A stretch of DNA of 64,000 nucleotides, taken from IMG/VR virus record IMGVR_UViG_3300005435_000020, positions 1 through 64,000 of that record; one strand, given 5' to 3'. The notes beneath the pieces are model-generated. The model had not been told where the DNA came from, ran no database searches, and was given only the letters and a program-made list of their open reading frames with translations. Source of the DNA: a virus. Made by a program: the position numbers and the translations under genes. Below are positions 1 to 64,000 of this stretch, in pieces; within the stretch, counting starts at the first letter, position 1, and every line of letters starts with the position of its first letter.

Positions 1-1
1 C

Positions 2-172
2 TTCGGAAAGTACTACAAGCTCAATATCATCTCCACACAGACTATGGCTAACGATACAAGCAAACAGTTTAGACTCGGGACTAGTACTACTCTTGGAGCT
101 AAAGGCATGGATGCTGCCATAAAAGAAGCTGATAGGGTGTTGGTTAGACACGGCTATAAGAGGAGCCAGTGA
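2..172 (+). CDS. Partial small protein, early paralog family A (5' end outside window)
   Basis: Manual translation ...LGAKGMDAAIKEADRVLVRHGYKRSQ*; C-terminal motif matches family A. Confidence 0.7.
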   Translation, partial: FGKYYKLNIISTQTMANDTSKQFRLGTSTTLGAKGMDAAIKEADRVLVRHGYKRSQ

Positions 173-173
173 A

Positions 174-416
174 GTGTCGGCTTTTATTCCCTTTACTATA
201 GGCAATACAGACACTTGCGACTATTATCTGGCTAATATTCCAGAGGATAGACGTGTCTGTGTATACCGTATAGGACCAAGCACTTATCGTGTGGAGGTAT
301 TCAAGCTCTCGCCTTATGAAGTCCTACACTCTGAGGAATTCAAGGCAAGGGGAATGAAGAAAGCTCTACAAGAGACTCAGAGGATTCTGACTGATAACTG
401 TTATGTGGAGGGCTAG
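174..416 (+). CDS. Small hypothetical protein, family A
   Basis: C-terminus FKARGMKKALQETQRILTDNCYVEG; ends in GGAGGGCTAG junction motif. Confidence 0.75.
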   Translation: MSAFIPFTIGNTDTCDYYLANIPEDRRVCVYRIGPSTYRVEVFKLSPYEVLHSEEFKARGMKKALQETQRILTDNCYVEG

Positions 417-418
417 GA

Positions 419-544
419 ATGTCGGAACATACGAAAGACCAGGCTGCTAGTTATACCATCCTCGGTGCTGTACTCAGCGTCGTGTTCCTCATCCTCTACG
501 TGTGCTTGCAAGCTTTCCTCTGGCTGGCACACCTTTTCGTCTGA
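419..544 (+). CDS. 41-aa single-TM membrane peptide
   Basis: ATG 419 after GGAGG; MSEHTKDQAASYTILGAVLSVVFLILYVCLQAFLWLAHLFV*. Confidence 0.6.
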   Translation: MSEHTKDQAASYTILGAVLSVVFLILYVCLQAFLWLAHLFV

Positions 545-568
545 AACACATCCGTAACAATAACCCTC

Positions 569-597
569 TTGACAGGCTATGATACTCATGATAGTAT
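569..597 (+). promoter_or_regulatory. Early sigma70-type promoter (repeat family)
   Basis: TTGACA-17bp-TAGTAT with extended -10 TG. Confidence 0.85.
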
Positions 598-617
598 AAG
601 TATAGGTAAGTTATTCA

Positions 618-1508
618 ATGAGAGGAAACGAAATGCCTGCGGATAGTAAAGACCTTCTGGCGACTGTTGAGACTGGCATTAGCAAGCTGGCTCAGGAAAT
701 GTCTGGTGGCAAGTCTGGTAACTTCCTTCGATATCTGGAATTCGCCTCTCAGTTTCATAGCTATAGCCTACACAACCAATGGCTGATCTGGATGCAGAAG
801 CGTGATGCTACCCGAGTGTCTGGTTATCGGACCTGGCTAAAACTTGGTAGGCAAGTCAGGAAGGGTGAGAAGGCGCTTTCTATCCTGGCACCTAGGACCT
901 TCACGGCAAACAAAACCAAGACAAACGACGACGGCGAGGAAGTCACAAAGTCTCGGCTTGCACTCCGCTTTGTGGCGGTGCCAGTTTTCGATATCTCCCA
1001 AACTGACGGTGCAGACATTCCTACGTGGGTATCCGATGCGCCAGACGGCGAAGGTGACGCTGACCTCCTGGCTAAACTGACGAAGGCGGCGCAAGGATGG
1101 GGCTACACCGTCTCTTACAAGCAGAGCCTCGGTGATGGCGTCAACTCAGGCGAAACCATGGGCTATGCAACCTCAGAGAATGAGATAGCACTCCGAGAGG
1201 GTGTCAGTCAGCGACGTAGCTTCCTCACCCTCATTCACGAAGTAGCACACTTGTTGTGTGGCCACCTTGACCTCGGCAAGCGCCACACCTTCACCAAACA
1301 GGACAGAGAGCTTCAAGCCGAAGCAGTAGCTTACGTGGTAGCACATCACTTCGGTATCCACCACCAGGATGCAGCAGATTACCTGCTCTCATACCGTGTC
1401 AATCAGGAGCAGCTAACTTCCAACCTTACCGCAGTCAATAAGGTTGTCAAGCAAATCGTGACGGCTTTGGAAGGGTCTGCCGAAATGCAGACCCAGGTAG
1501 CAGCGTAG
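618..1508 (+). CDS. ardC: ArdC-like antirestriction/ssDNA-binding protein with zincin HEXXH domain
   Basis: YSLHNQWLI..Q..DATRVSGYRTWLKLGRQVRKGEKA (ArdC N-domain); HEVAH plus ELQAEAVAY. Confidence 0.8.
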   Translation: MRGNEMPADSKDLLATVETGISKLAQEMSGGKSGNFLRYLEFASQFHSYSLHNQWLIWMQKRDATRVSGYRTWLKLGRQVRKGEKALSILAPRTFTANKTKTNDDGEEVTKSRLALRFVAVPVFDISQTDGADIPTWVSDAPDGEGDADLLAKLTKAAQGWGYTVSYKQSLGDGVNSGETMGYATSENEIALREGVSQRRSFLTLIHEVAHLLCGHLDLGKRHTFTKQDRELQAEAVAYVVAHHFGIHHQDAADYLLSYRVNQEQLTSNLTAVNKVVKQIVTALEGSAEMQTQVAA

Positions 1509-1525
1509 GTAACGGGAGCTAATCA

Positions 1526-2017
1526 ATGAGCACTCGGAGTTTTATCGGCATCCACGGTGAGGATAATACCATCCAGGGTATCTATTGCCACAGTGACGGC
1601 TACCCTTCTTGGAATGGCAGACTCCTGCGTGACAACTACGAAACTGCAACCAAGATAGGCCAGCTTATGCGCCTCGGGGACCTCTCGGTACTCGCTGAGG
1701 AAATCGGGGAGAAACACGACTTTCATAGGTGGCTGCAAAGTCAAGAAGAGCAGGACAAGACGGCTAACTGGTGCCTGGCCTATGGCAGAGACAGGGGCGA
1801 GAAGAATACGAAGGCAAAGACCTACCAGACTGAGGCTGAATTCCTGCAAGGTGCAAGGGACTTCAGTGCTGAGTTTGCCTACCTTTATCGTGGCGGCGAG
1901 TGGATAGCTTGGGACCTCCACGACGGCATGTCCTACCAGTTGTGGAAGGGACCTAAGCCACTGGCTGAGGCTGTGGCACTCGATGAGGCAAAGCAGGCAG
2001 TAGACGAGGCTAGCTAA
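1526..2017 (+). CDS. Conserved phage hypothetical protein (YCHxDGYP motif)
   Basis: MSTRSFIG...IYCHSDGYPSWNG..L..NY pattern recurrent in phage proteins. Confidence 0.75.
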   Translation: MSTRSFIGIHGEDNTIQGIYCHSDGYPSWNGRLLRDNYETATKIGQLMRLGDLSVLAEEIGEKHDFHRWLQSQEEQDKTANWCLAYGRDRGEKNTKAKTYQTEAEFLQGARDFSAEFAYLYRGGEWIAWDLHDGMSYQLWKGPKPLAEAVALDEAKQAVDEAS

Positions 2018-2029
2018 ACGATTAGCCTA

Positions 2030-2058
2030 TTGACAAACTAGAATGGTCATGGTAGTAT
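2030..2058 (+). promoter_or_regulatory. Early promoter (repeat family)
   Basis: TTGACA-17bp-TAGTAT within CATGGTAGTATTA. Confidence 0.85.
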
Positions 2059-2095
2059 TACTCATCGGCACAGACGATAGAGAGAAAGGCCAGCA

Positions 2096-2314
2096 ATGCA
2101 AACCTTCGCTACGCTGCTTGAGGCCCTGGAATCTGAGGATGCACAGATCATCGTGACGGTTTCCGAGGGTCAGGCCATGGTCCATTTCCGCAAGGGCAGC
2201 ACTCCTGTCAAAGTGGCTATCGTCAACTATGATGACCTCGATGCTAAGAATGCCGACACGGTAGGTGTTCCTACTTTCATCGATGACAACTACGTAGCAG
2301 TAGGTGAGGGCTAA
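2096..2314 (+). CDS. Hypothetical protein
   Basis: First ORF after promoter, GAAAGG RBS. Confidence 0.7.
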   Translation: MQTFATLLEALESEDAQIIVTVSEGQAMVHFRKGSTPVKVAIVNYDDLDAKNADTVGVPTFIDDNYVAVGEG

Positions 2315-2618
2315 GCTAATGCAAGCCACGGCGCTGTTCCCTGTCGAAGAGGCTGATATCTACCAGGCCATGCGTCGGATGCTCACACAGTATGGTGACG
2401 TGAAGGTAATTCTCCCCGTGGTGCATTGGGAAAGCTTCTCTGAAGTCATGAGGGTCCATCACACGCCAGACGGCTTGTGGCACAGTACACGAGTAGCTTT
2501 GCGTGAAGCTTCGGATGCTCTGGGACTTGACATCAAGTACTCGATGACCAAGGAATGCCTACAGGACATCCTCGACGTGGCTACTGTTATCAGTGCCAAA
2601 ACAGCACAGGAGGGCTAA
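2304..2618 (+). CDS. Hypothetical protein
   Basis: Packed ORF ending in AGGAGGGCTAA junction. Confidence 0.7.
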   Translation: MRAKLMQATALFPVEEADIYQAMRRMLTQYGDVKVILPVVHWESFSEVMRVHHTPDGLWHSTRVALREASDALGLDIKYSMTKECLQDILDVATVISAKTAQEG

Positions 2619-2621
2619 TCG

Positions 2622-2903
2622 TTGAAGGCTACCAACTTCGTCAGGTTCCCTTGGCAGGTATCGCCGCTAGGCTCCCGCTGCGAGGCTCTCTATGACCTCG
2701 AAAACTTCACGCTAACGCTAAGGTTCCGCATGGCATCATACGTCAGTGGTGGCCCCAAAGAATATACTTTGACTGCTACCCCCGACAACCCGCGTGTAGG
2801 CATCTCCTTAGATCATCCTATCCTCGCAGCCTCACCAGACGAGGCCATGGGTGCAGCTAACGTCATCTTGTCGTCTCTCGGCTTTACTCCCAAGGAGGGC
2901 TAA
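2622..2903 (+). CDS. Small protein, family A
   Basis: RFPW N-terminus; LAASPDEAMGAANVILSSLGFTPKEG C-terminus. Confidence 0.8.
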   Translation: MKATNFVRFPWQVSPLGSRCEALYDLENFTLTLRFRMASYVSGGPKEYTLTATPDNPRVGISLDHPILAASPDEAMGAANVILSSLGFTPKEG

Positions 2904-2906
2904 TCA

Positions 2907-3173
2907 GTGTTCACCTGGGAATCCTGGGACATCTCCTATCACGAAACTTGGGTCACTGACGGTAAGGCAAGCCGACACGTCACCCTGGAAACTCTGGGGC
3001 CATGGGTCAAGTATGGTGAGGAAAGAAAGCAGCTTCTTACCATCTTGACGCCTTCCGGCAGTGGACCAGATATCCAATGGTGTTTCAATGCCACCGATGA
3101 AGGTGAGGCAAAACACAAGGCTAATGAGAGGCTAACCCTCGAAGGTTTCACACCCTACAAGAAGGAGGGCTAA
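2907..3173 (+). CDS. Small protein, family A
   Basis: FTW N-terminus; NATDEGEAKHKANERLTLEGFTPYKKEG. Confidence 0.8.
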   Translation: MFTWESWDISYHETWVTDGKASRHVTLETLGPWVKYGEERKQLLTILTPSGSGPDIQWCFNATDEGEAKHKANERLTLEGFTPYKKEG

Positions 3174-3176
3174 TCG

Positions 3177-3437
3177 TTGGAAACCAAGAATATCATCAGG
3201 TTTCCTTGGGACCATAATCGTGGCACCCTTGTAGATACCTGCGAAGTGGTACTCGATGGTGTCCTGTTCCAAGCTAGCCTTCAGTATTATTGGGACAATG
3301 AGTACAACCTCATGGAGACGTCGATAAGCACTGATGCGTTGTTTGTGCAGACCATACCTGCTAAGTCCCAGACAGAGGCGCTAGGGGCTGCCAACGTCAT
3401 TCTCACATATCTTGGTTTTACTCCTAGGGAGGGCTAG
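3177..3437 (+). CDS. Small protein, family A
   Basis: RFPW N-terminus; PAKSQTEALGAANVILTYLGFTPREG. Confidence 0.8.
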   Translation: METKNIIRFPWDHNRGTLVDTCEVVLDGVLFQASLQYYWDNEYNLMETSISTDALFVQTIPAKSQTEALGAANVILTYLGFTPREG

Positions 3438-3439
3438 AT

Positions 3440-3730
3440 GTGAAGGCACTCAAGTATTCTCGATTCGCTTGGTATGAAGGCGAATCCACATCGAAGCCTG
3501 GCACCTCCAGACCATTCTGCAAAATGGTCAGGGTGACGGAGACAGGGGCTACAGAGACGTTTAGGGCTAACCTTTATCCTACGCGGGAAGGATTGTATAA
3601 ACTTCTCGTGTTCCCTGATACGTCAAGCCGACACTCCCTACTCCAGAAAATCGAGGCTGACACTGAGGATGAGGCCATAGGCTCCGCGAATGTTATTCTG
3701 AGTGTCAAGGAATTTCTACCATCCTCTTGA
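3440..3730 (+). CDS. Small protein, family A
   Basis: RFAW N-terminus; EADTEDEAIGSANVILSVKEFLP. Confidence 0.8.
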   Translation: MKALKYSRFAWYEGESTSKPGTSRPFCKMVRVTETGATETFRANLYPTREGLYKLLVFPDTSSRHSLLQKIEADTEDEAIGSANVILSVKEFLPSS

Positions 3731-3755
3731 CAGACTAAAAATCCCATGGTAGTAT
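3727..3755 (+). promoter_or_regulatory. Early promoter (repeat family)
   Basis: TTGACA-17bp-TAGTAT; -35 box contains the upstream TGA stop. Confidence 0.85.
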
Positions 3756-3788
3756 TATTGAAGTGGCGTGAGTGAGTAGGAGAGAAGC

Positions 3789-4058
3789 ATGAGCACAGTC
3801 AAGGAGAGCCTGGAGCTCCACACTTTTATGTGGGCTGACCTCCGTTTCTCTAGTGAGACGAAGGCGCAGCTTTATGGTATGGCCTACGACGTGAATATTG
3901 GCCTTCGTTGGTCTGGAGAAGGCTATGTCGTGTCGGCTGTCAATACGGATGGTAAGTGCTCCGTCAACTTCTTCCAGAATCTTCCGGCGGCGTCACTCTC
4001 TGAGGCGAAGGGTGCCGCGAATGTAGTGCTCAGCATCAATCATCTCAGGCCAGCATAG
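3789..4058 (+). CDS. Small protein, family A
   Basis: TFMW N-terminus; PAASLSEAKGAANVVLSINHLRPA. Confidence 0.8.
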   Translation: MSTVKESLELHTFMWADLRFSSETKAQLYGMAYDVNIGLRWSGEGYVVSAVNTDGKCSVNFFQNLPAASLSEAKGAANVVLSINHLRPA

Positions 4059-4093
4059 GCTGTGCTGTTTCCGCATAAAGAAAGGTCTATAGA

Positions 4094-4312
4094 GTGAATT
4101 GGCAACCAAAGTCTGACGGTACCTACACCACCAAGCTCCGGCGTGGCAAGCAGTTTTTCGAGGCTAGCATCTCAGAAAACAAAGACACGGGAACCTATAA
4201 GCTTTCCGCTGAGCCTGGCGGCTTGAAGTGGGAAGTCAGGGCTGAGGCTGACACCGTGGCACTCCGCGAAGCAGACCTCATCCTCGACGGCTATGGGTTT
4301 CGAGATGCGTAA
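4094..4312 (+). CDS. Small protein, family A (divergent)
   Basis: RAEADTVALREADLILDGYGF C-terminus. Confidence 0.7.
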   Translation: MNWQPKSDGTYTTKLRRGKQFFEASISENKDTGTYKLSAEPGGLKWEVRAEADTVALREADLILDGYGFRDA

Positions 4313-4335
4313 GGTGTAGGTCTTAGGTAACACAC

Positions 4336-4364
4336 TTGACAGACTAATATAATACTGATAGGAT
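4336..4364 (+). promoter_or_regulatory. Early promoter (repeat family variant)
   Basis: TTGACA-17bp-TAGGAT with TG extension. Confidence 0.75.
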
Positions 4365-4395
4365 TATAGTGTCGAAGGAAAGCGAGGAAGATACA

Positions 4396-4524
4396 ATGGA
4401 AACTCGACAAGAGAAAAGGGAGAAACGACGCAAGGGGCTAAAAGATAAGATGCCTCGCCACGGTGCTTCTAGCCTACACACCATTCAGCAGGTAATTGTG
4501 AAGAGAAGTCAGAAGGATGCGTGA
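4396..4524 (+). CDS. 42-aa basic peptide
   Basis: GAGGA RBS; METRQEKREKRRKGLKDKMPRHG...; stop overlaps next start. Confidence 0.65.
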   Translation: METRQEKREKRRKGLKDKMPRHGASSLHTIQQVIVKRSQKDA

Positions 4525-4733
4525 TGGAATATGCGAGGTTCTTAGTCGCCACAAATAGCGGCGTAGTCTGGCATATTATCTATGATTACGGCGACAGAGG
4601 CGATGACGTCATCGCAGCTCTTTGCGGTGCCAAGCCAGAAAACGGCAAGGGCTGGTCACACTGGACCAAAGAGGTAGTAGGTAAGCGGAGGACATATACG
4701 TGTAAAGTCTGCTTGAAGAAAGAAGAGGAATGA
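4521..4733 (+). CDS. Small putative Zn-finger protein
   Basis: WH...LCG...TCKVC ligand pattern. Confidence 0.65.
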   Translation: MMEYARFLVATNSGVVWHIIYDYGDRGDDVIAALCGAKPENGKGWSHWTKEVVGKRRTYTCKVCLKKEEE

Positions 4734-4736
4734 TGA

Positions 4737-4970
4737 GTGTCGGATGACGTCAAGAGACTCCTAACGGAAGCTATCGGGAAAGATGGCACCCTTTATGATG
4801 TCTTGAAGAGAGCCCAAAAATGTTCCCACACAGACGAAGATACGTTTCGACAGGCTTTCCATATTGTCGATGGCTACCTCCTGGCGATGTACCACAACGA
4901 TTATGATGTCCACCACCCACAGATTGGTAAGCGACTCTCGAAGATGATCACGCATATTTTGGGTGTGTAG
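4737..4970 (+). CDS. Hypothetical protein
   Basis: GAGGA RBS, packed ORF. Confidence 0.65.
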   Translation: MSDDVKRLLTEAIGKDGTLYDVLKRAQKCSHTDEDTFRQAFHIVDGYLLAMYHNDYDVHHPQIGKRLSKMITHILGV

Positions 4971-4989
4971 GAAATTCCTAGCCACCCCA

Positions 4990-5018
4990 TTGACAGACCT
5001 ATAATCGCATGGTAGTAT
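4990..5018 (+). promoter_or_regulatory. Early promoter (repeat family)
   Basis: TTGACA-17bp-TAGTAT. Confidence 0.85.
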
Positions 5019-5050
5019 TATTTACAGGCGTTGTGAATAAGGAGGTTCCC

Positions 5051-5368
5051 GTGAAGGACAGGAAGCTCACTTGGAGAGAATTCTATATAGCCGACGAGGA
5101 CACACTACTCAGTGTTGATGCCCTCCTGAGAAGCTGGGGAGACAGTGGAGTAAAGTGGGTTGTCGAAGATACTTGGTTCATCACGAATGCTCCACTGACT
5201 AGTCTCCGTAGGAAGCTGAGGCAACTCTACGGAAAGTCCCTGCCTCGGGACTTCACGACCCCCCTATGTCAAGAAGAAACCACGGATTGTAAGAATTTCG
5301 TGACGGGAATGGGAAGTGACGGAAGCCTTTACTGTCAAGAACATTTGTCTTCACACCTGAAAGGATAA
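5051..5368 (+). CDS. Hypothetical protein with C-terminal C-C-C-H cluster
   Basis: AAGGAGG RBS before GTG 5051 (track start 5009 lies in the promoter). Confidence 0.7.
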   Translation: MKDRKLTWREFYIADEDTLLSVDALLRSWGDSGVKWVVEDTWFITNAPLTSLRRKLRQLYGKSLPRDFTTPLCQEETTDCKNFVTGMGSDGSLYCQEHLSSHLKG

Positions 5369-5373
5369 GCAAG

Positions 5374-5565
5374 TTGAATACCTTTGTTATTGGCGACTAT
5401 ATCAAGAGCAAGCTCTCCCCCCAGATGACGGGTCAGGTTATCCGTGTCGGCATCCTCGATGAGGGCAGGAAGAAAATCGTTGCCTACACTATCAGCATGC
5501 CTGCACCAAAGCGTGACACGATTATTCTCCAGGGAGATGCCATCGAAGTTTCCTCACCCTCTTGA
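5374..5565 (+). CDS. Small beta-barrel (KOW/SH3-like) protein
   Basis: F.IGD.I......TGQVIRV pattern. Confidence 0.6.
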   Translation: MNTFVIGDYIKSKLSPQMTGQVIRVGILDEGRKKIVAYTISMPAPKRDTIILQGDAIEVSSPS

Positions 5566-5590
5566 CAAGAGCCAATACTCATGGTAGTAT
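5562..5590 (+). promoter_or_regulatory. Early promoter (repeat family)
   Basis: TTGACA-17bp-TAGTAT; overlaps upstream stop. Confidence 0.85.
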
Positions 5591-5625
5591 TACTGTGTAG
5601 TAGTGATTAGGCAGAGGAGCTAAGA

Positions 5626-5916
5626 ATGTTCATCCCCCGAAACGTTGACCTGGACTTCATCAGCGACTATGTGGTACACAATCCTGAGACGTGGCGTCGT
5701 CTCCCCTCCTTCATGACGACGTGGATTGAGGACAAGGTTCACCAGGCTCACGATACTCCTCTGACCTTCACACACTGCGACTACGTGGCCCTCCAGAGGC
5801 TCATCAAGGCGCTGGATGAAGGCTGGTCCCTCAACTCTGCTGAAATCGTCAATACGCTTTGCAAGTACCTCATCGACGCTGGCGAAGGCGAGAGGGTGAG
5901 AAGGGTGATGTTCTAA
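5626..5916 (+). CDS. Hypothetical protein
   Basis: GAGGAG RBS. Confidence 0.7.
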   Translation: MFIPRNVDLDFISDYVVHNPETWRRLPSFMTTWIEDKVHQAHDTPLTFTHCDYVALQRLIKALDEGWSLNSAEIVNTLCKYLIDAGEGERVRRVMF

Positions 5917-6131
5917 TGGGTGTCTTCAGGATGATCAAGATGTACCGACGCGAGGAAGGCGGGAGGGTAGAAAAAGGGAAACTCTACGTCAGGTATGACA
6001 AAAACGAAGGCTACTCCTATCGTCTCCCCGATGAGACAATGTACACGGACCTCAGCGCCACTAGTGATTATGATGCGGAATACGCGGCAGAAACGATAGC
6101 TGCCGGTGAAGGATGGAAGGAAGAGAGATGA
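5916..6131 (+). CDS. Small protein, possible distant family A member
   Basis: TAATG coupling; LSATSDYDAEYAAETIAAGEGW C-terminus. Confidence 0.6.
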   Translation: MGVFRMIKMYRREEGGRVEKGKLYVRYDKNEGYSYRLPDETMYTDLSATSDYDAEYAAETIAAGEGWKEER

Positions 6132-6421
6132 GACAGACTATAGTCATCAATGATGGTCAATACAGGTGGGGAGCTAGCCGACAACAACTACTCGAAGCCC
6201 TCAATCAAGGGGGATGGTACCACGCTGGCAGCGGCATCTGGCGAGAGCCTGAGCAAGAACCGGATGCCGACCCCGTAGATGCTCCCTACACCATGCTCTG
6301 CGCTAGCTTGGATAGCGTCGCAGGCGAAGGCTCTTCGACACCGATGACTGACGATTTCATGGCAACGTCGAGTCGTTTCACCTACCGCCCAGACCTCGAT
6401 GGTTGGCTCCTGGAAGACTGA
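6128..6421 (+). CDS. Hypothetical protein
   Basis: ATGA overlap with upstream stop. Confidence 0.65.
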   Translation: MRQTIVINDGQYRWGASRQQLLEALNQGGWYHAGSGIWREPEQEPDADPVDAPYTMLCASLDSVAGEGSSTPMTDDFMATSSRFTYRPDLDGWLLED

Positions 6422-6505
6422 ATCGGAAATCGTAATTGTGCCAAATCCGCATTGTTTTGTTCCATAATGGCCTTGGTGTGGTGGACATATAATCAGGAGA
6501 GTATA

Positions 6506-6682
6506 ATGTCCTGGATGGCGAAGAAGACGGAGCACACGGGGACGAAGACCTCTGTGAGAGACGGCGCTTTTCGAGGCAACCGCTTCGAGGCTAAAACCAT
6601 CAGCAAGAAGCTTAGGCGTCGTGTAGGTCATCGCATCGTCAAGTTTTACTTGACAGGGGAGGGAAAGAAGGTTGCTGCTTGA
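6506..6682 (+). CDS. Small basic protein
   Basis: AGGAG RBS; KKTEH.G.K...G..G.RFEAK..SKKLRRR. Confidence 0.65.
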   Translation: MSWMAKKTEHTGTKTSVRDGAFRGNRFEAKTISKKLRRRVGHRIVKFYLTGEGKKVAA

Positions 6683-7284
6683 GGTTACAAAGAGAACAGA
6701 CCCTCGTCTCCTCGATACGATGGCTAAACACTACTCGCAACCAAAAGGCTTTGTCGGCAGGAACATCTGCTATGCCATCACCTATGATGACGTTTATTAT
6801 GGACACATCATCAGCGGCTCTGCCACAAGATTTCTGCCAGGAAGGAATGAGTTTTTCGGCACCACCATAAAAGACCTCAACCACATCATCAATAACATTT
6901 ACTTTCATATTGAGCCACAGAGTGGGAAGTATCCCACCAGAAACTTCTCCTCCCTCGTGATCAAAACCTGGAGAGAGAGCATCCAGGGACTGGCTAGAGA
7001 AGTATGAGGACTATATTATCGGCTTTGAAACCCTTGTGGAGTTGCCGAGGACAGGAGAGTGCTATCGTCGTGATGGCTGGGTTGAAGTAGGCACCACAAT
7101 CGGGTATACCTGCAAAAGAATAGGAGGTGTCGGTACCGATGATTGGACAGGTAAGAGAGTCTGGGATACTAAGAACCTCAGACCTAAGAGAGTATTAGCA
7201 AAGCATTGCCAACATACCCTACACATACCGGCAGCGGCACCTCAGAATCTTGAAATGGCTTATGGAGCTACATATGGAAGTTAG
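6672..7284 (+). pseudogene. DUF4338/Mom-like (GNAT-superfamily) protein split by a frameshift at a GA repeat
   Basis: First half HYS..GFVGR..Y...RNFSS; second frame DWLEKY...FETLVE..R.GECYRRDGW..VGTT.G; junction 6961-7004. Confidence 0.7.
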
Positions 7285-7426
7285 TAAGACGAGGGCTCTT
7301 TGGCTAGCGATAATCACTGCCCAGCTTGTCGGCTTGGCGTTTGTCTGGATGCCAGCTATCGCCCCTGGAGTGCTTGTAGGAGTGCTCATTGTCCTGTTTG
7401 TGATGTTGGTTGTGGTGACGAAGTGA
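7274..7426 (+). CDS. 50-aa two-TM membrane protein
   Basis: Manual: MEVSKTRALWLAIITAQLVGLAFVWMPAIAPGVLVGVLIVLFVMLVVVTK*; GGAG RBS. Confidence 0.65.
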   Translation: MEVSKTRALWLAIITAQLVGLAFVWMPAIAPGVLVGVLIVLFVMLVVVTK

Positions 7427-7725
7427 TGAATAAGCCAACAGACTACTTCGTGGAGTATGCACACCAGGGACTCTATCAATCAGAATTGAAACGTGTTGGT
7501 GGCGTGGAGGATAGCGTAGACCCTAGCCGATTCATGACCTACTGCAACGCCACATCACTCAGGGATGCAAGGAGGATTGCCAACACACGACAAATCAAGA
7601 AGGCTGCTGGCGGCACTACACGTTTCATCTATCATCGCAGCAATATCGAGGAGATTCCTCCTAGTGGGCAATTCGGGACGACAACCTACGAATATGACGT
7701 GGAGTTTGTGGAAGACGTAGATTAG
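7426..7725 (+). CDS. Hypothetical protein
   Basis: TGATG coupling at 7426 (MNKPTDYF...). Confidence 0.65.
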   Translation: MNKPTDYFVEYAHQGLYQSELKRVGGVEDSVDPSRFMTYCNATSLRDARRIANTRQIKKAAGGTTRFIYHRSNIEEIPPSGQFGTTTYEYDVEFVEDVD

Positions 7726-7730
7726 TAATG

Positions 7731-7803
7731 GCCCCTGTAACTCATCGGTTAGAGTAAGGTCCTTATAAGACCTAAGTAGGTGGTTCAATTCCACCCAGGG
7801 GCA
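7731..7803 (+). tRNA. tRNA-Ile, anticodon UAU
   Basis: Full cloverleaf: GCCCCTG/CAGGGGC acceptor, ACTC/GAGT D-stem, AGGTC-CTTATAA-GACCT anticodon arm, GGTGG-TTCAATT-CCACC T-arm, A discriminator; followed by CCG rather than CCA. Confidence 0.92.
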
Positions 7804-7832
7804 CCGTAGTTTGTACCGTAGAAAGGAATGAC

Positions 7833-8537
7833 TTGAGGGTTATTGCTGAGGCAGAGGGTTATCAGTTTGGCATCGGTTGCAATGGAGACGGTAAATATCA
7901 GATACATCTGAGGCGTTTTATTGCTTCTTCCGACACACGAGTATGTTATGTTGGCGAGTGGGAGCCCTATCGTAATGGTACTGGTAGCGATGAAGACGAA
8001 AGCTTGATCATCCGTCGCTTTGCGAAGAGACTTGCTCACGACACGCATCCTACCGCCACTGACCTCTATGAAGCAGCCGTAGATCACATCAACTGGACCC
8101 TCCCTGAGAGTGAGAGGCGCTACGACAAAGAGAAGTATGACCTCCTTAGGAGTGAAGGAAGAGTATTCTGGGCTGGCGTCGAGGATCGTGTCAACGTGAC
8201 GACGTGGAAGCGTGGCACTTACACCATCAGGGACATAGAAGGCGGCTCCGAAGACGTAGTAGGACATGTGTCTAGACATTTCGGAATTACCGGAACCGCG
8301 ACGCGAGGCAAGGTCAAAGACGTCTGGACCATCACCCACTTGCCGACAGGCTTCAAGGTTGGCCCCAAATTTTCCTCCCTTTTCGAGGCTAAACTCCACG
8401 TCATGGCTTTGCAGTCTCCAGGCTTGGACTGGAGCTTCACTGATCCTAAGGCCATCACACCCGCGATGCATAGTCGTGTGGCGGCTATCCGCGATGCTTG
8501 GAATGAGAAACTTTTGCCAGTCACGGAAAAGGGCTAA
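7833..8537 (+). CDS. Hypothetical protein (C-terminal WTITHLPTG motif)
   Basis: 234-aa ORF, GAAAGGA RBS. Confidence 0.7.
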   Translation: MRVIAEAEGYQFGIGCNGDGKYQIHLRRFIASSDTRVCYVGEWEPYRNGTGSDEDESLIIRRFAKRLAHDTHPTATDLYEAAVDHINWTLPESERRYDKEKYDLLRSEGRVFWAGVEDRVNVTTWKRGTYTIRDIEGGSEDVVGHVSRHFGITGTATRGKVKDVWTITHLPTGFKVGPKFSSLFEAKLHVMALQSPGLDWSFTDPKAITPAMHSRVAAIRDAWNEKLLPVTEKG

Positions 8538-8540
8538 ACG

Positions 8541-8762
8541 TTGACTGGTGCGGATTCGGCACAGGAGCTAACTCCGGCGCAGTGGCTGGAGAGTGTGTCG
8601 GCTAGACCCCACAATGTCCTCGATACCGACTGCCTGCTCACGGCTCAGGGACTGCTTGAGGCGACGGAGGAGCAGAGACAAGCAATACCCTACCAGCACC
8701 AGAGCCTCTATCTCTTCTTAGTGGCACTCTTCACCCTCATCCGAAAGATAGCAAGATGGTAA
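8541..8762 (+). CDS. Hypothetical protein
   Basis: Packed ORF. Confidence 0.55.
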   Translation: MTGADSAQELTPAQWLESVSARPHNVLDTDCLLTAQGLLEATEEQRQAIPYQHQSLYLFLVALFTLIRKIARW

Positions 8763-9016
8763 AGACATATCCCGAGGCCCTCGATTTATTCCTTGAGCAG
8801 TGGCCCAACAAGCCCTGGACTGTCGGCGGCGCTAACTATGACAAATTCAATCCCGAGAGGAAGAGTTACCGACACGCCATGGAGGCAGCCCTGGGAGGCG
8901 AGACGGCGGTGAAAATCGAGGGGATGTTCACCAAGGGGACCAGCATTTTGTTTGGGAGCCTGACGTTGAGGCTCCGACGAGGGAAATGGCAAGTCGAGAA
9001 AATCAAGACAGTATAG
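8756..9016 (+). CDS. Hypothetical protein
   Basis: Packed ORF. Confidence 0.65.
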   Translation: MVKTYPEALDLFLEQWPNKPWTVGGANYDKFNPERKSYRHAMEAALGGETAVKIEGMFTKGTSILFGSLTLRLRRGKWQVEKIKTV

Positions 9017-9020
9017 CCTA

Positions 9021-9050
9021 TTGACAAGAACCGAATATTCATGGTAGTAT
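9021..9050 (+). promoter_or_regulatory. Early promoter (repeat family)
   Basis: TTGACA-18bp-TAGTAT within CATGGTAGTATTA. Confidence 0.8.
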
Positions 9051-9083
9051 TATTATAGGTCATGAATTGAGAAGGAGAAGAGC

Positions 9084-9443
9084 ATGGAAACGTCGAGGCC
9101 AACACCTGAAGAAATCCTGAAACTAGCAGCCGAATATGCACCAACATTTTATTTCATAGCCGACAGGTCTGGCCTCCACATCTTGGAGACGGCTGCCGAG
9201 ACCAGCGGGAGCTACTGGTGGTATAGAACCAAGGATGCGGAAGAGAAAGTAGAGGCGGCGATGGAAGCAGCTAGCCTCGCGGCAGACTGCCTCTACTATG
9301 ACATCAATAACCTGCCGGAAAATGACCCAGACATTGCCTTGATCTTCCGTCTCGCCACCTTGGGGGTGGAGGACTTGAAGAAAATCAATGCGAGGCTCTT
9401 CCCATTGAAGTACCTGCGTGATGACGTTTTGGATAAAGGATAA
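9084..9443 (+). CDS. Hypothetical protein
   Basis: AAGGAG RBS. Confidence 0.7.
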   Translation: METSRPTPEEILKLAAEYAPTFYFIADRSGLHILETAAETSGSYWWYRTKDAEEKVEAAMEAASLAADCLYYDINNLPENDPDIALIFRLATLGVEDLKKINARLFPLKYLRDDVLDKG

Positions 9444-9446
9444 AGC

Positions 9447-9797
9447 ATGAAAAGCCTACACACCGCACAACAGCGTGTCCCTCCCCTTGACCACCTTGAG
9501 AAGGTCAAGGACATAATCGCAGACCCTTCGTTGTTCTTGTTTGGCACCGAGACTCCTGGCATCCAATATACGGGTGCCTTGTCTGACACTGGCAAGGCGT
9601 GTCAGCCGACGTCTGAGAATGCGTGTCGCTGGACCCTCCGGGGCGCAGTCCTGAAGACGGCACCCAATCTTGACCAGGCACACGAGACGCTAGTGTGGCT
9701 TGAGGAGACGGCTGCGAAACTTGACCTCGACGCAAACCTCCGCAACCCCATGAGCCACCTGACGGCACTCAAAATCCTCCGTGGGGCTATGCAATAG
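9447..9797 (+). CDS. Hypothetical protein
   Basis: AAAGGA RBS; ACRWTLRGAV motif. Confidence 0.7.
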   Translation: MKSLHTAQQRVPPLDHLEKVKDIIADPSLFLFGTETPGIQYTGALSDTGKACQPTSENACRWTLRGAVLKTAPNLDQAHETLVWLEETAAKLDLDANLRNPMSHLTALKILRGAMQ

Positions 9798-9851
9798 CCA
9801 CGTCAGTATGGTAGACTATCTACGTCGCTATTATGCGGATTTGGCACAGCC

Positions 9852-10313
9852 TTGAGGCGCATAGATTTCCTGGTGCCGTGTGAAGGAGAAGACCACAAGG
9901 TAATACTCGCCGGAAACGGAGCCATGAGGCTTTGCCACCACCCACAGCCACATAGGGAGTTGTGGGTGCAGAAGGAGATGCAGCAGCGCATCCTCAAAGA
10001 CCTCTCGCCTTGTCTGATAGCTTTCCTCCATACGCATACAGACTATGTGCCCTACACGGCTGAGGAGCAGCTTCCAAACTATCTCCGATTTGCGATGGGG
10101 AATAGCATCAGGTGGCGCAAGAATATCCTCCGGTTTACCTACGGCGATAATATCTACAAGAGGACAAGGATTCGTCGGCATCCTGTAGTGCAAGATGGAG
10201 ACGGCTATTCGTTAGTAAATAAGGCAGAGACGTATCAAGCAGAAGTCGTGATGGCACCGGGGCACACCTACCTCGTGGCGGGTGGCAAGCCGATTATTGG
10301 GATACATTGGTAG
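9852..10313 (+). CDS. C-H-H-C domain protein, family Z (divergent member)
   Basis: VPCEGEDHKV...LCHH...DLSPC. Confidence 0.65.
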   Translation: MRRIDFLVPCEGEDHKVILAGNGAMRLCHHPQPHRELWVQKEMQQRILKDLSPCLIAFLHTHTDYVPYTAEEQLPNYLRFAMGNSIRWRKNILRFTYGDNIYKRTRIRRHPVVQDGDGYSLVNKAETYQAEVVMAPGHTYLVAGGKPIIGIHW

Positions 10314-10321
10314 GAGAGACA

Positions 10322-10636
10322 TTGCATACTATCCTTGAGTCCATCCAAGCAGAGCAGAAGACCCTCCGAGACAGACTTGCCCTCCTCGATGAGATGGAGA
10401 GGATGATCCTCGCAGCCGACACGCCGCAGCCACCGAAGGTCCCCACCTACACCTTCGAGAGTGATAGCCGCCTTGGGCTCTTCCACCAGACGTGGCTTGT
10501 CAACGACGAGTGGCGCTGCACCTGCGAAGGCTTCACCTACCACGGCCACTGCAAGCACATCAGAAACGTCGAATCCGACGTCAGGATGGAGAAACTTCGC
10601 CGTGATCTCCGTATCGTGGCTGCTACCCGAAACTAG
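10322..10636 (+). CDS. SWIM zinc-finger protein with N-terminal coiled coil
   Basis: WRCTCEGFTYHGHCKHI = CxC..CxH; AGGAG before TTG 10322. Confidence 0.8.
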   Translation: MHTILESIQAEQKTLRDRLALLDEMERMILAADTPQPPKVPTYTFESDSRLGLFHQTWLVNDEWRCTCEGFTYHGHCKHIRNVESDVRMEKLRRDLRIVAATRN

Positions 10637-10643
10637 CAGCATC

Positions 10644-10672
10644 TTGTAGTATCACCATATTGGTGGTATACT
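10644..10672 (+). promoter_or_regulatory. Promoter of the MoxR operon
   Basis: TTGTAG-17bp-TATACT with TG extension. Confidence 0.6.
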
Positions 10673-10706
10673 TATCTAATAGTCTGGTATAAGAAAAGGA
10701 GCTAGG

Positions 10707-11891
10707 TTGAGCAGTCCCACACACGTCGAAGCCGTTGCCCTCGCGGCGCAGGCGAGGATTCCGATTATCGCCTGGGGGGAGCCTGGTATCGGCAAGACCA
10801 GCGTGGTGTATGCACTGGGCAGGAAGCTGCAAAGGCCCACCCACGTCTTCGTGGGCTCCTACCACGAAGCGCAAGACCTCGGCTGGCCTGTCCTCGAAGA
10901 TAGGCCAAGGAAGCAGCGCAAGATCACGCAACGTCGCGTCTCACAGACGGGGCCAAGGCGCATGAAGCAGGCCATTGCCGAGTCTAAGATGCTTGTCAAG
11001 GTGGCACCGAAGTGGGGCATCGAGATTGTCGAGTTTGGTGATGGCATCGTCTTCCTTGATGAGTTTTCCAACACGGAACCGGCTGTGCAAGCCGTGATGC
11101 TCCAGCTTCTCTTCGAGGGAAAGCTTGGCGACTTGCAGTTTCCTAGCTCCGTGAGCTATATCGCGGCAGCTAACTCGGCAGACCAGGCTGCCAATGGCTT
11201 CAACCTTAGCTGGCCCCTCAAGAACCGCCTTGTCCACATCAACTGGGGGCTTGACATCGAGGGCTGGGTGCAGGGTGTCCTCTCGGATTTCCCCGCCGTG
11301 GAGTTTCCTATTCTTCCCGACAAGTGGCAAGAACACGCATTCTCCGAGAAGGCGCTGGTGGCCTCCTTTATCCAAAAGAAGCGTGACCAACTTCTCAGGA
11401 TGCCCACTGATCCGTCAGTGAATGCCTACCCGACGCCTCGAAGCTGGCACCACCTCGCCATCCCGCTGCTGGCGGCTTGCAAGTCCATCGGCAGGGACCA
11501 CAGCGACGACTTGACGGTGATGCTGCTTGATGGGTGTGTCGGCAACGCCTCAGGCAACGAGTTTCGGAGCTACGTCAAGGCGCTGGACCTGCCGGACCCC
11601 GAAGTGCTCCTCGCCAATCCCGCAGAGTGGTCCGTGTGGGCCAAAGGGAAGCGTGGAGACCAAATCCACGCTTCCCTCAACACCATGGCGACGGCAGTGA
11701 GGGGCAACAATACGAAGCCTCGCTGGGAATCCGGCTGGGAAATCGTCATCAGGGCTGCGAAGGAGGGCCACAAGCCGCCTGCACTCCTGGCGGGGAATGT
11801 CCTGGCAGGTAAGAAGCCCACCAACGACGCAAAGTACCCAGATGTCGAGGACATCTTCGGGAAGGTCAATCAACTAGCGAAGGCAAGCTAG
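10707..11891 (+). CDS. MoxR/dynein-related AAA+ ATPase
   Basis: Walker A GEPGIGKT, Walker B IVFLDE, sensor-1 AAAN, arginine finger KNRL, PTPRSW. Confidence 0.9.
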   Translation: MSSPTHVEAVALAAQARIPIIAWGEPGIGKTSVVYALGRKLQRPTHVFVGSYHEAQDLGWPVLEDRPRKQRKITQRRVSQTGPRRMKQAIAESKMLVKVAPKWGIEIVEFGDGIVFLDEFSNTEPAVQAVMLQLLFEGKLGDLQFPSSVSYIAAANSADQAANGFNLSWPLKNRLVHINWGLDIEGWVQGVLSDFPAVEFPILPDKWQEHAFSEKALVASFIQKKRDQLLRMPTDPSVNAYPTPRSWHHLAIPLLAACKSIGRDHSDDLTVMLLDGCVGNASGNEFRSYVKALDLPDPEVLLANPAEWSVWAKGKRGDQIHASLNTMATAVRGNNTKPRWESGWEIVIRAAKEGHKPPALLAGNVLAGKKPTNDAKYPDVEDIFGKVNQLAKAS

Positions 11892-11895
11892 TATC

Positions 11896-11928
11896 GAGGG
11901 GGCAGGTTCCGAAAGGGCCTGCCCCTTC
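11896..11928 (+). promoter_or_regulatory. GC-rich hairpin with GAAA tetraloop (weak terminator or mRNA stabiliser)
   Basis: GAGGGGGCAGGTTCC-GAAA-GGGCCTGCCCCTTC; no poly-T tail. Confidence 0.65.
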
Positions 11929-11945
11929 TGGTATGAGGACACAAC

Positions 11946-12320
11946 ATGATCCCCTACAAAGCCGATGTACCAGCCTGCTGTCCTCGCCACGAGGGTGTCA
12001 TCACGCTAGACACGGGTGTGGTTGCCGCCTCACCTGTGCCCTTACTGGCAGAGAACCTACACATCCTCGATATCTTCCCCGACGCAGATGTATGCGAATG
12101 TGTTATCGCAACGGCAATAACAATCAATATAATGGACACAAAGCATGCGACGATGTATGAAATGAGAAACCTGACAGTTGCTGTGTTTTTCCAGGATGGT
12201 GTGTGGCTTGCAAGGGTTGTCTCGAATTTAGGCAAAGACAGTCAGAAATACCACATACTGGAACACGACATGGAGGGCCGACGCCTCCTCACCTACCAAC
12301 CAGCGAGATATACACAATGA
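11946..12320 (+). CDS. Family Z protein
   Basis: CCPRH...LDIFPDADVCEC. Confidence 0.85.
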   Translation: MIPYKADVPACCPRHEGVITLDTGVVAASPVPLLAENLHILDIFPDADVCECVIATAITINIMDTKHATMYEMRNLTVAVFFQDGVWLARVVSNLGKDSQKYHILEHDMEGRRLLTYQPARYTQ

Positions 12321-12691
12321 ATACCATCACGGTGTCTTGCTTCTGCACACACCAAGGAGCAGACTATCATCCCCCAACTATCATCGAGAAACGAAAAATA
12401 GTCGCGGAGGGCCATCCTGGGCTCAAAGAAAGCCTCGCCTATCTCGAAATCTACCCACAGGCAGACGTGGACCTCTGCACCCTCGCCATCTCCGTCATCA
12501 TGAAACGCTGGAGATCAGTCTGCCAGGCGGGGAAGTACATGAAGAAATACGACGACAGGACACCGTATCGGGTCATCCTCATCAAGACTGAAGACGACGA
12601 AGGCTACGACGTCAGGCTTTCCTACGTCTACACGAAGTCCTGCATGAAAAACAATAACATCCCGAAGATTACGTGGAAGCATCATCCATGA
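12317..12691 (+). CDS. Family Z protein
   Basis: ATGA coupling; CFCTH...GHPGL...LEIYPQADVDLC. Confidence 0.85.
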   Translation: MNTITVSCFCTHQGADYHPPTIIEKRKIVAEGHPGLKESLAYLEIYPQADVDLCTLAISVIMKRWRSVCQAGKYMKKYDDRTPYRVILIKTEDDEGYDVRLSYVYTKSCMKNNNIPKITWKHHP

Positions 12692-13047
12692 CAACCGTCT
12701 ACATCCCCCCTATCTGCGGCTGTCACGAAGGCAGCACCGTTGTCCTTGATGGCAAGGTTACGCATACGAGTTGTCCTACACTCCTGGAGGAGTTGGCAGT
12801 GCTAGACATCTACCCGCAGGCAGATGTGAGCCTCTGCGCCGTTTCCGTGATAGAAATACTCAAGGGCTGGGGCAGCTACTACCCAGGTCTGAGGAGGACC
12901 AGGGTAGGAGGCGCATTCAAAAGCATAGCCATGGATATCATGACGCCTTGGGATGACTTCGACAAGGACAATGTTGTGCAATCAAGGAATGTCTTTGTGG
13001 CGTTTCGAGATGTGAACACGAGACCTCTATGGCATGGCATGGAGTAG
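12688..13047 (+). CDS. Family Z protein
   Basis: ATGA coupling; PICGCH...LDIYPQADVSLC. Confidence 0.85.
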   Translation: MTTVYIPPICGCHEGSTVVLDGKVTHTSCPTLLEELAVLDIYPQADVSLCAVSVIEILKGWGSYYPGLRRTRVGGAFKSIAMDIMTPWDDFDKDNVVQSRNVFVAFRDVNTRPLWHGME

Positions 13048-13063
13048 GTGTAGGAAATATCCG

Positions 13064-13525
13064 ATGAAACGAGACCCAGAGAAAGCCATCGTGATACCGT
13101 CGCAATGCGAGTCCCACATGGGTGGCGGGACAGTGTTGTATGAGGGTAAGGTACTCTCGACGTGTCACGAAGGACTGGAGCAAGAGCTAGGGATAGAGGA
13201 TATCTACCCAGACGCCGATATCAGCAAATGTGCCCTCGCCGTCAAGGCTGCACTTGCTGCTCCCTGCGACTATTATCGAAGCAGAAACGTTTTCACCTTC
13301 ATTCAAGGAGACATCGCCGTGAAGGTCTCCTTCAGAGAGGTGACACTCGCATTTCTCGCTGAAGTGGAGATACAAGAGCTACTACCGCTGGATTACTACA
13401 GAAACATACTAGGTAGTATGTACCACACTGACTCTAAACGGTTAGCGTTACTTTCCGAGGTATTCAATGATCATTTTCCTTCCCCCGATATGCGACAAAC
13501 ACAAGGGCCTCACAAAAATCGTTGA
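13064..13525 (+). CDS. Family Z protein
   Basis: QCESH...CHEGL...EDIYPDADISKC. Confidence 0.85.
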   Translation: MKRDPEKAIVIPSQCESHMGGGTVLYEGKVLSTCHEGLEQELGIEDIYPDADISKCALAVKAALAAPCDYYRSRNVFTFIQGDIAVKVSFREVTLAFLAEVEIQELLPLDYYRNILGSMYHTDSKRLALLSEVFNDHFPSPDMRQTQGPHKNR

Positions 13526-13850
13526 TGGCGTGATCACAGCGAGTGACCACGATGGTCTGAAAACCGAAGTCGATGCCTACGAGATATTCGACGGGGTGAT
13601 GCCCACTCGATGCACCCTCGCCACGAAGGTGGTGCTCAAAAACCCTCCCGACGACATGTACCCAATGAGAACCTACACATCCTATTATCTAGGATATATC
13701 TACACGATAAGCTACCATTACGACGGAGAAAAAGACATTTATCACACGAAGGTGACCATCTCCACGGAGTACTACGACTGTTGTGGAGGCGGATACCCCG
13801 ATTCTATCCAGATAATCCTGTCGCAGGATAGTCGTGATTATCTGAGCTAG
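13467..13850 (+). CDS. Family Z protein
   Basis: PICDKH...DHDGL...YEIFDGVMPTRC. Confidence 0.8.
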   Translation: MIIFLPPICDKHKGLTKIVDGVITASDHDGLKTEVDAYEIFDGVMPTRCTLATKVVLKNPPDDMYPMRTYTSYYLGYIYTISYHYDGEKDIYHTKVTISTEYYDCCGGGYPDSIQIILSQDSRDYLS

Positions 13851-13885
13851 ATTTTCCAAATTTTTAGAAGGTTTTGGAGTAAGGA

Positions 13886-14230
13886 ATGGTCATTCCCTAT
13901 CCAACAAGGATATTCATGGACAACTGTGACGCGGAGTGCCATGAGTTGCATAATATTGGCACTCCATACGTCTGGTCTTCTCACCACGCGGGTCTACTTG
14001 AAGACGCAAAAATCTTTGATCTCTTCCCAGACGCCAATGTGTGCCTCTGCGCCAAGCTCCACGCTGTTGCTTCGCAGCGGGAGACGTGGTGGGGGTTCTA
14101 CCACGAGACAAAGCTATCGTCTCCGCTAATCATGTACAGGCTCAGTAGTGAGATTTTTTTGTCTGCTTGGATTGATACTACGGAGGGATTTCATGTGATG
14201 CAGAGGGAGAGTACCGGGAAGATTATATGA
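13886..14230 (+). CDS. Family Z protein
   Basis: CDAECH...HHAGL...FDLFPDANVCLC. Confidence 0.85.
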   Translation: MVIPYPTRIFMDNCDAECHELHNIGTPYVWSSHHAGLLEDAKIFDLFPDANVCLCAKLHAVASQRETWWGFYHETKLSSPLIMYRLSSEIFLSAWIDTTEGFHVMQRESTGKII

Positions 14231-14550
14231 GTGACTTCATGCTCATCGTGAAAGACTGCTGCGGCGAGGACCACACCCTCCATGCGCTTCAGAATGGCTA
14301 TCCCTTTTATAAAAATAAGTGGCACGATAACCTTCACACCGATATTACAGTGCTGGGCCTTTACCCGGATGCCGACGTTTCAAACTGCGCCATCGTTGCC
14401 TACGCAGTCACACAAAAATGGAGTCATGTTGACGAGGGCTATCCGCTGTGGCATCCATTCTCTTATTACCTTTTTGTAGGTAGAGTGGTCATTGATGTCG
14501 AGCAGGACAGGTACGGCAATCTTCAAGCAGAAGTGAGCCGGATGAGGTGA
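14227..14550 (+). CDS. Family Z protein
   Basis: CCGEDH...WHDNL...LGLYPDADVSNC. Confidence 0.85.
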   Translation: MSDFMLIVKDCCGEDHTLHALQNGYPFYKNKWHDNLHTDITVLGLYPDADVSNCAIVAYAVTQKWSHVDEGYPLWHPFSYYLFVGRVVIDVEQDRYGNLQAEVSRMR

Positions 14551-14894
14551 GCACTCAAATCTCTAGAGTAATAGTCTGTGATTGTGGTGATCAAGACCAC
14601 ACAATTTCATTGGAACATGGTAGACTAATATCAGGCCACCACGACATCCTAGGAGAGTTGGAGGTGCTGAGGGTCTACCCGCTGGCAGACATCAGCCTCT
14701 GTGCTGATTATGCACTGGCCCACGTAGCGTGTGGTTTTGGGAAGGAGCCGTGGGTACCGGGTTGGGAGTTACGTGACGTGACACACCTATGGGAACATCG
14801 ACAGAACCGTAGGAAGTGGATATTCGACTTGACATTTCGAGAAGAAAACACGACGACGAAAGTGTATAGCGCAAGGAAATTTTCATGGGAGTAG
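14547..14894 (+). CDS. Family Z protein
   Basis: CDCGDQDH...HHDIL...LRVYPLADISLC. Confidence 0.85.
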   Translation: MSTQISRVIVCDCGDQDHTISLEHGRLISGHHDILGELEVLRVYPLADISLCADYALAHVACGFGKEPWVPGWELRDVTHLWEHRQNRRKWIFDLTFREENTTTKVYSARKFSWE

Positions 14895-16168
14895 CCGCCT
14901 GGAAAGACATCTTCGATGCCAGCGTTTTGAGGCTGTGCAGGACACACCCCTACGTGTCCTCGACGGCGCTTGCCCTGGTCCCTGTGGAGAGGCCAGAGAG
15001 CAATACCTTGTCCACAGATATGTATGGCAGGGTATACGTCGGCACCCAACGCCAATGGGACGTCGAGGGGATGTCCACGATTATCTACCATGAGCTTTGG
15101 CATCTCCTTTTCCAGCATCACAAGAGGGCTGAATCGTTGGTGCCCTTCGAGAAGACCATCGCCAACATCGCCATGGACATGGAGATCAATGGCACTGAAA
15201 AGGTAGGCATCCACGGAGAGATCAATAGCGGAGCTTCGCATCTCAAGTTTCCCTTCGAGGTATTCACGCCGAGACATTTTGGCCTCGATGAGGGGCTAAT
15301 GATGGAGCAGTATTATGAAGAGTTGCTCCAGCAGGCCAAGGAGCAGCAGGATGGCGAAGGTGGAGGCCAAGGCCAGAGTGAAGGCCAGCAGGGCAAGGGC
15401 AAGGGCCAGCCACACGTAGGCTTCGGTGACTGCGGCTCCTGCGCTTCTGGTGAGCCGCAAGAAGGCGATGAGCCTTCACCCGAGAATTCCGACACGCCTG
15501 GGATGACTGCGAAGGAGTTGGAAGACCTCGCCAAATCGACGGCGAGAGAGATCAGCGAAGCATCGAAGTCCCGAGGCAACATCCCCGGATGGATGAAGCG
15601 TTGGGCCGACGATATGTGCAAGACGAAACACGACTGGAAGCCTGAGTTGAGGGCCACCATACGCAATAGCATGACGACGGTGACAGGCAGGGGCATCCCC
15701 TCCTACCAGAGGCCACACCGCAAGCAGCAGCTTCACGGCAGGGTGCTCTTGCCTGGTCAGCGCCAGCCTGTCATCAAGGTTGCCGTCGTCTGCGACACGT
15801 CTGGTTCCATGTCTGAGAAGCAGATGGGGCAGAGCCTCGCGGAAGTCGAAGGCGTCTTACAATTCACGAAACAGGTCACGGTATTTGCCACGGATAGCGC
15901 AGCATCGACGGCACAGAAGGTGATGAGGCGCAGCCAGGTAAATCTTATGGGTGGTGGCGGCACCGATATGGGTGTCGGCATCCAGGCTGCTGCTGACCAT
16001 ACACCAACACCCGACTTGATCATCTGCCTGACAGATGGCATCACGCCTTGGCCTGCGAAGGCTCCCAAGGGCATCAAGACGATTATCGGCTTGATAGGTG
16101 AGGGCTCAACCTATTATCGTCTCCCTGAGTGGGCTACCATAGTCAACATCCCACTCGATGAAGAATGA
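14885..16168 (+). CDS. Putative metallopeptidase + vWA domain protein (DUF2201-type), MoxR partner
   Basis: HELWH and NIAMDMEIN; Gly/Gln linker; MIDAS DTSGS, GGGGTDM, LTDG. Confidence 0.9.
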   Translation: MGVAAWKDIFDASVLRLCRTHPYVSSTALALVPVERPESNTLSTDMYGRVYVGTQRQWDVEGMSTIIYHELWHLLFQHHKRAESLVPFEKTIANIAMDMEINGTEKVGIHGEINSGASHLKFPFEVFTPRHFGLDEGLMMEQYYEELLQQAKEQQDGEGGGQGQSEGQQGKGKGQPHVGFGDCGSCASGEPQEGDEPSPENSDTPGMTAKELEDLAKSTAREISEASKSRGNIPGWMKRWADDMCKTKHDWKPELRATIRNSMTTVTGRGIPSYQRPHRKQQLHGRVLLPGQRQPVIKVAVVCDTSGSMSEKQMGQSLAEVEGVLQFTKQVTVFATDSAASTAQKVMRRSQVNLMGGGGTDMGVGIQAAADHTPTPDLIICLTDGITPWPAKAPKGIKTIIGLIGEGSTYYRLPEWATIVNIPLDEE

Positions 16169-16494
16169 AAGTGACGGTTATCGGCTGCGGTGACAAGCCA
16201 CATTATCTCTATAAGGATGGTGACAACGCTTATCAGTGCCCAGCACACGCAGAATTCAAAAGGGAGCTTGAGGTACTTTCCGTGTATCCGAAAGCAGACA
16301 TCTGCTTCTGCGTGGCGGCATCTATCGCGGCAGATAGGTACAAACTCTACTTGAAGAATGCAGGAATACCCAACACCATGGAATACGGCTCCCTGAATAC
16401 AGGAGTCGGTGAGTATGAGTGCAGCGTGGAGCAGCACCTTGGCGGTGACCTCACCGTGAGATTTGAGAGGAGAGTGAAGTTTGCCTTACCTTGA
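16165..16494 (+). CDS. Family Z protein
   Basis: GCGDKPH...AHAEF...LSVYPKADICFC. Confidence 0.85.
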   Translation: MKVTVIGCGDKPHYLYKDGDNAYQCPAHAEFKRELEVLSVYPKADICFCVAASIAADRYKLYLKNAGIPNTMEYGSLNTGVGEYECSVEQHLGGDLTVRFERRVKFALP

Positions 16495-16774
16495 CGTCAA
16501 TGAGATACGCAGGCAGGTGTATCTCGCAAGGAAGGAGTTGGTCCTCAAGCACAAATGGGACATCAGCATTTCCACAGGTCATCTGAAGTTTGTTCACGGC
16601 TACAACTTCCCAATGCGTGGCGACGTAGAGATACACGTCACTCGGGAAGAGGAGAGATGGCGCATCGACTTCTTCGTAAATGGTGTGAAGGAAGGCCCAT
16701 CCGACTATGTGGATACAAGCCTCGATGACTACATAGAGGTACTAAGACTAGCCCAGAAATACATCCTCTACTAG
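16481..16774 (+). CDS. Hypothetical protein (non-family gene inside the array)
   Basis: GAGGAG RBS; lacks the family Z motif. Confidence 0.7.
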   Translation: MPYLDVNEIRRQVYLARKELVLKHKWDISISTGHLKFVHGYNFPMRGDVEIHVTREEERWRIDFFVNGVKEGPSDYVDTSLDDYIEVLRLAQKYILY

Positions 16775-17091
16775 TGGCGGATACTTTCTACCTATGGGTG
16801 AATGGTTGTGGTGATCAGGCACACCTAATCCGTGTCAATGGAGATAAGGCACACTCCAGTCACCATGATCTGGAGCATGAAGTGTCTGCGCTTGAGATAT
16901 TTGATGACGCAGATATATCCGTGTGCTGCCAGGCGTGGATGCTCTTCACGAGGGCTACACAACCAGCCTATACGATGCCGATTGGTCCTAAACTTACGTA
17001 TGGCTACGGCAATCACGACTACACGGTGACCCATTATGATGTTGTGAGGACAGGCGGCGTTACCTGGACCTTCACACCTCATCCTAAGTAG
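16774..17091 (+). CDS. Family Z protein
   Basis: GCGDQAH...HHDLE...LEIFDDADISVC. Confidence 0.85.
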   Translation: MADTFYLWVNGCGDQAHLIRVNGDKAHSSHHDLEHEVSALEIFDDADISVCCQAWMLFTRATQPAYTMPIGPKLTYGYGNHDYTVTHYDVVRTGGVTWTFTPHPK

Positions 17092-17096
17092 AAGAG

Positions 17097-17459
17097 TTGG
17101 TAATGATAGTAAGAGAGAAGATATATGTCCACGGGTGTTGTGGCAAGGTCCACCACCTCCGAGTGAGGGATGACCATTCCATTGTCTGCGATGAACACGA
17201 CATCAAGCGTGACGTCGAAGCCTTGGAGCTATTCCCCGACGCCGACGTTTCCTTATGCAGCAGGGCCTACGTCTACTACAAGGTCTATAGGGACATCAGG
17301 GATGAGTTTCTGATGCCTGAGCAGCACCTACGCATAGCCAGGCTTGGTAATCATCTCCACGTCTACGACTATAATAGAACAAGACCAGTAATTCTACCGG
17401 CAGCGGGTGTCATGGACAACTGGTTTGGAAACTATACGGTGGCCAATGAAACTCCCTGA
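17097..17459 (+). CDS. Family Z protein
   Basis: GCCGKVHH...EHDI...LELFPDADVSLC. Confidence 0.85.
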   Translation: MVMIVREKIYVHGCCGKVHHLRVRDDHSIVCDEHDIKRDVEALELFPDADVSLCSRAYVYYKVYRDIRDEFLMPEQHLRIARLGNHLHVYDYNRTRPVILPAAGVMDNWFGNYTVANETP

Positions 17460-17886
17460 AGAGATTATTGTGGAGCATTGCGGAGAGTGGGGCACCAAGC
17501 ATACGCTTCGTCTTACTGACGGAGCCTACACCTCTGAGTATCACTGCGACTTGCGAGACTGCGTGAGTATGCTGAGCATCTTCGAGGATGCCGACACACC
17601 ATTCTGCGCTATTGTGGTAAAATTCTACCTTGAATACATGATAAACTTGCCGTTTGAGCCTAGAGGCACTTGCGATAGGCTCCAGGGTAGTAAAAGATTT
17701 AGGTATTACATACTGTCGACGACGGATCGTCATAGGATTGTGTTCCACGACGTGAGGTATTCTGACCCAGTGTTGGGCACCACAATACAAAGAGCCATCG
17801 AGTTGCCTGGCGGCATGTACCACGATTGCTGGCTAGCACATCAAAAAGGCCTCATGTCGATAGCGGAGAGTATGGGGCTGCTATGA
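17446..17886 (+). CDS. Family Z protein
   Basis: HCGEWGTKH...YHCDL...LSIFEDADTPFC. Confidence 0.85.
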   Translation: MKLPEEIIVEHCGEWGTKHTLRLTDGAYTSEYHCDLRDCVSMLSIFEDADTPFCAIVVKFYLEYMINLPFEPRGTCDRLQGSKRFRYYILSTTDRHRIVFHDVRYSDPVLGTTIQRAIELPGGMYHDCWLAHQKGLMSIAESMGLL

Positions 17887-18227
17887 AAGAGTCCATCTAC
17901 GTCAGCGACATCGTGGACCCTGCCGACGTCATCTTGGTGGAGGATGGTCACTTCCAGTCCCTCTACGTCGGTGGTGTGGAGGAGGAGCTTTCCTTACTTG
18001 AGCTATATCCAAATGCAGACATATCTATATCCACGAAAGTAGCCTACACCTACCGACTCAACAGGCGAGATGGTTTTATGAGTGAGATGGAAGCCTGGCT
18101 AGGAGGGCATCTCTATGTAGTCTACGGAGCACCGAATGGCAGAGCCCCTCACCACAACCAAGGCTTCGAGATCACCAGGGTCGCTGACACTAACTGGCTC
18201 TTCATCCCCGTGGTGATCACAGTATGA
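17883..18227 (+). CDS. Family Z protein lacking the metal ligands
   Basis: LLELYPNADISIS retained; C/H ligands absent. Confidence 0.8.
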   Translation: MKESIYVSDIVDPADVILVEDGHFQSLYVGGVEEELSLLELYPNADISISTKVAYTYRLNRRDGFMSEMEAWLGGHLYVVYGAPNGRAPHHNQGFEITRVADTNWLFIPVVITV

Positions 18228-18230
18228 CGA

Positions 18231-18596
18231 ATGTATAAGTGTGTGGTTTGGTGTGACGGCGAAACCCATTGGTGTGTCTATGATTATAAATCCAAGAGGT
18301 TCTACGACAACCATCACAACATCGAGAATGAGTTGCTCCTGTGGGAAATGAGTGAAGGCAGCGCAGACATCTCCCTCTGCACAAGGGTAGCCCTCTATTT
18401 TATCCTTCAATATGTAGGCGGCTGTCGGGGCTACCCAGAATGGATGCTGACGAAAAAGACTGCGCCACCTTTCAACATATCAAACCTTGGGGAGTTGTGG
18501 TATGTGAGCCTCGTCAAGGATAATCCCCCCGTGGAATTCTTCTCGACGTGGCCTTGGTCAGAGGAAAAGACGAAGAGGGTTTTCGAGGTACCGTGA
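18231..18596 (+). CDS. Family Z protein
   Basis: WCDGETH...HHNIENEL...SADISLC. Confidence 0.85.
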   Translation: MYKCVVWCDGETHWCVYDYKSKRFYDNHHNIENELLLWEMSEGSADISLCTRVALYFILQYVGGCRGYPEWMLTKKTAPPFNISNLGELWYVSLVKDNPPVEFFSTWPWSEEKTKRVFEVP

Positions 18597-18973
18597 TCAA
18601 GAAGTTTATTGTGCAGTGTGTCGATGAAGTCCACAGGTTTGTCTATTATAAGGATAGGTTCTATAGTCTCCATCACAATATCGAGAATGAACTTTCGATA
18701 CTGGAAATCTATCCGGCGGATATTTCTGTGTGTACTGCTGGGGCTGGGTGGTTCCTTTCAACAGAACCTCGATACACACTGATCCAAGATAATTTCTATG
18801 AGAGCACTGGCCACATCGTGAGCTTTCACACCTACACAAAGTACATTCGAGATGACCTCTTCATCGTCGGCTATAATACTAAACACACGTATAGCTCAAC
18901 GACAGCGAAAAGTCCAGTCCCACACTGGCCTTGGTCAGACGAGGAAACCAGGGAGATTTTCAAGCTCCCTTGA
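18593..18973 (+). CDS. Family Z protein
   Basis: GTGA coupling; QCVDEVH...HHNIENELSILEIYPADISVC. Confidence 0.85.
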   Translation: MIKKFIVQCVDEVHRFVYYKDRFYSLHHNIENELSILEIYPADISVCTAGAGWFLSTEPRYTLIQDNFYESTGHIVSFHTYTKYIRDDLFIVGYNTKHTYSSTTAKSPVPHWPWSDEETREIFKLP

Positions 18974-18998
18974 CACCTAGAAATGAGTATGGTAGTAT
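18970..18998 (+). promoter_or_regulatory. Early-type promoter (repeat family)
   Basis: TTGACA-17bp-TAGTAT; overlaps upstream stop. Confidence 0.85.
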
Positions 18999-19026
18999 GG
19001 TGTAGTGGCTATTGAAAGGGAGTTGT

Positions 19027-19356
19027 ATGTCCAAGAAAAATACGAGGGACTATTTCCACATCCTCTACCAGACGGAGCAGGGTGCCGTGACGAGGAGTGC
19101 CCACACGCGAGAGTATGCAGACAGGCTCCTCAGTAAACTTCGAGAGGAACACGGCGACTGTCCTGGCAGACTAGCGTTACAAACGTGGTCAGTCTCGGAT
19201 GAGACTGGCCCCGTGAAGATGCTCTCCGAGGAGATCATCGAAGCCTTCTCCGGGTGGGAAGCAGCCAAGCCCATCGAGAAGAAGCCGACACCGCGGCCCA
19301 TCAGGTCACGTTTCTCAGCGATGGCAGAGTGGCCCACGAGAAAGGCGAAGGCGTGA
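19027..19356 (+). CDS. Hypothetical protein
   Basis: GGGAG RBS before ATG 19027. Confidence 0.7.
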   Translation: MSKKNTRDYFHILYQTEQGAVTRSAHTREYADRLLSKLREEHGDCPGRLALQTWSVSDETGPVKMLSEEIIEAFSGWEAAKPIEKKPTPRPIRSRFSAMAEWPTRKAKA

Positions 19357-20219
19357 TACCGGCGACAAGCATTCAAGGCAGCCCCTCCGAGTATGTCGGA
19401 ATGTTCCTCGACAGGTATCGTGACCTCCAGAAATCGCAAAACACCATCGCCTCCTATTGTGCCGATTTGGCACAGCTCATGGAGTTTTCTCCGTCGTGTC
19501 GCCTCTCCTACCAAGACGCAGACAGATTCGTGGCGTGGCTCTCACAGCAAGGGCTCAGTGCTGCCAGCATCAAAAGAAAGCTCTCCGCGTGTCGGAGCTT
19601 CTTCACCTACTTGCTACGCCAGGGCATCGTTGACGTCAATCCTTTCCTTGGCGTCGAGACACCGGCACTGCCGCAGAGGCTTCCCAAGCTCCCCTCTCCC
19701 GAGAAGGTCAAGGAATGCCTCGATGCGATGGGAGACGACTACCTGAGCACACGAGACGGCGCATTGATTGCCCTTCTCTTCGGCTCAGGTGCCAGGATCA
19801 GCGAAGCACTGAGCCTCCACACGACGCACCTTGACCTCAACAAAAATGAGATACGTGTCGTCGGCAAGGGGAACAAAGAGAGGGTGCTAGTGCTCTCAGA
19901 TGGGGCAAGAAGGCACCTAGAAGGCTATCTGAGGGTCAGACCCTCCTCAGACACGACGGCATTATTCCTGACCCTCCAAGGGGCATCCTTGACGCGAAGG
20001 GGCGCAGAGTATGCCATCGAGAGGAGGTTTGCGTGTGTCGGAGAGGAAGTCAGCCCACACCAGTTGCGCCATAGCTTCGCATCAACGGTACTTGACAGCG
20101 GCGCAGACATCAAAATAATCCAGGAGCTTCTCGGACACTCAAGTGTCGCTGTAACGGGGAGATACCTGTCGGTGAGTGTCGGCAGGCTCCATCAAGCAGT
20201 AGCAAAGGCATTCGAGTGA
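19353..20219 (+). CDS. Tyrosine recombinase, XerC/XerD-like
   Basis: SAM-like N-domain; GARISE, GKGNKER, HQLRHS, LGHSS, TGRY catalytic set. Confidence 0.92.
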   Translation: MIPATSIQGSPSEYVGMFLDRYRDLQKSQNTIASYCADLAQLMEFSPSCRLSYQDADRFVAWLSQQGLSAASIKRKLSACRSFFTYLLRQGIVDVNPFLGVETPALPQRLPKLPSPEKVKECLDAMGDDYLSTRDGALIALLFGSGARISEALSLHTTHLDLNKNEIRVVGKGNKERVLVLSDGARRHLEGYLRVRPSSDTTALFLTLQGASLTRRGAEYAIERRFACVGEEVSPHQLRHSFASTVLDSGADIKIIQELLGHSSVAVTGRYLSVSVGRLHQAVAKAFE

Positions 20220-20476
20220 CAAGCACCGTGACGTGTACCCATTGCCACAAAGGCACCGTGACCCAGCTCATCGGTGGTTATGAGGCTGTCCTCTGCCCGG
20301 AGTGCAAGCATGTCATCTGCCCAGCCTGCGGCGAAGCTAACCTCAGGATAGTTGCGAGGATACCACAAGTATACGGCATCCTCTGGTGTACCTGCGGTGG
20401 TCCTCATATGCTCTACGCCAACGAAGAGGCCATCAATAAGTCCCTCGTCGCAGACGCCGTGGGCGTGTCGGCGTGA
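20216..20476 (+). CDS. Multi-CxxC zinc-ribbon protein
   Basis: CTHC, CPEC, CPAC, CTC. Confidence 0.7.
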   Translation: MTSTVTCTHCHKGTVTQLIGGYEAVLCPECKHVICPACGEANLRIVARIPQVYGILWCTCGGPHMLYANEEAINKSLVADAVGVSA

Positions 20477-20721
20477 TCATCAGCCTGCTCCTCGTGTGTC
20501 CACACTGCCAGAAGACCATTGACCCTGGAAAGTTTCGCCTGACGTGGGACCTCAACGTGGATGAAAACTTCATGTTCATCCCGGAAGGGGAGAAAAATGC
20601 CCTCCTCGCTGGATTCTTCCTGAGCCTGAATGGTGAGTTGAAGAAAGGGGTGGGGTGCTGCCCAGACTGCCTGGGCATGGCAAAGATGAAAGACTTGTCA
20701 GAATCTGATCTACTCGGGTAG
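20473..20721 (+). CDS. Zinc-ribbon protein
   Basis: CPHC...CPDC. Confidence 0.7.
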   Translation: MIISLLLVCPHCQKTIDPGKFRLTWDLNVDENFMFIPEGEKNALLAGFFLSLNGELKKGVGCCPDCLGMAKMKDLSESDLLG

Positions 20722-20726
20722 ACTAC

Positions 20727-20755
20727 TTGACCTTCTTATTAGCATGGGGTAATAT
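20727..20755 (+). promoter_or_regulatory. Promoter for XRE gene
   Basis: TTGACC-17bp-TAATAT. Confidence 0.55.
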
Positions 20756-20794
20756 AAAAAAGGGAATAGGACATGACCAGATTGAGGGGGAAAT

Positions 20795-21340
20795 GTGAGT
20801 ACAAAGACGTCGAGAGAAATTACCGTCACGAGTCCTGTGCCGAATCTATTACCGCCTACTGGCAACCTGGGACAAGATTTCCGTGACCTCTCCCAGTATA
20901 CGCCGCCACGGCGGGGGAGGCTCGGGAAAAACCATAACAACCCAGGCTTCCGGCTGGGTGAGCACATCCGGGAGTTGATCACCCTCCGTGGGCTGACGAG
21001 GCAGCAAGTGGCCGACAGGTCCGGTGTGTCCACGTATGGACTGAACCACATCGTCGGCGGTTATGTCAAGATACCAAGCATTGAGACCTTGATGGGACTT
21101 GCCAAAGCCTTGGATGTCTCCACGTTGGAGCTTCTCGCCTACACAGGTGCCGTCGATGAGCAGGACATCACTAGCTACGTTGCATCCCATATGCAGAGTA
21201 GTGTGATGGCTGAGGATAGCGCCTGGAAGCTTGCAGGTAAGGAGCTACAGGACCTCCCCCTGGAGAAGAGGAAGGTCCTGCTCCAGACTATCCTTGTCCT
21301 GATCTCCTCCCACAAAGCGTATTGCCAGACGGAAGACTAA
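20795..21340 (+). CDS. XRE-family HTH transcriptional regulator
   Basis: LGEHIREL...RGLTRQQVADRSGVS...PSIETLMGLAKALDVS. Confidence 0.85.
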   Translation: MSTKTSREITVTSPVPNLLPPTGNLGQDFRDLSQYTPPRRGRLGKNHNNPGFRLGEHIRELITLRGLTRQQVADRSGVSTYGLNHIVGGYVKIPSIETLMGLAKALDVSTLELLAYTGAVDEQDITSYVASHMQSSVMAEDSAWKLAGKELQDLPLEKRKVLLQTILVLISSHKAYCQTED

Positions 21341-21732
21341 GGCACTTCATCATCAGCCGGGGCGTCATTGCGACGGCGCCGGCTGCGCTGATTCTGGAGG
21401 GCCTTCACAACGGTATTCATCGTCTCCAAGTACTCCTCGATTTCCTGAGGCGTGAGCTTCGAGACGATATCCTCTTCGTTTGCCTCCAGCATCGGGTCAA
21501 GGCCAGCCCTCCTGCGAAACTCCGAGGATGGCACACCTAGTAAATTGGCGAGGGCCTTCGCCACACCATCACTCGGCTTCTGGCCTCCCCGTATGATCTT
21601 GTGGAGCATATTCACAGGTATCCCAGCGTCACGGCACACTGCCCTGTCGCTGGCCCTCCTGCCATACTTCTCGAAGATGCGATGCTCCAGCCACGTCACG
21701 AATCTATCGTGGCTGTAATAGATTTTCACCAT
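21337..21732 (-). CDS. XRE/Cro-like HTH regulator
   Basis: SDRAVCRDAGIP...IIRGGQKPS...ALANLLGVP. Confidence 0.8.
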   Translation of the reverse strand: MVKIYYSHDRFVTWLEHRIFEKYGRRASDRAVCRDAGIPVNMLHKIIRGGQKPSDGVAKALANLLGVPSSEFRRRAGLDPMLEANEEDIVSKLTPQEIEEYLETMNTVVKALQNQRSRRRRNDAPADDEVP

Positions 21733-21812
21733 AACATGGCATACCCTATACCATCTCGATATGGTATACTAAAGATGATAGAAAGTGGGGTCATTATTTT
21801 CTTCACTGTCAT
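21726..21812 (-). CDS. 28-aa leader ORF coupled to the XRE gene
   Basis: AAGGAGAGG directly before ATG; stop overlaps downstream ATG. Confidence 0.35.
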   Translation of the reverse strand: MTVKKIMTPLSIIFSIPYRDGIGYAMLW

Positions 21813-21894
21813 CCTCTCCTTCCGCCTACAGTATACTCCGAAGTTGTTACCAAAATTCGGGTACAAACTGTCGCCTAAACGGTGACAAGCTGCC

Positions 21895-21924
21895 TTGCCA
21901 AGAGTAATATCCTTCTGGTATACT
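21895..21924 (+). promoter_or_regulatory. Promoter of the replication operon
   Basis: TTGCCA-18bp-TATACT with TG extension. Confidence 0.65.
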
Positions 21925-22011
21925 AGTAGCATCAAAAGGGACAGAGCAAGCGAGTAGAGATTGTAGAGATAGACGAGGAGGACCCCACACGACATAACGA
22001 AAGGTAACCCA

Positions 22012-22656
22012 TTGCCATTGCCGAAAGAGTTTGACCCGAATGACCACATCATCCAGTTTCGAGGCAAACCCTACCTGGAATGCAAGTACCGAATCCACTG
22101 GATGCGTGTCGAGAAGCCAGACTGGGGCATCGTCACGGAGTTGGTAGAGCTTTCCGAGAGGATTGTCGGCAAAGGTGCCGCCGCTAAGGCTGTGCCCTTC
22201 GCCATGTTCAAAGCAACCATCGTGAATGAGCAGGGACAAGTCGTTGCAGTCTCCCACGGCACCGAAACCGCAGAGGACTGGGGAGACTACGTAGAAAAAA
22301 GTGAGACGAAGGCCATAGCGAGGGCTCTCGCGGCTGCTGGCTTCGGCACCATCCAGTCCCTCGAATTCGAGGAGGGCACCGACGCCAACGGCGACGTGAA
22401 TATCGCGGATGCACCTGGCAACGTCGGGGCGAAAGTCGTCAAGGTTGCCGAATCCAAGGTGGCCCAGCCTACCACTCCTTCCGACACAGGAGATGCCAAG
22501 AAGTGTGCCGAGTGTGGGGACACCATCGTTGGCTACAAGGCAGCCAATGGGGATGTCGTGTCGGCGCAACAGGTCATCGAAAGGAGCACCAATAAGTTCC
22601 AGAAGCCACTCTGCAAGAAGTGCTACTCGAAGAATTCCAATCCTGCGAAGCCGTAG
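22012..22656 (+). CDS. Rad52/Sak-like single-strand annealing protein with C-terminal Zn ribbon
   Basis: YLE.KYR..W...FKATI...HGTET...YVEKSETKAIARALA..GFG; CAEC...CKKC. Confidence 0.7.
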   Translation: MPLPKEFDPNDHIIQFRGKPYLECKYRIHWMRVEKPDWGIVTELVELSERIVGKGAAAKAVPFAMFKATIVNEQGQVVAVSHGTETAEDWGDYVEKSETKAIARALAAAGFGTIQSLEFEEGTDANGDVNIADAPGNVGAKVVKVAESKVAQPTTPSDTGDAKKCAECGDTIVGYKAANGDVVSAQQVIERSTNKFQKPLCKKCYSKNSNPAKP

Positions 22657-22668
22657 CGTAGAGAATAG

Positions 22669-23043
22669 ATGAGAGACGAATCTGTGTGCTGTGTGGCGAA
22701 ACATTCCGAGATGGTTGGCGAATTTTTCACGAGTCTCCCGAAAGCTGGACCCATCCCTGTCGATAGGTCCAGCCCCCTCTTCAGATTTGCCTGCAACTTC
22801 CTCTGCAATTCCCCCATCTTGGGGAGTCTCCTCGCCTATGCTTCCCACCTTTGCCATAAGGTGCCGGAAGAAGGCAAGGTGTCCATCGAAGAGTTGGTCA
22901 AGTATTTCTGCCAAGGAGACGTCGATATGAGCAGGGATGCCATCGAGAATCGGTGCCGCATCTCTTTCCATCTCGGCTACGCGACGAGAGCAGCGCAGCA
23001 GAGGGCTATCCTCGATAAGCTCCCAGAGTTGCCTTTGGGCTAG
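22669..23043 (+). CDS. Hypothetical protein
   Basis: Packed ORF in replication operon. Confidence 0.6.
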   Translation: MRDESVCCVAKHSEMVGEFFTSLPKAGPIPVDRSSPLFRFACNFLCNSPILGSLLAYASHLCHKVPEEGKVSIEELVKYFCQGDVDMSRDAIENRCRISFHLGYATRAAQQRAILDKLPELPLG

Positions 23044-23052
23044 GAGACCTTC

Positions 23053-24120
23053 TTGCTGGATTTGCAAGACATCCGGCGACGCTACGACTTGAGGGCCATG
23101 ATCCCCGCAGGCATCGACTACAGGGACACGGAGAGGTGCAGGGTCCAGCGGTGCCTCTGGCATCGAGAGTTGGACCCTTCCCTCCTGGTCTTCCAGGATG
23201 GCTATTTCTGCAAAGCATGCCGAGAGAGGGGAGACGTCATCGACTGGATACAGTTTGAGAAGCGCCTCACCTTCAAGGAAGCCCTCGACTATCTCTGCCG
23301 CAATGCTGGCACCACCGTCTATGAGACGCCAGCCTTCACGGAACCGAGGCCACTCCCTTGCGGCGTGGCACTGGACTACCACCTTGAGCTTACCCGCGAA
23401 GCCCTCGCCTACTATGAACACCGTGGGCTCTCGAAGGAGACCATCGTCAGGTTCCAGCTAGGCTACGGGAAGCCGCCAGGCCACGACTTCAATAGGTTCA
23501 CCATCCCAATCTACCGGGGCGATGATTTAGTAAATGTGAAGTTTCGACGCGACGATACGTGTCCCTACTGCGGGAGCTTCGACACCAAGGAGCAACACGG
23601 CACCGTCGCGTGTCCCTGCGGGGCATCCTGGGCTGCCGTGGGGACCAAGTATTTCAGCCTCAAGAATAGAGGCACACCGAGGCTCTTCAATGATAGGATT
23701 TTGTCTGGCGGCGTGATAGCACAATGCCAGTATGGTATAATACCTAGAGTAGTAATAACAGAAGGCGAATTCGATGCGATGGTCACCACCCAACACGGGT
23801 ACCCTGCCGTCGCCTCGACGGGAGGTGCCCTCAATTTCCAGAGAGGGTGGGCACCAGCGTTTGCGCCAGTCAGGCAGGTCTACAGCATCTTTGACAACGA
23901 CACTGCCGGTAATAAGGGTCGGAGTATTCTCCATCTGAGCTTGCCTCGCGTTGTCGATGTGTTCCTCCCCGTCAAGGAGGACAAAGCAGACCTGACGGAT
24001 TATTTTCGCCTCTACGGTTCTTCTGACTTCGAGGCCATGATCAATAGTGCAAAACGCCACGCCAGAAACCAGCGACAAGTTGCATGGCTCCGGCGTGATC
24101 ATGGACAGAGCTACAACTGA
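23053..24120 (+). CDS. DNA primase (CHC2 zinc finger + TOPRIM)
   Basis: CLWH...PSL...CKAC...GDVIDW; ITEGEFDA; FDNDTAG. Confidence 0.88.
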   Translation: MLDLQDIRRRYDLRAMIPAGIDYRDTERCRVQRCLWHRELDPSLLVFQDGYFCKACRERGDVIDWIQFEKRLTFKEALDYLCRNAGTTVYETPAFTEPRPLPCGVALDYHLELTREALAYYEHRGLSKETIVRFQLGYGKPPGHDFNRFTIPIYRGDDLVNVKFRRDDTCPYCGSFDTKEQHGTVACPCGASWAAVGTKYFSLKNRGTPRLFNDRILSGGVIAQCQYGIIPRVVITEGEFDAMVTTQHGYPAVASTGGALNFQRGWAPAFAPVRQVYSIFDNDTAGNKGRSILHLSLPRVVDVFLPVKEDKADLTDYFRLYGSSDFEAMINSAKRHARNQRQVAWLRRDHGQSYN

Positions 24121-24139
24121 AGAACAATTGAATACGTGA

Positions 24140-24452
24140 AACCCCTGCGAAGGGGCCATCACACAACCTGCTGCTGACCTAGGACCTCCCTCGCCATTTC
24201 TGGCAGGTTGGGAGGCTAGCAGCGGCTTGCCCACACCGACTTTCATAGCAACCACGTCAGCCCCAAAGTTACGAAGCAGCAGCGTTACCAGGGGCAAAAG
24301 ACGAAAAATCCTCCACCCAGCAAACGCGATGCTAGCTTCAGTCGGGTGTCGGCTATAGGGGCGAAGCCCCCTAAATAGAACCCCCGAAGGGGGTTACGAG
24401 ATAGAGAAATACAAGTCCTACTACGTAGTAGGACTTCGTGGAATAGACGAAG
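24140..24452. other. Hairpin/palindrome-rich noncoding block (candidate origin or structured RNA)
   Basis: Two C-GAA-G hairpins (24356-24373, 24379-24395), perfect 24-bp palindrome (24413-24436), several longer-range complementarities. Confidence 0.55.
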
Positions 24453-24474
24453 TGAAGAATAGGCGTAGCTATAT

Positions 24475-24957
24475 ATGTACCCACACGATGATGAGGATGA
24501 AGGTCCATTGCTCCCTTCCGTGGGGACCAAGGTTCCGTGGATTGAGAGGGAAGGCGATGATGTTTTCGAGGAACACAGGTCATTGTGGCTTGACCCTTGG
24601 TTCCCTGGGTGCGGGAGGCAGCCCACGAGGAAGCGTGGCGTGGCAGAGAGATATAGCCTCTATCCAAACGACGTGAAGAGCAGCCTTTCGTATCGCCTGA
24701 TGCAGCTACTATCCCAGTGCAAGAGTGTGCAGGAGGAGAAGGGGATCATCGAAAGGTATTGGAAGAGGTGCTTTCCCAACGTAAGAGAAAGTTGGCCCTT
24801 GCTTATGAAGTGGAGGAAACTCTACACCACAAAGAGATTGATTATGGCGATGATAGTGACGTCGAAGAGGGGCATCACAAAGCCTTCGGAAGTACCGGGA
24901 TATATCGTCTCTGTGCTCAGGGACTGGGAGACTAACGGCGTTGAAATTTACGGGTGA
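24475..24957 (+). CDS. DnaD/DnaB_2-like replication protein
   Basis: C-terminal GYIVSVLRDW...G resembles the DnaD YxxxILxxW motif. Confidence 0.55.
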   Translation: MYPHDDEDEGPLLPSVGTKVPWIEREGDDVFEEHRSLWLDPWFPGCGRQPTRKRGVAERYSLYPNDVKSSLSYRLMQLLSQCKSVQEEKGIIERYWKRCFPNVRESWPLLMKWRKLYTTKRLIMAMIVTSKRGITKPSEVPGYIVSVLRDWETNGVEIYG

Positions 24958-25231
24958 CGCTTATAAAGATTTCGGCAATTGCGTTGATGACACGCAACGG
25001 AGCCATTGCGCCATGCATTATTTCGAGAGGGCCTACCCGATGTCCCTGACGCCAGGGCAACTGCGTGGCGTGACGAAGAAGTATGGCCCACACAACATAC
25101 TGAAGGGCATCGTCGTCACGAGGCAGAGGGGCATCACGAAGACACCGCAAGCATACGCATTGGGGGTGGCGAAGAAGCTCAAGGCACAGGAAACCGAGGG
25201 GATGCTGTTTCGTGAGGAGGAGTCGCATTGA
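24941..25231 (+). CDS. Paralog of preceding DnaD-like domain
   Basis: Shared K.Y...I..IV..T..RGITK.P..Y...V pattern. Confidence 0.55.
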   Translation: MKFTGDAYKDFGNCVDDTQRSHCAMHYFERAYPMSLTPGQLRGVTKKYGPHNILKGIVVTRQRGITKTPQAYALGVAKKLKAQETEGMLFREEESH

Positions 25232-26619
25232 GTAGGGACGGCTTCGAGGCGCAATTCATAGCGATGCTCCTCGATGAGCCTTCGCTGATCAGGCTTGCTT
25301 CCGTGGAGCCTGACGATTTTGCCGACACACTCCACGCAAACGTCTATAAACTCCTGCGTGGCATGAAAGTTGACGTCACACCTGTGACGGTACATTCCGA
25401 GTTGGAGCAATGCGGATTCGGCACAGCCATCCCCTACGTGGAGAGCCTGTATGACTTGGTGCCTGATGACGTCAGCATCGAGGCGCTGAAGACGAGGGCT
25501 GCGAAGCTGAGGGAGAACCACATCCGAAGGGACACCTCCAAGAGGCTCCAGGAGCACTTGAAGCGCCTCCAGGACCCCTCCCTGGACCTCTCGAAGCAGA
25601 TCAGCGATGTGTCGGAAGTACTCACCGACGCAGGCAGGGGATTACTCGGGGAAGACAGCCCCACGGCAGATGCGATTATCCAGAGGGCTCATGCACAGAC
25701 GCAGGGTATTCGCTTCGCGTCTGGCCTCTCGGGAGTAGACGCCGCCTTGACTGCCCACGGTATGAGGCAAGGCCACGTCTGGGTCATCGTGGCACCCTAC
25801 AAGGGATTCAAGACAGGCACTGCCCTCAATATCGTGGATACGCTTTTACAAGATAACAGAAGCGTCAGCTACGTTGCCTTGGAGGATAATGATATTGCCT
25901 TCACAGAAGTCCTGACGGCGGCGCATAGCGGTGTGCCCCTCGAAATCATCGAGGATTGGCATGTGGACAAGATCACGCCTCCACCCATCTACACACAAGC
26001 ACTACAAGACGCAGAAGACTGGCTCTCCGTCACGGTGAAGGACAGATTCCGCGTCTACGATGCCTCGAAACACGCAGTCCATTCTTGGAAAGCCTTTCCC
26101 ACCCTTGTAGCCATAGATAAATCACTGTATAATACTGATGTGGTGGTTATCGACTATGTGCAGGCGTGGGCAGAGGAACACGAAGACCTGGCCCAGGTGG
26201 CGCAGATGTTGGTGAAGGTGGCGGCAGAGTATCAGGTCTGCCTCCTTGTGCTCAGCCAGATGCCCAACGATGCCATCAAGAATGGCGCTGGTCAGCACCT
26301 CGCCACGAAGGGCAGCGGCTCTTTGGGGCAGGCAACCCACGTCGGCATCGAGGTGAAATTCGACAAGGAGCAATGCTTCAGCAAGGTCACACCTGACATC
26401 TTGAAGGAGTTGGCGCAGCACAACGTCAAGCACTTTCTTTCGATGACGGGTGGCCCACCATTCCAAGGCAATCCTACACCTAGCGACATCATGGAAGTCG
26501 GCTACCACCTGAAAACCGTGAGGCGTGGGAAGATTAGCAAGATGTATTCGCTGATTGATCCCGTCTCTCAGAAGGTATTGTTACAGTCTTCCAAGCCTAC
26601 GTTTATGCCAGTCTTTTAG
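25228..26619 (+). CDS. DnaB-like replicative helicase
   Basis: N-terminal EAQFIAMLL..P...PDDF...H; P-loop variant APYKGFKT; VVVIDYVQ; LVLSQ. Confidence 0.82.
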   Translation: MSRDGFEAQFIAMLLDEPSLIRLASVEPDDFADTLHANVYKLLRGMKVDVTPVTVHSELEQCGFGTAIPYVESLYDLVPDDVSIEALKTRAAKLRENHIRRDTSKRLQEHLKRLQDPSLDLSKQISDVSEVLTDAGRGLLGEDSPTADAIIQRAHAQTQGIRFASGLSGVDAALTAHGMRQGHVWVIVAPYKGFKTGTALNIVDTLLQDNRSVSYVALEDNDIAFTEVLTAAHSGVPLEIIEDWHVDKITPPPIYTQALQDAEDWLSVTVKDRFRVYDASKHAVHSWKAFPTLVAIDKSLYNTDVVVIDYVQAWAEEHEDLAQVAQMLVKVAAEYQVCLLVLSQMPNDAIKNGAGQHLATKGSGSLGQATHVGIEVKFDKEQCFSKVTPDILKELAQHNVKHFLSMTGGPPFQGNPTPSDIMEVGYHLKTVRRGKISKMYSLIDPVSQKVLLQSSKPTFMPVF

Positions 26620-26628
26620 GGGGAACCA

Positions 26629-27129
26629 ATGCGTTGTACTGAAACACCCCAAAAATCAGGGAGGTTTCTCAAGTACCCTAGCCTCATCGAAAGGTTCCGT
26701 AGCGAGGATGCTAGCATCGTGGCGGCACACGACGATGCCGTGGTATATAGCGATGGTTTTGTCCTTCCAGACCCATTGAAGACACACGAAAGCGACATCA
26801 AGAACACGGATGGGATGCAAGACATCCTTCGCCTCGCCTTACTCGCCGCAAACACAGGGAAAGCGAAGACCCTGAGGGAGGCCATCGTGGTGGCATTCCA
26901 TCAGAAATACCTCGAAGTGTGCAGGGACCACGGGGAGACGCCATCGTGTCCCCCGCAGTATCGCCTCCCGAATAGGCAGGCTGCCAGGGTCAACGCGAGG
27001 AGGCGCATCAAACGTCTCCTCGGCAAGGGCCTGACACTAGAGAACATCGCAGAGAAACTTTGTCTCACCGTGGATGGTGTGAAGGATATTGGATGTACCG
27101 ATAAGCGGTATCGTAGTTGGAGACTTTAG
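26629..27129 (+). CDS. Hypothetical protein with C-terminal HTH
   Basis: KGLTLENIAEKLCLTVDGV. Confidence 0.65.
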   Translation: MRCTETPQKSGRFLKYPSLIERFRSEDASIVAAHDDAVVYSDGFVLPDPLKTHESDIKNTDGMQDILRLALLAANTGKAKTLREAIVVAFHQKYLEVCRDHGETPSCPPQYRLPNRQAARVNARRRIKRLLGKGLTLENIAEKLCLTVDGVKDIGCTDKRYRSWRL

Positions 27130-27130
27130 C

Positions 27131-29044
27131 TTGACTTTCCTTTCGACAGACGACGCTACATCATTCCCAGGGGATGAGCTACAGAGGTTTATCTATTACC
27201 GCACCTATAGTCGCTACCGAGATGACCTCGGCAGACGGGAGCATTGGGAGGAAACCGTGGCGAGGGTCATGTCCTTCTTCCGAGAGATAGGCGGCACCAA
27301 TATACGAGACGATGAGTACGAGGAAATGGAAGAGGCTTTTCGTAGCCTCTCCGTAGTGCCTTCAATGAGACTGGTAAACTTCGCCGGACCCGCAGCGAGG
27401 CGTCAGAACCTGACGTGTTATAACTGCTCTGCCCTGCCTGTAGATTCCATTGATGCCTTTGGGGAAATAAGCTATCTCTTAGCACAAGGCGTGGGCGTAG
27501 GCTTCAGTGTGGAACACGACGCGATTGATAAGCTGCCAGTGGCGTCGGAAGAGCCGGGACTTGTGTTACCTGTTGTGGTGGTAGAAGACTCCTCGGAAGG
27601 GTGGTCAACGGCATTCAAGGAAGTGATTAGAGCAGCCTATAGGGGATGTCGTGTAGGCATTGATGTGACTGGCGTCAGGCCAGCGGGGTCACGTCTCGTG
27701 ATCAAAGGAGGTAGGAGTAGTGGTCCTGGTCCCCTCTTAGAGTTGTTTTCCTTCACACAAGATACCATAATCTCTGCATCTAAACAGCATCGGAAACTCA
27801 CAAGCCTGGAAGTCCACGATATTGCTTGCCGGATAGCGAGTGTGGTGGTGGTTGGTGGTGTGAGGCGCAGTGCCATGATCAGTCTCTCTGACCTTGACGA
27901 CGATGCCATGAGGTCTGCGAAAGACGGGACCTATTGGGAGATGGCTCCTTATCGGAGTATGTCAAATAATAGTTATATCCTGGACCACAAACCTTCTTGG
28001 GAGGAATTTTCGAGAGAGTGGGATTCCTTAGTTGCCAGTGGCACAGGAGAGAGAGGACTAGTAAATCGTTATGGGATGAGGAAGAACAAGCCATCTCGTA
28101 GGCAGGATGATATATTTTATGTCAACCCCTGCGGCGAGGCCATACTTCGGGCAGGAGGGCTCTGCAACCTATCCGAGTCTATCGTTAGGGAATATGACAC
28201 CGAGGAGTCCTTGACGAAGAAAATTCGGATAGCTGCAATGTTTGGCACACTCCAGTCAAGCCTGACATATTTCCCTTATGTCCGGGACATGTGGAGTAGA
28301 AATGCGGAAGAGGAGAGGCTTCTCGGGGTCAGTCTCACGGGGTGCAGGGATTCTCGATTACTCCAAGGCAACCCACAACTTCTTAGTCGCCTCAAAGAAA
28401 CTGCCATCCTAGCCAATCAAGAGTTTGCATCGAGACTTGGTATCAATCCCTCTGTTGCTGTCACATTAGTGAAGCCAAGCGGTACTGTCAGCCAGTTGGC
28501 AAACTGCTCTAGTGGTATTCACGCTAGGTGGTCACAGTACTACATCCGAAGGGTGAGAATATCGGCAAACGACAGTCTTGCAAAATTATTGAGAGCAGCC
28601 GGAGCCCCTATGAAGCCGGAAAACGGCGAGACTGAAGACAACGTATCGACGTGGGTAGTGTCCTTCCCCGTGAAGAGCCCCGAAGGTGCCCTGACACGGC
28701 ATGATGTGACCGCCAGGGATCAGGTTCTCTATGCCCTGAACATGCAGAGGTTCTACTCGGAGCATGGGGTATCTGTCACTGTAACCGTAGAAGACCACGA
28801 ATGGGCCGACGTCGGGAAACTCGTCTACGATAATCTGGAATACGTCACGGGTTTTTCTTTCCTTCCCAAGGATGGTGGACTGTATGAGCAAGCTCCTTAT
28901 GAAGAAATAGATAAAGAAACCTACGATAGACTGTCTGCCGAGTTTTCGCCTATTCCTTATAAGCATCTCACGTTGTTTGAAACCGAGGACACCACAGTGG
29001 GGCACAGGGAGTTGTCGTGTGTCGGCGGGAGCTGTGAGATATAA
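27131..29044 (+). CDS. nrdJ: Class II (AdoCbl-dependent) ribonucleotide reductase
   Basis: RTYSR..E.W.ET, YNC, GGVRRSA, NPCGE, LCNL, KPSGT, C-terminal CVGGSCEI; no beta subunit nearby. Confidence 0.9.
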   Translation: MTFLSTDDATSFPGDELQRFIYYRTYSRYRDDLGRREHWEETVARVMSFFREIGGTNIRDDEYEEMEEAFRSLSVVPSMRLVNFAGPAARRQNLTCYNCSALPVDSIDAFGEISYLLAQGVGVGFSVEHDAIDKLPVASEEPGLVLPVVVVEDSSEGWSTAFKEVIRAAYRGCRVGIDVTGVRPAGSRLVIKGGRSSGPGPLLELFSFTQDTIISASKQHRKLTSLEVHDIACRIASVVVVGGVRRSAMISLSDLDDDAMRSAKDGTYWEMAPYRSMSNNSYILDHKPSWEEFSREWDSLVASGTGERGLVNRYGMRKNKPSRRQDDIFYVNPCGEAILRAGGLCNLSESIVREYDTEESLTKKIRIAAMFGTLQSSLTYFPYVRDMWSRNAEEERLLGVSLTGCRDSRLLQGNPQLLSRLKETAILANQEFASRLGINPSVAVTLVKPSGTVSQLANCSSGIHARWSQYYIRRVRISANDSLAKLLRAAGAPMKPENGETEDNVSTWVVSFPVKSPEGALTRHDVTARDQVLYALNMQRFYSEHGVSVTVTVEDHEWADVGKLVYDNLEYVTGFSFLPKDGGLYEQAPYEEIDKETYDRLSAEFSPIPYKHLTLFETEDTTVGHRELSCVGGSCEI

Positions 29045-29959
29045 ATGCCGAGGTGTAGGCTTGATATCCAATCAGGACAGGTGTTTGGTGATCTCACAGT
29101 AACGCAGCCGTATGTGGTTGCTGGAAGGCATAGTAAGTCTCTATGCCAGTGTAGATGCGGGACAATCAAAGAGATTTCCAATTCCTGTCTAGTCAGCGGC
29201 AGAACAAAATCCTGTGGGTGCAGGAATATAGAGAACATTCATCGCAATATCCCAGATGTAGGCGAAGTGTTTGGGAACCTTACAGTAAAGGTGGGAGATG
29301 CAGGAAGGTATCGTAAACGTGTCTTGTCCTTATGTACCTGTGTCTGCGGCAACGATGTGCTTGCGAGGCTGGAGAGTCTTCGCAATAGCACAACCACGCA
29401 GTGTAGGCAATGCTCCTATCGCCAGAATGGTGAAAGGATAACAGGGACCAACCATCCTCAATACACGCATGGGATGACAGGCTCCTCGTTATATGCGATA
29501 TGGTCCAGCATGAAGAATCGCTGTTACAACCCGAGACAGGAACACTATGCCGACTACGGCGGCAGGGGAATTCGTATTCACCAGCCTTGGAGAGAATCGT
29601 TTGAGGCATTTTTAGGCGACGTTGGCTTGCCCCCTTCTCCTGCACACTCCCTCGATAGGATTGACCCAGACGGAAATTATGAGCCTGACAATGTGAGATG
29701 GTCTACTTGGGTTGAGCAAGCAAACAATAAACGTAGAACCAAAAGGGTTACCCTCCGTGGGGTCACCAAGCCCCTCGCGGAATGGTGTCGAGATTTAGGC
29801 GTCAACTACGGTACCGCGTGGTTCAGAATTTTTCGTGAAGGCTGGACCTCTCACGATGCCCTCCTGATGGGGTGGAACCGCCGCGAGTGGAGGAAAAACA
29901 AGCTGGCAGCTACTCAAAATATTTCCCAAGGCGATAGCCAAGATAGTAGACAAGTCTGA
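29045..29959 (+). CDS. Free-standing HNH homing-endonuclease-like protein
   Basis: Two CxCxCG repeats; HGM...W..MKNRC...YGGRGI...SLDRIDPDGNYEPDNVRW...QANN. Confidence 0.85.
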   Translation: MPRCRLDIQSGQVFGDLTVTQPYVVAGRHSKSLCQCRCGTIKEISNSCLVSGRTKSCGCRNIENIHRNIPDVGEVFGNLTVKVGDAGRYRKRVLSLCTCVCGNDVLARLESLRNSTTTQCRQCSYRQNGERITGTNHPQYTHGMTGSSLYAIWSSMKNRCYNPRQEHYADYGGRGIRIHQPWRESFEAFLGDVGLPPSPAHSLDRIDPDGNYEPDNVRWSTWVEQANNKRRTKRVTLRGVTKPLAEWCRDLGVNYGTAWFRIFREGWTSHDALLMGWNRREWRKNKLAATQNISQGDSQDSRQV

Positions 29960-29976
29960 TAGTGTTGTGGTATAAT
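29947..29976 (+). promoter_or_regulatory. Promoter
   Basis: TAGACA-18bp-TATAAT with TG extension. Confidence 0.6.
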
Positions 29977-30055
29977 CATTGTGAGGGTGTGGTGCTTTGC
30001 TTCTTGACATGAGTTTCCTCCACACCTTCCGTATATTTCTCGAAGGAGTACACAC

Positions 30056-30466
30056 TTGTTCAAGCGTCTCGTAGCCCCGTCGCTTTCCGTCGTGGCCCTC
30101 GCATCAGCACTGCTTCTCCCACTGCAAGCATTCGCCGACGGCGAGTGGTGCGAGGATGAGCCTGATATCGTGTCGGCTTCCGGTGTCCACACGGAGGTTG
30201 CCGTGAAGGTCCATGCGCCAGCTAGTCACATTGTCACTGACCTCAACATCTTCACGGAGGGTGGCGCATTTCTGCTGCCATCGCCTCTCGGTGCCTTCCC
30301 TCAGAAGAATGTCCTCATCGACGCTGGTCCTGCACACACCTTGCAGTATCGTGTGTTGGTGGTGGACCCCAAGGATCAAGGCGCAGAGGTTGTGGTGACG
30401 GCAAATGGTGTCGAGGTTGCCCACGGCACTGTCAATCACGAAGTCTCTGGATCACTGAGCAACTAA
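30056..30466 (+). CDS. Secreted protein (Sec signal peptide)
   Basis: MFKRL...ALLLPLQAFA|DG; AAGGAG RBS. Confidence 0.75.
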   Translation: MFKRLVAPSLSVVALASALLLPLQAFADGEWCEDEPDIVSASGVHTEVAVKVHAPASHIVTDLNIFTEGGAFLLPSPLGAFPQKNVLIDAGPAHTLQYRVLVVDPKDQGAEVVVTANGVEVAHGTVNHEVSGSLSN

Positions 30467-30478
30467 GGAGAAGAATTA

Positions 30479-30838
30479 TTGGAAGGCACAGAGCAACAAG
30501 CAGGAGGCCAGCCGGAGAGGACTGGCCCCAAGCCTGGAGAGTACATCAATAAGTTTGCCATCCTCGACGGGAAGAAGTACTCACCGGCTGGGTCAACACT
30601 TCTCGCAGACGACATCGGCATCCCTCTCCCTCCACACGATAACTGGGTGAGGACACTACTCTTCAAGACGCCTGGCGGCAAGTATTTCTTCCAGATGAGA
30701 CAGCCATACTTGGATGGTTTCATTCACGTTGTCGAGACATACCACGCCATGGCCTTCTATACTAACTATGCCGTCAATATCTATGTACCTTTCGAGAAGG
30801 CGTTTGATGGCATCCACTTGCTTGTAGAGGAAGCTTGA
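30479..30838 (+). CDS. Hypothetical protein
   Basis: AAGGAG RBS; TLLFKTPGGKYF motif. Confidence 0.7.
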   Translation: MEGTEQQAGGQPERTGPKPGEYINKFAILDGKKYSPAGSTLLADDIGIPLPPHDNWVRTLLFKTPGGKYFFQMRQPYLDGFIHVVETYHAMAFYTNYAVNIYVPFEKAFDGIHLLVEEA

Positions 30839-31125
30839 TAATGGACAGTTATTATACATCGAAGGCGGGGGCCATGGCCATTATACCTGAGCCCCCAGAC
30901 TTGGTGCTGACCCTACAGATTGAAGAGCAGAAATACCAGGCGCAATATGGCCTTTATGGGGAAACTGTCCTTGTCGAGAAGGGGGACAGCGAGGATAGCA
31001 AGGGCTTCATCACGATAAAGCTCCGTCACCACACCCTGCCCCTGGCCCTCAACCCAGGCAGGCGCTATATGGTCACGTTCCAAGATATTGGTGCCGACAA
31101 CTACAGGGAAAAGGAAACGGAGTAG
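30835..31125 (+). CDS. Hypothetical protein
   Basis: Coupled ORF. Confidence 0.65.
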   Translation: MIMDSYYTSKAGAMAIIPEPPDLVLTLQIEEQKYQAQYGLYGETVLVEKGDSEDSKGFITIKLRHHTLPLALNPGRRYMVTFQDIGADNYREKETE

Positions 31126-32198
31126 TGGTTGGTGTTGTCGCCATATTCGTGGCGCTGCTCATCCCCTGGTTCATGGCGTCACCCCCTAGCGTTGTCACGT
31201 CTGGTCATCTCCTCGATACTGGCGGTGACCAGGCGATGTCTCCCGATGGCACACATCTCGCCTACGATAAGGCTGACGAGAAGGGTGTCTACCATCTCTA
31301 CGTCGCTAGTAGTGACGGCTCCAACCCCGTCTGCATCTCCTGTGATGTGGCACCAAACCGCAACGTTTTCTCTTCCGTGTGGACACCAGATGGCAAGCTC
31401 CTTCTTGTGAGGCGTGAGGATGATAGCTCCTTCTTCGGCTGGTTAGGTTGGAATGGCCAAGGTTGGGTGAGTGAGTTGGAGGAAAATGGTGTCTGGTGTG
31501 ATCTGTATGCCGTCACACCAGAGGGCAAGACGTGGACAAAGCTCCTTGGCATCGACACGACAGCCCCAACGGATGGGCTCATGCAGGTCCACCTATCTCC
31601 AGACGGCACACACGTCGTCTGGTCAAAGCTGACGGAGACTGCCGGTACCAATAACAATCCTTGGGGCACCTATAAGATCATGGAGGCAGACTTCACGCAG
31701 TCCCCTCCCTCGATTTCCAACACACGAGATATCACGCCGAAGATGCCAGGGCATTTCTTCGAGGCACACGGCTTCTCGCCGGATGGGAGTAAACTCCTCT
31801 TTGCATCGGATAGTGGCGCAGCCTTCCAATGGAACATGAACATATTTTCGTTGGACCTGTCGTCGGGAGTGGCGACGAAGTTGACGTCTGGACTCGGCTG
31901 GTATGAACACGCCTACTATACACCTTCGGGAAACCGCATCACGTATATGTCGAGTGACGGCTCCTACGAGATGTATGAGACGGAAGTATGGTCCATGAAC
32001 CCAGACGGAAGCGATAAGCAGCAGGTAACCCATTTCAATACTCCAGGCTATGCGGAATACGCACAGCAAGTGGTGATGGCTGGTGTCCCTAGCTTCAGCG
32101 CAGATGGCACCCAGATGATTGTTGGCCTCCAACTGAAGGCTTCGTATCCACAACGCCAGATGTGGTTGCTCCAATGCAACGGAAAGTGTATTCCCTGA
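31125..32198 (+). CDS. TolB-like (PD40) beta-propeller, N-terminally anchored or exported
   Basis: Repeats SPDG, WTPDG, LSPDG, FSPDG, YTPSG, FSADG; hydrophobic N-terminus. Confidence 0.85.
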   Translation: MVGVVAIFVALLIPWFMASPPSVVTSGHLLDTGGDQAMSPDGTHLAYDKADEKGVYHLYVASSDGSNPVCISCDVAPNRNVFSSVWTPDGKLLLVRREDDSSFFGWLGWNGQGWVSELEENGVWCDLYAVTPEGKTWTKLLGIDTTAPTDGLMQVHLSPDGTHVVWSKLTETAGTNNNPWGTYKIMEADFTQSPPSISNTRDITPKMPGHFFEAHGFSPDGSKLLFASDSGAAFQWNMNIFSLDLSSGVATKLTSGLGWYEHAYYTPSGNRITYMSSDGSYEMYETEVWSMNPDGSDKQQVTHFNTPGYAEYAQQVVMAGVPSFSADGTQMIVGLQLKASYPQRQMWLLQCNGKCIP

Positions 32199-32377
32199 TG
32201 GAAGACATAACTAGCGAGTACTTGAAACTACAAGATAAGATACTGGACATCGCCAATGATATTGCCAATCTCGGAGACAAGTATCTAGAGCTTGGTAAGA
32301 TGGCTTGGCAGTTGGGACAGAAGCTGCGAGGGTATCAATCGCCAGTTGTTGTGCCGGAAGAAGACGTGGAGCAGTGA
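32198..32377 (+). CDS. Small coiled-coil protein
   Basis: TGATG coupling; heptad pattern. Confidence 0.6.
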   Translation: MEDITSEYLKLQDKILDIANDIANLGDKYLELGKMAWQLGQKLRGYQSPVVVPEEDVEQ

Positions 32378-32925
32378 AGAGACTACTTGATACCCTGCTC
32401 CTTGTCGATATTGAAAGCACCTGCTGGGAGGATGGTCCTCCTCCTGGTCAAGAGAGTGAGATCATTGAGGTTGGTGTGGCGACACTTGATATACAATCTC
32501 ACGCTGTCGCGTCTCATCCTGGCTATTTCGTGAGGCCACTTGTTTCGCGTGTGTCTCAGTTTTGCACAGACCTCACGACGCTGACACAACACGACGTAGA
32601 GAATGGTTGCGACTTCCAGTCCATACTCGATATACTCAAACAAGAGTACAAGAGTGATGAGAGGGTGTGGGTTAGTTACGGAGACTACGACAAGATTATG
32701 TTTGAGAAGCAATGTAGTCGTCTTGGTCTTATCTATCCGTTTGGTAGCCGACACCTCAATGTCAAGACACTCTTCGCATTGAAGATGGGACTGACGAAGG
32801 AAATAGGGATGGCGGCAGCCTTGACCCTCCTAGGCTTGAGACTGGAAGGCACACATCACCGGGGCGGCGATGATGCCTATAACATCGCCAAGATCATGAA
32901 GTATTGCTTGTGGGGCGAAGTATGA
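32374..32925 (+). CDS. DEDDh 3'-5' exonuclease (ERI-1/KapD-like)
   Basis: VDIESTCW, EIIEVG, YGDYD, HHRGGDDA. Confidence 0.88.
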   Translation: MKRLLDTLLLVDIESTCWEDGPPPGQESEIIEVGVATLDIQSHAVASHPGYFVRPLVSRVSQFCTDLTTLTQHDVENGCDFQSILDILKQEYKSDERVWVSYGDYDKIMFEKQCSRLGLIYPFGSRHLNVKTLFALKMGLTKEIGMAAALTLLGLRLEGTHHRGGDDAYNIAKIMKYCLWGEV

Positions 32926-33335
32926 TCAAGAAGATATCGGGAAGTATCTACAATCCGTATTATTATGATGACGATGGTGTGGATGTCGAGGAGGGTGGCG
33001 TCTTTATCAATGGCATACAACTAGCCGAATCCTTAGTAGAAAACTTCCAAGGCAAGATGGTCTATGCGAGGCTTGCCTATGCGAAGACGCCTATTTCTGA
33101 TGAGTTGTTTTTGGAGATAGCAGACCAGCTTGAGGGTATTTTCGAGGGACACTCGGAGTACCATAGGGGTTACAGCGAGTATACCCCAGGTTACTATGAT
33201 GAATATGGTAATATTGGAGGTCACAAATTACTTGACGTGATGGCATCATATGAAGGGGATTACGTTTATCTCCTTATTGCCGATGAGCCCATCCCTGACC
33301 TTGCAGAAGCACTAAGTAAAGCAGAAAGTTTATAA
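32922..33335 (+). CDS. Acidic hypothetical protein
   Basis: ATGA coupling. Confidence 0.65.
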   Translation: MIKKISGSIYNPYYYDDDGVDVEEGGVFINGIQLAESLVENFQGKMVYARLAYAKTPISDELFLEIADQLEGIFEGHSEYHRGYSEYTPGYYDEYGNIGGHKLLDVMASYEGDYVYLLIADEPIPDLAEALSKAESL

Positions 33336-33682
33336 TGAATAGGCGTCGTTTCTTCGTAGCTGCCGCATCTACTCTCGCAGGGCTGGCTGCTTTGGCTCTG
33401 TATAAATCGCAGCCTGCCGTAGAGACTTTTGTGTTTGACGCTACTGACATGTGCATAAACTTCGGTAAGAAAGACTACCTCTTTACTTATTATAGCCATG
33501 GTAAAAAAGTATTCAGTGGGTGGAATAGCAGCATACAGTCCATCACATCACAGTCGGGTGGTCCTCTAGGATTTGAACACACGATGGAGCTAAGGGATGG
33601 TAGAAAGATCACGGGATATTCTTATGCTTTCCATCCTATATTCAACACATCGGTTTGGGAACACGTAAGCATGGAGGTATAG
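33335..33682 (+). CDS. Twin-arginine (Tat) signal protein 1
   Basis: MNRRRFF + hydrophobic h-region. Confidence 0.72.
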   Translation: MNRRRFFVAAASTLAGLAALALYKSQPAVETFVFDATDMCINFGKKDYLFTYYSHGKKVFSGWNSSIQSITSQSGGPLGFEHTMELRDGRKITGYSYAFHPIFNTSVWEHVSMEV

Positions 33683-34203
33683 TGAATAGGCGTCGTTTCT
33701 TTGGAAAGAGTTTGGCAGCAACGGCTGGAGTCGCCGCTGCGTCGTTTCTTTTGACGGGTAGCAAGTCTTCTCAGAAGGAGAAGCACATCGTCTATGATAT
33801 GGTCTATTATTTTCAAGGCAAGGATAGTCTGAAGGGCCTGTATCATATACTAACGGAAGGCCAGACCCATTATGCGGTTCCCATCAAGGCTATTGTCTCT
33901 CACACCTTCCGAAGAATTGAAGATGGTAGGCGGGAGTTTACTTGGACACTGAGTAATGGCCTTGTGGTTGTGGCCCACCCTTCTGGCAAAATGAACCAGG
34001 GCATGACACTCTTCAAGTGTGTCTATGGATGCAGTATCCGCAGTTATGTAGACGGTAGCCAGATATTCTCGTCTCCTGATCCGAAAGCACTGGATAAGTG
34101 GCCTGTGACGTGGGTAGCTTCCCACTTGGATGATGTCTTCACTGCCGAGTATCCCGTGATCCCTGTACCTGACGAGAAGAGCATTCTCACTTGGCTATCG
34201 TAG
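33682..34203 (+). CDS. Twin-arginine (Tat) signal protein 2
   Basis: GGAGG RBS, GTG 33682; NRRRFF + h-region. Confidence 0.72.
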   Translation: MNRRRFFGKSLAATAGVAAASFLLTGSKSSQKEKHIVYDMVYYFQGKDSLKGLYHILTEGQTHYAVPIKAIVSHTFRRIEDGRREFTWTLSNGLVVVAHPSGKMNQGMTLFKCVYGCSIRSYVDGSQIFSSPDPKALDKWPVTWVASHLDDVFTAEYPVIPVPDEKSILTWLS

Positions 34204-34943
34204 GTGTGATCCCTGCGGCGGGGCAAGGAAGCCGCCTCCATCCCTACCCAGGACCCAAGGAGATGCTTCCCATTGGCCTCACGGAGTGGCCTGGCGGGAA
34301 GCTTGCACCCAAGCCCATCGCTGAGTACACCGTCGAGAGGATGGTGGATGCTGGGGCCGAGACTATCTACTTCGTGGTGTCGGAGAGGAAGTCTGCCCTC
34401 CTCGAATACTTCGGAGATGGCACCCGATTCGGCGTGAACATCGCCTATCTCTATCAAGAGAAGGATAGGCAAGGTACTGCCCAAGCCGTCATTACTGCAT
34501 ATCCTTGGATCAAAGGAGACGCGGTACTCTACGGGATGCCTGATACGCTAGTGAAGCCTGATGACGTTTTCATCAAGCTACTAAAGCATCACAAGAGGCT
34601 TGCCACCAACTTGTCCCTCGGCGTCTTTCGTGTGCAGGACCCCAGCCAGTATGGCGTGGTCCATCTTGATCCTGCCGACTTGAACCGTGTGCTCCTCCAC
34701 GAGAATAAGCCCCAGTACCTGACGGGACCGGCTACCATCTGGGGAGTGGCTTGCTGGGATAGTGCCTTCACTCAGCTACTGTATGATCACAGGATAGCAT
34801 TGGGTGTGTTGGATATCGGGGACATCTTCGACATAGCCATCAACTATTATAGAGTTTTTGGACACGTCTTCGAGGATGGCGTGTACATAGACACCGGCAC
34901 CGCAGACGGCATCGGCAAGGCTCTCGATTACGTGAGGATATAG
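34191..34943 (+). CDS. Sugar-phosphate nucleotidyltransferase (RmlA-like)
   Basis: GVIPAAGQGSRL.P...PKEMLP; YLYQ...GTAQA; YGVV; ENKP; DTGT. Confidence 0.88.
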   Translation: MAIVGVIPAAGQGSRLHPYPGPKEMLPIGLTEWPGGKLAPKPIAEYTVERMVDAGAETIYFVVSERKSALLEYFGDGTRFGVNIAYLYQEKDRQGTAQAVITAYPWIKGDAVLYGMPDTLVKPDDVFIKLLKHHKRLATNLSLGVFRVQDPSQYGVVHLDPADLNRVLLHENKPQYLTGPATIWGVACWDSAFTQLLYDHRIALGVLDIGDIFDIAINYYRVFGHVFEDGVYIDTGTADGIGKALDYVRI

Positions 34944-34945
34944 GA

Positions 34946-35461
34946 ATGAAGATACGCAGAGAGATCAGGGACTTCGCTGTGCTTCTTGAGAAGTATATGC
35001 GGAAAAATAAGTTTATGCCGGGTGAGAACTGTGAAACGTGGGACCTCATACCACTACTCAAGGAGGCATTGCAGGCTTCAGATAAGATAGATACATCCGA
35101 CGATATTTGGCTCATGCTCTCCACACGGATCATGGTCAAACTTCGAGACAACCAACAGGCCCCTCAACTATATGAGTACCGCTATACGTTGTCGAAGGTG
35201 TCTGCCGTGACGAATGAGAGTGGTGCGATTACCAACTATGAGAGGTGGTCACAGCCTGGCTATACGTCAGTCAATGAAGCCGTGACATATGCACAGTCTC
35301 AGGCAGGTAAGACATTTTCTTGGCCTGTGCAGGATGAAGGGGACGACTCTTATCCGACACGTGTGGCCCAAGATGAGAATACTTGGTGGACCATCACACC
35401 ACACGTCTACGTCTTGAAGGATGAAGATGACCTGACTCCTGACGACGAGTGTGACTGGTGA
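34946..35461 (+). CDS. Hypothetical protein
   Basis: GAGGA RBS. Confidence 0.65.
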   Translation: MKIRREIRDFAVLLEKYMRKNKFMPGENCETWDLIPLLKEALQASDKIDTSDDIWLMLSTRIMVKLRDNQQAPQLYEYRYTLSKVSAVTNESGAITNYERWSQPGYTSVNEAVTYAQSQAGKTFSWPVQDEGDDSYPTRVAQDENTWWTITPHVYVLKDEDDLTPDDECDW

Positions 35462-36252
35462 GCAGGGGCATCGACATCTCGCGGTGGAAAAACTACGACG
35501 ACATCCTCACCGACTCCCTCTGGACCTTCCCGAAACGCGACGCATCGGGTCCATATCAGGGGTCCACGTCGTTTCACGGAGGCTTCATAGCGCAGATACC
35601 TGAGCAACTTATCAAGCGATACACGAAGCCAGGCGATATCGTGGTGGACCTTTTCGCAGGCTGGGGCACTTCTCTGATAGCTGCGCTGACGCTGAAGAGA
35701 CACGCCTATGGCGTGGAGTTGAATAGGGAGACGTGGCAGGAGACGCTGAATCGCCTCCACGCCTTGCCGAAAGACCCCTATCTTTATTATTCCTTGTTTC
35801 GAGGAGACGCAGCTTCGCCGGAGGTTGTCAAGGACTTCGACGCTTTGATGTTTGGTGTGAAGGCAGACCTCACTATCCTCCACCCGCCATACTTGGATAT
35901 CGTCAAGTTTAGTGATGATCCCCATGATCTCTCGAATATGGACACGTCGAGTTTCTTCGCTGTATTTGAGAAGGTGGCAGACAATGCTTTCGCCATCACA
36001 AAACCAGGCGGCATCGTGGCCCTAGTAGTCGGAGACGTCTACCAGAAGGGTGCCGTGGTTCCGCTTGGCTTCCGCTGCTCAGAGATTTTCTCGCATCGAC
36101 ACGCTGTTTTGAAGGGTATTATTGTCAAGGACATCAATGGGAATGAGAGGGGCAAGGGGAAGAACAAGAACCTCTGGCGGTACCGGCACCTCAAGAATGG
36201 CACCTTCGACTTCAGTCACGAATATATTTTTGTGATGCAGACACCAAAATAA
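35458..36252 (+). CDS. SAM-dependent amino (N6-A/N4-C) DNA methyltransferase
   Basis: Motif I DLFAGWGTS, GVEL, motif IV HPPY, HEYIFV. Confidence 0.85.
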   Translation: MSRGIDISRWKNYDDILTDSLWTFPKRDASGPYQGSTSFHGGFIAQIPEQLIKRYTKPGDIVVDLFAGWGTSLIAALTLKRHAYGVELNRETWQETLNRLHALPKDPYLYYSLFRGDAASPEVVKDFDALMFGVKADLTILHPPYLDIVKFSDDPHDLSNMDTSSFFAVFEKVADNAFAITKPGGIVALVVGDVYQKGAVVPLGFRCSEIFSHRHAVLKGIIVKDINGNERGKGKNKNLWRYRHLKNGTFDFSHEYIFVMQTPK

Positions 36253-36282
36253 TAGACTGGCACAATACCTATATGGTATAAT
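36253..36282 (+). promoter_or_regulatory. Promoter
   Basis: TAGACT-18bp-TATAAT with TG extension. Confidence 0.6.
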
Positions 36283-36289
36283 GACTTCA

Positions 36290-36331
36290 GAGGTAGAGAG
36301 CAGGGTGCCCCCTCCCTTGGCTCTCTACCTC
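36290..36331 (+). promoter_or_regulatory. 5'-leader hairpin
   Basis: GAGGTAGAGAGC...GCTCTCTACCTC 12-bp stem. Confidence 0.55.
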
Positions 36332-36346
36332 GGGTAGAGGAAGGAG

Positions 36347-36638
36347 ATGTGCAACGAAAAATCCAGAGTACTCAAGCAAGCTTTATCGATGTTGTGCCGG
36401 GGATGATCACTTTCTAGCCTTCACACGGTATACGAGGGGAATGGAAGAGCTTGGCCCTCCTGTGGAATGCCAGATTGAGGTTGTACTTTTTACGGGTGGC
36501 CTCACACTCTGGCAAAAGTTGAAGGCTGCGTTTCATATCCTCACACGTCAGCAGATGTACCTCAGCGAGTGCATCATCCTGGGGCCAGATGATTCTCAGG
36601 AGCTATTGAGAGAGTTGGGAGTGGTGGCGCATGGCTAG
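36347..36638 (+). pseudogene. Hypothetical protein with apparent frameshift in an A5 tract near the start
   Basis: RBS and ATG 36347 out of frame with the open frame NPEYSSKLYRCCAGDDHF...MEELG... Confidence 0.5.
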
Positions 36639-36903
36639 TATGCCTGAGAAGCTTTGGGTGATCTTGGAGCATAAGACATTCAAAGCAACCGACACTGACA
36701 CAACTATAGTTTCCGCAGTCGCTATCCACGACAACCTTGAGAAAGCCCAGTCGGATGTGGAGGATAGACTCAGAGAAGTCGAGGTAGTATGGCATACTCG
36801 CCACGATGCTGCCAAAGAGGTTGCCTATCACTGGTACACACCCACCGTTGTCTATGAAGTAGTCAGCGTCTACGCCTACTTCGAGATCAACTACACGCGA
36901 TAA
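36631..36903 (+). CDS. Hypothetical protein
   Basis: Coupled ORF. Confidence 0.65.
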   Translation: MASMPEKLWVILEHKTFKATDTDTTIVSAVAIHDNLEKAQSDVEDRLREVEVVWHTRHDAAKEVAYHWYTPTVVYEVVSVYAYFEINYTR

Positions 36904-36979
36904 CCCTGTTTTTGTTGTGGACACGAATAGTAGAGATGAGGTGAGTGATATGTAGATTAGCTATTATAAGGCAGGTCTT

Positions 36980-38059
36980 TTGAGCACCTTTGAAGTCAAG
37001 GTGAGACGAGTCGTCGTCTCTGAGCACCCAGACCCTGAAGTGCATTCCCTGGAGCTAGGACAGGTTGACGACTACCACGTAGTGGTAGGAAAAGGGCAGT
37101 TTCACACAAACGATTTAGCCGTCTACATCCCAGAGCAGGCAGTGGTACCCGACGCCATCATCGAGGAGATGGGCCTCACTGGCAGGCTTGCAGGCTCAAA
37201 GAAGAACAGGGTCAAGGCCATACGCCTTCGCGGCGAGTTGTCGCAAGGTCTCCTCTATGTCCCCCAAGGCAGGGAGCTAAGGGAAGGCGAAGAGCTTGGT
37301 GAAGAGTTTGGCATCTATAAGCATGAGCCTCCCATACCGCAGAGCATGGCGGGGAAGGTGCAGAGGCTTGGTCCTGGGCCTGGTCAGGAGAGTTTCGCTG
37401 AGGGCTTCTTCAGGACCTACACGGATATCGAGAACATCAAGAAGTACCCTGATGCTTTTGAAGATGGCGAGGATGTTGTCATCACGGAGAAGCTCCACGG
37501 CTCTTGCTGCATCGTCGGCATCGTGTCGGGTCAGCGCATCGTCTCTTCCAAGGGCATCGCAAAGCGTGACCTGATCCTGCAAGAAGAGGAGGGCAACGTC
37601 TACTGGCGCATCGTCAAGCAGATGGGCCTCCACGAGAAGCTTGAGGGCTTCCTTGAGGAGTTTCAACATATTGGCATCACCGATGTCTTGCTCTTCGGTG
37701 AAGTCTTGGGTGTGCAGGACTTGATGTATGGCTGCAAGCCTGGCGAGTTGGACTTCAGGGCCTTCGATGTCTACGTCAACTATGAGAAAGCTGGCCCACA
37801 GTTTCTGGACCATCCCATCATGGTGTCTGTGCTCATCGGCAGCGGCATCCCGATGGTCCCTGTCCTCTACAAGGGTCCCTTCAGCAAGGAGAAGCTGACG
37901 GAGTTGACGTCTGGCGAGTCCACGCTGGCGGGACACATCCGAGAAGGCGTCGTCGTCAAGTCCTATTGGGAGAAGGAAGACAGGAAGGTAGGCAGGAAGA
38001 TACTCAAGTCCATCAGCCCAGAGTACCTGCTTCGGAAAGGAGGCACTGAGCTAGAATAA
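36980..38059 (+). CDS. ATP-dependent RNA ligase (Rnl2/DRB0094-type with N-terminal OB fold)
   Basis: Motif I TEKLHG, FGEV, FRAFDV, REGVVVK, LKSISPEYL. Confidence 0.88.
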   Translation: MSTFEVKVRRVVVSEHPDPEVHSLELGQVDDYHVVVGKGQFHTNDLAVYIPEQAVVPDAIIEEMGLTGRLAGSKKNRVKAIRLRGELSQGLLYVPQGRELREGEELGEEFGIYKHEPPIPQSMAGKVQRLGPGPGQESFAEGFFRTYTDIENIKKYPDAFEDGEDVVITEKLHGSCCIVGIVSGQRIVSSKGIAKRDLILQEEEGNVYWRIVKQMGLHEKLEGFLEEFQHIGITDVLLFGEVLGVQDLMYGCKPGELDFRAFDVYVNYEKAGPQFLDHPIMVSVLIGSGIPMVPVLYKGPFSKEKLTELTSGESTLAGHIREGVVVKSYWEKEDRKVGRKILKSISPEYLLRKGGTELE

Positions 38060-38137
38060 TATCGTGATGGATATGGTATAGTGACTTTGTGACTAATCAC
38101 GAGTGTTGGCAGTGTGGCTCAAGGAGTAGGTTTCAGG

Positions 38138-38479
38138 TTGAATACGTTTCAGGTGGTTGGCAGGCTCGGCGGTGACCCGGAGACGACGACGTTTGCGAGT
38201 GGGGACACGAAGGTGGCCTTCAATCTCGTGGACAATCGCAAGGTCAAGGGTGTCGAGGAGTCTTCCTGGTTCAAGGTCATCGCCTTCGGCAAGACGGCTG
38301 AGATCATCGCTTCCCATCTCCACAAGGGGAGCCAGGTCTTCGTCGCGGGGAGGATGCAGCAGCGCAAATACACAACCTCCCAAGGCGAAGAGAAGAAGGT
38401 CTACGAGGTTGTTGCTTCGCAGGTGGAGTTTATCGGACCTCGCGTGAGCAATAACGATGGAGACGAATTGCCGGAGTAG
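38138..38479 (+). CDS. ssb: Single-stranded DNA-binding protein
   Basis: N...VGRLGGDPE...WF.V.AFGKTAE...LHKGSQVFVAGR...; acidic tail DELP. Confidence 0.92.
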   Translation: MNTFQVVGRLGGDPETTTFASGDTKVAFNLVDNRKVKGVEESSWFKVIAFGKTAEIIASHLHKGSQVFVAGRMQQRKYTTSQGEEKKVYEVVASQVEFIGPRVSNNDGDELPE

Positions 38480-38556
38480 TCTCCGACACACCGCAGGCTC
38501 CCGAGAGCAGAAGGATTACGCCACAGGGGCCTGTGCTGTTTTGGCACAAAGAAAAG

Positions 38557-38586
38557 AAGGAGGACTGTATTTCAGTCCCCTTTTTA
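38557..38586 (+). terminator. Rho-independent terminator
   Basis: GGACTG-TATTT-CAGTCC stem-loop followed by CCTTTTT. Confidence 0.6.
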
Positions 38587-38600
38587 CTAAGGGAGGGGCG

Positions 38601-39149
38601 ATGAGGAACCACGGCGTGAGGCTGCTGTTGGTGGCTCTTATCGGAATATGTTGTTTGGCCCTGCATCCGAATAATGCAGAGGCTGCCCCCTTACAGACGG
38701 GGGCCATGGAAAACCAACTGAGGAGTGACGTCAACTTCGATAGGGCCAACTACCACGCGGCTCCATTGAAAGAAGACGCCACCCTCGATGCCATAGCCCA
38801 CGCGAGGGCCTGGTACATCCTGACGCACCATAGCGTCACGCATTGCAGCACAGACACCCTACAGGAAGGGTGCCATCTCCAGGTGTTGGACCAGTTTTCC
38901 TGGCGCAACATCCCGATGGATGGGAAGTGGGCAGGTGAGAACCTGGGAGCCGCAGACTATCCTGCATCCGACGTGAGTGACATGAATGGTTATTTCATGG
39001 CATCTCCTCCCCATGAGGAGAACATACTCAATAGCCACTTCACGAAGCTGGGTGTCGGTATCCTCTGCTGCTTCGAGGGCCACATCGGCTCCACGCAGAT
39101 AGGACCCAATCAGCCGTTTCCCGTCTACGTCGAAGTGTTCTCAAGTTGA
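38601..39149 (+). CDS. Secreted CAP/SCP-domain protein
   Basis: Signal peptide; N.DRA...L...A..RA; GENL; MASPPHEENIL...F..LGVG. Confidence 0.85.
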   Translation: MRNHGVRLLLVALIGICCLALHPNNAEAAPLQTGAMENQLRSDVNFDRANYHAAPLKEDATLDAIAHARAWYILTHHSVTHCSTDTLQEGCHLQVLDQFSWRNIPMDGKWAGENLGAADYPASDVSDMNGYFMASPPHEENILNSHFTKLGVGILCCFEGHIGSTQIGPNQPFPVYVEVFSS

Positions 39150-39523
39150 AGCGCCTCCTCGCCATCTTCGGGTTTGTCTTCAGTCTGGCGTTTCCACTCA
39201 AAAGCTACGCAGGCTCCGGTGATTGCACCGCCTGGGCCTACGAGATGAGGCCAGACCTCTATGGGAGTGTCTGGGGCAATGCCGGTGGCTGGGCCATAGA
39301 CGCTAGGATGTCTGGCAGGAGTGTCGGCTTCCTACCCAAGGTGGGGGCCATCGCCGTCTGGAGACCATGGACTGGGGGAGCTTGGGGACAAGGACACGTC
39401 GCATATGTGACGAGTGTCGGAGCCTACGGCTTCACTGTCACCGAAATGCATTACCCAGTTTACGGCAGAGTAACATCTCGGTGGGTGCCGAGATATTCAG
39501 GAGCTATGTTCATCTACAAATGA
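39146..39523 (+). CDS. Secreted CHAP-domain peptidoglycan hydrolase
   Basis: Signal peptide; GDCTAWA, WGNAGGW, GHVAYV, EM. Confidence 0.88.
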   Translation: MKRLLAIFGFVFSLAFPLKSYAGSGDCTAWAYEMRPDLYGSVWGNAGGWAIDARMSGRSVGFLPKVGAIAVWRPWTGGAWGQGHVAYVTSVGAYGFTVTEMHYPVYGRVTSRWVPRYSGAMFIYK

Positions 39524-40023
39524 CTGATTACAAGAAGGCTGTTTGGGTACCATCACCCAATTTTGACCAGGGGAGGGAAGGCCACACGATAAACTCCCTA
39601 GTCCTTCACGGTACCGCTGGCGGTGGGACTGTCCCTTGGTTCTCCCTCCCGCAAAGTTATGTGTCGGCCCACTATGTGGTGGATAAAGACGGCACCGTGA
39701 CGCAGATGGTATTGGAAGCCGACACAGCTTGGCATGCCGGAGAGGTTCCCTACAATAGCCCCTTCTATGGGCAGCCGAATCCCAATTCATGGACCATCGG
39801 CATAGAGTTTGTCAGGGATATCAATAACGCTGAGCCGCTGCCGCAAGTGCAGGTAGACGCTGGCGCTGATCTTGTGAGGGACATCTTTGCGAGGCGAGGC
39901 AGGCTCATTGTCTTGACCCATGACGAAATTGAGCCAGGCAGAATCTGTCCAGGGCCTGGCTTTCCGGTTGAGACCTTCATGAATATTGACGCCGACACAC
40001 CAGTACCGCCGATGGAGAAATAA
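39520..40023 (+). CDS. N-acetylmuramoyl-L-alanine amidase (Amidase_2)
   Basis: SPNF, LVLHGT, VSAHYVV, WHAG, IGIE, TH...CPG. Confidence 0.9.
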   Translation: MTDYKKAVWVPSPNFDQGREGHTINSLVLHGTAGGGTVPWFSLPQSYVSAHYVVDKDGTVTQMVLEADTAWHAGEVPYNSPFYGQPNPNSWTIGIEFVRDINNAEPLPQVQVDAGADLVRDIFARRGRLIVLTHDEIEPGRICPGPGFPVETFMNIDADTPVPPMEK

Positions 40024-40316
40024 TGCGAGACGACGACAACAACGAAGAAGAGGAAGCACCGGCAGGAGCACTGCCACCGATAAGCACATGGCCCATCTAC
40101 AGCCGCATAGAGGTGGTGAGGGCCTTCCAAACGCTGGTACCCGTGGCGATAAAGATACCCATTCATCCCTTCCAGCAGTATGGGCAGCCTGGTGACTACA
40201 TCATCGTGGGTGCCGCGAATATTATGAGGATCATGCCCAAGGCGCAGTTTGAGAAGATGTACACGTCGGGTGAGGAAGTGGCCTCGCCTGAAAAAACACT
40301 CTTGCTAGCGAGGTAA
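40023..40316 (+). CDS. PGDYG-like small protein
   Basis: GQPGDYII...FEKMY. Confidence 0.6.
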   Translation: MRDDDNNEEEEAPAGALPPISTWPIYSRIEVVRAFQTLVPVAIKIPIHPFQQYGQPGDYIIVGAANIMRIMPKAQFEKMYTSGEEVASPEKTLLLAR

Positions 40317-40317
40317 T

Positions 40318-40722
40318 ATGGCCTACTACGACGAGAACCGAGACAACTGGACCATCGACTTCCCCGTTGCGAAGCTTATCGACATCATAGAGCAGCGTCT
40401 TTTTGATGCAGAAGCCGTCGTCAATGAGCATGCCAAGGAGGAAGCAGCAAAGCCGGTTGCGAGGAAGCGCCTCGGCTGGCTTGGCGATTTGCTTGGCCTG
40501 AATACAGATACGTCAGGCATCTTTGGAAACTGGGAAGAAGAGTACCAGCACTATAAGAGTTACGACGAAGCCAATTTCCGAATCCGCGAGTATAAAAACT
40601 GGCTGATGTTCCTTGGCGCGATGTACAACCCCCTCGACTGTCCGAAGTCATTGTCCCTGAATATCCGAGATGTCCTCTATTTCCAGTTGACACAGGAAGA
40701 CCTCAACCCAGGCTTGTTTTAG
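40318..40722 (+). CDS. Hypothetical protein
   Basis: GAGGT RBS. Confidence 0.7.
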   Translation: MAYYDENRDNWTIDFPVAKLIDIIEQRLFDAEAVVNEHAKEEAAKPVARKRLGWLGDLLGLNTDTSGIFGNWEEEYQHYKSYDEANFRIREYKNWLMFLGAMYNPLDCPKSLSLNIRDVLYFQLTQEDLNPGLF

Positions 40723-40854
40723 CCCACATTAGTATGGTAGAATATTGAGACGAGTATTATAGTGTTTGAGGAAATAATAAATCTGGTCCGTTTAGATTAG
40801 AACCTTCACGCCAGCGTCTTGCTGACGTGGTGCCCTACTAGGAAAGGAATCTCA

Positions 40855-41004
40855 TTGTCTCCACTCGCGTGGTTCTTGCTTGTTGTCGCTGGCCTTATCT
40901 TGGTCTATGTTTTGTATACGGTGCTGCATGTCGCCGTCGCCGTGGCTATCGTAATTGTCCTTTGTGTGATTGGCGTCGCAATCCTTGTGTCGGGAAGATA
41001 TTAG
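40855..41004 (+). CDS. Small two-TM membrane protein
   Basis: GGAAAGGA RBS before TTG; almost entirely hydrophobic. Confidence 0.65.
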   Translation: MSPLAWFLLVVAGLILVYVLYTVLHVAVAVAIVIVLCVIGVAILVSGRY

Positions 41005-41020
41005 GTAAAGGACACGTAAC

Positions 41021-41710
41021 TTGATCACTCCCACTGCCGAAGAGTTAGGCAGACTGGCTGCTGAGGCCCTCAACATAGTAGGACACGAGTCTGCTACCTA
41101 CGACGACATGCCGGAAAAAGACCCATATATGTCGTCTAGAGAAGACATGGAAACACTAGGTGCATATATGTTTGAGGGCTTGAAGACGTATATGGGTGCA
41201 ACCCCCACAGATTTTGTGTTCAGGACTGACGATGTAGCGAAGACCCTTGCGGAAGCCTTCGGCTATCCTTGGGATGAGTTGAGTTCCGAAGATGAGGAAA
41301 ATCGCTGGTCCAAGGACTTCTGGCGTATCCTTACCAACAAGGTTCTCCGCGTCATCACCGAGAAGTCTAAGCTAGTCCATTCTCTCGATATCAAGGACCC
41401 CAATCGTCGCCGTCTCGTGGAGCTTATCGACACGGCTAAGGAAATAGCCATCACACGAGGCAACGACTATGGCGACGGAGAGGACACCTTCTCCAATGTC
41501 CATTCCGTCAAGCTGAAGGGCCAGAAACCCTCCGACTACGCCTTGAGTGAGATGTGCTCAAAGCTGACCAGGGTCATCAACGTCTATCGCAAGGGTAATG
41601 TGACGGAGAGTGCAGAAGGTCTCCACAATGATGCCATTGACCTCGCCAACTACGCCATGATATTCCTGGTGATGTATGAGGAAGAGCAGAGACTGAAGGA
41701 AGGTGAATAA
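41021..41710 (+). CDS. Protein with C-terminal DUF1599/Nmad1-like (all-alpha NTP-PPase-like) domain
   Basis: RGNDYG...FSN...KLTR...E...DAIDLANYAMI. Confidence 0.65.
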   Translation: MITPTAEELGRLAAEALNIVGHESATYDDMPEKDPYMSSREDMETLGAYMFEGLKTYMGATPTDFVFRTDDVAKTLAEAFGYPWDELSSEDEENRWSKDFWRILTNKVLRVITEKSKLVHSLDIKDPNRRRLVELIDTAKEIAITRGNDYGDGEDTFSNVHSVKLKGQKPSDYALSEMCSKLTRVINVYRKGNVTESAEGLHNDAIDLANYAMIFLVMYEEEQRLKEGE

Positions 41711-42152
41711 GCCCACCATTTATTTGGCGGGGCCACTCACTGGCATCTCTTTCGATGAGGCGAAGCTTTGGAGGAGGATGGTCCAGGAGTGGATGTCCCC
41801 CGACATAGATTGCCTATGCCCCCTCCGCAGCCAGAGCTACATCGTAGGTGAGAAGGTGCTTGCCAACACCTACGACGAGGACCCCTTCTGCACAGGGAAG
41901 TCCATCACACTTCTGGACCACCACGACGTCAAGCGGTGTGACCTCCTCCTTGTCAACTATCTCGACGCAAAGAAAGTGAGCATCGGCACAGTCATGGAGC
42001 AGGCGTGGGCCTATGCCTATGGACATCCCGTGGTGGTTGTGATGGAAGAAAATAACCCACACTTCCATTGTATGGTGGAGGAAACCTCAACGATGGTGTT
42101 TGATGATCTCATGGATGCCTGCTTCGCCGTCAAGACGATACTACTGCCTTAG
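41703..42152 (+). CDS. Nucleoside 2-deoxyribosyltransferase / N-glycosidase family
   Basis: IYLAGP, D...V..CDLLLV, SIGTVMEQAWA. Confidence 0.85.
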   Translation: MNKPTIYLAGPLTGISFDEAKLWRRMVQEWMSPDIDCLCPLRSQSYIVGEKVLANTYDEDPFCTGKSITLLDHHDVKRCDLLLVNYLDAKKVSIGTVMEQAWAYAYGHPVVVVMEENNPHFHCMVEETSTMVFDDLMDACFAVKTILLP

Positions 42153-42157
42153 GGATT

Positions 42158-42319
42158 ATGAGAAAGATGTGCTTCTTCACCATCTTCTTCTGGGCCATCA
42201 TGATTGCGCTTCGCCTCATGATGGGCAGCCAGCTTGACATGGCCTTCTGGACCCTCGCCGTTTTCGGCTGGTTGATCTTCATGATGCTCATTGCACCAGA
42301 CCCGAAGGCAGTATCGTGA
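42158..42319 (+). CDS. 53-aa two-TM membrane protein
   Basis: Manual: MRKMCFFTIFFWAIMIALRLMMGSQLDMAFWTLAVFGWLIFMMLIAPDPKAVS*. Confidence 0.6.
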   Translation: MRKMCFFTIFFWAIMIALRLMMGSQLDMAFWTLAVFGWLIFMMLIAPDPKAVS

Positions 42320-42570
42320 CACTCGGTGCAGGCTGGCGCATCACCGTATCCACCGAGTATGTCAGGTCCATCCTCCGGCGCTACCACGACAAACTAGGGA
42401 AGGATGGCGGCGAGTCAGACAGGGTGTTGATGCTCCTCAAAGTACTCTCAAGCGGCATGCCCAATAACGGCATGGAAATGAGTGTCGAAGACTTGGCACA
42501 TCTCCAGGAAATCGAGAGGGGCCTGGGTACACGTCAGTGGCAGCGCCTCGTGGAGTCGGAGGGTGCCTAA
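42316..42570 (+). CDS. Hypothetical protein
   Basis: GTGA coupling. Confidence 0.6.
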   Translation: MTLGAGWRITVSTEYVRSILRRYHDKLGKDGGESDRVLMLLKVLSSGMPNNGMEMSVEDLAHLQEIERGLGTRQWQRLVESEGA

Positions 42571-42829
42571 GCCTTTCGCTTCCTTTCCTACCTCTGTACC
42601 AAAAGACGAGATGCTTGAGCTTCTCGATATACGTATATGTAAACTTGTGAGCAGCGAAAGAATCTCCAAAAGTTTATTGGCACTATGGAGATTCGATGAT
42701 CACTTCAAGGCGGATATTTTCCGTATTCAGGAGTCCCTCATTGTTATGAGGGACCTCCGTCAGAAGGTTGCCGAGAGCAAAGACGACAACATAGAAGTCA
42801 CCATACAGATACTGGAACAAGGGACCTAG
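42563..42829 (+). CDS. Hypothetical protein
   Basis: GGAG RBS, GTG 42563. Confidence 0.55.
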   Translation: MPKPFASFPTSVPKDEMLELLDIRICKLVSSERISKSLLALWRFDDHFKADIFRIQESLIVMRDLRQKVAESKDDNIEVTIQILEQGT

Positions 42830-42885
42830 ATGGGCTGGCATCCCACCGGCAGAGCAAGCAGCGGGTGGAGGCTGCCTCGCAATTC

Positions 42886-42914
42886 TTGACGGTATAATAC
42901 TCATATGGTATAGT
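42886..42914 (+). promoter_or_regulatory. Promoter
   Basis: TTGACG-17bp-TATAGT with TG extension. Confidence 0.7.
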
Positions 42915-42949
42915 GAGTGTAGGAACAATAATACAGAGGAGCAGATCAT

Positions 42950-43303
42950 TTGGATGCAGACGAATACCAGCGCCTCGCCATGAAGACGGCAAACCCCAAC
43001 GCCAAAAATCTCTTCAATGCCTGCTTGGGCCTCGCGGGAGAGGCTGGTGAGGTGTGTGATCTCGTCAAGAAGCACACGCAGCAGGGGCACACACTCGATG
43101 TCAGCAAGCTAGAAGACGAGGCGTCTGATATCGCTTGGTACCTAGCACTCCTCGCCACCGTTTTGGATATCCCGCTGTCGCAGATACTCAGGCACAACGT
43201 AGATAAATTGTCTAGTAGGTATCCGAAGGGGTTTGAGCCGGAGAAGAGCACACACCGCAAAGAGTATGTCGAAGCTGTAGCCAAAGAAGCAGAGAAGGAA
43301 TAG
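42950..43303 (+). CDS. MazG-like NTP pyrophosphohydrolase
   Basis: LGLAGEAGEVCDLVKK...DEASDIAWY...N..KL..RYP.GF. Confidence 0.88.
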   Translation: MDADEYQRLAMKTANPNAKNLFNACLGLAGEAGEVCDLVKKHTQQGHTLDVSKLEDEASDIAWYLALLATVLDIPLSQILRHNVDKLSSRYPKGFEPEKSTHRKEYVEAVAKEAEKE

Positions 43304-43305
43304 TA

Positions 43306-43956
43306 TTGGAAGCCGAAAATACTGCCCATAACACTGAAGACGCCGAGGAGTGGGATAAGTTTTGGGACAAGGTTCTTGATGAGTTTGTCGAAGAGCTTTT
43401 CCCAACACCGAATAATGGTGTGAAGGAAGTGAAGTCTGATACCTGGAAGCCCTGTGATCCCGGTTGCAAGGATACGTGTTCTTGCGCTGGCCTCCCACCT
43501 GACGATATTCACGTTGAGAGTGACGCTGGCCCCGGTCAGTCTTCTGTCTTCAGTAGCAGTCCCGGTGATTTCCTCGATGGGGTCTTGGAAAGCGTCAAGA
43601 ACAATCGCTTCCTCTCGAAGAAGGAGAATAAGAAATTTCGCAAGAAGCTGAAGAAACTTGCGAAGCAACAGGAGCCTGCACCCCAAGAGGCGGAAGATTG
43701 GTCCTCCGACGACGAGTTGTTCTATGGTGGTGAAGGCAATGTTCTCGAAGACGAAGAGATCACCCAGATCAGGCTCCGCAATCGTCGTCGTCGCTATGAG
43801 ACGCAGACACGCAAGGATGTGACGGCTCTTCTCAAAGAGATTGACAGGCTCAACGAGAAATACGACGCCTTCTATGATAAGGTTGGCGACTTGTCTGAGA
43901 GCCTCCAGGATGCCTTGACCTACGAAGAGGACTACGAGGAAGTCGAGTGGCCCTAA
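43306..43956 (+). CDS. Acidic hypothetical protein
   Basis: 216-aa ORF, AAGGA RBS. Confidence 0.7.
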   Translation: MEAENTAHNTEDAEEWDKFWDKVLDEFVEELFPTPNNGVKEVKSDTWKPCDPGCKDTCSCAGLPPDDIHVESDAGPGQSSVFSSSPGDFLDGVLESVKNNRFLSKKENKKFRKKLKKLAKQQEPAPQEAEDWSSDDELFYGGEGNVLEDEEITQIRLRNRRRRYETQTRKDVTALLKEIDRLNEKYDAFYDKVGDLSESLQDALTYEEDYEEVEWP

Positions 43957-44207
43957 GAGAGAGTGCCGGTGGGGAAGTGACCATCGGCACCTCCCGTATC
44001 AGGCCCATCACACCACTCAAGCCATTGATACCCCCGTCGTTTGACGACGTATTGTCTGGGCACCTGCGAAGGTGGGTGCCCACCGCCAAAGAGGAAGGAG
44101 ACGGCTGGATACTCTGCGACGCAAAGGGCAATGAGATAGACCTTTCCCGCATTGATGTGTTGATGTTGATTGCCGACGCCGTGAATAGGTATACGCCGGA
44201 GAGGTAG
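43947..44207 (+). CDS. Hypothetical protein
   Basis: Packed ORF. Confidence 0.55.
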   Translation: MALRESAGGEVTIGTSRIRPITPLKPLIPPSFDDVLSGHLRRWVPTAKEEGDGWILCDAKGNEIDLSRIDVLMLIADAVNRYTPER

Positions 44208-44209
44208 TA

Positions 44210-44677
44210 GTGGGTAGTGTAGGCACCGTCAAGAGAAACTTCCAGAATTACGGAGGCTACGTCTTCAGGAATGGCGTATTCCACCCGAGACACACCTGGG
44301 TCAATCCCATACACTTCAATAAGAATGTCTCCTTCTTCTATGAGATGGCGCAAGGAATAGGTAAGCCACCCGACATGCACATCCTCTTAGGAGAAGGTGA
44401 GGTGATGGTTGGCTTCGAATATACTGAGGCGTGTATTTTCTATAACTACGGGGAGGAGTCGCCGGGACCCTTCCTCAAGAAGAAGAGCCTCAATAAGTAT
44501 ATCTGCGCCGGAGAGATAGAAGGCTATAAGTTTCTCTTGTGGTACTACAATCCCCGAGACATCAGGATGTCTTGTTATCTCGTTGAGCCTGACGGCACAC
44601 GTTGGGAGGGCATATGCGGCTATAAGTATGGGCCACAGTTTTCTTCGTCTCCACCCGACACGATACCTTTCCCCTAG
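44210..44677 (+). CDS. Hypothetical protein
   Basis: GAGGT RBS. Confidence 0.65.
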   Translation: MGSVGTVKRNFQNYGGYVFRNGVFHPRHTWVNPIHFNKNVSFFYEMAQGIGKPPDMHILLGEGEVMVGFEYTEACIFYNYGEESPGPFLKKKSLNKYICAGEIEGYKFLLWYYNPRDIRMSCYLVEPDGTRWEGICGYKYGPQFSSSPPDTIPFP

Positions 44678-44682
44678 CCTCA

Positions 44683-44716
44683 AGCCCTGTGCCTTCGGGT
44701 GCAGGGCCTTTTTTTG
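44683..44716 (+). terminator. Rho-independent terminator
   Basis: GCCCTGTGCC-TTCG-GGTGCAGGGC followed by C and T7. Confidence 0.85.
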
Positions 44717-44777
44717 TCATAATGCCGATACGGTATAATGATAGTAGGGATACTATTGATTACTAATAAGAGGATTA

Positions 44778-45413
44778 TTGATGGCTACCATTGCCGACAC
44801 ACAAGGCTTGAAGCCTGGGCAGATTGACCTGACGGATTCCTATGTACTCGCAGCCGCGAGGAAGATGGAGCAGATACGCACCAAGAAGAAAGCAGGGTGG
44901 AGTGTCGGCCCCAACAGAAATAGCCACCTATGGGGCGCTGTCGGTGAGATATTCGTGTGTGGGCTCCTCGGCGTGACCCCAGACTGGGAGCAGAAGGACA
45001 CCGATGAGGGCATCGACGGCACCTACCAAGGCGGCGTGACCTTCGACGTCAAGGTGTCCACCTTCGGCACTGGCGATGATCCCCACTTGAAGCTGCCGGT
45101 GAAGGCCAAGTACTCCGCCGACATCTACATCCTTGTCTATGCAGACCTCCAGGGACTGAAGGCGGAAGTCGTCGGCTGGGCCACCGTCGCGGAGATCAAG
45201 AAGGCACCCGTCAAAAACTACAAGCCGGAGTGGCAGAAAAACCCTCGCCACTATCCCGATAACTATGTCCTGACTTCCAGGCAACTCCACCCCCTCTCTG
45301 AGCTTATCGCCATGGCGGAAAATGGCACCATCAATAGCCTCAAGAGTATTGCACATACACCAGAAAAGTGTTATACTGACCTACGTAGTGCTGAAACGGC
45401 ACAGCGTGGCTAG
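44778..45413 (+). CDS. PD-(D/E)XK nuclease-like protein
   Basis: GAVGE...D.GID...FDVK. Confidence 0.55.
   Translation: MMATIADTQGLKPGQIDLTDSYVLAAARKMEQIRTKKKAGWSVGPNRNSHLWGAVGEIFVCGLLGVTPDWEQKDTDEGIDGTYQGGVTFDVKVSTFGTGDDPHLKLPVKAKYSADIYILVYADLQGLKAEVVGWATVAEIKKAPVKNYKPEWQKNPRHYPDNYVLTSRQLHPLSELIAMAENGTINSLKSIAHTPEKCYTDLRSAETAQRG
45349..45377 (+). promoter_or_regulatory. Internal promoter
   Basis: TTGCAC-17bp-TATACT with TG extension. Confidence 0.6.
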
Positions 45414-45870
45414 GCCCATCAAGGCACCCGTCCCTAGCGAAAAGGGCAAGTCGCCGGATGCCAGGAAGCCTCGGAGTAGGAGCCAGAAATGGAAACTGAG
45501 TGAGAGAGAATCTTCCGTTTTCTTACGAGATGAGGATGGTCAAGACCCGGACCCCACCATCCAGCAGCTTCAGACATCCACAGGAAGATTAGGCCACCTA
45601 ACAAGCCTAGGCTACGACACATCGTCAAAGCATTACGTCGGAGAAGTGAAGCGTCGGGTGCTTCCCGCCTGGATCATCGAGGCGTGGGTGCAAATCAATC
45701 AGATAGGGTTGCGGCGAAAAAGGCATCCCGTGTTGTTTTTACACATTGCCGACACACAAGACAAGAAGTTTGAGTGTGATGGCAAGCAATACGACATACC
45801 CGAGTTACACTGCCTCACCGCCGAGAGGCATAAACAGCTACTTGAATACGAAAGGATATGCAACTCGTGA
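45406..45870 (+). CDS. Holliday-junction-resolvase-like PD-(D/E)XK nuclease
   Basis: WK..ERE...D......EVK...W..EA..Q...PVLFLH. Confidence 0.55.
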   Translation: MARPIKAPVPSEKGKSPDARKPRSRSQKWKLSERESSVFLRDEDGQDPDPTIQQLQTSTGRLGHLTSLGYDTSSKHYVGEVKRRVLPAWIIEAWVQINQIGLRRKRHPVLFLHIADTQDKKFECDGKQYDIPELHCLTAERHKQLLEYERICNS

Positions 45871-46709
45871 GCATTGATATGGTGACGGGAGAGATTGTCG
45901 AAGGCACCGACTCGGAGGCGCAAGGTCTCACGTCTCTCCCGCCTGAGCCAGTCTACGAGTTTCTCTCCGAAGACACAATCCCCGCGTACCGCAGCATCGA
46001 AGAGGCTGAGGATGCCCTCTATGACATGATGGCGAAAGGCGAGGCACTCCGCATCCAGCAGGTGCAGGTCCTCGCAAGAATCAGGGACCAGCGCCTCTAT
46101 GAGCAGAAGCTCAATGGTGCCACCAACAAGCCCTACACCTCCATGGAGAGCTACCTCAAGGACTTGTGCAAGTCCACGGCTTCGTTTGCCTCCGATGCAC
46201 CCAGGACCCTGAAATCCTGGATGACACGCTGGGAGATTTACAACCAGCAGCTTGGCATCGACGCGGATGTGCTCCTGGAGATGGGGGCACACTTCGAGAT
46301 ACTCCTCCCCGTGGCTGCGAGGGAGAGGACCACCATGGAGCTTACTGAGGGGAATGTCCCGCAGCTTTCAGGTGGCATGAAGCTAGGCAAGTCAGGCTTT
46401 GAGCAGCTTACCCACGAGATCATGGAGAAGGTCAGGGAAGCAAGGAACAATCCAGGCGTTGACGAAGTAGCTTGGGGCGTGAAGGACACCCGAGAGAGGG
46501 TGAGGGAAATCCTGGGCCAAGACAACCACGCCGTCACCATCTCCTTCGGTGCCGCGATGCTCCCCGGCGACAAGATCAAGATGACGGATGTCACCTTCTG
46601 GCATCAGAAGATTCCTTACAAGGTAGGGGACACCATCCCCTTGGAAGTCTTCAAGAAGATTGTCGGCAATGCCACCGTGGAAGGGCTAGGCGACAATTGG
46701 AAGGACTAA
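45858..46709 (+). CDS. Hypothetical protein
   Basis: 283-aa ORF; IRDQRLY...YTSMESYLK motif. Confidence 0.7.
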   Translation: MQLVSIDMVTGEIVEGTDSEAQGLTSLPPEPVYEFLSEDTIPAYRSIEEAEDALYDMMAKGEALRIQQVQVLARIRDQRLYEQKLNGATNKPYTSMESYLKDLCKSTASFASDAPRTLKSWMTRWEIYNQQLGIDADVLLEMGAHFEILLPVAARERTTMELTEGNVPQLSGGMKLGKSGFEQLTHEIMEKVREARNNPGVDEVAWGVKDTRERVREILGQDNHAVTISFGAAMLPGDKIKMTDVTFWHQKIPYKVGDTIPLEVFKKIVGNATVEGLGDNWKD

Positions 46710-47068
46710 ATAGCAATACCGTCACCGACTATAAGGCAGCCTACACATCCCATATGACCTGGCTGCATCGCCTCAAGACGCAGAGTGACGCGGCGGAAAG
46801 TGGCATCAAGCGTCAACTTGAAGCAGCGAAGCGAAACCTCGACGGGGCGCAGAAGGCAGCGGCGGAAGGGGAAGCGGGTGCAAGGAACCGGCTCCCCACC
46901 GCAGCCTTGGCAGTGAGAGAAGCAGAGAAGAATGTCGAAGCCTGGTATTTCGTAAACGCAACGTTGGAGCTTATCATCGCAAAGTCGATATCGGAAGAGA
47001 AAAGGTCAGGGCTGCCTCCAACCATACTAGAATGGATTGATGATGTCAGCCCCCGAGTGCCGAGTTAG
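46697..47068 (+). CDS. Coiled-coil hypothetical protein
   Basis: Start moved to TTG 46697 to avoid long overlap with upstream gene. Confidence 0.55.
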   Translation: MEGLNSNTVTDYKAAYTSHMTWLHRLKTQSDAAESGIKRQLEAAKRNLDGAQKAAAEGEAGARNRLPTAALAVREAEKNVEAWYFVNATLELIIAKSISEEKRSGLPPTILEWIDDVSPRVPS

Positions 47069-47429
47069 CTTTCGCCGCGTAGAGTTACTGGCGAAAGGCG
47101 AGAAGTATACCATCACATCGCTATTATCAGAGGACATGAAGTACAGCCGCGATGTCGTGGAGCATCTCGTCAGGTACTTCTGGCATTTCCTCTCCACGCA
47201 TTACGAGTCGAATGAGCTTTACCTTTGCATCTATTGTGATATTGTCAGCGCCGTCGAGAAGCTTGAGGACCCGAGAGAAAAGCAGGCAATGAAACTCATG
47301 ATGTCAGGCTACGAGATACGAGATGCGATGAATGGCGTCGCACCTCGCCTTGGCGTTGACCAGAAACTCGCCGCCAGGATATGCAAGCGAAGTTATCGCA
47401 ACATAGCGAAGCTTTTAGGTGAGAAGTGA
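47037..47429 (+). CDS. Sigma-70 region-4-like HTH protein (possible late activator)
   Basis: AVEKLEDPREKQ...GY...VA.RLGV.......KR....IAKLL. Confidence 0.6.
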   Translation: MMMSAPECRVSFRRVELLAKGEKYTITSLLSEDMKYSRDVVEHLVRYFWHFLSTHYESNELYLCIYCDIVSAVEKLEDPREKQAMKLMMSGYEIRDAMNGVAPRLGVDQKLAARICKRSYRNIAKLLGEK

Positions 47430-47533
47430 CGAAGCCGATACGCCTCAATCGGGAGGCACTGAAAGCCTGGGATAAAGCCTGTCAGCAATGGGAGAAGAGA
47501 AAGCCAGCAAACAAAAAAGCTAGCTAGCACATC

Positions 47534-47567
47534 AGCCGCCATGCCTCCGGGTGTGGCGGCTTTTTTT
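47534..47567 (+). terminator. Rho-independent terminator
   Basis: AGCCGCCATGCC-TCCG-GGTGTGGCGGCT with T7 run. Confidence 0.85.
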
Positions 47568-47612
47568 ATGCCAAAAGATAACCGCCTAGCGTTATACTAA
47601 CGACAGGGAGGC

Positions 47613-49274
47613 ATGGTCATGATCATCGGATTACTCAGGCGCTGGTCCACACCGAATCAGACGGGAAACTTCCGGCAGGAAGCACACTTCGAGGTGATGG
47701 AGAAAGTTGTCGCCGCGAAGGGATGGGAGTTTGCCTACTACGATGAGGGGCAAGTCTCCGGCAGGGACATGAAGAAGAGGCCCAACCTCCAGAGGCTGCT
47801 TGATGACATCCGTCACAAGAAGGTGCAGGGCATCGGTGCCCTGGACATCGACAGGATCACCCGCGACGAATACCTCGTGGACCCTGGCATCATCCTCTCC
47901 GCCTGCGCCGACGCTGGTGCCATCATCGTCACGAGGGACAGGGTGTATGACCCTCGGAAGAAAAACGATAGGTTCATCTTCCAGGTCCAGAGTGCCATCG
48001 CGGGGAATGAAGTCTCCACGATACGCGAGAGGATGTATGAGGGGCTTTCACGCAAGATGATGGAGTCCCCGGTGCATCGAGGCAGGACACCGTGGGGCTA
48101 TATGCGTGTGCTGGATGGCGTAGACGCGAAAGGCAATGCCATCAGGCATCTTGAGAAAGACCCTGAGCTTACTCCGGTGGTAATGAGGCTCTTCGAGTTA
48201 GCCTCCACGTCACTCTCGGTGCAGGGTGTGTCGGCACAACTCAACGGCGAAGGCCTACTGAAACGACGCTGGAAAGACACGGAGGGTGGGCCTCGTTTCT
48301 GGACACACGCAGACGTGGCGAGTATCGTCTTCAATCCTATTTATTCGGGTAGGCACCACGTCTTGAAGCACCCGACGAAGCCCATCTGGGAAAGCGACGT
48401 CATACCCGAAGGCTTGAGGGACAAGGTTCATTACATAGAAGACTGGGCATTCCTGGACCCTGAGGATCACGATGCCCTGATGAGGCGATTCGAGAAGACG
48501 AAGGCACACGGGACACGGGGCAGGCGCAACGACAATGCGCTGCTTGGCATCCTCTCGTGTCTCTACTGCGGCGGCAAGATGTATTTCTCGAAGCGGAAGC
48601 CGGGGAGTAAACTCAACGACTTCCATTTCTGCTTCAACCACATGGCGTGTAAGACTAGCTGCCGTGGGCAGACGATATCGGACCACCTCGTGAAAGCAGC
48701 CGTCTTCGACTTCATCCAGGGAAGGCTCTCGAAGTCCTTGGTGGAGGAGGTAGCCAATGAGCACCAGGACATCTTCGGCTCCGGCGCTGAAGAGGAGCTA
48801 CGGAGCCTGCGCCTCCAGTTGGCGACGCTAGAAGAGAAGAGGATGCGCTTCAAGCAGATGGCGAGGGCTGCGACGTCGGAAGCACTGGAGCAGACCTACA
48901 CGGAAAACGCAGCGGAGCTACTTGACGAGATTGCTAGTGTGAGGGAGACCTTGCGACAGAAGGAGACGTTTGCCAAGAATAAGGACAGGATGCTCAGCGT
49001 TGTCGAGAATGTGGTCAGGTTCCGAGACGTCATGGAACACGCGGATAGCGCCACGCAGCATGGGCTCCTCACCCACGTGTTCCGATGGGTGAAGGTGGAA
49101 GCCTACGGTGCGATGCAGCATCGGCAAGTCAGGGTAGCAGCCTGGCACCTGATGGGGGAGGAGGAGCCCCAGACGTCTTATCTCACTGACGACGCCATAT
49201 CCCCATATAACGTCGCCATTTGGATGATGCCACCAGGAGTGTGGCGTGATGTTGTCGGTATGTTCACGGCTTGA
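47613..49274 (+). CDS. Large serine recombinase (integrase)
   Basis: RWST (catalytic Ser), DEG.SG..RP.LQRLL, DRITR, PWGY, NPIYSG, LLGILSCLYCG Zn ribbon, coiled coil. Confidence 0.92.
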   Translation: MVMIIGLLRRWSTPNQTGNFRQEAHFEVMEKVVAAKGWEFAYYDEGQVSGRDMKKRPNLQRLLDDIRHKKVQGIGALDIDRITRDEYLVDPGIILSACADAGAIIVTRDRVYDPRKKNDRFIFQVQSAIAGNEVSTIRERMYEGLSRKMMESPVHRGRTPWGYMRVLDGVDAKGNAIRHLEKDPELTPVVMRLFELASTSLSVQGVSAQLNGEGLLKRRWKDTEGGPRFWTHADVASIVFNPIYSGRHHVLKHPTKPIWESDVIPEGLRDKVHYIEDWAFLDPEDHDALMRRFEKTKAHGTRGRRNDNALLGILSCLYCGGKMYFSKRKPGSKLNDFHFCFNHMACKTSCRGQTISDHLVKAAVFDFIQGRLSKSLVEEVANEHQDIFGSGAEEELRSLRLQLATLEEKRMRFKQMARAATSEALEQTYTENAAELLDEIASVRETLRQKETFAKNKDRMLSVVENVVRFRDVMEHADSATQHGLLTHVFRWVKVEAYGAMQHRQVRVAAWHLMGEEEPQTSYLTDDAISPYNVAIWMMPPGVWRDVVGMFTA

Positions 49275-49288
49275 AAGGGAAGCCCACG

Positions 49289-49462
49289 ATGATCTTACTT
49301 GCTTTGATGATCTTCGCTTTGGTAGTCTTGGTGGTAGGAGTGCCCTCGGCATTCCTCCTAGTACTTTCTATCGCTATCATAAGGATCAGTTTGAAGTTAT
49401 GGTGGCTATGGCTGATCATCGCATTGGTCTGCGTCGCGGCTGCGAATGGAGGTTCCGGTTGA
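49289..49462 (+). CDS. Small membrane protein
   Basis: MILLALMIFALVVLVVG...; GAAAGGGA RBS. Confidence 0.6.
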   Translation: MILLALMIFALVVLVVGVPSAFLLVLSIAIIRISLKLWWLWLIIALVCVAAANGGSG

Positions 49463-49938
49463 GATACTTGCTTGGTTTCTTGGTTGCATTCCTGCTGGTG
49501 GGCTGTGCGGATTCGGCACAGACGGTTGTATCATCTCCCACGGCAGTAGCCCCTGCGGCTCCTAGTGCCACACCTGGGGCTGCGGCGGCTACTGTCCCTC
49601 TCGGAAGTGACTTGGAGCTTGCCAAAGTCGCCGCCGTTGCCGACATCAAAGGCGACGAGAAAACGGTGCAACAGGTCATGCAGGCCAACCCACAGGCGGT
49701 GGCACTATTTGTCAAGACGGATAGGCAGAGCTACAACCTCGATATGTACACGGTGGTGGGTGCTGCGGTGGAACAGAAGCCATCGTCCCCCAACCAAGAT
49801 GGCACTGTCATGTATTATTTGGATGTCCCCGTGAAGACCCCGCAAGGGACATCACAGCGTTTTAGTATACAAGTCAGGGTCAATCCCGTGGCACACAGAG
49901 TGACTTCCATTGATCCGATGGGCATAGGACTTGACTAG
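49459..49938 (+). CDS. Lipoprotein
   Basis: GGAGG RBS, TTG start; lipobox LLVGC; Ala/Pro/Thr linker. Confidence 0.75.
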   Translation: MRYLLGFLVAFLLVGCADSAQTVVSSPTAVAPAAPSATPGAAAATVPLGSDLELAKVAAVADIKGDEKTVQQVMQANPQAVALFVKTDRQSYNLDMYTVVGAAVEQKPSSPNQDGTVMYYLDVPVKTPQGTSQRFSIQVRVNPVAHRVTSIDPMGIGLD

Positions 49939-49944
49939 ACAACA

Positions 49945-49985
49945 AAAATAAGCCCCCTACCCGATGAAGGTAGGGGGCTTATTTT
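49945..49985. terminator. Bidirectional terminator between convergent arms
   Basis: AAAATAAGCCCCCTACC-N7-GGTAGGGGGCTTATTTT. Confidence 0.9.
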
Positions 49986-50565
49986 ATTGCTTCAGGAATG
50001 ACGTGATGGGGATTTGCGGGGGAGGCTCCGGCGAGGGGATAGTCACCGTCGTCGTCGTGTTGGCGGGGAATGTCGGCGCTGCCGCATTGAGTGGGGGATT
50101 GGAAAGCGAGGGGTCCACCTTTGGTGTGTAGGATTCCGGCACCTTCATGGACACCGTGACGGGGATATCGACAAGCTTCATGGCGACGTCTACAGACTGC
50201 ACCAAGTCTCCAGGCTTCGTCGGTGCCTCCACAGTGGCTGCGGTGCCACTTGTCTTGTCCACCGTCTGCTTCCCAAGGAAGGCTGGGATCACTTGCGTGG
50301 CACCGTGGTAGCCGAGTACTGCGCCGCCTCCAATCAAGAGGCCACCATTGTAGAGGAGCAGGAGGATGGCCTGGCTGGACTCCGGCATCCCCGAGAACAT
50401 TCCCCACGCGACGATACCGAGGGCTATGCTCACAAGGCGGATCACGGAGTCGTGGATGCTATTGTCTGGTGTGATCTTTAGCTCAATGAAGTTCTTGATG
50501 ATCTGTGTGGCGATGGCAACCATCACCGCCAGGATGAATGGCGTGAGGGCATCAGCGATGGGCAT
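49984..50565 (-). CDS. Holin-like membrane protein (3 TM + Pro/Thr tail)
   Basis: TQIIK...RLVSIALGI...GGLL.GGGAVLGYH pattern; last gene of late operon. Confidence 0.65.
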   Translation of the reverse strand: MPIADALTPFILAVMVAIATQIIKNFIELKITPDNSIHDSVIRLVSIALGIVAWGMFSGMPESSQAILLLLYNGGLLIGGGAVLGYHGATQVIPAFLGKQTVDKTSGTAATVEAPTKPGDLVQSVDVAMKLVDIPVTVSMKVPESYTPKVDPSLSNPPLNAAAPTFPANTTTTVTIPSPEPPPQIPITSFLKQ

Positions 50566-51025
50566 GGTAGACTGTCTCTCCTTGACTTTGTAAGACGATG
50601 ACTGCCGGGGCTTCTACCCCAGGCTTGAGAAATCTCTGAATCAACCATAGTGGGGCCGGGAGATGGTGTATACCCCCTATGCCAGTATGGTGAAATTTAC
50701 AAAGCGGCATCAAATTTTCTTCACTTTCACACCACATGAAGAAGGCTTCTTCGTCGGGTATGTGGAATTGGGGATACAACTCAGCAAACCTACGCCAGTC
50801 TGCGTCGCCTATCAGCGCATACTCCACGAAGTAGTGATGAAGCTCAATGGACTCCTTTGAGCAATCCTTGTTGTCGATGTAGCATTTGAGCTTTCCTTCA
50901 CGACGCATCCTCTCTCGCGTCTCATTGAAGATGTGGTAGTAGGGATCACCCTCTCTTGGAATGTGTGGAGGGTAATGCTCAAGGATTTCGATGTGCTCAT
51001 GCTCAATATGCTCTTGCTCTGACAT
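50552..51025 (-). CDS. HNH-like Zn-binding protein
   Basis: C.....C...IELHH...NLMPLCKFHH...GIH. Confidence 0.65.
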   Translation of the reverse strand: MSEQEHIEHEHIEILEHYPPHIPREGDPYYHIFNETRERMRREGKLKCYIDNKDCSKESIELHHYFVEYALIGDADWRRFAELYPQFHIPDEEAFFMWCESEENLMPLCKFHHTGIGGIHHLPAPLWLIQRFLKPGVEAPAVIVLQSQGETVYHAHR

Positions 51026-51037
51026 GGGAGTGACCAA

Positions 51038-51063
51038 TAAAAAAGGACACCCGAAGGTGTCCT
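51038..51063 (-). terminator. Rho-independent terminator (UUCG loop)
   Basis: Minus strand AGGACACC-TTCG-GGTGTCCT with T run. Confidence 0.8.
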
Positions 51064-51082
51064 GTGGTGTGAAGGAAAAGGG

Positions 51083-51793
51083 TTAGCTCCTGTGGAGCAT
51101 CTCGGCTAAGGCTGCGACGGTTTCCTTCTCGGTGCCGAAGCTTCGGTACATGCTCTCCACGTAGAAAAGTGGCGTCATTATCGTGGTCTTCCCGAAATGG
51201 GAGATGACGCCTTGGCCCCTCTTCGCAACTAGCGCCAGGCCCCTACCTTCTTTGATCACGACGGGGATGCCATCGGCAAGCTCCTGGTTCTCGTAGGGCA
51301 GGCAGCAGAGGACATCGCCTTGCGAAAACTGGAAGGGGAAGGGGCCTTCCTCCAGTACAGCAATACCGCGTTTCTCACTCGACACACCGAAGGTGGGGTA
51401 GGGCACCCTCGTTGCTTGGGAAACCCTCGCCACTTCGCCACTCTTGAGCAACTCGTAGCTGATGATCAGCGTATTATTATGCGCTGCGACTAGCGACTCC
51501 TGCACACCTTGTTGGAGTGCTTCGAGGAGAGGGATGATGGGCTCACGAAAGGGGATCACGTCTCTCGTGGGGAGTGGCGGCGGCTCATCTCCGTGGAGGA
51601 GATAGGTGGTGGATACCTCCAACACTTTCGCTATTTTCTCCAGCGTCTCCGTCGTCGGCTGCGTCTTCCCACTGAGCATCAGGGAGAGTGTCGATGCCCT
51701 GATGCCGGAGGCCAGCGCAAGTTTATTGTCAAGTGTCCAGCCACGCTTCAGCATGGTCTGCTTCAGCCTCTCGGGAAACTCCACCACACACAA
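51083..51793 (-). CDS. XRE HTH regulator (CI-like, degenerate C-terminal domain)
   Basis: FPERLKQ...LALASGIRASTLS....GKTQPTTETLEKIAKVLEVSTTYLL.G. Confidence 0.85.
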   Translation of the reverse strand: MCVVEFPERLKQTMLKRGWTLDNKLALASGIRASTLSLMLSGKTQPTTETLEKIAKVLEVSTTYLLHGDEPPPLPTRDVIPFREPIIPLLEALQQGVQESLVAAHNNTLIISYELLKSGEVARVSQATRVPYPTFGVSSEKRGIAVLEEGPFPFQFSQGDVLCCLPYENQELADGIPVVIKEGRGLALVAKRGQGVISHFGKTTIMTPLFYVESMYRSFGTEKETVAALAEMLHRS

Positions 51794-51822
51794 TCCTCTT
51801 CAACACACCAAAACACTGCTAC

Positions 51823-51851
51823 AGTATATCAGGCGGGTGGTAGTTTCACAA
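51823..51851 (-). promoter_or_regulatory. Dedicated promoter of the XRE gene
   Basis: TTGTGA-17bp-TATACT with TG extension. Confidence 0.6.
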
Positions 51852-52263
51852 CGGAAAGCCAGAAGTTTGAAATGGCCGATACCACCGCCATGAATTGCTC
51901 AAGGTCAAATGGCTTCGTCACGTAGCAGTTTGCGTGGAGGTTATAGCTCTGCAATACATCCTTGTCCTCCTGCGACGTCGTGAGCACCACCACGGGAATA
52001 CGCATCAGGCACTCGTCTTGTTTGATGTCTTGCAGGAGTTCCCTGCCGTCTTTGCGTGGCATGTTGAGGTCAAGGAGGATCAAGTCTGGCCGAGGGGAGT
52101 CCTGGTAGGGTGCTTCGCGTTTCAGGAACCTGAGTGCCTCCACGCCATCGGTGCAGACGTTGATGTGGTTGATGACCTTGGAGTCCCTCAGCAATTCCTG
52201 CGTGAGATCAACGTCTGCCTCGCTGTCGTCTACGATGAGTATTTCAATGGGTACTGCCACCAC
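51829..52263 (-). CDS. Single-domain response regulator (Rcp1-like receiver)
   Basis: ILIVDD, PDLILLDLNMPRKDG, VLTTS, ANCYVTKP, FW..VVKLP. Confidence 0.92.
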   Translation of the reverse strand: MVAVPIEILIVDDSEADVDLTQELLRDSKVINHINVCTDGVEALRFLKREAPYQDSPRPDLILLDLNMPRKDGRELLQDIKQDECLMRIPVVVLTTSQEDKDVLQSYNLHANCYVTKPFDLEQFMAVVSAISNFWLSVVKLPPA

Positions 52264-52270
52264 CTTGCCG

Positions 52271-54103
52271 CTACTTGGAGTATTTCGGGAGGGTGAAGGA
52301 GAAGACTGAACCTTTGTCGGGGACGGAGGTTGCCCAGATGGTGCCACCATGTTGTTCTATGACTTTCTTGCAGATGGAAAGACCTATGCCGGTGCCTTCG
52401 TATTCCTCCTTGCGATGGAGTTTCTGGAATACGACGAATATCTTGTCAGAGTATTGCATATCGAAGCCAATACCGTTATCCGATATATCAATTCGCCACA
52501 TTGAATGTTCATCAGTACAGCGTATCAGGATATTCGGGGGGACACCAGGCTTCCGAAACTTTATCGAGTTGGCGAGGAGGTTCTGGAAGACTTGGGTCAG
52601 CCAGATGGGATCACCCGAGACGGAGGGAAGCTGGTCCCTCTCTATCTCCGCGTGGCTCTCGTTGATGGCTGCTTGTAGGCTGTCTAGTGCCGAATCCACA
52701 CAGGCATTGAGATTGGTCTGCACCATCTCCTTCGTCTTCGACGTGACCCTCGAATAGAGGAGCAAGTCTTGGATGAGGTTCCGCATCCTCTGGGAACCGG
52801 ACACTGCGTAGCCTATGTACTTCTTCGCCTTGTCGTCAAGCTGCGCCGTATACTGTTTGTCGAGGAGTTGGAGATATGACGTCACCATACGCAGGGGCTC
52901 TTGCAAGTCGTGGGAGGCGATGTAGGTGAACCTCTCCATCTCGCCGTTGCTCTTGATCAGCGCCTCCTCGTATCGCTTCCTCTCCGATACATCGCGTATG
53001 GTTGCCGTGTACATCTTGCCGTCACTCTCGGATGCCCACACGGAGATGAGAAGCTCCAGTGGGAACCTGCTGCCATCTTTCTTGACACCCTGCAACTCCA
53101 TGGTGGTGCCGATGACGTGTGAGGGCCACCCCTCCGCGAGGCGTCGGATGCCGTGTTCATGCTTCGGATAGAGGTCAGGGGGGATGATCTTCTCTAGCGT
53201 GTGGCCCACCATCTCCTCCGACGTGTAGCCAAAGATGTTCTCGGCGGCGTGGTTCCAGAAGGTCACGATGCCATCCGGTGTGATGGACACGAAGGCGTCG
53301 GTGGAGGATTGCGTCACATTCCAGTACCACTCCTTGACCTTCTCCACTTCCTTGCGCTGCTGAAGTGTCTGCGCCTCTGCCTTCCTCGTGGCATCCATGA
53401 AGAATCGCATCCCAAGGAAATTGCCTATCACCAGGAGCACACCGAAGATGCTTCCATAGAAGGTGATGCGGAGGCTATTGCGTGTGCCCTCTAGCACCGC
53501 GTCGTATTTCTGCTGGATGGCCTTGGACTGCCTGTCGAGGATGTTGCCCAGGAGGGTGCTGGCATCGACGCCTTGATAGAGACCTTCATCTGTCATGACG
53601 AGGGCAACGGCTTCATCGTGGGAACCTGATTGCTCAAGCTCAATGGTCCTGAGCATCTCTGATCTCTTCTGGGTGATGAGCCTCTTCGCCTCCGAGAAGT
53701 CCCTCGCATCGTCGGTGCTGTCTTGTGTGGTGGCCTGCGTCGCGTCTATGGCAGTGTTGATGACCTTATTCGCGTCATTGTAGGACATGAGATAGAGGGG
53801 GTCCCCGGTGAGCAGGTAGCCACGCTGCCCACTCTCCATCTGCTTCAGGTCCAACAGTGTTTGGTAGACGTTGTAGTATTCTAGCCTGGCGCTGCGATAA
53901 TCTTGCAGGACATAATAGACCCTGGCGACGATGACGACGGAGTAGATATACGCCGCCACGAGGATGGCGAGTGTGCCCAGGGAACAGAAGGTCAAGAAAC
54001 GCTGGGAGGTCATGAGATGAAATGGAGCAGGATGCCACACAATGTTATGATGCCGCCACATACCAGGGACCAGTTTCCGAAGAGGTGAAATCTTTGGAGC
54101 CAC
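52271..54103 (-). CDS. Membrane sensor histidine kinase CHASE3-PAS-HisKA-HATPase
   Basis: ESGQRGYLLTGDP.YL..Y (CHASE3) between two TMs; WNHAAE.IFGY (PAS); SHDLQEPL; N, G1, F, G2 boxes. Confidence 0.93.
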   Translation of the reverse strand: MAPKISPLRKLVPGMWRHHNIVWHPAPFHLMTSQRFLTFCSLGTLAILVAAYIYSVVIVARVYYVLQDYRSARLEYYNVYQTLLDLKQMESGQRGYLLTGDPLYLMSYNDANKVINTAIDATQATTQDSTDDARDFSEAKRLITQKRSEMLRTIELEQSGSHDEAVALVMTDEGLYQGVDASTLLGNILDRQSKAIQQKYDAVLEGTRNSLRITFYGSIFGVLLVIGNFLGMRFFMDATRKAEAQTLQQRKEVEKVKEWYWNVTQSSTDAFVSITPDGIVTFWNHAAENIFGYTSEEMVGHTLEKIIPPDLYPKHEHGIRRLAEGWPSHVIGTTMELQGVKKDGSRFPLELLISVWASESDGKMYTATIRDVSERKRYEEALIKSNGEMERFTYIASHDLQEPLRMVTSYLQLLDKQYTAQLDDKAKKYIGYAVSGSQRMRNLIQDLLLYSRVTSKTKEMVQTNLNACVDSALDSLQAAINESHAEIERDQLPSVSGDPIWLTQVFQNLLANSIKFRKPGVPPNILIRCTDEHSMWRIDISDNGIGFDMQYSDKIFVVFQKLHRKEEYEGTGIGLSICKKVIEQHGGTIWATSVPDKGSVFSFTLPKYSK

Positions 54104-54130
54104 AGGAGCTTTCTTATTTCCTTACGAATT

Positions 54131-54985
54131 TTATGATGGGGTTGTTGTGGTAGTTGTCGTCGTGGTTGTTGTTGCTGGAGATGGTAAGGTGTGAGCACCT
54201 TCCTCACTACTTCTATCAATGACGGAGGAGATGTCCTGCACAAGCCTGACTAACTGCTGCCTATTGAATGGCACAGGGAACAGGAAAACCTTTTCCGGTA
54301 GCTCCTTGTCCAGGGACAGATAGCTCCTCGATGACGGGTCACCAAACTCTAATGCGAGTATGAATGCGATTTTGTTGTATCCTGGCATCCTCCTGACGGT
54401 GTTCACGAATTCGTAGCTGTCGGATTTGAAGGACAGGACATCCACGATGATCACACCCAGCGTGGAGGAAGTCATCGTGGAGATGAGGTTCAGTGCATCG
54501 TTGCGACTCTTTGCGACGACGACGGAGAAGCCGTGGTTGATGAGGAGTTCCTGCGTAGCCTCCCGTATCCTCCCTTCGTTGCCGACGACAAGCACCGTGA
54601 TGCTTGAGGGGAGGCTCAAATCGCCTTCGTTGCCGATGAGGAAACCAAACGACTTGGCGGAATTCTTGACGGTGAGGATGAACCTCTCCTGCCTGTCCAG
54701 AGACGTTTGCATGTCCCTGATACGCTGGTCTTGCGTGTAGGCAGCGGCTTTCATGGCTGTCATCTGGCCATCCATCTGGTCAAGCTTCGTCTTCTGCGTG
54801 GCGGCGTCTTCCCTGAGTGTCTTCATGTCGTTGGTCAAGGAGTCGTTGAGGGTCTTCATCTGGCCTATGATCTCGGATTTGATGTCCCGGTGGTTGCGTC
54901 GCAGCAGCACATAGGAAGTCACCATGGCCCCGAAGCCGCCGAGGGCAGAGCCTATCTGGACTAAGGGGATGTCAGTGATGAGCAT
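54131..54985 (-). CDS. TM + coiled coil + atypical receiver-domain protein
   Basis: N-terminal TM, heptads, then VLVVGNE...L...GFSV..A...DAL...IIVDV receiver-like fold; poly-Thr tail. Confidence 0.7.
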   Translation of the reverse strand: MLITDIPLVQIGSALGGFGAMVTSYVLLRRNHRDIKSEIIGQMKTLNDSLTNDMKTLREDAATQKTKLDQMDGQMTAMKAAAYTQDQRIRDMQTSLDRQERFILTVKNSAKSFGFLIGNEGDLSLPSSITVLVVGNEGRIREATQELLINHGFSVVVAKSRNDALNLISTMTSSTLGVIIVDVLSFKSDSYEFVNTVRRMPGYNKIAFILALEFGDPSSRSYLSLDKELPEKVFLFPVPFNRQQLVRLVQDISSVIDRSSEEGAHTLPSPATTTTTTTTTTTPS

Positions 54986-54989
54986 TGCG

Positions 54990-56129
54990 TTACTTCAGGT
55001 AGAGTTCCACGGCACCAGCATACCACTGATCACCACGGTTATAACATTCAATAATACGATTAGTGAGCCTGACGCGATACCGTATCTCGCCATTCACAAC
55101 CTCCTGGTACTCCCCGGTGAGGCAGGGTCCGGGGTTCTCCATATCCGCCGTGGGGTCGCCAGCGGCAACCAGCGCCAAGTACTTCTCGCGGAGGGGCTTC
55201 AGGCCATACTTATACAGTGCCGAATCAGCACTGGGAGGGTATCCATACATTCCATAGTAGGCAATAATAGAATCGGTAGACTGTGGCTGCGTGGGCACTG
55301 GGGTATCTCCTACTGTGACGTAATCGGCTATTGTGTCCAACACAGGATCAGTTAGCCGGAAGCTGTTCCAGTCTGTGTCGTTGCCGACTTGGTAGATGGT
55401 GGCACCTAGCTCCATAGCATCCGTCAGCATCGCGTCACCCAAGGCGATGAGTTGCGACGCATATACTTCGTCGGGGATGCCGTGAGCCCTATAGCCGTTA
55501 GTGTTTGTGTAGGAGGTGTCCCCTTGACTATTGGGGATCACGCCGAAGTCGATGCCAGCCTCCGAGTAGATGCGTGGCTTTGTGCCATAGCGTGGGTCAA
55601 GCTGGACATACTTGCGTGGCCTGAGTGCAAGCCAGTCAGACGACGTGAGGACACCGGGGGCACCGTAGGCGTGGTAGCTCCACGCATCTGCCTGCAAGAC
55701 GCAGGGTGCCAGGATATCCAACACACGTCGTATGTCGTCGTCGCTGCCAGCGGGGGTGCCGACAGCCAGGGATAAATCGGAGACCTTAAGGCCAGCGCCT
55801 TGGAGGCGCTTCGTCACTTCGAGGTTGAATTTATTGTAGAAGACGGGATCACCGAGGGCTTCATTGTAAAGCTCCCAGTAGTCCACGATGCCTTTGACGG
55901 TTTGGCTCTCCGTCAGGATGGCCTGCGCCATCTCCTCTTCGTTGCCGTCTTGATTGATCATCCTTCGGCAGACGATGATGGCCTGCGGGTTGTCCTTACG
56001 TATCTCCACCAGCGATTCTTCGTCGCTATTGAGGAATTTCAGGATGCCCCAGGAGCCGTTGCCTTTGTTGATGGCGTTTCTGGCGAGTGGCGAATAGTTA
56101 TTGGCGTGTAGGCCAAGCTTCTTCTTCAA
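54990..56129 (-). CDS. Glycoside hydrolase-like TIM barrel (possible endolysin)
   Basis: LGLH, WELYNE, SYHAYG, SEAGID clan-A-like pattern; follows tail genes. Confidence 0.6.
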   Translation of the reverse strand: MKKKLGLHANNYSPLARNAINKGNGSWGILKFLNSDEESLVEIRKDNPQAIIVCRRMINQDGNEEEMAQAILTESQTVKGIVDYWELYNEALGDPVFYNKFNLEVTKRLQGAGLKVSDLSLAVGTPAGSDDDIRRVLDILAPCVLQADAWSYHAYGAPGVLTSSDWLALRPRKYVQLDPRYGTKPRIYSEAGIDFGVIPNSQGDTSYTNTNGYRAHGIPDEVYASQLIALGDAMLTDAMELGATIYQVGNDTDWNSFRLTDPVLDTIADYVTVGDTPVPTQPQSTDSIIAYYGMYGYPPSADSALYKYGLKPLREKYLALVAAGDPTADMENPGPCLTGEYQEVVNGEIRYRVRLTNRIIECYNRGDQWYAGAVELYLK

Positions 56130-56164
56130 TGGTACCTCCGTTCCATTACAACGAAACGGGGGGT

Positions 56165-56575
56165 TTACGGGAGGTAATAAGGGATTCTTACCATCACACC
56201 ATCCACCTTGGCCCAGGCATAACCTTTCGGTGTGGCGGGTAGAGCCGTGGCACCTCCAGCCGTCGCGGAGGTGGACGTCTTCAGGCCCGTGAATTGCAAC
56301 ACGCCGTTGTCGAAGAAGAGTATGCTCTTCTTATCGACGGAAGAGAGCCTCAATGCTTCGGCGGCTGCCCTATTCGATGTCGAGATGGCGAGGGCATACT
56401 GTGTGTGGTCATCCTCTTTGATGCCATCCAGCCTGGAGTGCAAGGCGATGATGCCATAGAACCTCTCCAAGTCGTCCACCCTATCCGTCAAGTCCCGTAT
56501 TTTCAAGACGGGGTTGTAGGGGACCTTCACATCAGCCAAGAGGTCTGGTCTGAACCTATCCGGCGGTGCCGCCAC
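56165..56575 (-). CDS. Small tail-associated protein
   Basis: ATALPATPKGY.....DG...RIPYY motif; synteny. Confidence 0.6.
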   Translation of the reverse strand: MAAPPDRFRPDLLADVKVPYNPVLKIRDLTDRVDDLERFYGIIALHSRLDGIKEDDHTQYALAISTSNRAAAEALRLSSVDKKSILFFDNGVLQFTGLKTSTSATAGGATALPATPKGYAWAKVDGVMVRIPYYLP

Positions 56576-57597
56576 TAGAGTACCTCCACGAGGTATCTGA
56601 CGGGTTTCGCCGCGTATTCATCGACTTCCCTGCCCACAATCCTCGCGGGGAGGCTCAAGCCGTTGGGTCCAAACGACGCAAGCTGCACCGTGATGGTGTC
56701 GCCTTCGGAGGCTTGCCCCCATTCGCCATTGTTATTCGAGGCATAGAAGTCGAGAAGCTCCCTGGGCCTGTATTTCCTCTCAAGGTTTCGCCTTGCGATG
56801 TCACTCAATGCCGAAGCGTGAACAATGTCGTATCTCACGTTGGTGGCCTGGTAGAGGCCATACTGCGTGATGCTTGCGTGGTCACTGTGTTGGGCATGCG
56901 GCGCTGCCTCCCATGCTCCGTCTCCCCTGCCGATGAATACAGTGTCATTGATAAGCTCCTCACCATCTCGTGTGTAGGTAACTTCGTCGTCTATGTTCTG
57001 GCCTTCACTGAAGAGCACCGAGTCTGTCTTGTCCACACCTCTATTACCCGTGTGCAGGACACCCTGCCCATTCGGCAGCATCTCCACCCACCAGTCCACA
57101 CCCGTGTCGTAGGGGAGACGCCTCAAGGCAGCGAGGCCACCCGTGAAGTGGAATTCCTTGGAGAGTGGCGCTGACGTGTCGGCATTGTCTGGCGACGCGA
57201 TGACGAAAGGCGAAGTGAGGGCAGTAAGCTGCTTATTCAATTCCGACGCCGACTTGTAGGGGAAAAACTCGGATTTGCCGAGACGTCGCCTCGCAAATAT
57301 GTAGGCCATCTCCTTACACGTCACCGTCAAGGTCAGTCGTGTCTCGTCAATGCGTGTGATCCAGCCTCCCCACGGCGTGATACCTGCCGTCGAGTTGATC
57401 ATCACTATCCTGCCGATGTCCAACACAGGATTGTTGCTATTGAGTTTGTAGAAAGGATTGGTCTTGTCGAGGACTAGCCTGGCCTGTCCTATCCCGTTGA
57501 GAACATAGCTTCGCTGTACCGAATACAGCTTGTTTAGCTCTCCTATCTTTCTGTGGGAAAGGTCAAAGATTCCTACCTCCGCGTAAAAGATAGCAAT
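56575..57597 (-). CDS. Minor tail protein (Tal/Gp37-like) with non-canonical start
   Basis: Position after Dit; frame open 57 codons upstream of track start; WGGWI, RG.D...V.F..G.NI, GD.ITV motifs. Confidence 0.7.
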   Translation of the reverse strand: MAIFYAEVGIFDLSHRKIGELNKLYSVQRSYVLNGIGQARLVLDKTNPFYKLNSNNPVLDIGRIVMINSTAGITPWGGWITRIDETRLTLTVTCKEMAYIFARRRLGKSEFFPYKSASELNKQLTALTSPFVIASPDNADTSAPLSKEFHFTGGLAALRRLPYDTGVDWWVEMLPNGQGVLHTGNRGVDKTDSVLFSEGQNIDDEVTYTRDGEELINDTVFIGRGDGAWEAAPHAQHSDHASITQYGLYQATNVRYDIVHASALSDIARRNLERKYRPRELLDFYASNNNGEWGQASEGDTITVQLASFGPNGLSLPARIVGREVDEYAAKPVRYLVEVL

Positions 57598-57627
57598 ACT
57601 CCTATATTATAATATCAATGACAGACA

Positions 57628-60219
57628 TTACAGCCACGAATCATTCCAATCGACTTCGAGATTGACGCCTCCCACGGTGTCTTCTTTGTATTGGAGGAAG
57701 TTGTCTCCGGGGTGTAGCTGTAGCCAGAATGGGCGAATAATGCCTACGGTGGAGAGTGCCGAAGTCCTCAGCGTCTGAGTACCGTCAGGCGCTTGGTACC
57801 AGACTTGTTTGTTTCGGGTGTCAATCATAAGGCTTGCTTTCGGCTCAAGTGGTGTGGAGATGACGATGGCATCCCCGTCTCCCGCCGTCGCCTGCGTGAT
57901 GGTGGCATTCAAGTCGTAAAACGTCTGCACAGGCTGGGGCACAACCGACACCACATACTGGGGATTGAAGGCGATGGTGACACCCTCAATAGAGGCGAAG
58001 GTGCCATCCTGATTATTCGGGATCAAAACAGACGTATTGACCTCAAACCTGACACGTTGCCTGGGAGGTACGATGGTATCGACGCGAGGGCTGCCGGAGG
58101 TTGAGTAGGCGACGGGGCCACCCGTCGTCAGGGAAGGCTGCCCCCACACGACAATGGGAGGGTATTGTGCATCTTCCGCCATGAGCCTCAAGACGTTATT
58201 ATTCAGGTAGTCACTGCCGACGAAGCTTGTCAAGCCATAGTGGGTGACTTGTGTGATCCCTGCGGGATGGGATATTTCCCAACCATTCAGGGGCACCTCG
58301 CGGTTATTCACGCCGACGCTGGAATGGAGCATCCCCATGACCTGAGCAATATTGGTGGTGGGGTCCTTGAGTGGAGTGTGGGTTGAGACGTCCACCGTGG
58401 GATAGATGAAAGCATCGTCAAGCCTGCCGAGGCCCACACCCAGCAGCGACAATATCTGCACCGACACGCCGGTAGTCGTCGCAGTGAAGGGGAGTTGGAT
58501 GTGTTGGTAGGCTTTGCTCCCAGCCGCATAATAAAAGGCAAGGATATTCGTAGTCGTGGAGTCCAATACCTGCACCACAAACGCATTGTCGGTGTCGGCC
58601 CAGACCCAGGCATCTATTGTGTAGCTCAGTCCCGAGATGAGACCCGCAGGGTTTGTGTTCCTGACGTATTCATTTGCCGCAAGGGGGGCAAAAGAGAGGG
58701 AGTAGGTATCGAGTGAGCCTGGCGAGGGATTGGTGTTATCGACGCCTACGGTGCCTGTAGATGATACCGTCCACCCCGTGAGGCTCCCCGACGAGAAGGT
58801 CTGGTTGGTGAAGGTAATCGCAGGTGACGTCGCATACGCCGTTTCCTGTCCCCTATGCACTATATTATTGTCTTGCTTCCAGCCGTAGCCGACACCTTGG
58901 GACTGCACAGGTGACCATGAGCCTGGTCTCGTGTTGTAGATGTAGTCGAAGAATTGTGTCCACGTCCAGCTATAGTTGTTGGAATGTGCCGTGTCGAGTA
59001 TCAAGGGATCACCCAACGCGAAGTCAGGCTGCGGATCAGGAAGCGTGTTCCCATACTGGATGTAGACGGTTTGCGACGCCTGTGCACCGAGATTCAGGAG
59101 AGCCCATACCTTCGTCTGCTGTGTGTTCAGGTTCTCCACCACTCGCGGCGCTGGGATGTTCCCCACCAGCACACGGATGTCGCTGCCGTCAGCCTTCATC
59201 TTCCCTGCGCTGATCAGCGCCGCCGTGTTCCACCCCGTGGTATTCGACGTCGGCAGGGCAGCGCCAGTCGTCGTCAATGCGGCGAGGGTCACCGTCAGCG
59301 TCGTCGCGTAGGGGTTTGGCTGCGATGTCGTGGATTGGAGTGTGAGGCTGCCGGGGGCACCAGCGTAGACGTTATAGGCGAAGGCATCCGTGGTGGTTGG
59401 GATGGTGAAAGTGACCTTGCCGCTGGCCCCCACCACCACCGACACCGGAGTAGCATCGCTTTCTCCGAGGGTGCCATCTAGCCTCGTCTTCTGGATGGTG
59501 ACGGCAACGGAGAGGGTCTGCGCCGGGATGGAGCCGCCACTCCCCGCCGTCGCGGTGAAGAGGGGAGGTGGCGTGTATCCTGTCAATTCGATGGGGATGC
59601 GTGTCGTCGCAGACAAAGCATTATTCGTGATGGTCACCGGCACCTGATAGGTGTAGAAGTTGCCGGTGTTGCCTGCGGCACCCTTGGGTGTGTTCCAGGT
59701 AATGATGAGTGTCGGAAAGGTATCCGTGGTGCCAGCCGACGTGATCTTGACTTGCTGACCCGACGTGGTGATGGGGACCATAACCTTGCTAGACGTCTCC
59801 GAGAGCCAGACGGCATCCGGCACCGCAAACTCAACCTGCACCCACCTTTCCGTCTTATTGATGGTGAAGGATTTTGCGGTACCAAGCACCGTCTTCGCAG
59901 TCTGGCTTGGCCTCTGGAGGCGAAGCGTCGAGAGCAACTGGCTGCGAGTGTCGAAGGCCCTCTTCAGGAGGTTGAGCTTCGACTCGAAGTCGAGATAGTT
60001 GGTGTCCCCCGCCACGTAGTGGATGTTGATGTGGAGGGTGATGGTCTTCTCTGCGGATATCTGCCCAGTGTAGACGGGAGGCCCAAACGCAACCTTCTGG
60101 ATGCGTAAATCGGCGGGTGCCTGGTCATCGAGATTCGTGTTTGGGACGGAAAAACTCACGCCGTCATTGAGTTCCAGGCCATTGATCTGGATAGACGAGA
60201 GGGAAGATAGTGCCGCCAT
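57628..60219 (-). CDS. Distal tail (Dit-like) protein with inserted beta-sandwich/CBM-like modules
   Basis: Follows TMP; Dit-like N- and C-termini (FWLQLHPGDN.L...W..SWL); KADGSDIRV...YIQYGN and FSSGSLTGW inserts. Confidence 0.75.
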   Translation of the reverse strand: MAALSSLSSIQINGLELNDGVSFSVPNTNLDDQAPADLRIQKVAFGPPVYTGQISAEKTITLHINIHYVAGDTNYLDFESKLNLLKRAFDTRSQLLSTLRLQRPSQTAKTVLGTAKSFTINKTERWVQVEFAVPDAVWLSETSSKVMVPITTSGQQVKITSAGTTDTFPTLIITWNTPKGAAGNTGNFYTYQVPVTITNNALSATTRIPIELTGYTPPPLFTATAGSGGSIPAQTLSVAVTIQKTRLDGTLGESDATPVSVVVGASGKVTFTIPTTTDAFAYNVYAGAPGSLTLQSTTSQPNPYATTLTVTLAALTTTGAALPTSNTTGWNTAALISAGKMKADGSDIRVLVGNIPAPRVVENLNTQQTKVWALLNLGAQASQTVYIQYGNTLPDPQPDFALGDPLILDTAHSNNYSWTWTQFFDYIYNTRPGSWSPVQSQGVGYGWKQDNNIVHRGQETAYATSPAITFTNQTFSSGSLTGWTVSSTGTVGVDNTNPSPGSLDTYSLSFAPLAANEYVRNTNPAGLISGLSYTIDAWVWADTDNAFVVQVLDSTTTNILAFYYAAGSKAYQHIQLPFTATTTGVSVQILSLLGVGLGRLDDAFIYPTVDVSTHTPLKDPTTNIAQVMGMLHSSVGVNNREVPLNGWEISHPAGITQVTHYGLTSFVGSDYLNNNVLRLMAEDAQYPPIVVWGQPSLTTGGPVAYSTSGSPRVDTIVPPRQRVRFEVNTSVLIPNNQDGTFASIEGVTIAFNPQYVVSVVPQPVQTFYDLNATITQATAGDGDAIVISTPLEPKASLMIDTRNKQVWYQAPDGTQTLRTSALSTVGIIRPFWLQLHPGDNFLQYKEDTVGGVNLEVDWNDSWL

Positions 60220-63200
60220 TTATTGTCCCATGTGCTGTGTTTGCTGCACCCAGTAATCGACGTTTTGCGGGCTGCTCATGTCCATCTTGTCCACGTTGAT
60301 GTTGGTGGTTTTGTTGACGGTATGCTGCTGGTTCTCGGAGGCTGACGCGAGGCTCCTGATGGCATCGGCAACGTTGTTCAGACTGTTGGCGATGTCGCTG
60401 GTCATGCCCTGCGAGTTGTCCCCCACTGAGTACAACATATCCTTCACGCCACTTGCCACCTGCTGGATGACGTCTTGGAATGGCGTGATCTGGCTGCCGC
60501 GAGGGAGGTTCAGAAGTTCTTGCCCCTTCTCACCGACCCACGTCAAGCCGCCCATCCAGTTGCTGGTACCCGCGGCATTGTGGCCAGGAGGGGGTGTTGT
60601 CGCTGCCACGGCGGCGGCGTGGGCAGCCTCCCATTGTGATTTGGGAAGAGCAGTCCTGCCAGCAGCCACTTCGCCTTCGTAGGTCACACCATCACCCGCC
60701 ACCCCGCCACCGGAAGGGGCACTCCCGCCACCACCAAGACCCATTAGCTCTTGTATTTTTGCTTTCACCGCATTGATCTTATCGCTTATGTTTTGGATAA
60801 GACCATTGAAAGGACCAGTCAATGCAGTTTCTGCGGCGGTAATGGCGCTGGTAAACGCGGCAACTATGGCGTCTTTGAAGGTAGGCCACCACCCTGCCAA
60901 GAAGGTTCCTACAAGTTTCAATAAGGCCCCGAAGACATCGCTGATGAATTTCGAGAGACCCGCCGCGAAATCAGAAATACTGTTCCTATTCAGGAAGTCA
61001 AGCAGGGCAGTCCATATGGCCTTTACCTTGTCCCACAAGGCACCGGCCCATGTCGAGGTTTGGGATACCCAATACTTGAACCACTGGGTCATCAGGCCAT
61101 CTATCCACGTCTGGAATTGATTGAGTGGATTGGAGTCTGCCGTGATGTCATCCATGGCACCCTTCCACATCTCGGCAATCTTAGCCTCAAGGTCTGTGGC
61201 CCATTTCCCCAGCATGCTGCCAACGTGGTCTTGTATCCATTTCGACACGAGGTTGTCAATCCAGCCCTCGAAGCGTGTCTTGGGATTGTCGTCTCCTATC
61301 AGGAGGTCAAGTGCCTTGAGGAACAGGGTCAGGAGTTTATCTTTGAGGCTCTGTGACCTATTCGGCTGCTCCGAGTCCTGGTGCTTCCAGAAGGCTGGGA
61401 AAAGTGTCGTGTCAAGCCAGGCTTGTAGCTGGGCAAGTGGCCCACCGTCTGCCACGAGGCTTGCCACAGCCTGCGTGAACATCGTGAGGAAGAAGGTGAA
61501 AAGCTGATTGGCCCAAGTCCCTAGCTGGCTCATGGCGTAGCCGATGAGCTTGACGATGAGGCCACCGAACCACACCGTGAGGTCAAGGAGCAGTTTCCCC
61601 GCAGCGTAGAGTAACTCGAAGGCTGCTTCCATCACCAAGATGAGGACAGGCCCCAACGCTGCACCCCACGCGGGAGCATTGGCCTTCACCCAGTTGACGA
61701 GGTTGGTGATCAGCTTCTCGAAACTCTTGCCCATGGAAGAGCCTCCACTCCCTTGCACCCCTCCGTCTGAGGTGATGGCCTTGTCGATGTTATTGAGAAA
61801 CTCGGCCATGATGTGGTACCAACCGGCGAGGAGTTTCAAGGCGAAGGGAACCGCTTGGGTGACGATGAAGTTGACGGCAGCGCCGATGAGGTCACCCAGC
61901 TTTGCGCCGACGATGGGTCCATATGTCTTGAGGGTGTCTCCCACCGCGTCAGTAAAACTCTTCCAGATGACGGAGAAGTTGTCGCTTATCGTCTTGCCCC
62001 ACTTCGGAGCATTTGCCCTGATGGTTGCGACGATGTTCCCGATGATGGTGCCCAGCGCAGTGCCAAGGTCACCGCCTATCTTCCCGATGTCCCCGAAGAT
62101 GGCCCCGAGTTTGTCTCCGAAGCTCAGGTTCTTATTGTTGAGGATGCCCATGATGTCTTGGAAGATGGGCTGCGCCGCAGACCAAAATCCTTTCAAGGCG
62201 GTGGTCATCCCCATCCAGTTGGTCTCCCAACCGGCTTTCAACATCTGGATGATCTGGATGATGTTGAGTGCCCAGCCCACGATGGGGACAGCCCTCAAGA
62301 TGCCGCCGATGATGGGAAACCTCAGGAACACACCGAGAAAATCACCGAGAAGCCCTATCAGTGGTGTGATGGCTGCTTTCGCCCCGCCTAATATGGTCCC
62401 AAAAACACCGAAAGCACCGCCAGCCTCCGTGATAAGCCTCGCAAACATCGGGAGTGGCACCAACATGTCCTTGATGACGCCACTAAACTCTTTGATAGCA
62501 GCGATGGGGAGCCTGTCGAGACCAGTGACCTTACCGATGCCCCCGAGAATGTCTGAGCCGACACCTCCCACAGCACCGGCTGCGCTGCCAACCGCGTCGG
62601 CAGCCCTTGATCCATAGGCCAGGGGCCTTGCCAATCCCGCAAGCCTTCCCGGTGCCCCCACAATCCCGCCGCCGCTTACCGATGCCCTGATGGCGAGGTC
62701 TTTGAGGATGTCTCCCAGCCCTTGCGTTGCGCCTGTTCCGAGGAGGTCAGCGGCACCTCCGGCAAGTCCACCTTCACCCAGGAGGGAACCAGGGAGGCGC
62801 AGACCCCTGACGAAGCCTGAGACCTGTGGGCCACCGAGAGCCCTGCCAGCGAAGAGGCCCAACACGTCGCTGAGCTTGCCACCAACGCTGCTGAGATTGG
62901 AAGCAGCGGAGGTGAGGGCTCCCAGTCCCGGTATGCCACCCGTCGCAGCCATCGCCGCCGTGATCAGCGGAAGGTTGTTGGCAACGCCGGAATCTTGCTG
63001 CTGACGGAAGCGAGACGCCGAAAGTCTGCCCTCTGTCCTGGCATTCATTCTCGTGTCGTAGAGGGCATAGTCGTGGTAGTACTGCTGCAAGGCGGCGTCT
63101 TGGTCCTCTGTGGAGCCTCCCATCCTACCGCGAAGTCTTGGCCTCGCTATGGCACCCTGGCTAGCATTGACACCAAAAGCGCCGAGGATGCCATCGGTGA

Positions 63201-63999
63201 AACTCGTGAGCTTGTCGCCAAGGACAGAGAGCTTGTCGGAAGCATCCTGTTTTGCGCCGCTGAAGCCAGCCGACACGGCATTGAAGGGATTGAGTTGCTT
63301 GATGATGTTGCCATTGGCGTCGAGGCCCATGGCCTGCATGATCTGCGCTTGGAGGGCTTCGGGGGAAAGGTCACCGGGAGACGCAGGCTTATTGATCCCC
63401 GCCAGCGCAGGCAGCCCCGTGGGGCCACCACCCCCAATGCCCATCATCTTGTCGAAAGAGGTGGGGCCTGGGCCTTTGGGGCCTTTCGCCGCTGCCGCAA
63501 GCCTCTGCTGCTGCGCCAGGGAAAGCTGATTGATCTCCTGCGCTATCTTGTCGGCTTCTTGATCAATGGCAAGCTTCGCCTTGGCAGCATCCAGTGCCTG
63601 CTGAGCCGCCTTGACTGCGGAGCCTGCGGTGCCACCAGACGTCAGGGCATCTTGCAGCGCCTTGATCTCCCTGGCGATGGGGTCCATGTCGTTGATCTTG
63701 ATGCCAGCATTTGCGTGGGTGAGGGCAGCAATCCTCTCGTCAAGTTTCTTGATGCTGTCATCGACGGTTTTGGCCTGCAAGTCGATGAGCTTCTCTTGCC
63801 TGTCGTCAGCCGTGATCTGCCTGTCGATGACTTGCATCTGCTTGTCGATGCCAGCCATCTTCTTGTCTTCTGCGGCAGTCTGGTCACGGATGGCTAGCTC
63901 TTGCGCCTTGTAGGCGTCTTGCTGGCCCTTGAGGACATTGACCTGATCATTGATGTTAAGTTGCTGGTTCTTGAGGTTGTCGATGGTCTGCTGGTTGTC
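60220..63999 (-). CDS. Tape measure protein (5' part outside window)
   Basis: >1250 codons open to window edge; coiled-coil, Gly/Ala-rich and Trp-periodic repeats; AAGT...VGEKGQELL.LPRGSQI motif. Confidence 0.88.
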   Translation of the reverse strand, partial: DNQQTIDNLKNQQLNINDQVNVLKGQQDAYKAQELAIRDQTAAEDKKMAGIDKQMQVIDRQITADDRQEKLIDLQAKTVDDSIKKLDERIAALTHANAGIKINDMDPIAREIKALQDALTSGGTAGSAVKAAQQALDAAKAKLAIDQEADKIAQEINQLSLAQQQRLAAAAKGPKGPGPTSFDKMMGIGGGGPTGLPALAGINKPASPGDLSPEALQAQIMQAMGLDANGNIIKQLNPFNAVSAGFSGAKQDASDKLSVLGDKLTSFTDGILGAFGVNASQGAIARPRLRGRMGGSTEDQDAALQQYYHDYALYDTRMNARTEGRLSASRFRQQQDSGVANNLPLITAAMAATGGIPGLGALTSAASNLSSVGGKLSDVLGLFAGRALGGPQVSGFVRGLRLPGSLLGEGGLAGGAADLLGTGATQGLGDILKDLAIRASVSGGGIVGAPGRLAGLARPLAYGSRAADAVGSAAGAVGGVGSDILGGIGKVTGLDRLPIAAIKEFSGVIKDMLVPLPMFARLITEAGGAFGVFGTILGGAKAAITPLIGLLGDFLGVFLRFPIIGGILRAVPIVGWALNIIQIIQMLKAGWETNWMGMTTALKGFWSAAQPIFQDIMGILNNKNLSFGDKLGAIFGDIGKIGGDLGTALGTIIGNIVATIRANAPKWGKTISDNFSVIWKSFTDAVGDTLKTYGPIVGAKLGDLIGAAVNFIVTQAVPFALKLLAGWYHIMAEFLNNIDKAITSDGGVQGSGGSSMGKSFEKLITNLVNWVKANAPAWGAALGPVLILVMEAAFELLYAAGKLLLDLTVWFGGLIVKLIGYAMSQLGTWANQLFTFFLTMFTQAVASLVADGGPLAQLQAWLDTTLFPAFWKHQDSEQPNRSQSLKDKLLTLFLKALDLLIGDDNPKTRFEGWIDNLVSKWIQDHVGSMLGKWATDLEAKIAEMWKGAMDDITADSNPLNQFQTWIDGLMTQWFKYWVSQTSTWAGALWDKVKAIWTALLDFLNRNSISDFAAGLSKFISDVFGALLKLVGTFLAGWWPTFKDAIVAAFTSAITAAETALTGPFNGLIQNISDKINAVKAKIQELMGLGGGGSAPSGGGVAGDGVTYEGEVAAGRTALPKSQWEAAHAAAVAATTPPPGHNAAGTSNWMGGLTWVGEKGQELLNLPRGSQITPFQDVIQQVASGVKDMLYSVGDNSQGMTSDIANSLNNVADAIRSLASASENQQHTVNKTTNINVDKMDMSSPQNVDYWVQQTQHMGQ

Positions 64000-64000
64000 A

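Follow-up and report, generated by a model that had tools for sequence, protein, structure and literature searches.

The window is the whole stretch of 64,000 nucleotides that was analysed and it belongs to a phage record of 101 kb that is 66% complete. Judging by its promoters and closely coupled genes, the block at 9084-18973 of this uncultured tailed phage is probably a single early operon. The features of this block are as follows.

9021..9050, + strand: strong sigma-70-type promoter, the last copy upstream of the block (TTGACA-N15-TGG-TAGTAT pattern)
9084-9443 and 9447-9797, + strand: two small ORFs, function not assigned, the first genes of the promoter-to-promoter block (no Pfam/PADLOC match)
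9852..10313, + strand: candidate 16th member, very divergent, of the head-domain family, 153 aa (HMM 7.4 bits; hhalign P 0.0022)
10307..10636, + strand: SWIM-like zinc-finger protein, 109 aa (C-x-C-x7-C-x-H; Pfam SWIM E 0.0015)
10707..11891, + strand: MoxR-type AAA+ ATPase, 394 aa (Pfam AAA_5; PHROG 1297)
11946-12320, 12317-12691, 12688-13047 and 13064-13525, + strand: head-domain paralogs, run on the MoxR side (HMM)
13467-13850, 13886-14230, 14227-14550 and 14547-14894, + strand: head-domain paralogs, the same run continued (HMM)
14885..16168, + strand: HExxH metallopeptidase-like and vWA protein, 427 aa (Pfam DUF2201_N, DUF2201)
16165..16494, + strand: head-domain paralog directly downstream of the vWA gene (HMM)
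16481..16774, + strand: 97-aa ORF without the head domain, inside the array (ORF list; no Pfam/HMM match)
16774-17091, 17097-17459, 17446-17886, 17883-18227, 18231-18596 and 18593-18973, + strand: six head-domain paralogs (HMM)
18970..18998, + strand: next copy of the strong promoter, at the end of the block, its -35 hexamer overlapping the stop codon of the last paralog

The promoter pattern search gave eight matches, all on the + strand, where 0.02 were expected, and no copy was found inside the block. Since the block is flanked by two of these strong sigma-70-type copies it is probably carried on one early transcript. The 16 small ORFs named in a sequence-only reading of this DNA were all present on the + strand in the ORF list, as were the MoxR gene and the HExxH-vWA gene. 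That reading also described the small genes as mostly translationally coupled and this holds, because the majority of the junctions are overlaps of 1-14 nt; one overlap is 59 nt and the other junctions are gaps of 3-54 nt. The SWIM-like gene at 10307-10636 and the ORF outside the family at 16481-16774 had been overlooked. The SWIM-like protein has the CxCxnCxH signature and scores 18.5 bits with the Pfam SWIM model, under the cut-off of 19.6. The idea that SWIM is regularly a fourth component was dropped because at other viral MoxR/vWA loci it was seen in 4 of 1153 near ORFs and in 5 of 2548 far ORFs.

MoxR and the peptidase-vWA protein form a pair that is widespread in phages, and the papers searched gave no function for it that is established by experiment. 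Read from the translations, the motifs of both proteins are intact. The MoxR protein scores 26.8 bits with AAA_5 (cut-off 22) and matches PHROG 1297 with an E value of 1e-37, and it carries the Walker A motif GEPGIGKT at residues 24-31 and the Walker B motif IVFLDEF. The vWA protein scores 106.3 bits with DUF2201_N (cut-off 23.2) and 63.3 bits with DUF2201 (cut-off 26.4), and its HELWH and MIDAS (DTSGS) motifs span residues 69-73 and 304-308, respectively. Among 30 homologs, the window's protein included, H69, H73, H78, D304, S306, S308, T360, and D384 are invariant and E70 is kept in at least 90%.

The small genes share an N-terminal head of about 60 aa with a C..H..H..C pattern, and this head was found in 15 tandem, mostly overlapping genes at 11946-18973, of which 8-9 lie between MoxR and vWA and 6-7 downstream of vWA. 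The array had been put at 16 members. In a leave-one-out HMM test the 15 heads scored 23-52 bits with E values of 3e-6 to 4e-15 at Z=1000, and these 15 stand, while gene 9852 with its 7.4 bits is a marginal member; hhalign against the head family gave it P 0.0022 and a probability of 13% with 4/4 Cys/His positions in register. No extra copy of the head domain was found outside the array in the 101-kb record. The paralog at 16165 has its closest relative in 14547, the gene directly upstream of vWA. The deviations from the Cys/His pattern pointed out earlier in three of the genes are real: 11946 is without the third ligand, 12688 has replaced the third-ligand His by Cys, and in 17883 all four ligands are gone together.

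The tails behind these heads are a different matter. Among the 15 paralogs, 69 of 105 head pairs are similar as against only one of 105 tail pairs, and that pair is 18231/18593, the last two genes, exactly the exception made when the downstream halves were called unalignable by eye. A frame-shift origin of the tails was ruled out because no frame-shifted homology was found among them. We also considered a DGR-diversified array of binders, whose marks are template/variable repeat pairs and a reverse transcriptase, and rejected it because the 101-kb record (66% complete) has no RVT_1 match and the tails share no nucleotide repeats. Similarly, a RiPP-type precursor array, for which a short unstructured leader, Cys/Ser/Thr-rich cores, and adjacent modification enzymes are the marks, was rejected because the head is confidently folded, the tails are 41-85 aa long and aromatic-rich, and the block has no modification enzyme.

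The AF2 model of the head reached a pLDDT of 83 and a pTM of 0.72 with 59 sequences; with 16 sequences the pLDDT over the head was about 90. The predicted fold has three beta-strands and two helices, in which a Cys and a His would sit on a beta-hairpin knuckle, the second His before helix 1, and the last Cys at the start of helix 2. In the 59 sequences the four positions are kept in 57/59 (C), 54/59 (H), 45/59 (H, with the His shifted in 10 more), and 58/59 (C). This Cys/His set is probably a zinc site, and 17883 lost all four ligands at once as would be expected if the ligands form one site. The only head residues conserved across the family are C, H, G, H, L, and C. It had been proposed that the Asp of a conserved 'AD' is the docking residue, and this part of the proposal fails because P-x-A-D-[IV]-S is limited to the clade of this phage and no acidic residue is conserved there family-wide.

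The head is a new Cys/His domain that is unnamed in Pfam, PHROG, NCBIfam or the PDB. All 16 paralogs were scanned against Pfam and PHROG with no meaningful match, neither NCBIfam (one paralog) nor PADLOC (two paralogs) gave a match, and the ESM Atlas gave none above noise. The region (by megablast) and one paralog (by tblastn) had no match among 50,697 phage records. When the full-length alignment of the paralogs was used as a profile to search 1.84 billion representatives exhaustively, it returned only the phage's own proteins and one repetitive false match, and the clusters of the paralog matches were singletons or the same phage re-assembled. Word-indexed searches returned only four matches with the 59-sequence head profile and only itself with the tail of 17446. 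By structure, the best Foldseek match in the PDB was weak (E 0.3), as were the best matches of the head models in wider fold searches (Z 2.8 and 3.1) and in BFVD (E 0.36), and weak matches of a sequence profile to RCC1/propeller-blade-like hairpins in the PDB were regarded as noise. Thus, fold searches with two head models gave no convincing analogue from which a docking mode could be deduced.

Although the full-length paralog alignment had retrieved only the phage's own proteins, a wider head profile, which was used for the linkage census, found 45 head-domain ORFs at 27 of 80 viral loci of the clade in which MoxR precedes vWA. All 45 share the strand of the operon, and nearly every one sits in the interval from MoxR to vWA or right after vWA. 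Bacterial loci were reached by searching genome contigs with a vWA alignment, a single vWA protein as query having retrieved none, and at 60 of 80 of them, mostly in Actinomycetota, the head domain adjoins the MoxR/DUF2201 pair. The genomic co-occurrence that the sequence-only reading had proposed as a check was therefore strongly positive, and the similar motif that it placed beside actinobacterial AAA/DUF2201 pairs is indeed there. The linkage spans distant lineages with a vWA identity of 26-38%. In three whole actinobacterial genomes (8-11 Mb) each DUF2201 gene of the close clade has a head-domain copy within 3 kb, and of the 10 head-domain copies seven sit at DUF2201 loci and three do not. 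The actinobacterial three-gene set occurs at two loci per genome, as seen in the Streptomyces genome examined, and 21 of the 42 bacterial members scanned have ankyrin repeats behind the head.

A second phage, L151, has a 12-copy array that is likewise arranged as MoxR-[n]-vWA-[m]; of the 13 head-domain genes in its record, one is not beside DUF2201. In the tree this array and the L151 array each form their own clade (99/99) and therefore the amplifications were independent. The nearest vWA/MoxR relatives (43-45% identity; the Firmicutes-type loci L164, L165, and L110) carry an unrelated gene in the third position, and so the head domain is one of several alternative partners and not an obligate one. 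Since it recurs beside MoxR/DUF2201 in phages and in actinobacteria, the head domain is most likely an exchangeable third part of the machine. Its functional link to the MoxR/peptidase-vWA machine is well supported by this comparison of loci.

On balance we favour, with only modest confidence, the reading that the three proteins are the parts of a protein-remodelling machine, namely, a MoxR AAA+ ATPase, a vWA co-factor fused to a HExxH peptidase-like domain (DUF2201), and a head-domain protein serving as adaptor. The third component usually comes in 1-4 copies, and in this lineage tandem duplication has raised it to 15 with the heads kept and the tails unrelated. The head would be the common handle that engages the vWA/MoxR pair and the tail would give each copy a different partner, so that early in infection the machine may act on various proteins, probably of the host, by remodelling or cleaving them. 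A constant handle joined to a variable specificity module had been suggested before; the ankyrin repeats of the bacterial members lend it support, and the 'AD' docking has to be given up. The tails are short and orphan, and we count this against a tail-binding role. Prediction of a complex of vWA (30-row alignment) and head (59-row alignment) gave a score of 0.06, which is below the mark and speaks neither for nor against binding. A more ambitious form is a programmable ATP-driven unfoldase/protease, in which one MoxR hexamer and one peptidase-vWA protein would be aimed at up to 15 host proteins by interchangeable adaptors docking via a zinc-bound handle, and of which Actinobacteria would use an ankyrin-tailed version, perhaps against phages. 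This we regard as possible but rather doubtful.

The paralogs may instead be the clients of the pair, which would either cleave the head as a pro-domain and so release 15 tail effectors or load or remove the metal of the Cys/His site in the manner of NorQD, CoxDE or the chelatase type. Many characterised MoxR-vWA systems, such as the NorQ/D, CoxD/E, and ChlI/D families, act on metal centres. The head is a probable metal site, the HExxH of the vWA partner is intact, and the linkage data (27/80 viral and 60/80 bacterial loci) fit clients equally well. Pairs of a zincin peptidase and a small variable precursor attached to MoxR-vWA systems are also on record (Kaur et al. 2020, PMC7159879). However, the ankyrin repeats behind the bacterial heads resemble binders and not released effectors, the junction of head and tail shows no conserved cleavage motif, and the head is, by its model, a folded domain rather than a linear leader. 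Overall, we consider it somewhat unlikely that the paralogs are clients.

It has been proposed for the group 2.2 jumbo phages that MoxR and metallopeptidase-vWA pairs serve in virion assembly (Iyer et al. 2021, PMC7824862), and tail development of the Acidianus two-tailed virus needs a MoxR-vWA system (cited in PMC7824862). The pair in this phage could then be a virion-assembly chaperone or protease and the paralogs assembly factors or scaffolds. This is improbable because the operon lies in a run of small genes on the + strand with host-type sigma-70 promoters, the virion head genes are at least 45 kb away on the opposite strand, and the three-gene set is kept in actinobacterial chromosomes where there is no virion to build. 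Orphan small genes abound in phage early regions and the tails have no relatives, and thus independent small early proteins might have expanded around an unrelated pair. Such a coincidental neighbourhood is very unlikely given the direct, same-strand adjacency at 27 viral and 60 bacterial loci across a vWA identity of 26-38% and the whole-genome specificity in the three actinobacterial genomes.

A conserved, lineage-amplified partner family is the first concrete handle on what the MoxR/peptidase-vWA pair acts on or through, and the actinobacterial orthologues are tractable for genetics. The same pair has been reported from group 2.2 jumbo phages, in a paper that describes no third component (Iyer et al. 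2021, PMC7824862). Compared to the pair of the N4 gp24/gp25 type (PHROG 1297 and 1314; AAA_5 and DUF2201_N/DUF2201), the two proteins, their domains, and their intact motifs are the same. However, in the N4-like, distant clade vWA precedes MoxR, the two are directly adjacent, and none of 80 loci has a head-domain gene, whereas in this phage MoxR precedes vWA and the paralogs lie between the two genes and after vWA.

The closest known theme is that of the MoxR-vWA ternary conflict systems with their VMAP, iSTAND, FtsH, and beta-propeller classes (Kaur, Burroughs, Iyer, Aravind 2020, PMC7159879). The MoxR and vWA core is common to both, as is a conserved third protein with a variable region proposed for specificity, and enrichment in Actinomycetota and the involvement of a peptidase are also alike. 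A conserved third gene is linked to the pair here as it is there (27/80 viral and 60/80 bacterial loci). Here the third component has a Cys/His domain of about 60 aa that differs in size from VMAP-C, with predicted 3 strands and 2 helices against 7 strands and 6-7 helices (PMC7159879), a comparison made by description only. No Pfam, NCBIfam or PADLOC model matched the head domain, the VMAP model being outside the set used. The system here is phage-encoded, its vWA protein carries the peptidase as an N-terminal HExxH domain, and its third component is multiplied up to 15-fold, whereas the ternary systems vary the vWA effector tail instead.

Two further parallels are worth drawing. The MIDAS of Midasin/Rea1 pulls on the UBL-domain handles of Ytm1 and Rsa4. 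The likeness is conceptual, in that an AAA+ motor with a MIDAS/vWA part engages, or here would engage, factors via a small handle fused to a variable binder, and no homology of the handles was detected (best fold match Z 3.1). The machine here also has a peptidase domain, and its docking on the handle is what we infer. If the adaptor reading is true, the machine would be a bacterial and viral analogue of eukaryotic handle-based AAA+ targeting. In poxviruses, the Ank/PRANC-F-box and BTB-kelch families combine a constant docking box with a variable binder and feed host ubiquitin ligases. They are alike in their tandem, lineage-specific expansion and in a small constant module with the rest differing, but in the present case the phage itself encodes an ATP-driven machine, and the module shared by the paralogs stands at the N-terminus and probably binds metal. 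The MoxR-vWA ternary theme is thus known, and its third component in this phage is a previously unnamed head domain that has been amplified in the lineage.

All of the open reading frames named in the sequence-only reading are present in the window. The genes of the locus are:

10307-10636: SWIM-like gene, directly upstream of the MoxR gene (Pfam E 0.0015, slightly below the cut-off)
10707-11891: MoxR-type AAA+ ATPase (AAA_5 above the cut-off; PHROG 1297)
11946, 12317, 12688, 13064, 13467, 13886, 14227, 14547, 16165, 16774, 17097, 17446, 17883, 18231 and 18593: starts of the 15 head-domain genes, each used below as the name of its gene
14885-16168: DUF2201_N and DUF2201 protein, the HExxH-vWA protein
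16481-16774: open reading frame of 97 aa, inside the array and not of the family

The ATPase has intact Walker A and Walker B motifs. The DUF2201 protein was aligned with 29 homologs of 36-43% identity; both histidines of HExxH and, in the MIDAS, D304, S306, S308, T360 and D384 are invariant there. An HMM of the head, the N-terminal C..H..H..C domain that the paralogs have in common, was built from their first ~70 residues and used to search the 101-kb record in six-frame translation; it picked up these 15 genes and no other, and leave-one-out scores were 23-52 bits for all 15. The array had been described as having 16 members, and this holds for these 15 genes but not for 9852, which scored 7.4 bits. 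When 9852 was compared with the 15-member profile by hhalign the P value was 0.0022 and the probability 13%, and the alignment matched each of the four Cys/His positions to its counterpart; 9852 is possibly a relic of the head family and we do not count it as a member. The description of constant N-termini followed by unalignable tails was confirmed, including the exception made for the last pair, because BLAST detected similarity between heads in 69 of the 105 pairs and between tails in one (18231/18593). No hidden frame-shifted homology of the tails was found when the 3' halves were translated in all three frames. Most junctions in the array are overlaps of 1-14 nt, and where genes do not overlap the gaps measure 3-54 nt. 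One overlap is exceptionally long for the array, namely the 59 nt (13467-13525) by which 13064-13525 runs into the start of 13467-13850 in another frame.

The pattern TTGACA-N13-16-TGRTAGKAT has eight near-identical, promoter-like matches in the window as against 0.02 expected by chance, all in its first 19 kb:

569, 2030, 3727, 4336, 4990, 5562, 9021 and 18970, + strand: promoter-like elements

The eight elements, spanning 569-18998, divide the early region into units; a single tRNA-Ile gene (anticodon TAT, 7731-7805) also lies in this region. Since a pattern search of the window gave no copy between 9051 and 18969, and since the last copy overlaps the stop codon of the final paralog, the genes from 9084 to 18973 would most simply form one unit of ~9.9 kb read by the host sigma-70 RNA polymerase. 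If they are read in this way they would be early genes, as judged from the consensus alone.

The phage is a tailed phage, and its record has a length of 100,907 bp (CheckV completeness 66%), of which the window is the initial 64 kb. Its structural genes lie beyond the window:

73-99 kb of the record, minus strand: terminase, portal, prohead protease and major head protein

The terminase is at most 22-28% identical to that of any deposited phage. DnaB, ribonucleotide reductase, RNA ligase and a serine integrase are encoded within the window. Besides the serine integrase, which is large (47613-49274), the phage has a second recombinase, of the XerC/D-like tyrosine type, directly after the array (19254-20219). 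Just 3' of the latter are two coupled small open reading frames of 86 and 82 aa (20216-20721) that are CxxC-rich and zinc-ribbon-like. A 2318-aa open reading frame on the minus strand (60220-64000, in the record to 67176) comes after one of 863 aa that has no PHROG match; the two are probably tail or injection proteins.

No sequence model covering the head was found in Pfam, PHROG, NCBIfam, PADLOC or PDB, and no structural analogue was found among solved or predicted viral structures (Foldseek E at least 0.3, VIA Z at most 3.1). AlphaFold2 with a 16-sequence alignment modelled residues 1-74, for the most part at a pLDDT of 86-95, but not the tail. With the head alone and 59 sequences (pLDDT 83, pTM 0.72) the prediction was three strands followed by two helices. 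In this model a knuckle is made by the first Cys, at the end of strand 1, and the first His, on strand 2 just past a tight turn; the second His is ahead of helix 1 and the last Cys starts helix 2. The four columns are occupied by C in 57, H in 54, H in 45 and C in 58 of the 59 sequences, and 10 further sequences have the third-column His displaced by four residues. All four Cys/His are lost jointly in 17883, the pattern that would be expected, from the alignment, if they form a single metal site, and we infer that the head binds zinc. The Asp of P-x-A-D-[IV]-S had been put forward as the docking residue, a proposal that we do not retain as the motif is not conserved beyond the clade of the window phage. 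An acidic residue in helix 1 is commoner than this Asp; among the bacterial heads it is a Glu without exception.

When the full-length paralog alignment was used as a profile to search 1.84 billion representative proteins exhaustively, the only genes recovered were those of the window phage itself, and the head family came to light only through gene neighbours. With 30 vWA homologs as query, 80 viral loci were collected from the clade in which MoxR precedes vWA, as in the window. The window-only HMM gave weak matches there (E 0.02-5) to + strand open reading frames adjoining MoxR or vWA, with the same C..H..G..H..C pattern. After the HMM was rebuilt over three rounds it matched 45 open reading frames in 27 of the 80 loci at E < 1e-3, all on the operon strand and nearly all between MoxR and vWA or directly 3' of vWA. 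No copy of the domain was found in 80 loci of a more distant clade in which vWA precedes and abuts MoxR (22-28% identity). In a scan in which each prokaryotic species was represented by a single genome, 80 bacterial loci were obtained, most of them from Actinomycetota; the domain adjoins the pair in 60 of them, usually directly upstream of MoxR and sometimes as 2-4 tandem genes. The statement in the sequence-only reading that a similar motif occurs beside actinobacterial AAA/DUF2201 pairs was correct. The linkage was also checked beyond single loci, in three complete genomes of actinobacteria (8-11 Mb) and a phage record of 94% completeness. Of their 23 head matches, 19 are no more than 3 kb from a close-clade DUF2201 gene, and each such gene has at least one match; the predicted linkage to MoxR/vWA loci therefore stood. 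Three actinobacterial head-domain genes have no adjoining DUF2201 (G002:C1:2415122 in one genome, G003:C1:593641 and 602271 in another).

The same component has been amplified in a second phage. In L151 (IMGVR_UViG_3300037483_000594), a 170-kb contig, the MoxR/vWA pair is surrounded by 12 head-domain genes (8665-17522). The vWA protein of L151 is 28% identical to that of the window phage, and in both phages the copies flank vWA on both sides. In a maximum-likelihood tree of 59 heads the 15 of the window are one clade (99/99), in which adjacent genes tend to be sisters, and the 12 copies of L151 are a separate group; the branches are long (median 0.84 changes per site). Since the two phages are unrelated, the separate groups mean that amplification into the same layout was independent, and this speaks against drift and for selection on the number and diversity of copies. 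The ten downstream tails of L151 are mutually similar, and a 13th copy lies 75 kb off on the opposite strand (G005:C1:85654-85824, in the whole-record scan).

Only close relatives share what follows the head; elsewhere these regions are unrelated. Ankyrin repeats follow the head in 21 of 42 bacterial members. In phages the tails measure 100-300 aa and are orphans. Those of the window, 41-85 aa long, are likewise orphans; they are rich in aromatic residues and differ widely in charge. A search with one of them, that of 17446, found no relatives. On a Streptomyces chromosome (L207) the gene next upstream of the head-ankyrin gene in a MoxR/DUF2201 operon encodes an LRR_6 repeat protein (1790-3019). 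The gene accompanying the pair is not always of the head family. In four loci (L088, L093, L097 and L104) the MoxR-vWA gap holds a different family of ~240 aa, and three loci of the Firmicutes type (L164, L165 and L110), which have some of the vWA proteins nearest to that of the window, contain another. These two families (~230-245 aa) are unrelated, giving at least three unrelated classes in this position. The third component thus seems to be replaceable, the head-domain protein being one of several alternative partners.

Together, MoxR, DUF2201 and the head-domain protein are supported as a functional three-part system. A role of the pair in virion assembly, an idea of Iyer et al. (PMC7824862), fits poorly, because the array is apparently early and host-promoter-driven and because actinobacteria carry the operons on their chromosomes. 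A serious rival is that the head-domain proteins are clients, themselves processed or metal-loaded by the pair. To judge by the characterised MoxR-vWA pairs, and by the ternary systems that Kaur et al. describe (PMC7159879), the vWA domain would capture a partner and MoxR would remodel it, with the fused HExxH domain of the DUF2201 protein adding proteolysis. In the reading that we favour, the head would serve all copies as a docking handle and the tail would confer specificity, since the tails found in bacteria are typical binding modules.

Follow-up and report, generated by a model that had tools for sequence, protein, structure and literature searches.

An uncultured phage encodes a sensor histidine kinase and a stand-alone receiver, both intact, together with a protein carrying a dead receiver; the three genes are flanked by tail genes on one side and have a holin-like gene on the other, and through their products the phage may sense external and redox cues. 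The genes fall within a 64,000-nucleotide window (positions 1 to 64,000 of IMG/VR record IMGVR_UViG_3300005435_000020), in the middle of a 100,907-bp virus contig assembled from a metagenome. They form a genuine phage-owned set rather than host DNA. We tentatively favor the reading that this set couples outside and redox cues to the timing of envelope breakdown, with less confidence than we would give an established role; control of lysis timing is plausible but unproven.

The signaling genes are part of the phage genome

On one side of these genes are the terminase, portal, T4-like capsid, and tail genes, and on the other are the integrase, helicase, and ribonucleotide reductase genes. The glycoside hydrolase and three signaling genes form a four-gene minus-strand set (51829-56129) that has the same orientation as the tail genes and follows them with short spacing (Table 1). 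Tail genes flank the signaling genes on one side, with XRE, HNH, holin-like, and serine integrase genes on the other. The gaps of 4, 27, and 7 bp given in an earlier sequence-only reading hold for the longest open reading frames of the four genes. The public gene call (P0001) starts the kinase at Met31 (position 54013), which yields 580 residues and widens the 27-bp gap to 117 bp, and the receiver gene has an alternative ATG at 52350.

Table 1. Coordinates of features in the window and of one related viral cassette.
Feature	Coordinates	Strand	Basis or remark
CAP, CHAP, and Amidase_2 genes (CHAP and Amidase_2 being canonical wall hydrolases)	38457-40023	+	12 kb from cassette
Large serine integrase	47613..49274	+	phrog_95 1e-52; Resolvase, Recombinase, Zn_ribbon_recom
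Hairpin terminator, strong, 18-bp stem	49945..49985		Arms converge here
Holin-like protein, 193 aa	49984..50565	-	Last gene of minus-strand arm
HNH-endonuclease-like gene, 161 aa	50552..51037	-	phrog_8048 1.7e-11
Terminator 3' of XRE gene	51063..51044		Signal scan
XRE/CI-like regulator, 236 aa	51083..51793	-	Pfam HTH_3 6.5e-12; C-terminal domain unassigned; PHROG repressor families
Promoter-like site 5' of XRE gene	51851..51823		Signal scan
Stand-alone Rcp1-family receiver, 144 aa	51829..52263	-	7-bp gap after kinase gene
Sensor histidine kinase, 610 aa	52271..54103	-	27-bp gap after 284-aa gene; Pfam, TM helices
Coiled-coil/degenerate-receiver protein, 284 aa	54131..54985	-	4-bp gap after glycoside hydrolase gene
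Clan GH-A-type glycoside hydrolase, 379 aa	54990..56129	-	AlphaFold, Foldseek, invariant residues
Tail genes	56165..60219	-	Weak PHROG tail matches; ORF map of whole contig
136-aa gene overlapping minor-tail-like gene	56165-56575	-	
Minor-tail-like gene, 283 aa	56575-57426	-	
Dit-like gene, 863 aa	57628-60219	-	201-bp gap before minor-tail-like gene
Tape-measure gene	start 60220		Extends beyond window
Four-gene cassette of Microcoleus phage My-WqHQDG	OR578706, 88856-91946		

Host DNA misassembled onto phage DNA, or decaying cargo, could give a similar picture, and the contig is metagenomic with a CheckV completeness of only about 66%. We consider such an artifact very improbable. Phage genes lie on both sides of the cassette, and a 52.5-kb Logan contig, probably assembled from the same reads as the record, spans 46000-64000 with 0 mismatches and even depth, crossing every junction. 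Near-identical pieces of the region (151 to 196 nt) also turn up in a different study's rhizosphere metagenome; one of them, 52275-52425, covers the kinase-receiver junction with 0 mismatches. The GC3 and codon usage of the cassette are those of the adjoining tail genes, and every catalytic motif of the kinase and the stand-alone receiver is intact. Among cellular homologues of the kinase, identity does not rise above about 45% across the aligned 58% of the protein, or above 54% across the kinase core. Phage-type codon usage and the separate assembly across the region thus argue against host contamination, and the phage context assumed in the sequence-only reading stands.

The kinase and the stand-alone receiver are complete in sequence

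The kinase was described as an intact CHASE3-PAS histidine kinase, and Pfam searches bear this out: CHASE3 scored 86 bits, and PAS, HisKA, and HATPase_c were all above their cutoffs. CHASE3 is placed facing outside, between two transmembrane helices (residues 42 to 60 and 213 to 231), in keeping with the extracytoplasmic position first proposed, and is followed after the second helix by PAS, HisKA, and HATPase_c. His398 lies in the HisKA motif ASHDLQEPLR. This residue, N508/N512, D542-G546, F556/F559, and G570-G574 are invariant with homologues, and by these residues the catalytic core is complete. The cytoplasmic PAS domain is closest to the heme-PAS domains of the DosP/FixL type. Its nearest solved relatives are DosP (1e-15) and FixL (1e-12), with the matched structures (PDB 1D06, 1DP6, 1V9Y, and 9CLO) ranging from 1e-15 to 1e-11. 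In the alignment, His315 falls at the position of the PAHPEY histidine of DosP, taken to be the proximal heme ligand His77; the positions that presumably correspond to DosP Met95 and Arg97 are Thr and Met. The metabolic cue suggested earlier fits a heme-PAS-like second input. FixL signals to the DNA-binding FixJ, whereas the window receiver has no output domain.

That receiver, described as Rcp1-like, matches PDB 5te9 (4e-48), Rcp1 (4e-43), and RcpA (9e-42), with a Pfam receiver match of 3.5e-23. In an alignment with viral receivers it keeps the acidic pair, phospho-Asp, Thr, and Lys, and it is catalytically complete, in line with the intact receiver of the first reading. The pair resembles Cph1-Rcp1 and related bacteriophytochrome pairs (Rcp1, PDB 1I3C/1JLK; RcpA, 1K68) in its H-box type, in the C-terminal FWL..V.LP tail of the receiver, and in the order of a kinase gene followed by a stand-alone receiver gene without DNA-binding output. 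In contrast to Cph1, the window kinase has no phytochrome or GAF photosensor, its input being CHASE3 and the heme-PAS-like domain, and the pair is phage encoded and accompanied by a pseudo-receiver protein that carries a hydrophobic segment at its N terminus. Another phage-borne kinase homologue is known from the temperate phage phiCDHM1, which carries the agr genes AgrB, AgrD, and AgrC and with them a sensor histidine kinase homologue (PMC7790227). phiCDHM1 has no partner regulator, whereas the window phage has both kinase and receiver, and the two families are unrelated.

The genes upstream of the kinase encode a dead receiver and a glycoside hydrolase

The 284-aa protein had been read as a transmembrane-receiver protein. 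It consists of a hydrophobic segment (about residues 5 to 28), a long helix or coiled coil (9 to 109), a receiver fold (130 to 255), and a poly-Thr tail. AlphaFold topology gave a (beta-alpha)5 domain for residues 130 to 255, and Foldseek matched it to receiver domains at TM scores of 0.78 to 0.85, so the receiver part of that reading stood. The fold is degenerate, however, with a Pfam Response_reg score of 18.2 bits (E 0.003) against a cutoff of 30.2. The motifs VVGNEG, IIVDV, and FPVPF retain the Asp but provide no acidic pair and no Lys, and the Thr/Ser is also absent; the phosphorylation pocket has been lost, and this is a dead receiver. The membrane part holds less firmly: the N-terminal segment is only weakly hydrophobic (mean Kyte-Doolittle below 1.6 over 19 residues), and the protein is probably anchored by it. 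The coiled coil has a weak PHROG match to an Rz-like spanin (3e-5) and a Pfam XhlA match at E 0.17. In a word-based search of 5.8 billion clusters the protein was an orphan.

The adjacent gene, called a glycoside hydrolase in the sequence-only reading, starts at TTG with GGAGG 6 nt upstream. Pfam and PHROG searches gave no match for its product, which belongs to an uncurated family. The AlphaFold model (pLDDT 88.6) shows a TIM barrel with a C-terminal beta domain, and Foldseek matched it to PslG and to GH5, GH26, GH30, and GH128 enzymes. N89, E90, H153, Y155, and E190 are invariant among 39 homologues. The barrel, the fold matches, and the invariant N89-E90 and E190 together identify the protein as a glycoside hydrolase. 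It may degrade the cell wall or act in lysis; 5 of the 39 homologues also contain Amidase_2, and SpoIID, M23, and SLT occur in one each.

Prophages often carry defense genes. The window genes share the three-part logic of Detocs (DtcA, DtcB, and DtcC), which combines a kinase with a free-standing receiver, possibly a phosphate buffer, and with a second receiver that is joined to a further module, in some cases a membrane module; some Detocs operons carry transmembrane effectors (10.1101/2023.01.24.525353). By analogy, the kinase would sense a competing phage, the small receiver would buffer, and the receiver-fused membrane protein would kill the cell. We judge this quite improbable. The Detocs kinase is a cytoplasmic TPR kinase, whereas that of the window is a membrane sensor whose CHASE3 faces outside; the acidic pocket on which phosphorylation-based activation depends is missing from the fused receiver, which cannot be phosphorylated; and the set lies in a phage late arm. 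With PADLOC the fused protein reached no better than E 0.002, and the kinase and the receiver had no match.

Related kinase-receiver cassettes recur in other viruses

Phage-encoded sensor kinases were initially described as rare, which was overstated, as one IMG/VR scan with this kinase type found 24 viral loci. In at least 16 viral contigs besides this one, the kinase core is directly followed by an Rcp1-like receiver. Eight contigs (L008, L011, L015, L018, L021, L024/L025, and L026) and Microcoleus phage My-WqHQDG, predicted to be lytic, carry an ordered cassette of kinase, receiver, second receiver, and C-terminally anchored coiled-coil protein. The cassette of L018 lies between major head and tail fiber genes; the preprint on My-WqHQDG does not describe its cassette. 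Two small anchored proteins from these cassettes match phrog_1193 (XhlA-type "hemolysin") at 4e-4 and 9e-3, and both XhlA and spanin-like profile matches are weak and fall in coiled coils.

The window shares with these cassettes a homologous kinase core (35 to 43% identity) and Rcp1-like receiver (32 to 42%), and in each case an additional receiver-fold protein or domain and a coiled-coil membrane-protein module are present. The other cassettes have a catalytically complete second receiver and encode the anchored protein, with its anchor at the C terminus, in a gene of its own placed after the receiver; in the window, by contrast, the hydrophobic N terminus, coiled coil, and dead receiver form one protein placed before the kinase. 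The other cassette kinases have PAS or GAF-PAS and no CHASE3. The 284-aa protein showed no detectable homology to the corresponding proteins there, either the second receiver or the anchored protein, and in a kinase-core tree (FastTree only) the window kinase falls among metagenomic proteins outside the viral collection, apart from the other viral-cassette kinases. The parallel is therefore architectural only.

Cells very commonly contain the ASHDLQEPLR kinase type together with an Rcp1-type receiver (4947 matches), and the viral kinases differ widely in their sensor domains (PAS, GAF, ETR1_N, and CHASE3). The region between tail and integrase genes of temperate phages often holds accessory genes, and the cassette lies there; a lipoprotein-like ORF (lipobox LVGC) is found 3' of the integrase gene. 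These features would suit a moron that joins the same-type kinase-receiver pairs of the host, as an extra sensor, phosphate sink, or decoy, and so could alter host physiology in infection or lysogeny with no direct role in lysis. We regard such rewiring as possible but unlikely. It leaves unexplained the fused membrane pseudo-receiver and the recurrent pairing with membrane-anchored coiled-coil proteins, the composition of the cassette is fully phage adapted, and a separate promoter was not seen in our scan, which is weak evidence.

Downstream genes and the proposed output

The holin-like gene lies downstream, as first noted. Its product has three transmembrane helices (residues 1 to 19, 41 to 59, and 66 to 84) and viral neighbors in the Atlas; Pfam and PHROG searches gave no match, and the structural match to Phage_holin_5_2 (TM 0.39/0.53) is a lead only. 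The XRE gene intervenes between it and the signaling genes and, by its promoter-like site and terminator, looks like its own transcription unit. Between the signaling set and the late genes the scan found no promoter or terminator, in agreement with the sequence-only reading; this says little, because the scan yields fewer promoter-like sites than shuffles. Placement in a "tail-lysis operon" is borne out in part: tail genes and a hydrolase adjoin, but the canonical CHAP and Amidase_2 genes are on the other strand at 39 to 40 kb, so that lysis may depend mainly on enzymes encoded away from the cassette, whose flanks are at most a putative lysis cassette.

The start of the XRE gene is 35 bp beyond the receiver gene, and the serine integrase gene, convergent with the signaling arm, is 2.5 kb away across the convergence point. 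An integrase of this type fits a temperate phage, so expression of the cassette from a prophage is equally possible and a role in lysogeny is a live rival. The small receiver, which has no output domain of its own, might act on the adjacent XRE/CI-like protein or on another phage XRE protein, so that external or redox signals would determine induction or the choice between lysis and lysogeny. No S24 match was found in the XRE protein in a Pfam search even at E up to 5, and it may for this reason need a partner for inactivation. We hold this to be rather unlikely: the XRE gene looks separate, no cro-like divergent gene is present at its locus, and cassettes of analogous makeup are found amid structural genes and in a phage predicted to be lytic.

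The preferred reading, envelope timing, draws on the short gaps behind a hydrolase with peptidoglycan-hydrolase-fused homologues and on the holin-like gene downstream. The three signaling genes would share transcription with the glycosidase gene and the late tail genes. The kinase would integrate an extracellular cue with the oxygen/redox state of the cell and phosphorylate the small receiver. Because neither receiver is expected to bind DNA, output would pass through protein contacts at the membrane, where the dead receiver may offer a docking site that links the coiled-coil membrane protein to the kinase or the receiver. What the output would most likely control is when the glycosidase and holin-like protein break down the envelope. 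A small coiled-coil membrane protein beside a wall hydrolase and a holin-like gene recalls the XhlA-XhlB-XlyA genes of prophage PBSX, in which XhlA acts with the holin XhlB and is needed for lysis (PMC5589764). This likeness rests on weak profile matches, to XhlA in the window and to phrog_1193 in two cassette proteins; neither the PBSX lysis cassette nor T4-type antiholin control contains a kinase or receiver.

Genome context of the signaling genes

All four genes from the 379-aa hydrolase through the receiver are real, and the intergenic gaps of 4, 27 and 7 bp reported in the sequence-only reading are true for the longest open reading frames (ORFs). The set is a genuine part of the phage. 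Phage genes lie on both of its flanks, and its GC3 and codon usage are those of the adjoining tail genes. One 52.5-kb contig of the Logan assembly collection, probably built from the same reads, spans positions 46000 to 64000 with zero mismatches and even depth. In a rhizosphere metagenome from another study, short pieces 96 to 100% identical to the phage were found within 49559-54476, one over the kinase-receiver junction and one inside the gene for the 284-aa protein, indicating that the phage or a close relative is present beyond the fuel-cell sample. The best cellular homologs of the kinase are only 43 to 45% identical to it, over the PAS-to-ATPase part, which leaves no recent donor. That the set is an artifact, such as misassembled host DNA, has next to no probability.

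The stretch examined makes up the first 64 kb of an IMG/VR virus record (100,907 bp, linear, ∼66% complete by CheckV), which a whole-contig ORF map divides into two convergent arms (see the table). Cultured phages are all distant: identity to known proteins does not exceed 28% for the terminase, whose 28% match is to an Acidobacteria phage, and is ∼26% for the capsid. No match to the phage was obtained by blastn against INPHARED, and weak terminase matches were present in 3 of 401 Chloroflexota genomes. Searches of viral contigs with the kinase, the Dit-like protein or the hydrolase recovered no related locus; nor did a search of metagenome contigs with the hydrolase relative P0122, and the hydrolase alignment retrieved three short metagenome contigs only. 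Two weak related-locus matches (20 to 23% identity) were found among genome contigs, both in Anaerolineales MAGs.

Upstream of the set, a single intergenic space is of notable size: 201 bp that separate the Dit-like gene from the tail gene after it. This space contains TATAAT-like and GGAGG strings and may hold a promoter overlooked by the consensus scan. Elsewhere, the sole tRNA of the contig is a tRNA-Ile (anticodon TAT), and the ORF that follows the integrase encodes a lipoprotein-like signal with the lipobox LVGC, making it a possible lysogenic-conversion or exclusion gene.

Coordinates of features in the phage contig and in viral loci (L numbers) with a homologous kinase
Feature	Sequence	Position	Strand	Description
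Plus-strand arm	phage	1-49.9 kb	+	many small genes, DnaB-like helicase, ribonucleotide reductase, RNA ligase, large serine integrase
tRNA-Ile	phage	7731-7805	+	
Canonical wall hydrolases	phage	38457-40023	+	three adjoining genes of the replication arm, distant from tail genes
Large serine integrase	phage	47613-49274	+	
ORF after integrase	phage	49246-49938	+	
Hairpin	phage	49945-49985		strong; where the arms meet
Minus-strand arm	phage	100.9 to 49.98 kb	-	terminase, portal, T4-like capsid, 2318-aa tape measure, Dit-like, small tail genes
Holin-like gene	phage	49984-50565	-	193 aa
XRE gene	phage	51083-51793	-	236 aa
Receiver	phage	51829-52263	-	full-length Rcp1 match (4e-43); every catalytic residue present
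Kinase	phage	52271-54103	-	two TM helices around CHASE3, then PAS, HisKA, HATPase_c
284-aa protein	phage	54131-54985	-	helix 9-109, then (beta-alpha)5 domain (single-sequence AlphaFold model)
Threonine run	phage	54131-54175	-	
379-aa hydrolase	phage	54990-56129	-	TIM barrel and C-terminal beta domain (AlphaFold, pLDDT 88.6)
Gap upstream of the set	phage	57427-57627		
Four-gene cassette	L002	8020-11110		
Four-gene cassette	L008	7260-10300		
Four-gene cassette	L011	7864-10522		
Four-gene cassette	L015	7764-10316		
Four-gene cassette	L018	7605-10498		
Four-gene cassette	L021	8001-10573		
Four-gene cassette	L024	7218-10205		
Four-gene cassette	L026	7392-10282		
Sensor kinase and receiver	L028	6252-7836		

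A membrane kinase with two potential inputs, a receiver and a predicted pseudo-receiver

The HisKA (43.9 bits) and HATPase_c (94.4 bits) domains of the kinase both scored over the Pfam cut-off. In an alignment with 17 homologs, H398, N508/N512, D542-N543-G544-G546, F556/F559 and G570/G572/G574 are invariant; judged by its sequence, the protein is a HisKA-type kinase, with an H-box His and N, G1, F and G2 boxes. The public gene call places its start at Met31. CHASE3 (PF05227, residues 78 to 198, 86.3 bits versus a cut-off of 28) lies between TM helices 42-60 and 213-231, as in an extracytoplasmic sensor. The 13 best PDB matches of the PAS domain were all DosP or FixL heme domains (DosP, 1e-15; FixL, 1e-12), and the histidine of the DosP motif PAHPEY, which serves there as the proximal heme ligand, is matched in the alignment by His315. 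The positions of Met95 and Arg97, presumably the distal ones in DosP, align with Thr and Met in the phage domain and thus differ; the consensus residue at the His315 position in the aligned homologs is not His. Since the PAS domain is nearest to those of DosP and FixL, with His315 aligned to the PAHPEY His, the kinase may take two inputs, one from outside the cell and one from internal oxygen or redox state through a putative heme-PAS.

The receiver (PF00072, 82.3 bits) carries the motifs DD, LLDLNMP, LTTS and TKP. It has the acidic pair, phospho-Asp, Thr and Lys of a stand-alone Rcp1-type receiver and is devoid of an output domain.

The 284-aa protein is an orphan in word-based searching. The top nine Foldseek matches to its receiver part, for which the single-sequence model has a pLDDT of 65 to 80, were all receiver domains (TM 0.75 to 0.81, rmsd ∼3 Å); a second TM range for the receiver-domain matches is 0.78 to 0.85. 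Against the Pfam receiver profile it scored 18.2 bits, below the cut-off of 30.2. Within the pocket, GN takes the place of the acidic pair, beta4 lacks Thr/Ser and beta5 lacks Lys, leaving the Asp of IIVDV as the sole residue kept. The combination of a modeled receiver fold, a lost pocket and a Pfam score under the cut-off identifies the protein as a pseudo-receiver. It is only probably membrane anchored, because its hydrophobic N-terminal segment is weak. Eleven consecutive threonines (PATTTTTTTTTTTPS) form the C terminus of the protein.

A predicted complex of the kinase DHp-CA dimer with the pseudo-receiver scored 0.34, compared with 0.00 for the best control, a verdict of weak support. Of 80 solved complexes, 58 attained the mark used in this prediction, as did 2 of 110 mismatched pairs; with scores of 0.60 or less, it was attained by just 7 of those 80 complexes, plus both mismatches. 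Contacts were inconsistent between runs (agreement of at least 0%), and the partner pLDDT is ≥70. The score may reflect mere likeness to solved kinase-receiver complexes and carries little weight.

Wall hydrolases, a candidate wall-active glycosidase and the genes after the receiver

Neither Pfam nor PHROG gave a match to the 379-aa hydrolase, and a PDB sequence search yielded nothing useful. An exhaustive HMMER search found 203 relatives, and N89, E90, H153, Y155 and E190 are invariant among the 39 that were aligned. Structural matches (Foldseek) were to PslG, GH5 mannanases, GH128, GH26 and GH30, the best being PslG, an exopolysaccharide hydrolase. The model is a (beta/alpha)8 barrel in which strand 4 carries the Asn-Glu acid/base and strand 7 the Glu nucleophile, the features of clan GH-A. 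From the barrel, the glycoside hydrolase matches and the invariant residues, we assign the protein, as modeled, to clan GH-A as a glycosidase whose family is uncurated. Amidase_2, SpoIID, M23 or SLT domains occur in 8 of the 39 aligned relatives, which points to the cell wall as substrate, short of proof. Its Atlas neighbors are mostly from Chloroflexota, and a 52%-identical relative is encoded on a 20,469-bp contig. The family that the hydrolase defines has no Pfam model; it counts more than 200 members, often fused to Amidase_2 or peptidoglycan hydrolases.

Of the three canonical wall hydrolases, one is a secreted member of the CAP family (7e-07); the others are a CHAP peptidase (5e-12) of 125 aa that carries a signal peptide, and an Amidase_2 protein (6.5e-24). 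No TM protein follows this trio, and Phage_lysozyme, SLT and Peptidase_M23 were not found anywhere on the contig.

The XRE gene, which follows the receiver, encodes an HTH_3 domain and is bracketed by a promoter-like site and a clean terminator, so that the downstream holin-like gene would need read-through or its own start. The XRE protein does not qualify as a CI/LexA-type repressor, as no match to the self-cleaving S24 domain was found even at E values up to 5. The holin-like protein has three TM helices, no match in Pfam or PHROG, and an Atlas lead to Phage_holin_5_2 (0.87; TM 0.39/0.53).

The sequence-only reading had described a complete two-component set in a tail-lysis operon, which may sense a cue and use it to time lysis or rewire host signaling. 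The gene set stands and is intact; the interpretation is borne out in part. A simple lysis operon is disfavored by the CAP, CHAP and Amidase_2 genes on the plus strand, by the XRE promoter-like site and terminator ahead of the holin-like gene, and by the integrase, which is consistent with a temperate phage. Tentatively, we place first a role that is directed at the membrane and exerted late, with lysis timing as its likeliest form, as position and analogy would suggest. Rewiring of the host through the phosphorelay comes second and appears doubtful. Control of lysogeny through the XRE protein, ranked third, would agree with the integrase; we regard it as unlikely.

Related viral loci share an architecture with the phage set

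When IMG/VR was scanned with the kinase alignment, 24 loci were recovered, at least 16 of which have an Rcp1-like receiver directly after the kinase. Neighbor-gene profiles revealed a four-gene cassette, in the order kinase, Rcp1-like receiver, second receiver and C-terminally anchored coiled-coil protein, in eight IMG/VR contigs (L008, L011, L015, L018, L021, L024/L025 and L026; the match to the last gene is weak in L021) and in Microcoleus phage My-WqHQDG, a jumbo phage predicted to be lytic. The second receiver is catalytically complete and has a helical tail of ∼150 aa, shorter in My-WqHQDG, L024 and L025; the coiled-coil protein has 130 to 187 aa and a C-terminal membrane anchor. In L018 the cassette is flanked by genes for a major head protein (1.7e-88) and a tail fiber (3.6e-62). 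Two of the anchored proteins weakly matched an XhlA-type PHROG, and XhlA acts together with the holin XhlB in PBSX. The preprint on My-WqHQDG does not mention the cassette genes, and no description of the cassette was found in the literature searched. The wider viral cassette family looks real, and its presence in cyanophages related to My-WqHQDG offers cultivable entry points.

The kinase core and receiver of the cassette are homologous to those of our phage. With respect to the membrane module only the architecture is common: in our phage a single protein, encoded ahead of the kinase, joins the receiver to the coiled-coil membrane module. Profiles of the second receiver (A4) and anchored protein (A5) gave no match to the 284-aa protein at E values up to 1, hhalign returned probabilities of 0.15 and 0.25 for the cassette accessory proteins, and no significant sequence similarity linked it to the accessory proteins encoded by the Microcoleus phage or in the remaining cassettes. 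Membership of the phage set in the four-gene cassette was therefore rejected on both accessory-protein profiles. In a quick FastTree phylogeny of kinase cores, for which the comparison set was the query's best matches, the phage kinase falls among metagenomic proteins outside the viral collection, apart from the cassette clade. Given this separate branch and the lack of detectable homology in the 284-aa protein, the likeness is architectural. If the origins are independent, we infer that such convergence would itself be an argument for joint action of a kinase-receiver pair with a membrane coiled-coil protein.

A defense system of the Detocs type is a useful comparison in its logic: the stand-alone receiver may buffer phosphate while the receiver-linked module acts. 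However, the kinase here is a CHASE3 membrane kinase rather than a cytoplasmic TPR kinase, and the fused receiver lacks the acidic pocket. PADLOC, with a 2023 library that may hold no Detocs models, gave no match for the kinase or receiver and no meaningful match overall. Membership was rejected on sensor type, dead pocket and the PADLOC result, and a Detocs-like defense is highly improbable.

Known phage decisions respond to DNA damage, peptide or quorum signals, and superinfection. A limited literature search found no paper on a complete phage-owned two-component pathway with an assigned function. Phage two-component systems are already known; new here are the fused, probably membrane-anchored pseudo-receiver and the putative dual-input kinase. 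Beyond the preferred role in lysis timing, we give limited weight to the speculation that several phage lineages independently built a kinase, a stand-alone receiver and a receiver-linked anchored coiled coil. In our phage, CHASE3 (outside cue) and heme-PAS (oxygen/redox) inputs and a membrane pseudo-receiver gating the holin-like protein or the hydrolase would then form an environment-sensing lysis clock, a kind not described in the literature searched. Should lysis or induction be under the control of the set, through an external cue and the oxygen state of the cell, viruses could match the moment of release to the surroundings of soil and biofilm hosts.

Sensor domains vary among the viral kinases scanned, including PAS, GAF-PAS and ETR1_N, and CHASE3 occurs in the kinase of our phage only. 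Four contigs of 219 to 548 kb filed as viral (L006, L007, L014 and L017) share ∼16 kb of synteny around the kinase, with two downstream receivers on the opposite strand; these contigs may represent giant phages or misfiled bacterial DNA. At L028, an ethylene-receptor-type sensor kinase (ETR1_N, 1.3e-26) is followed by an Rcp1-like receiver.
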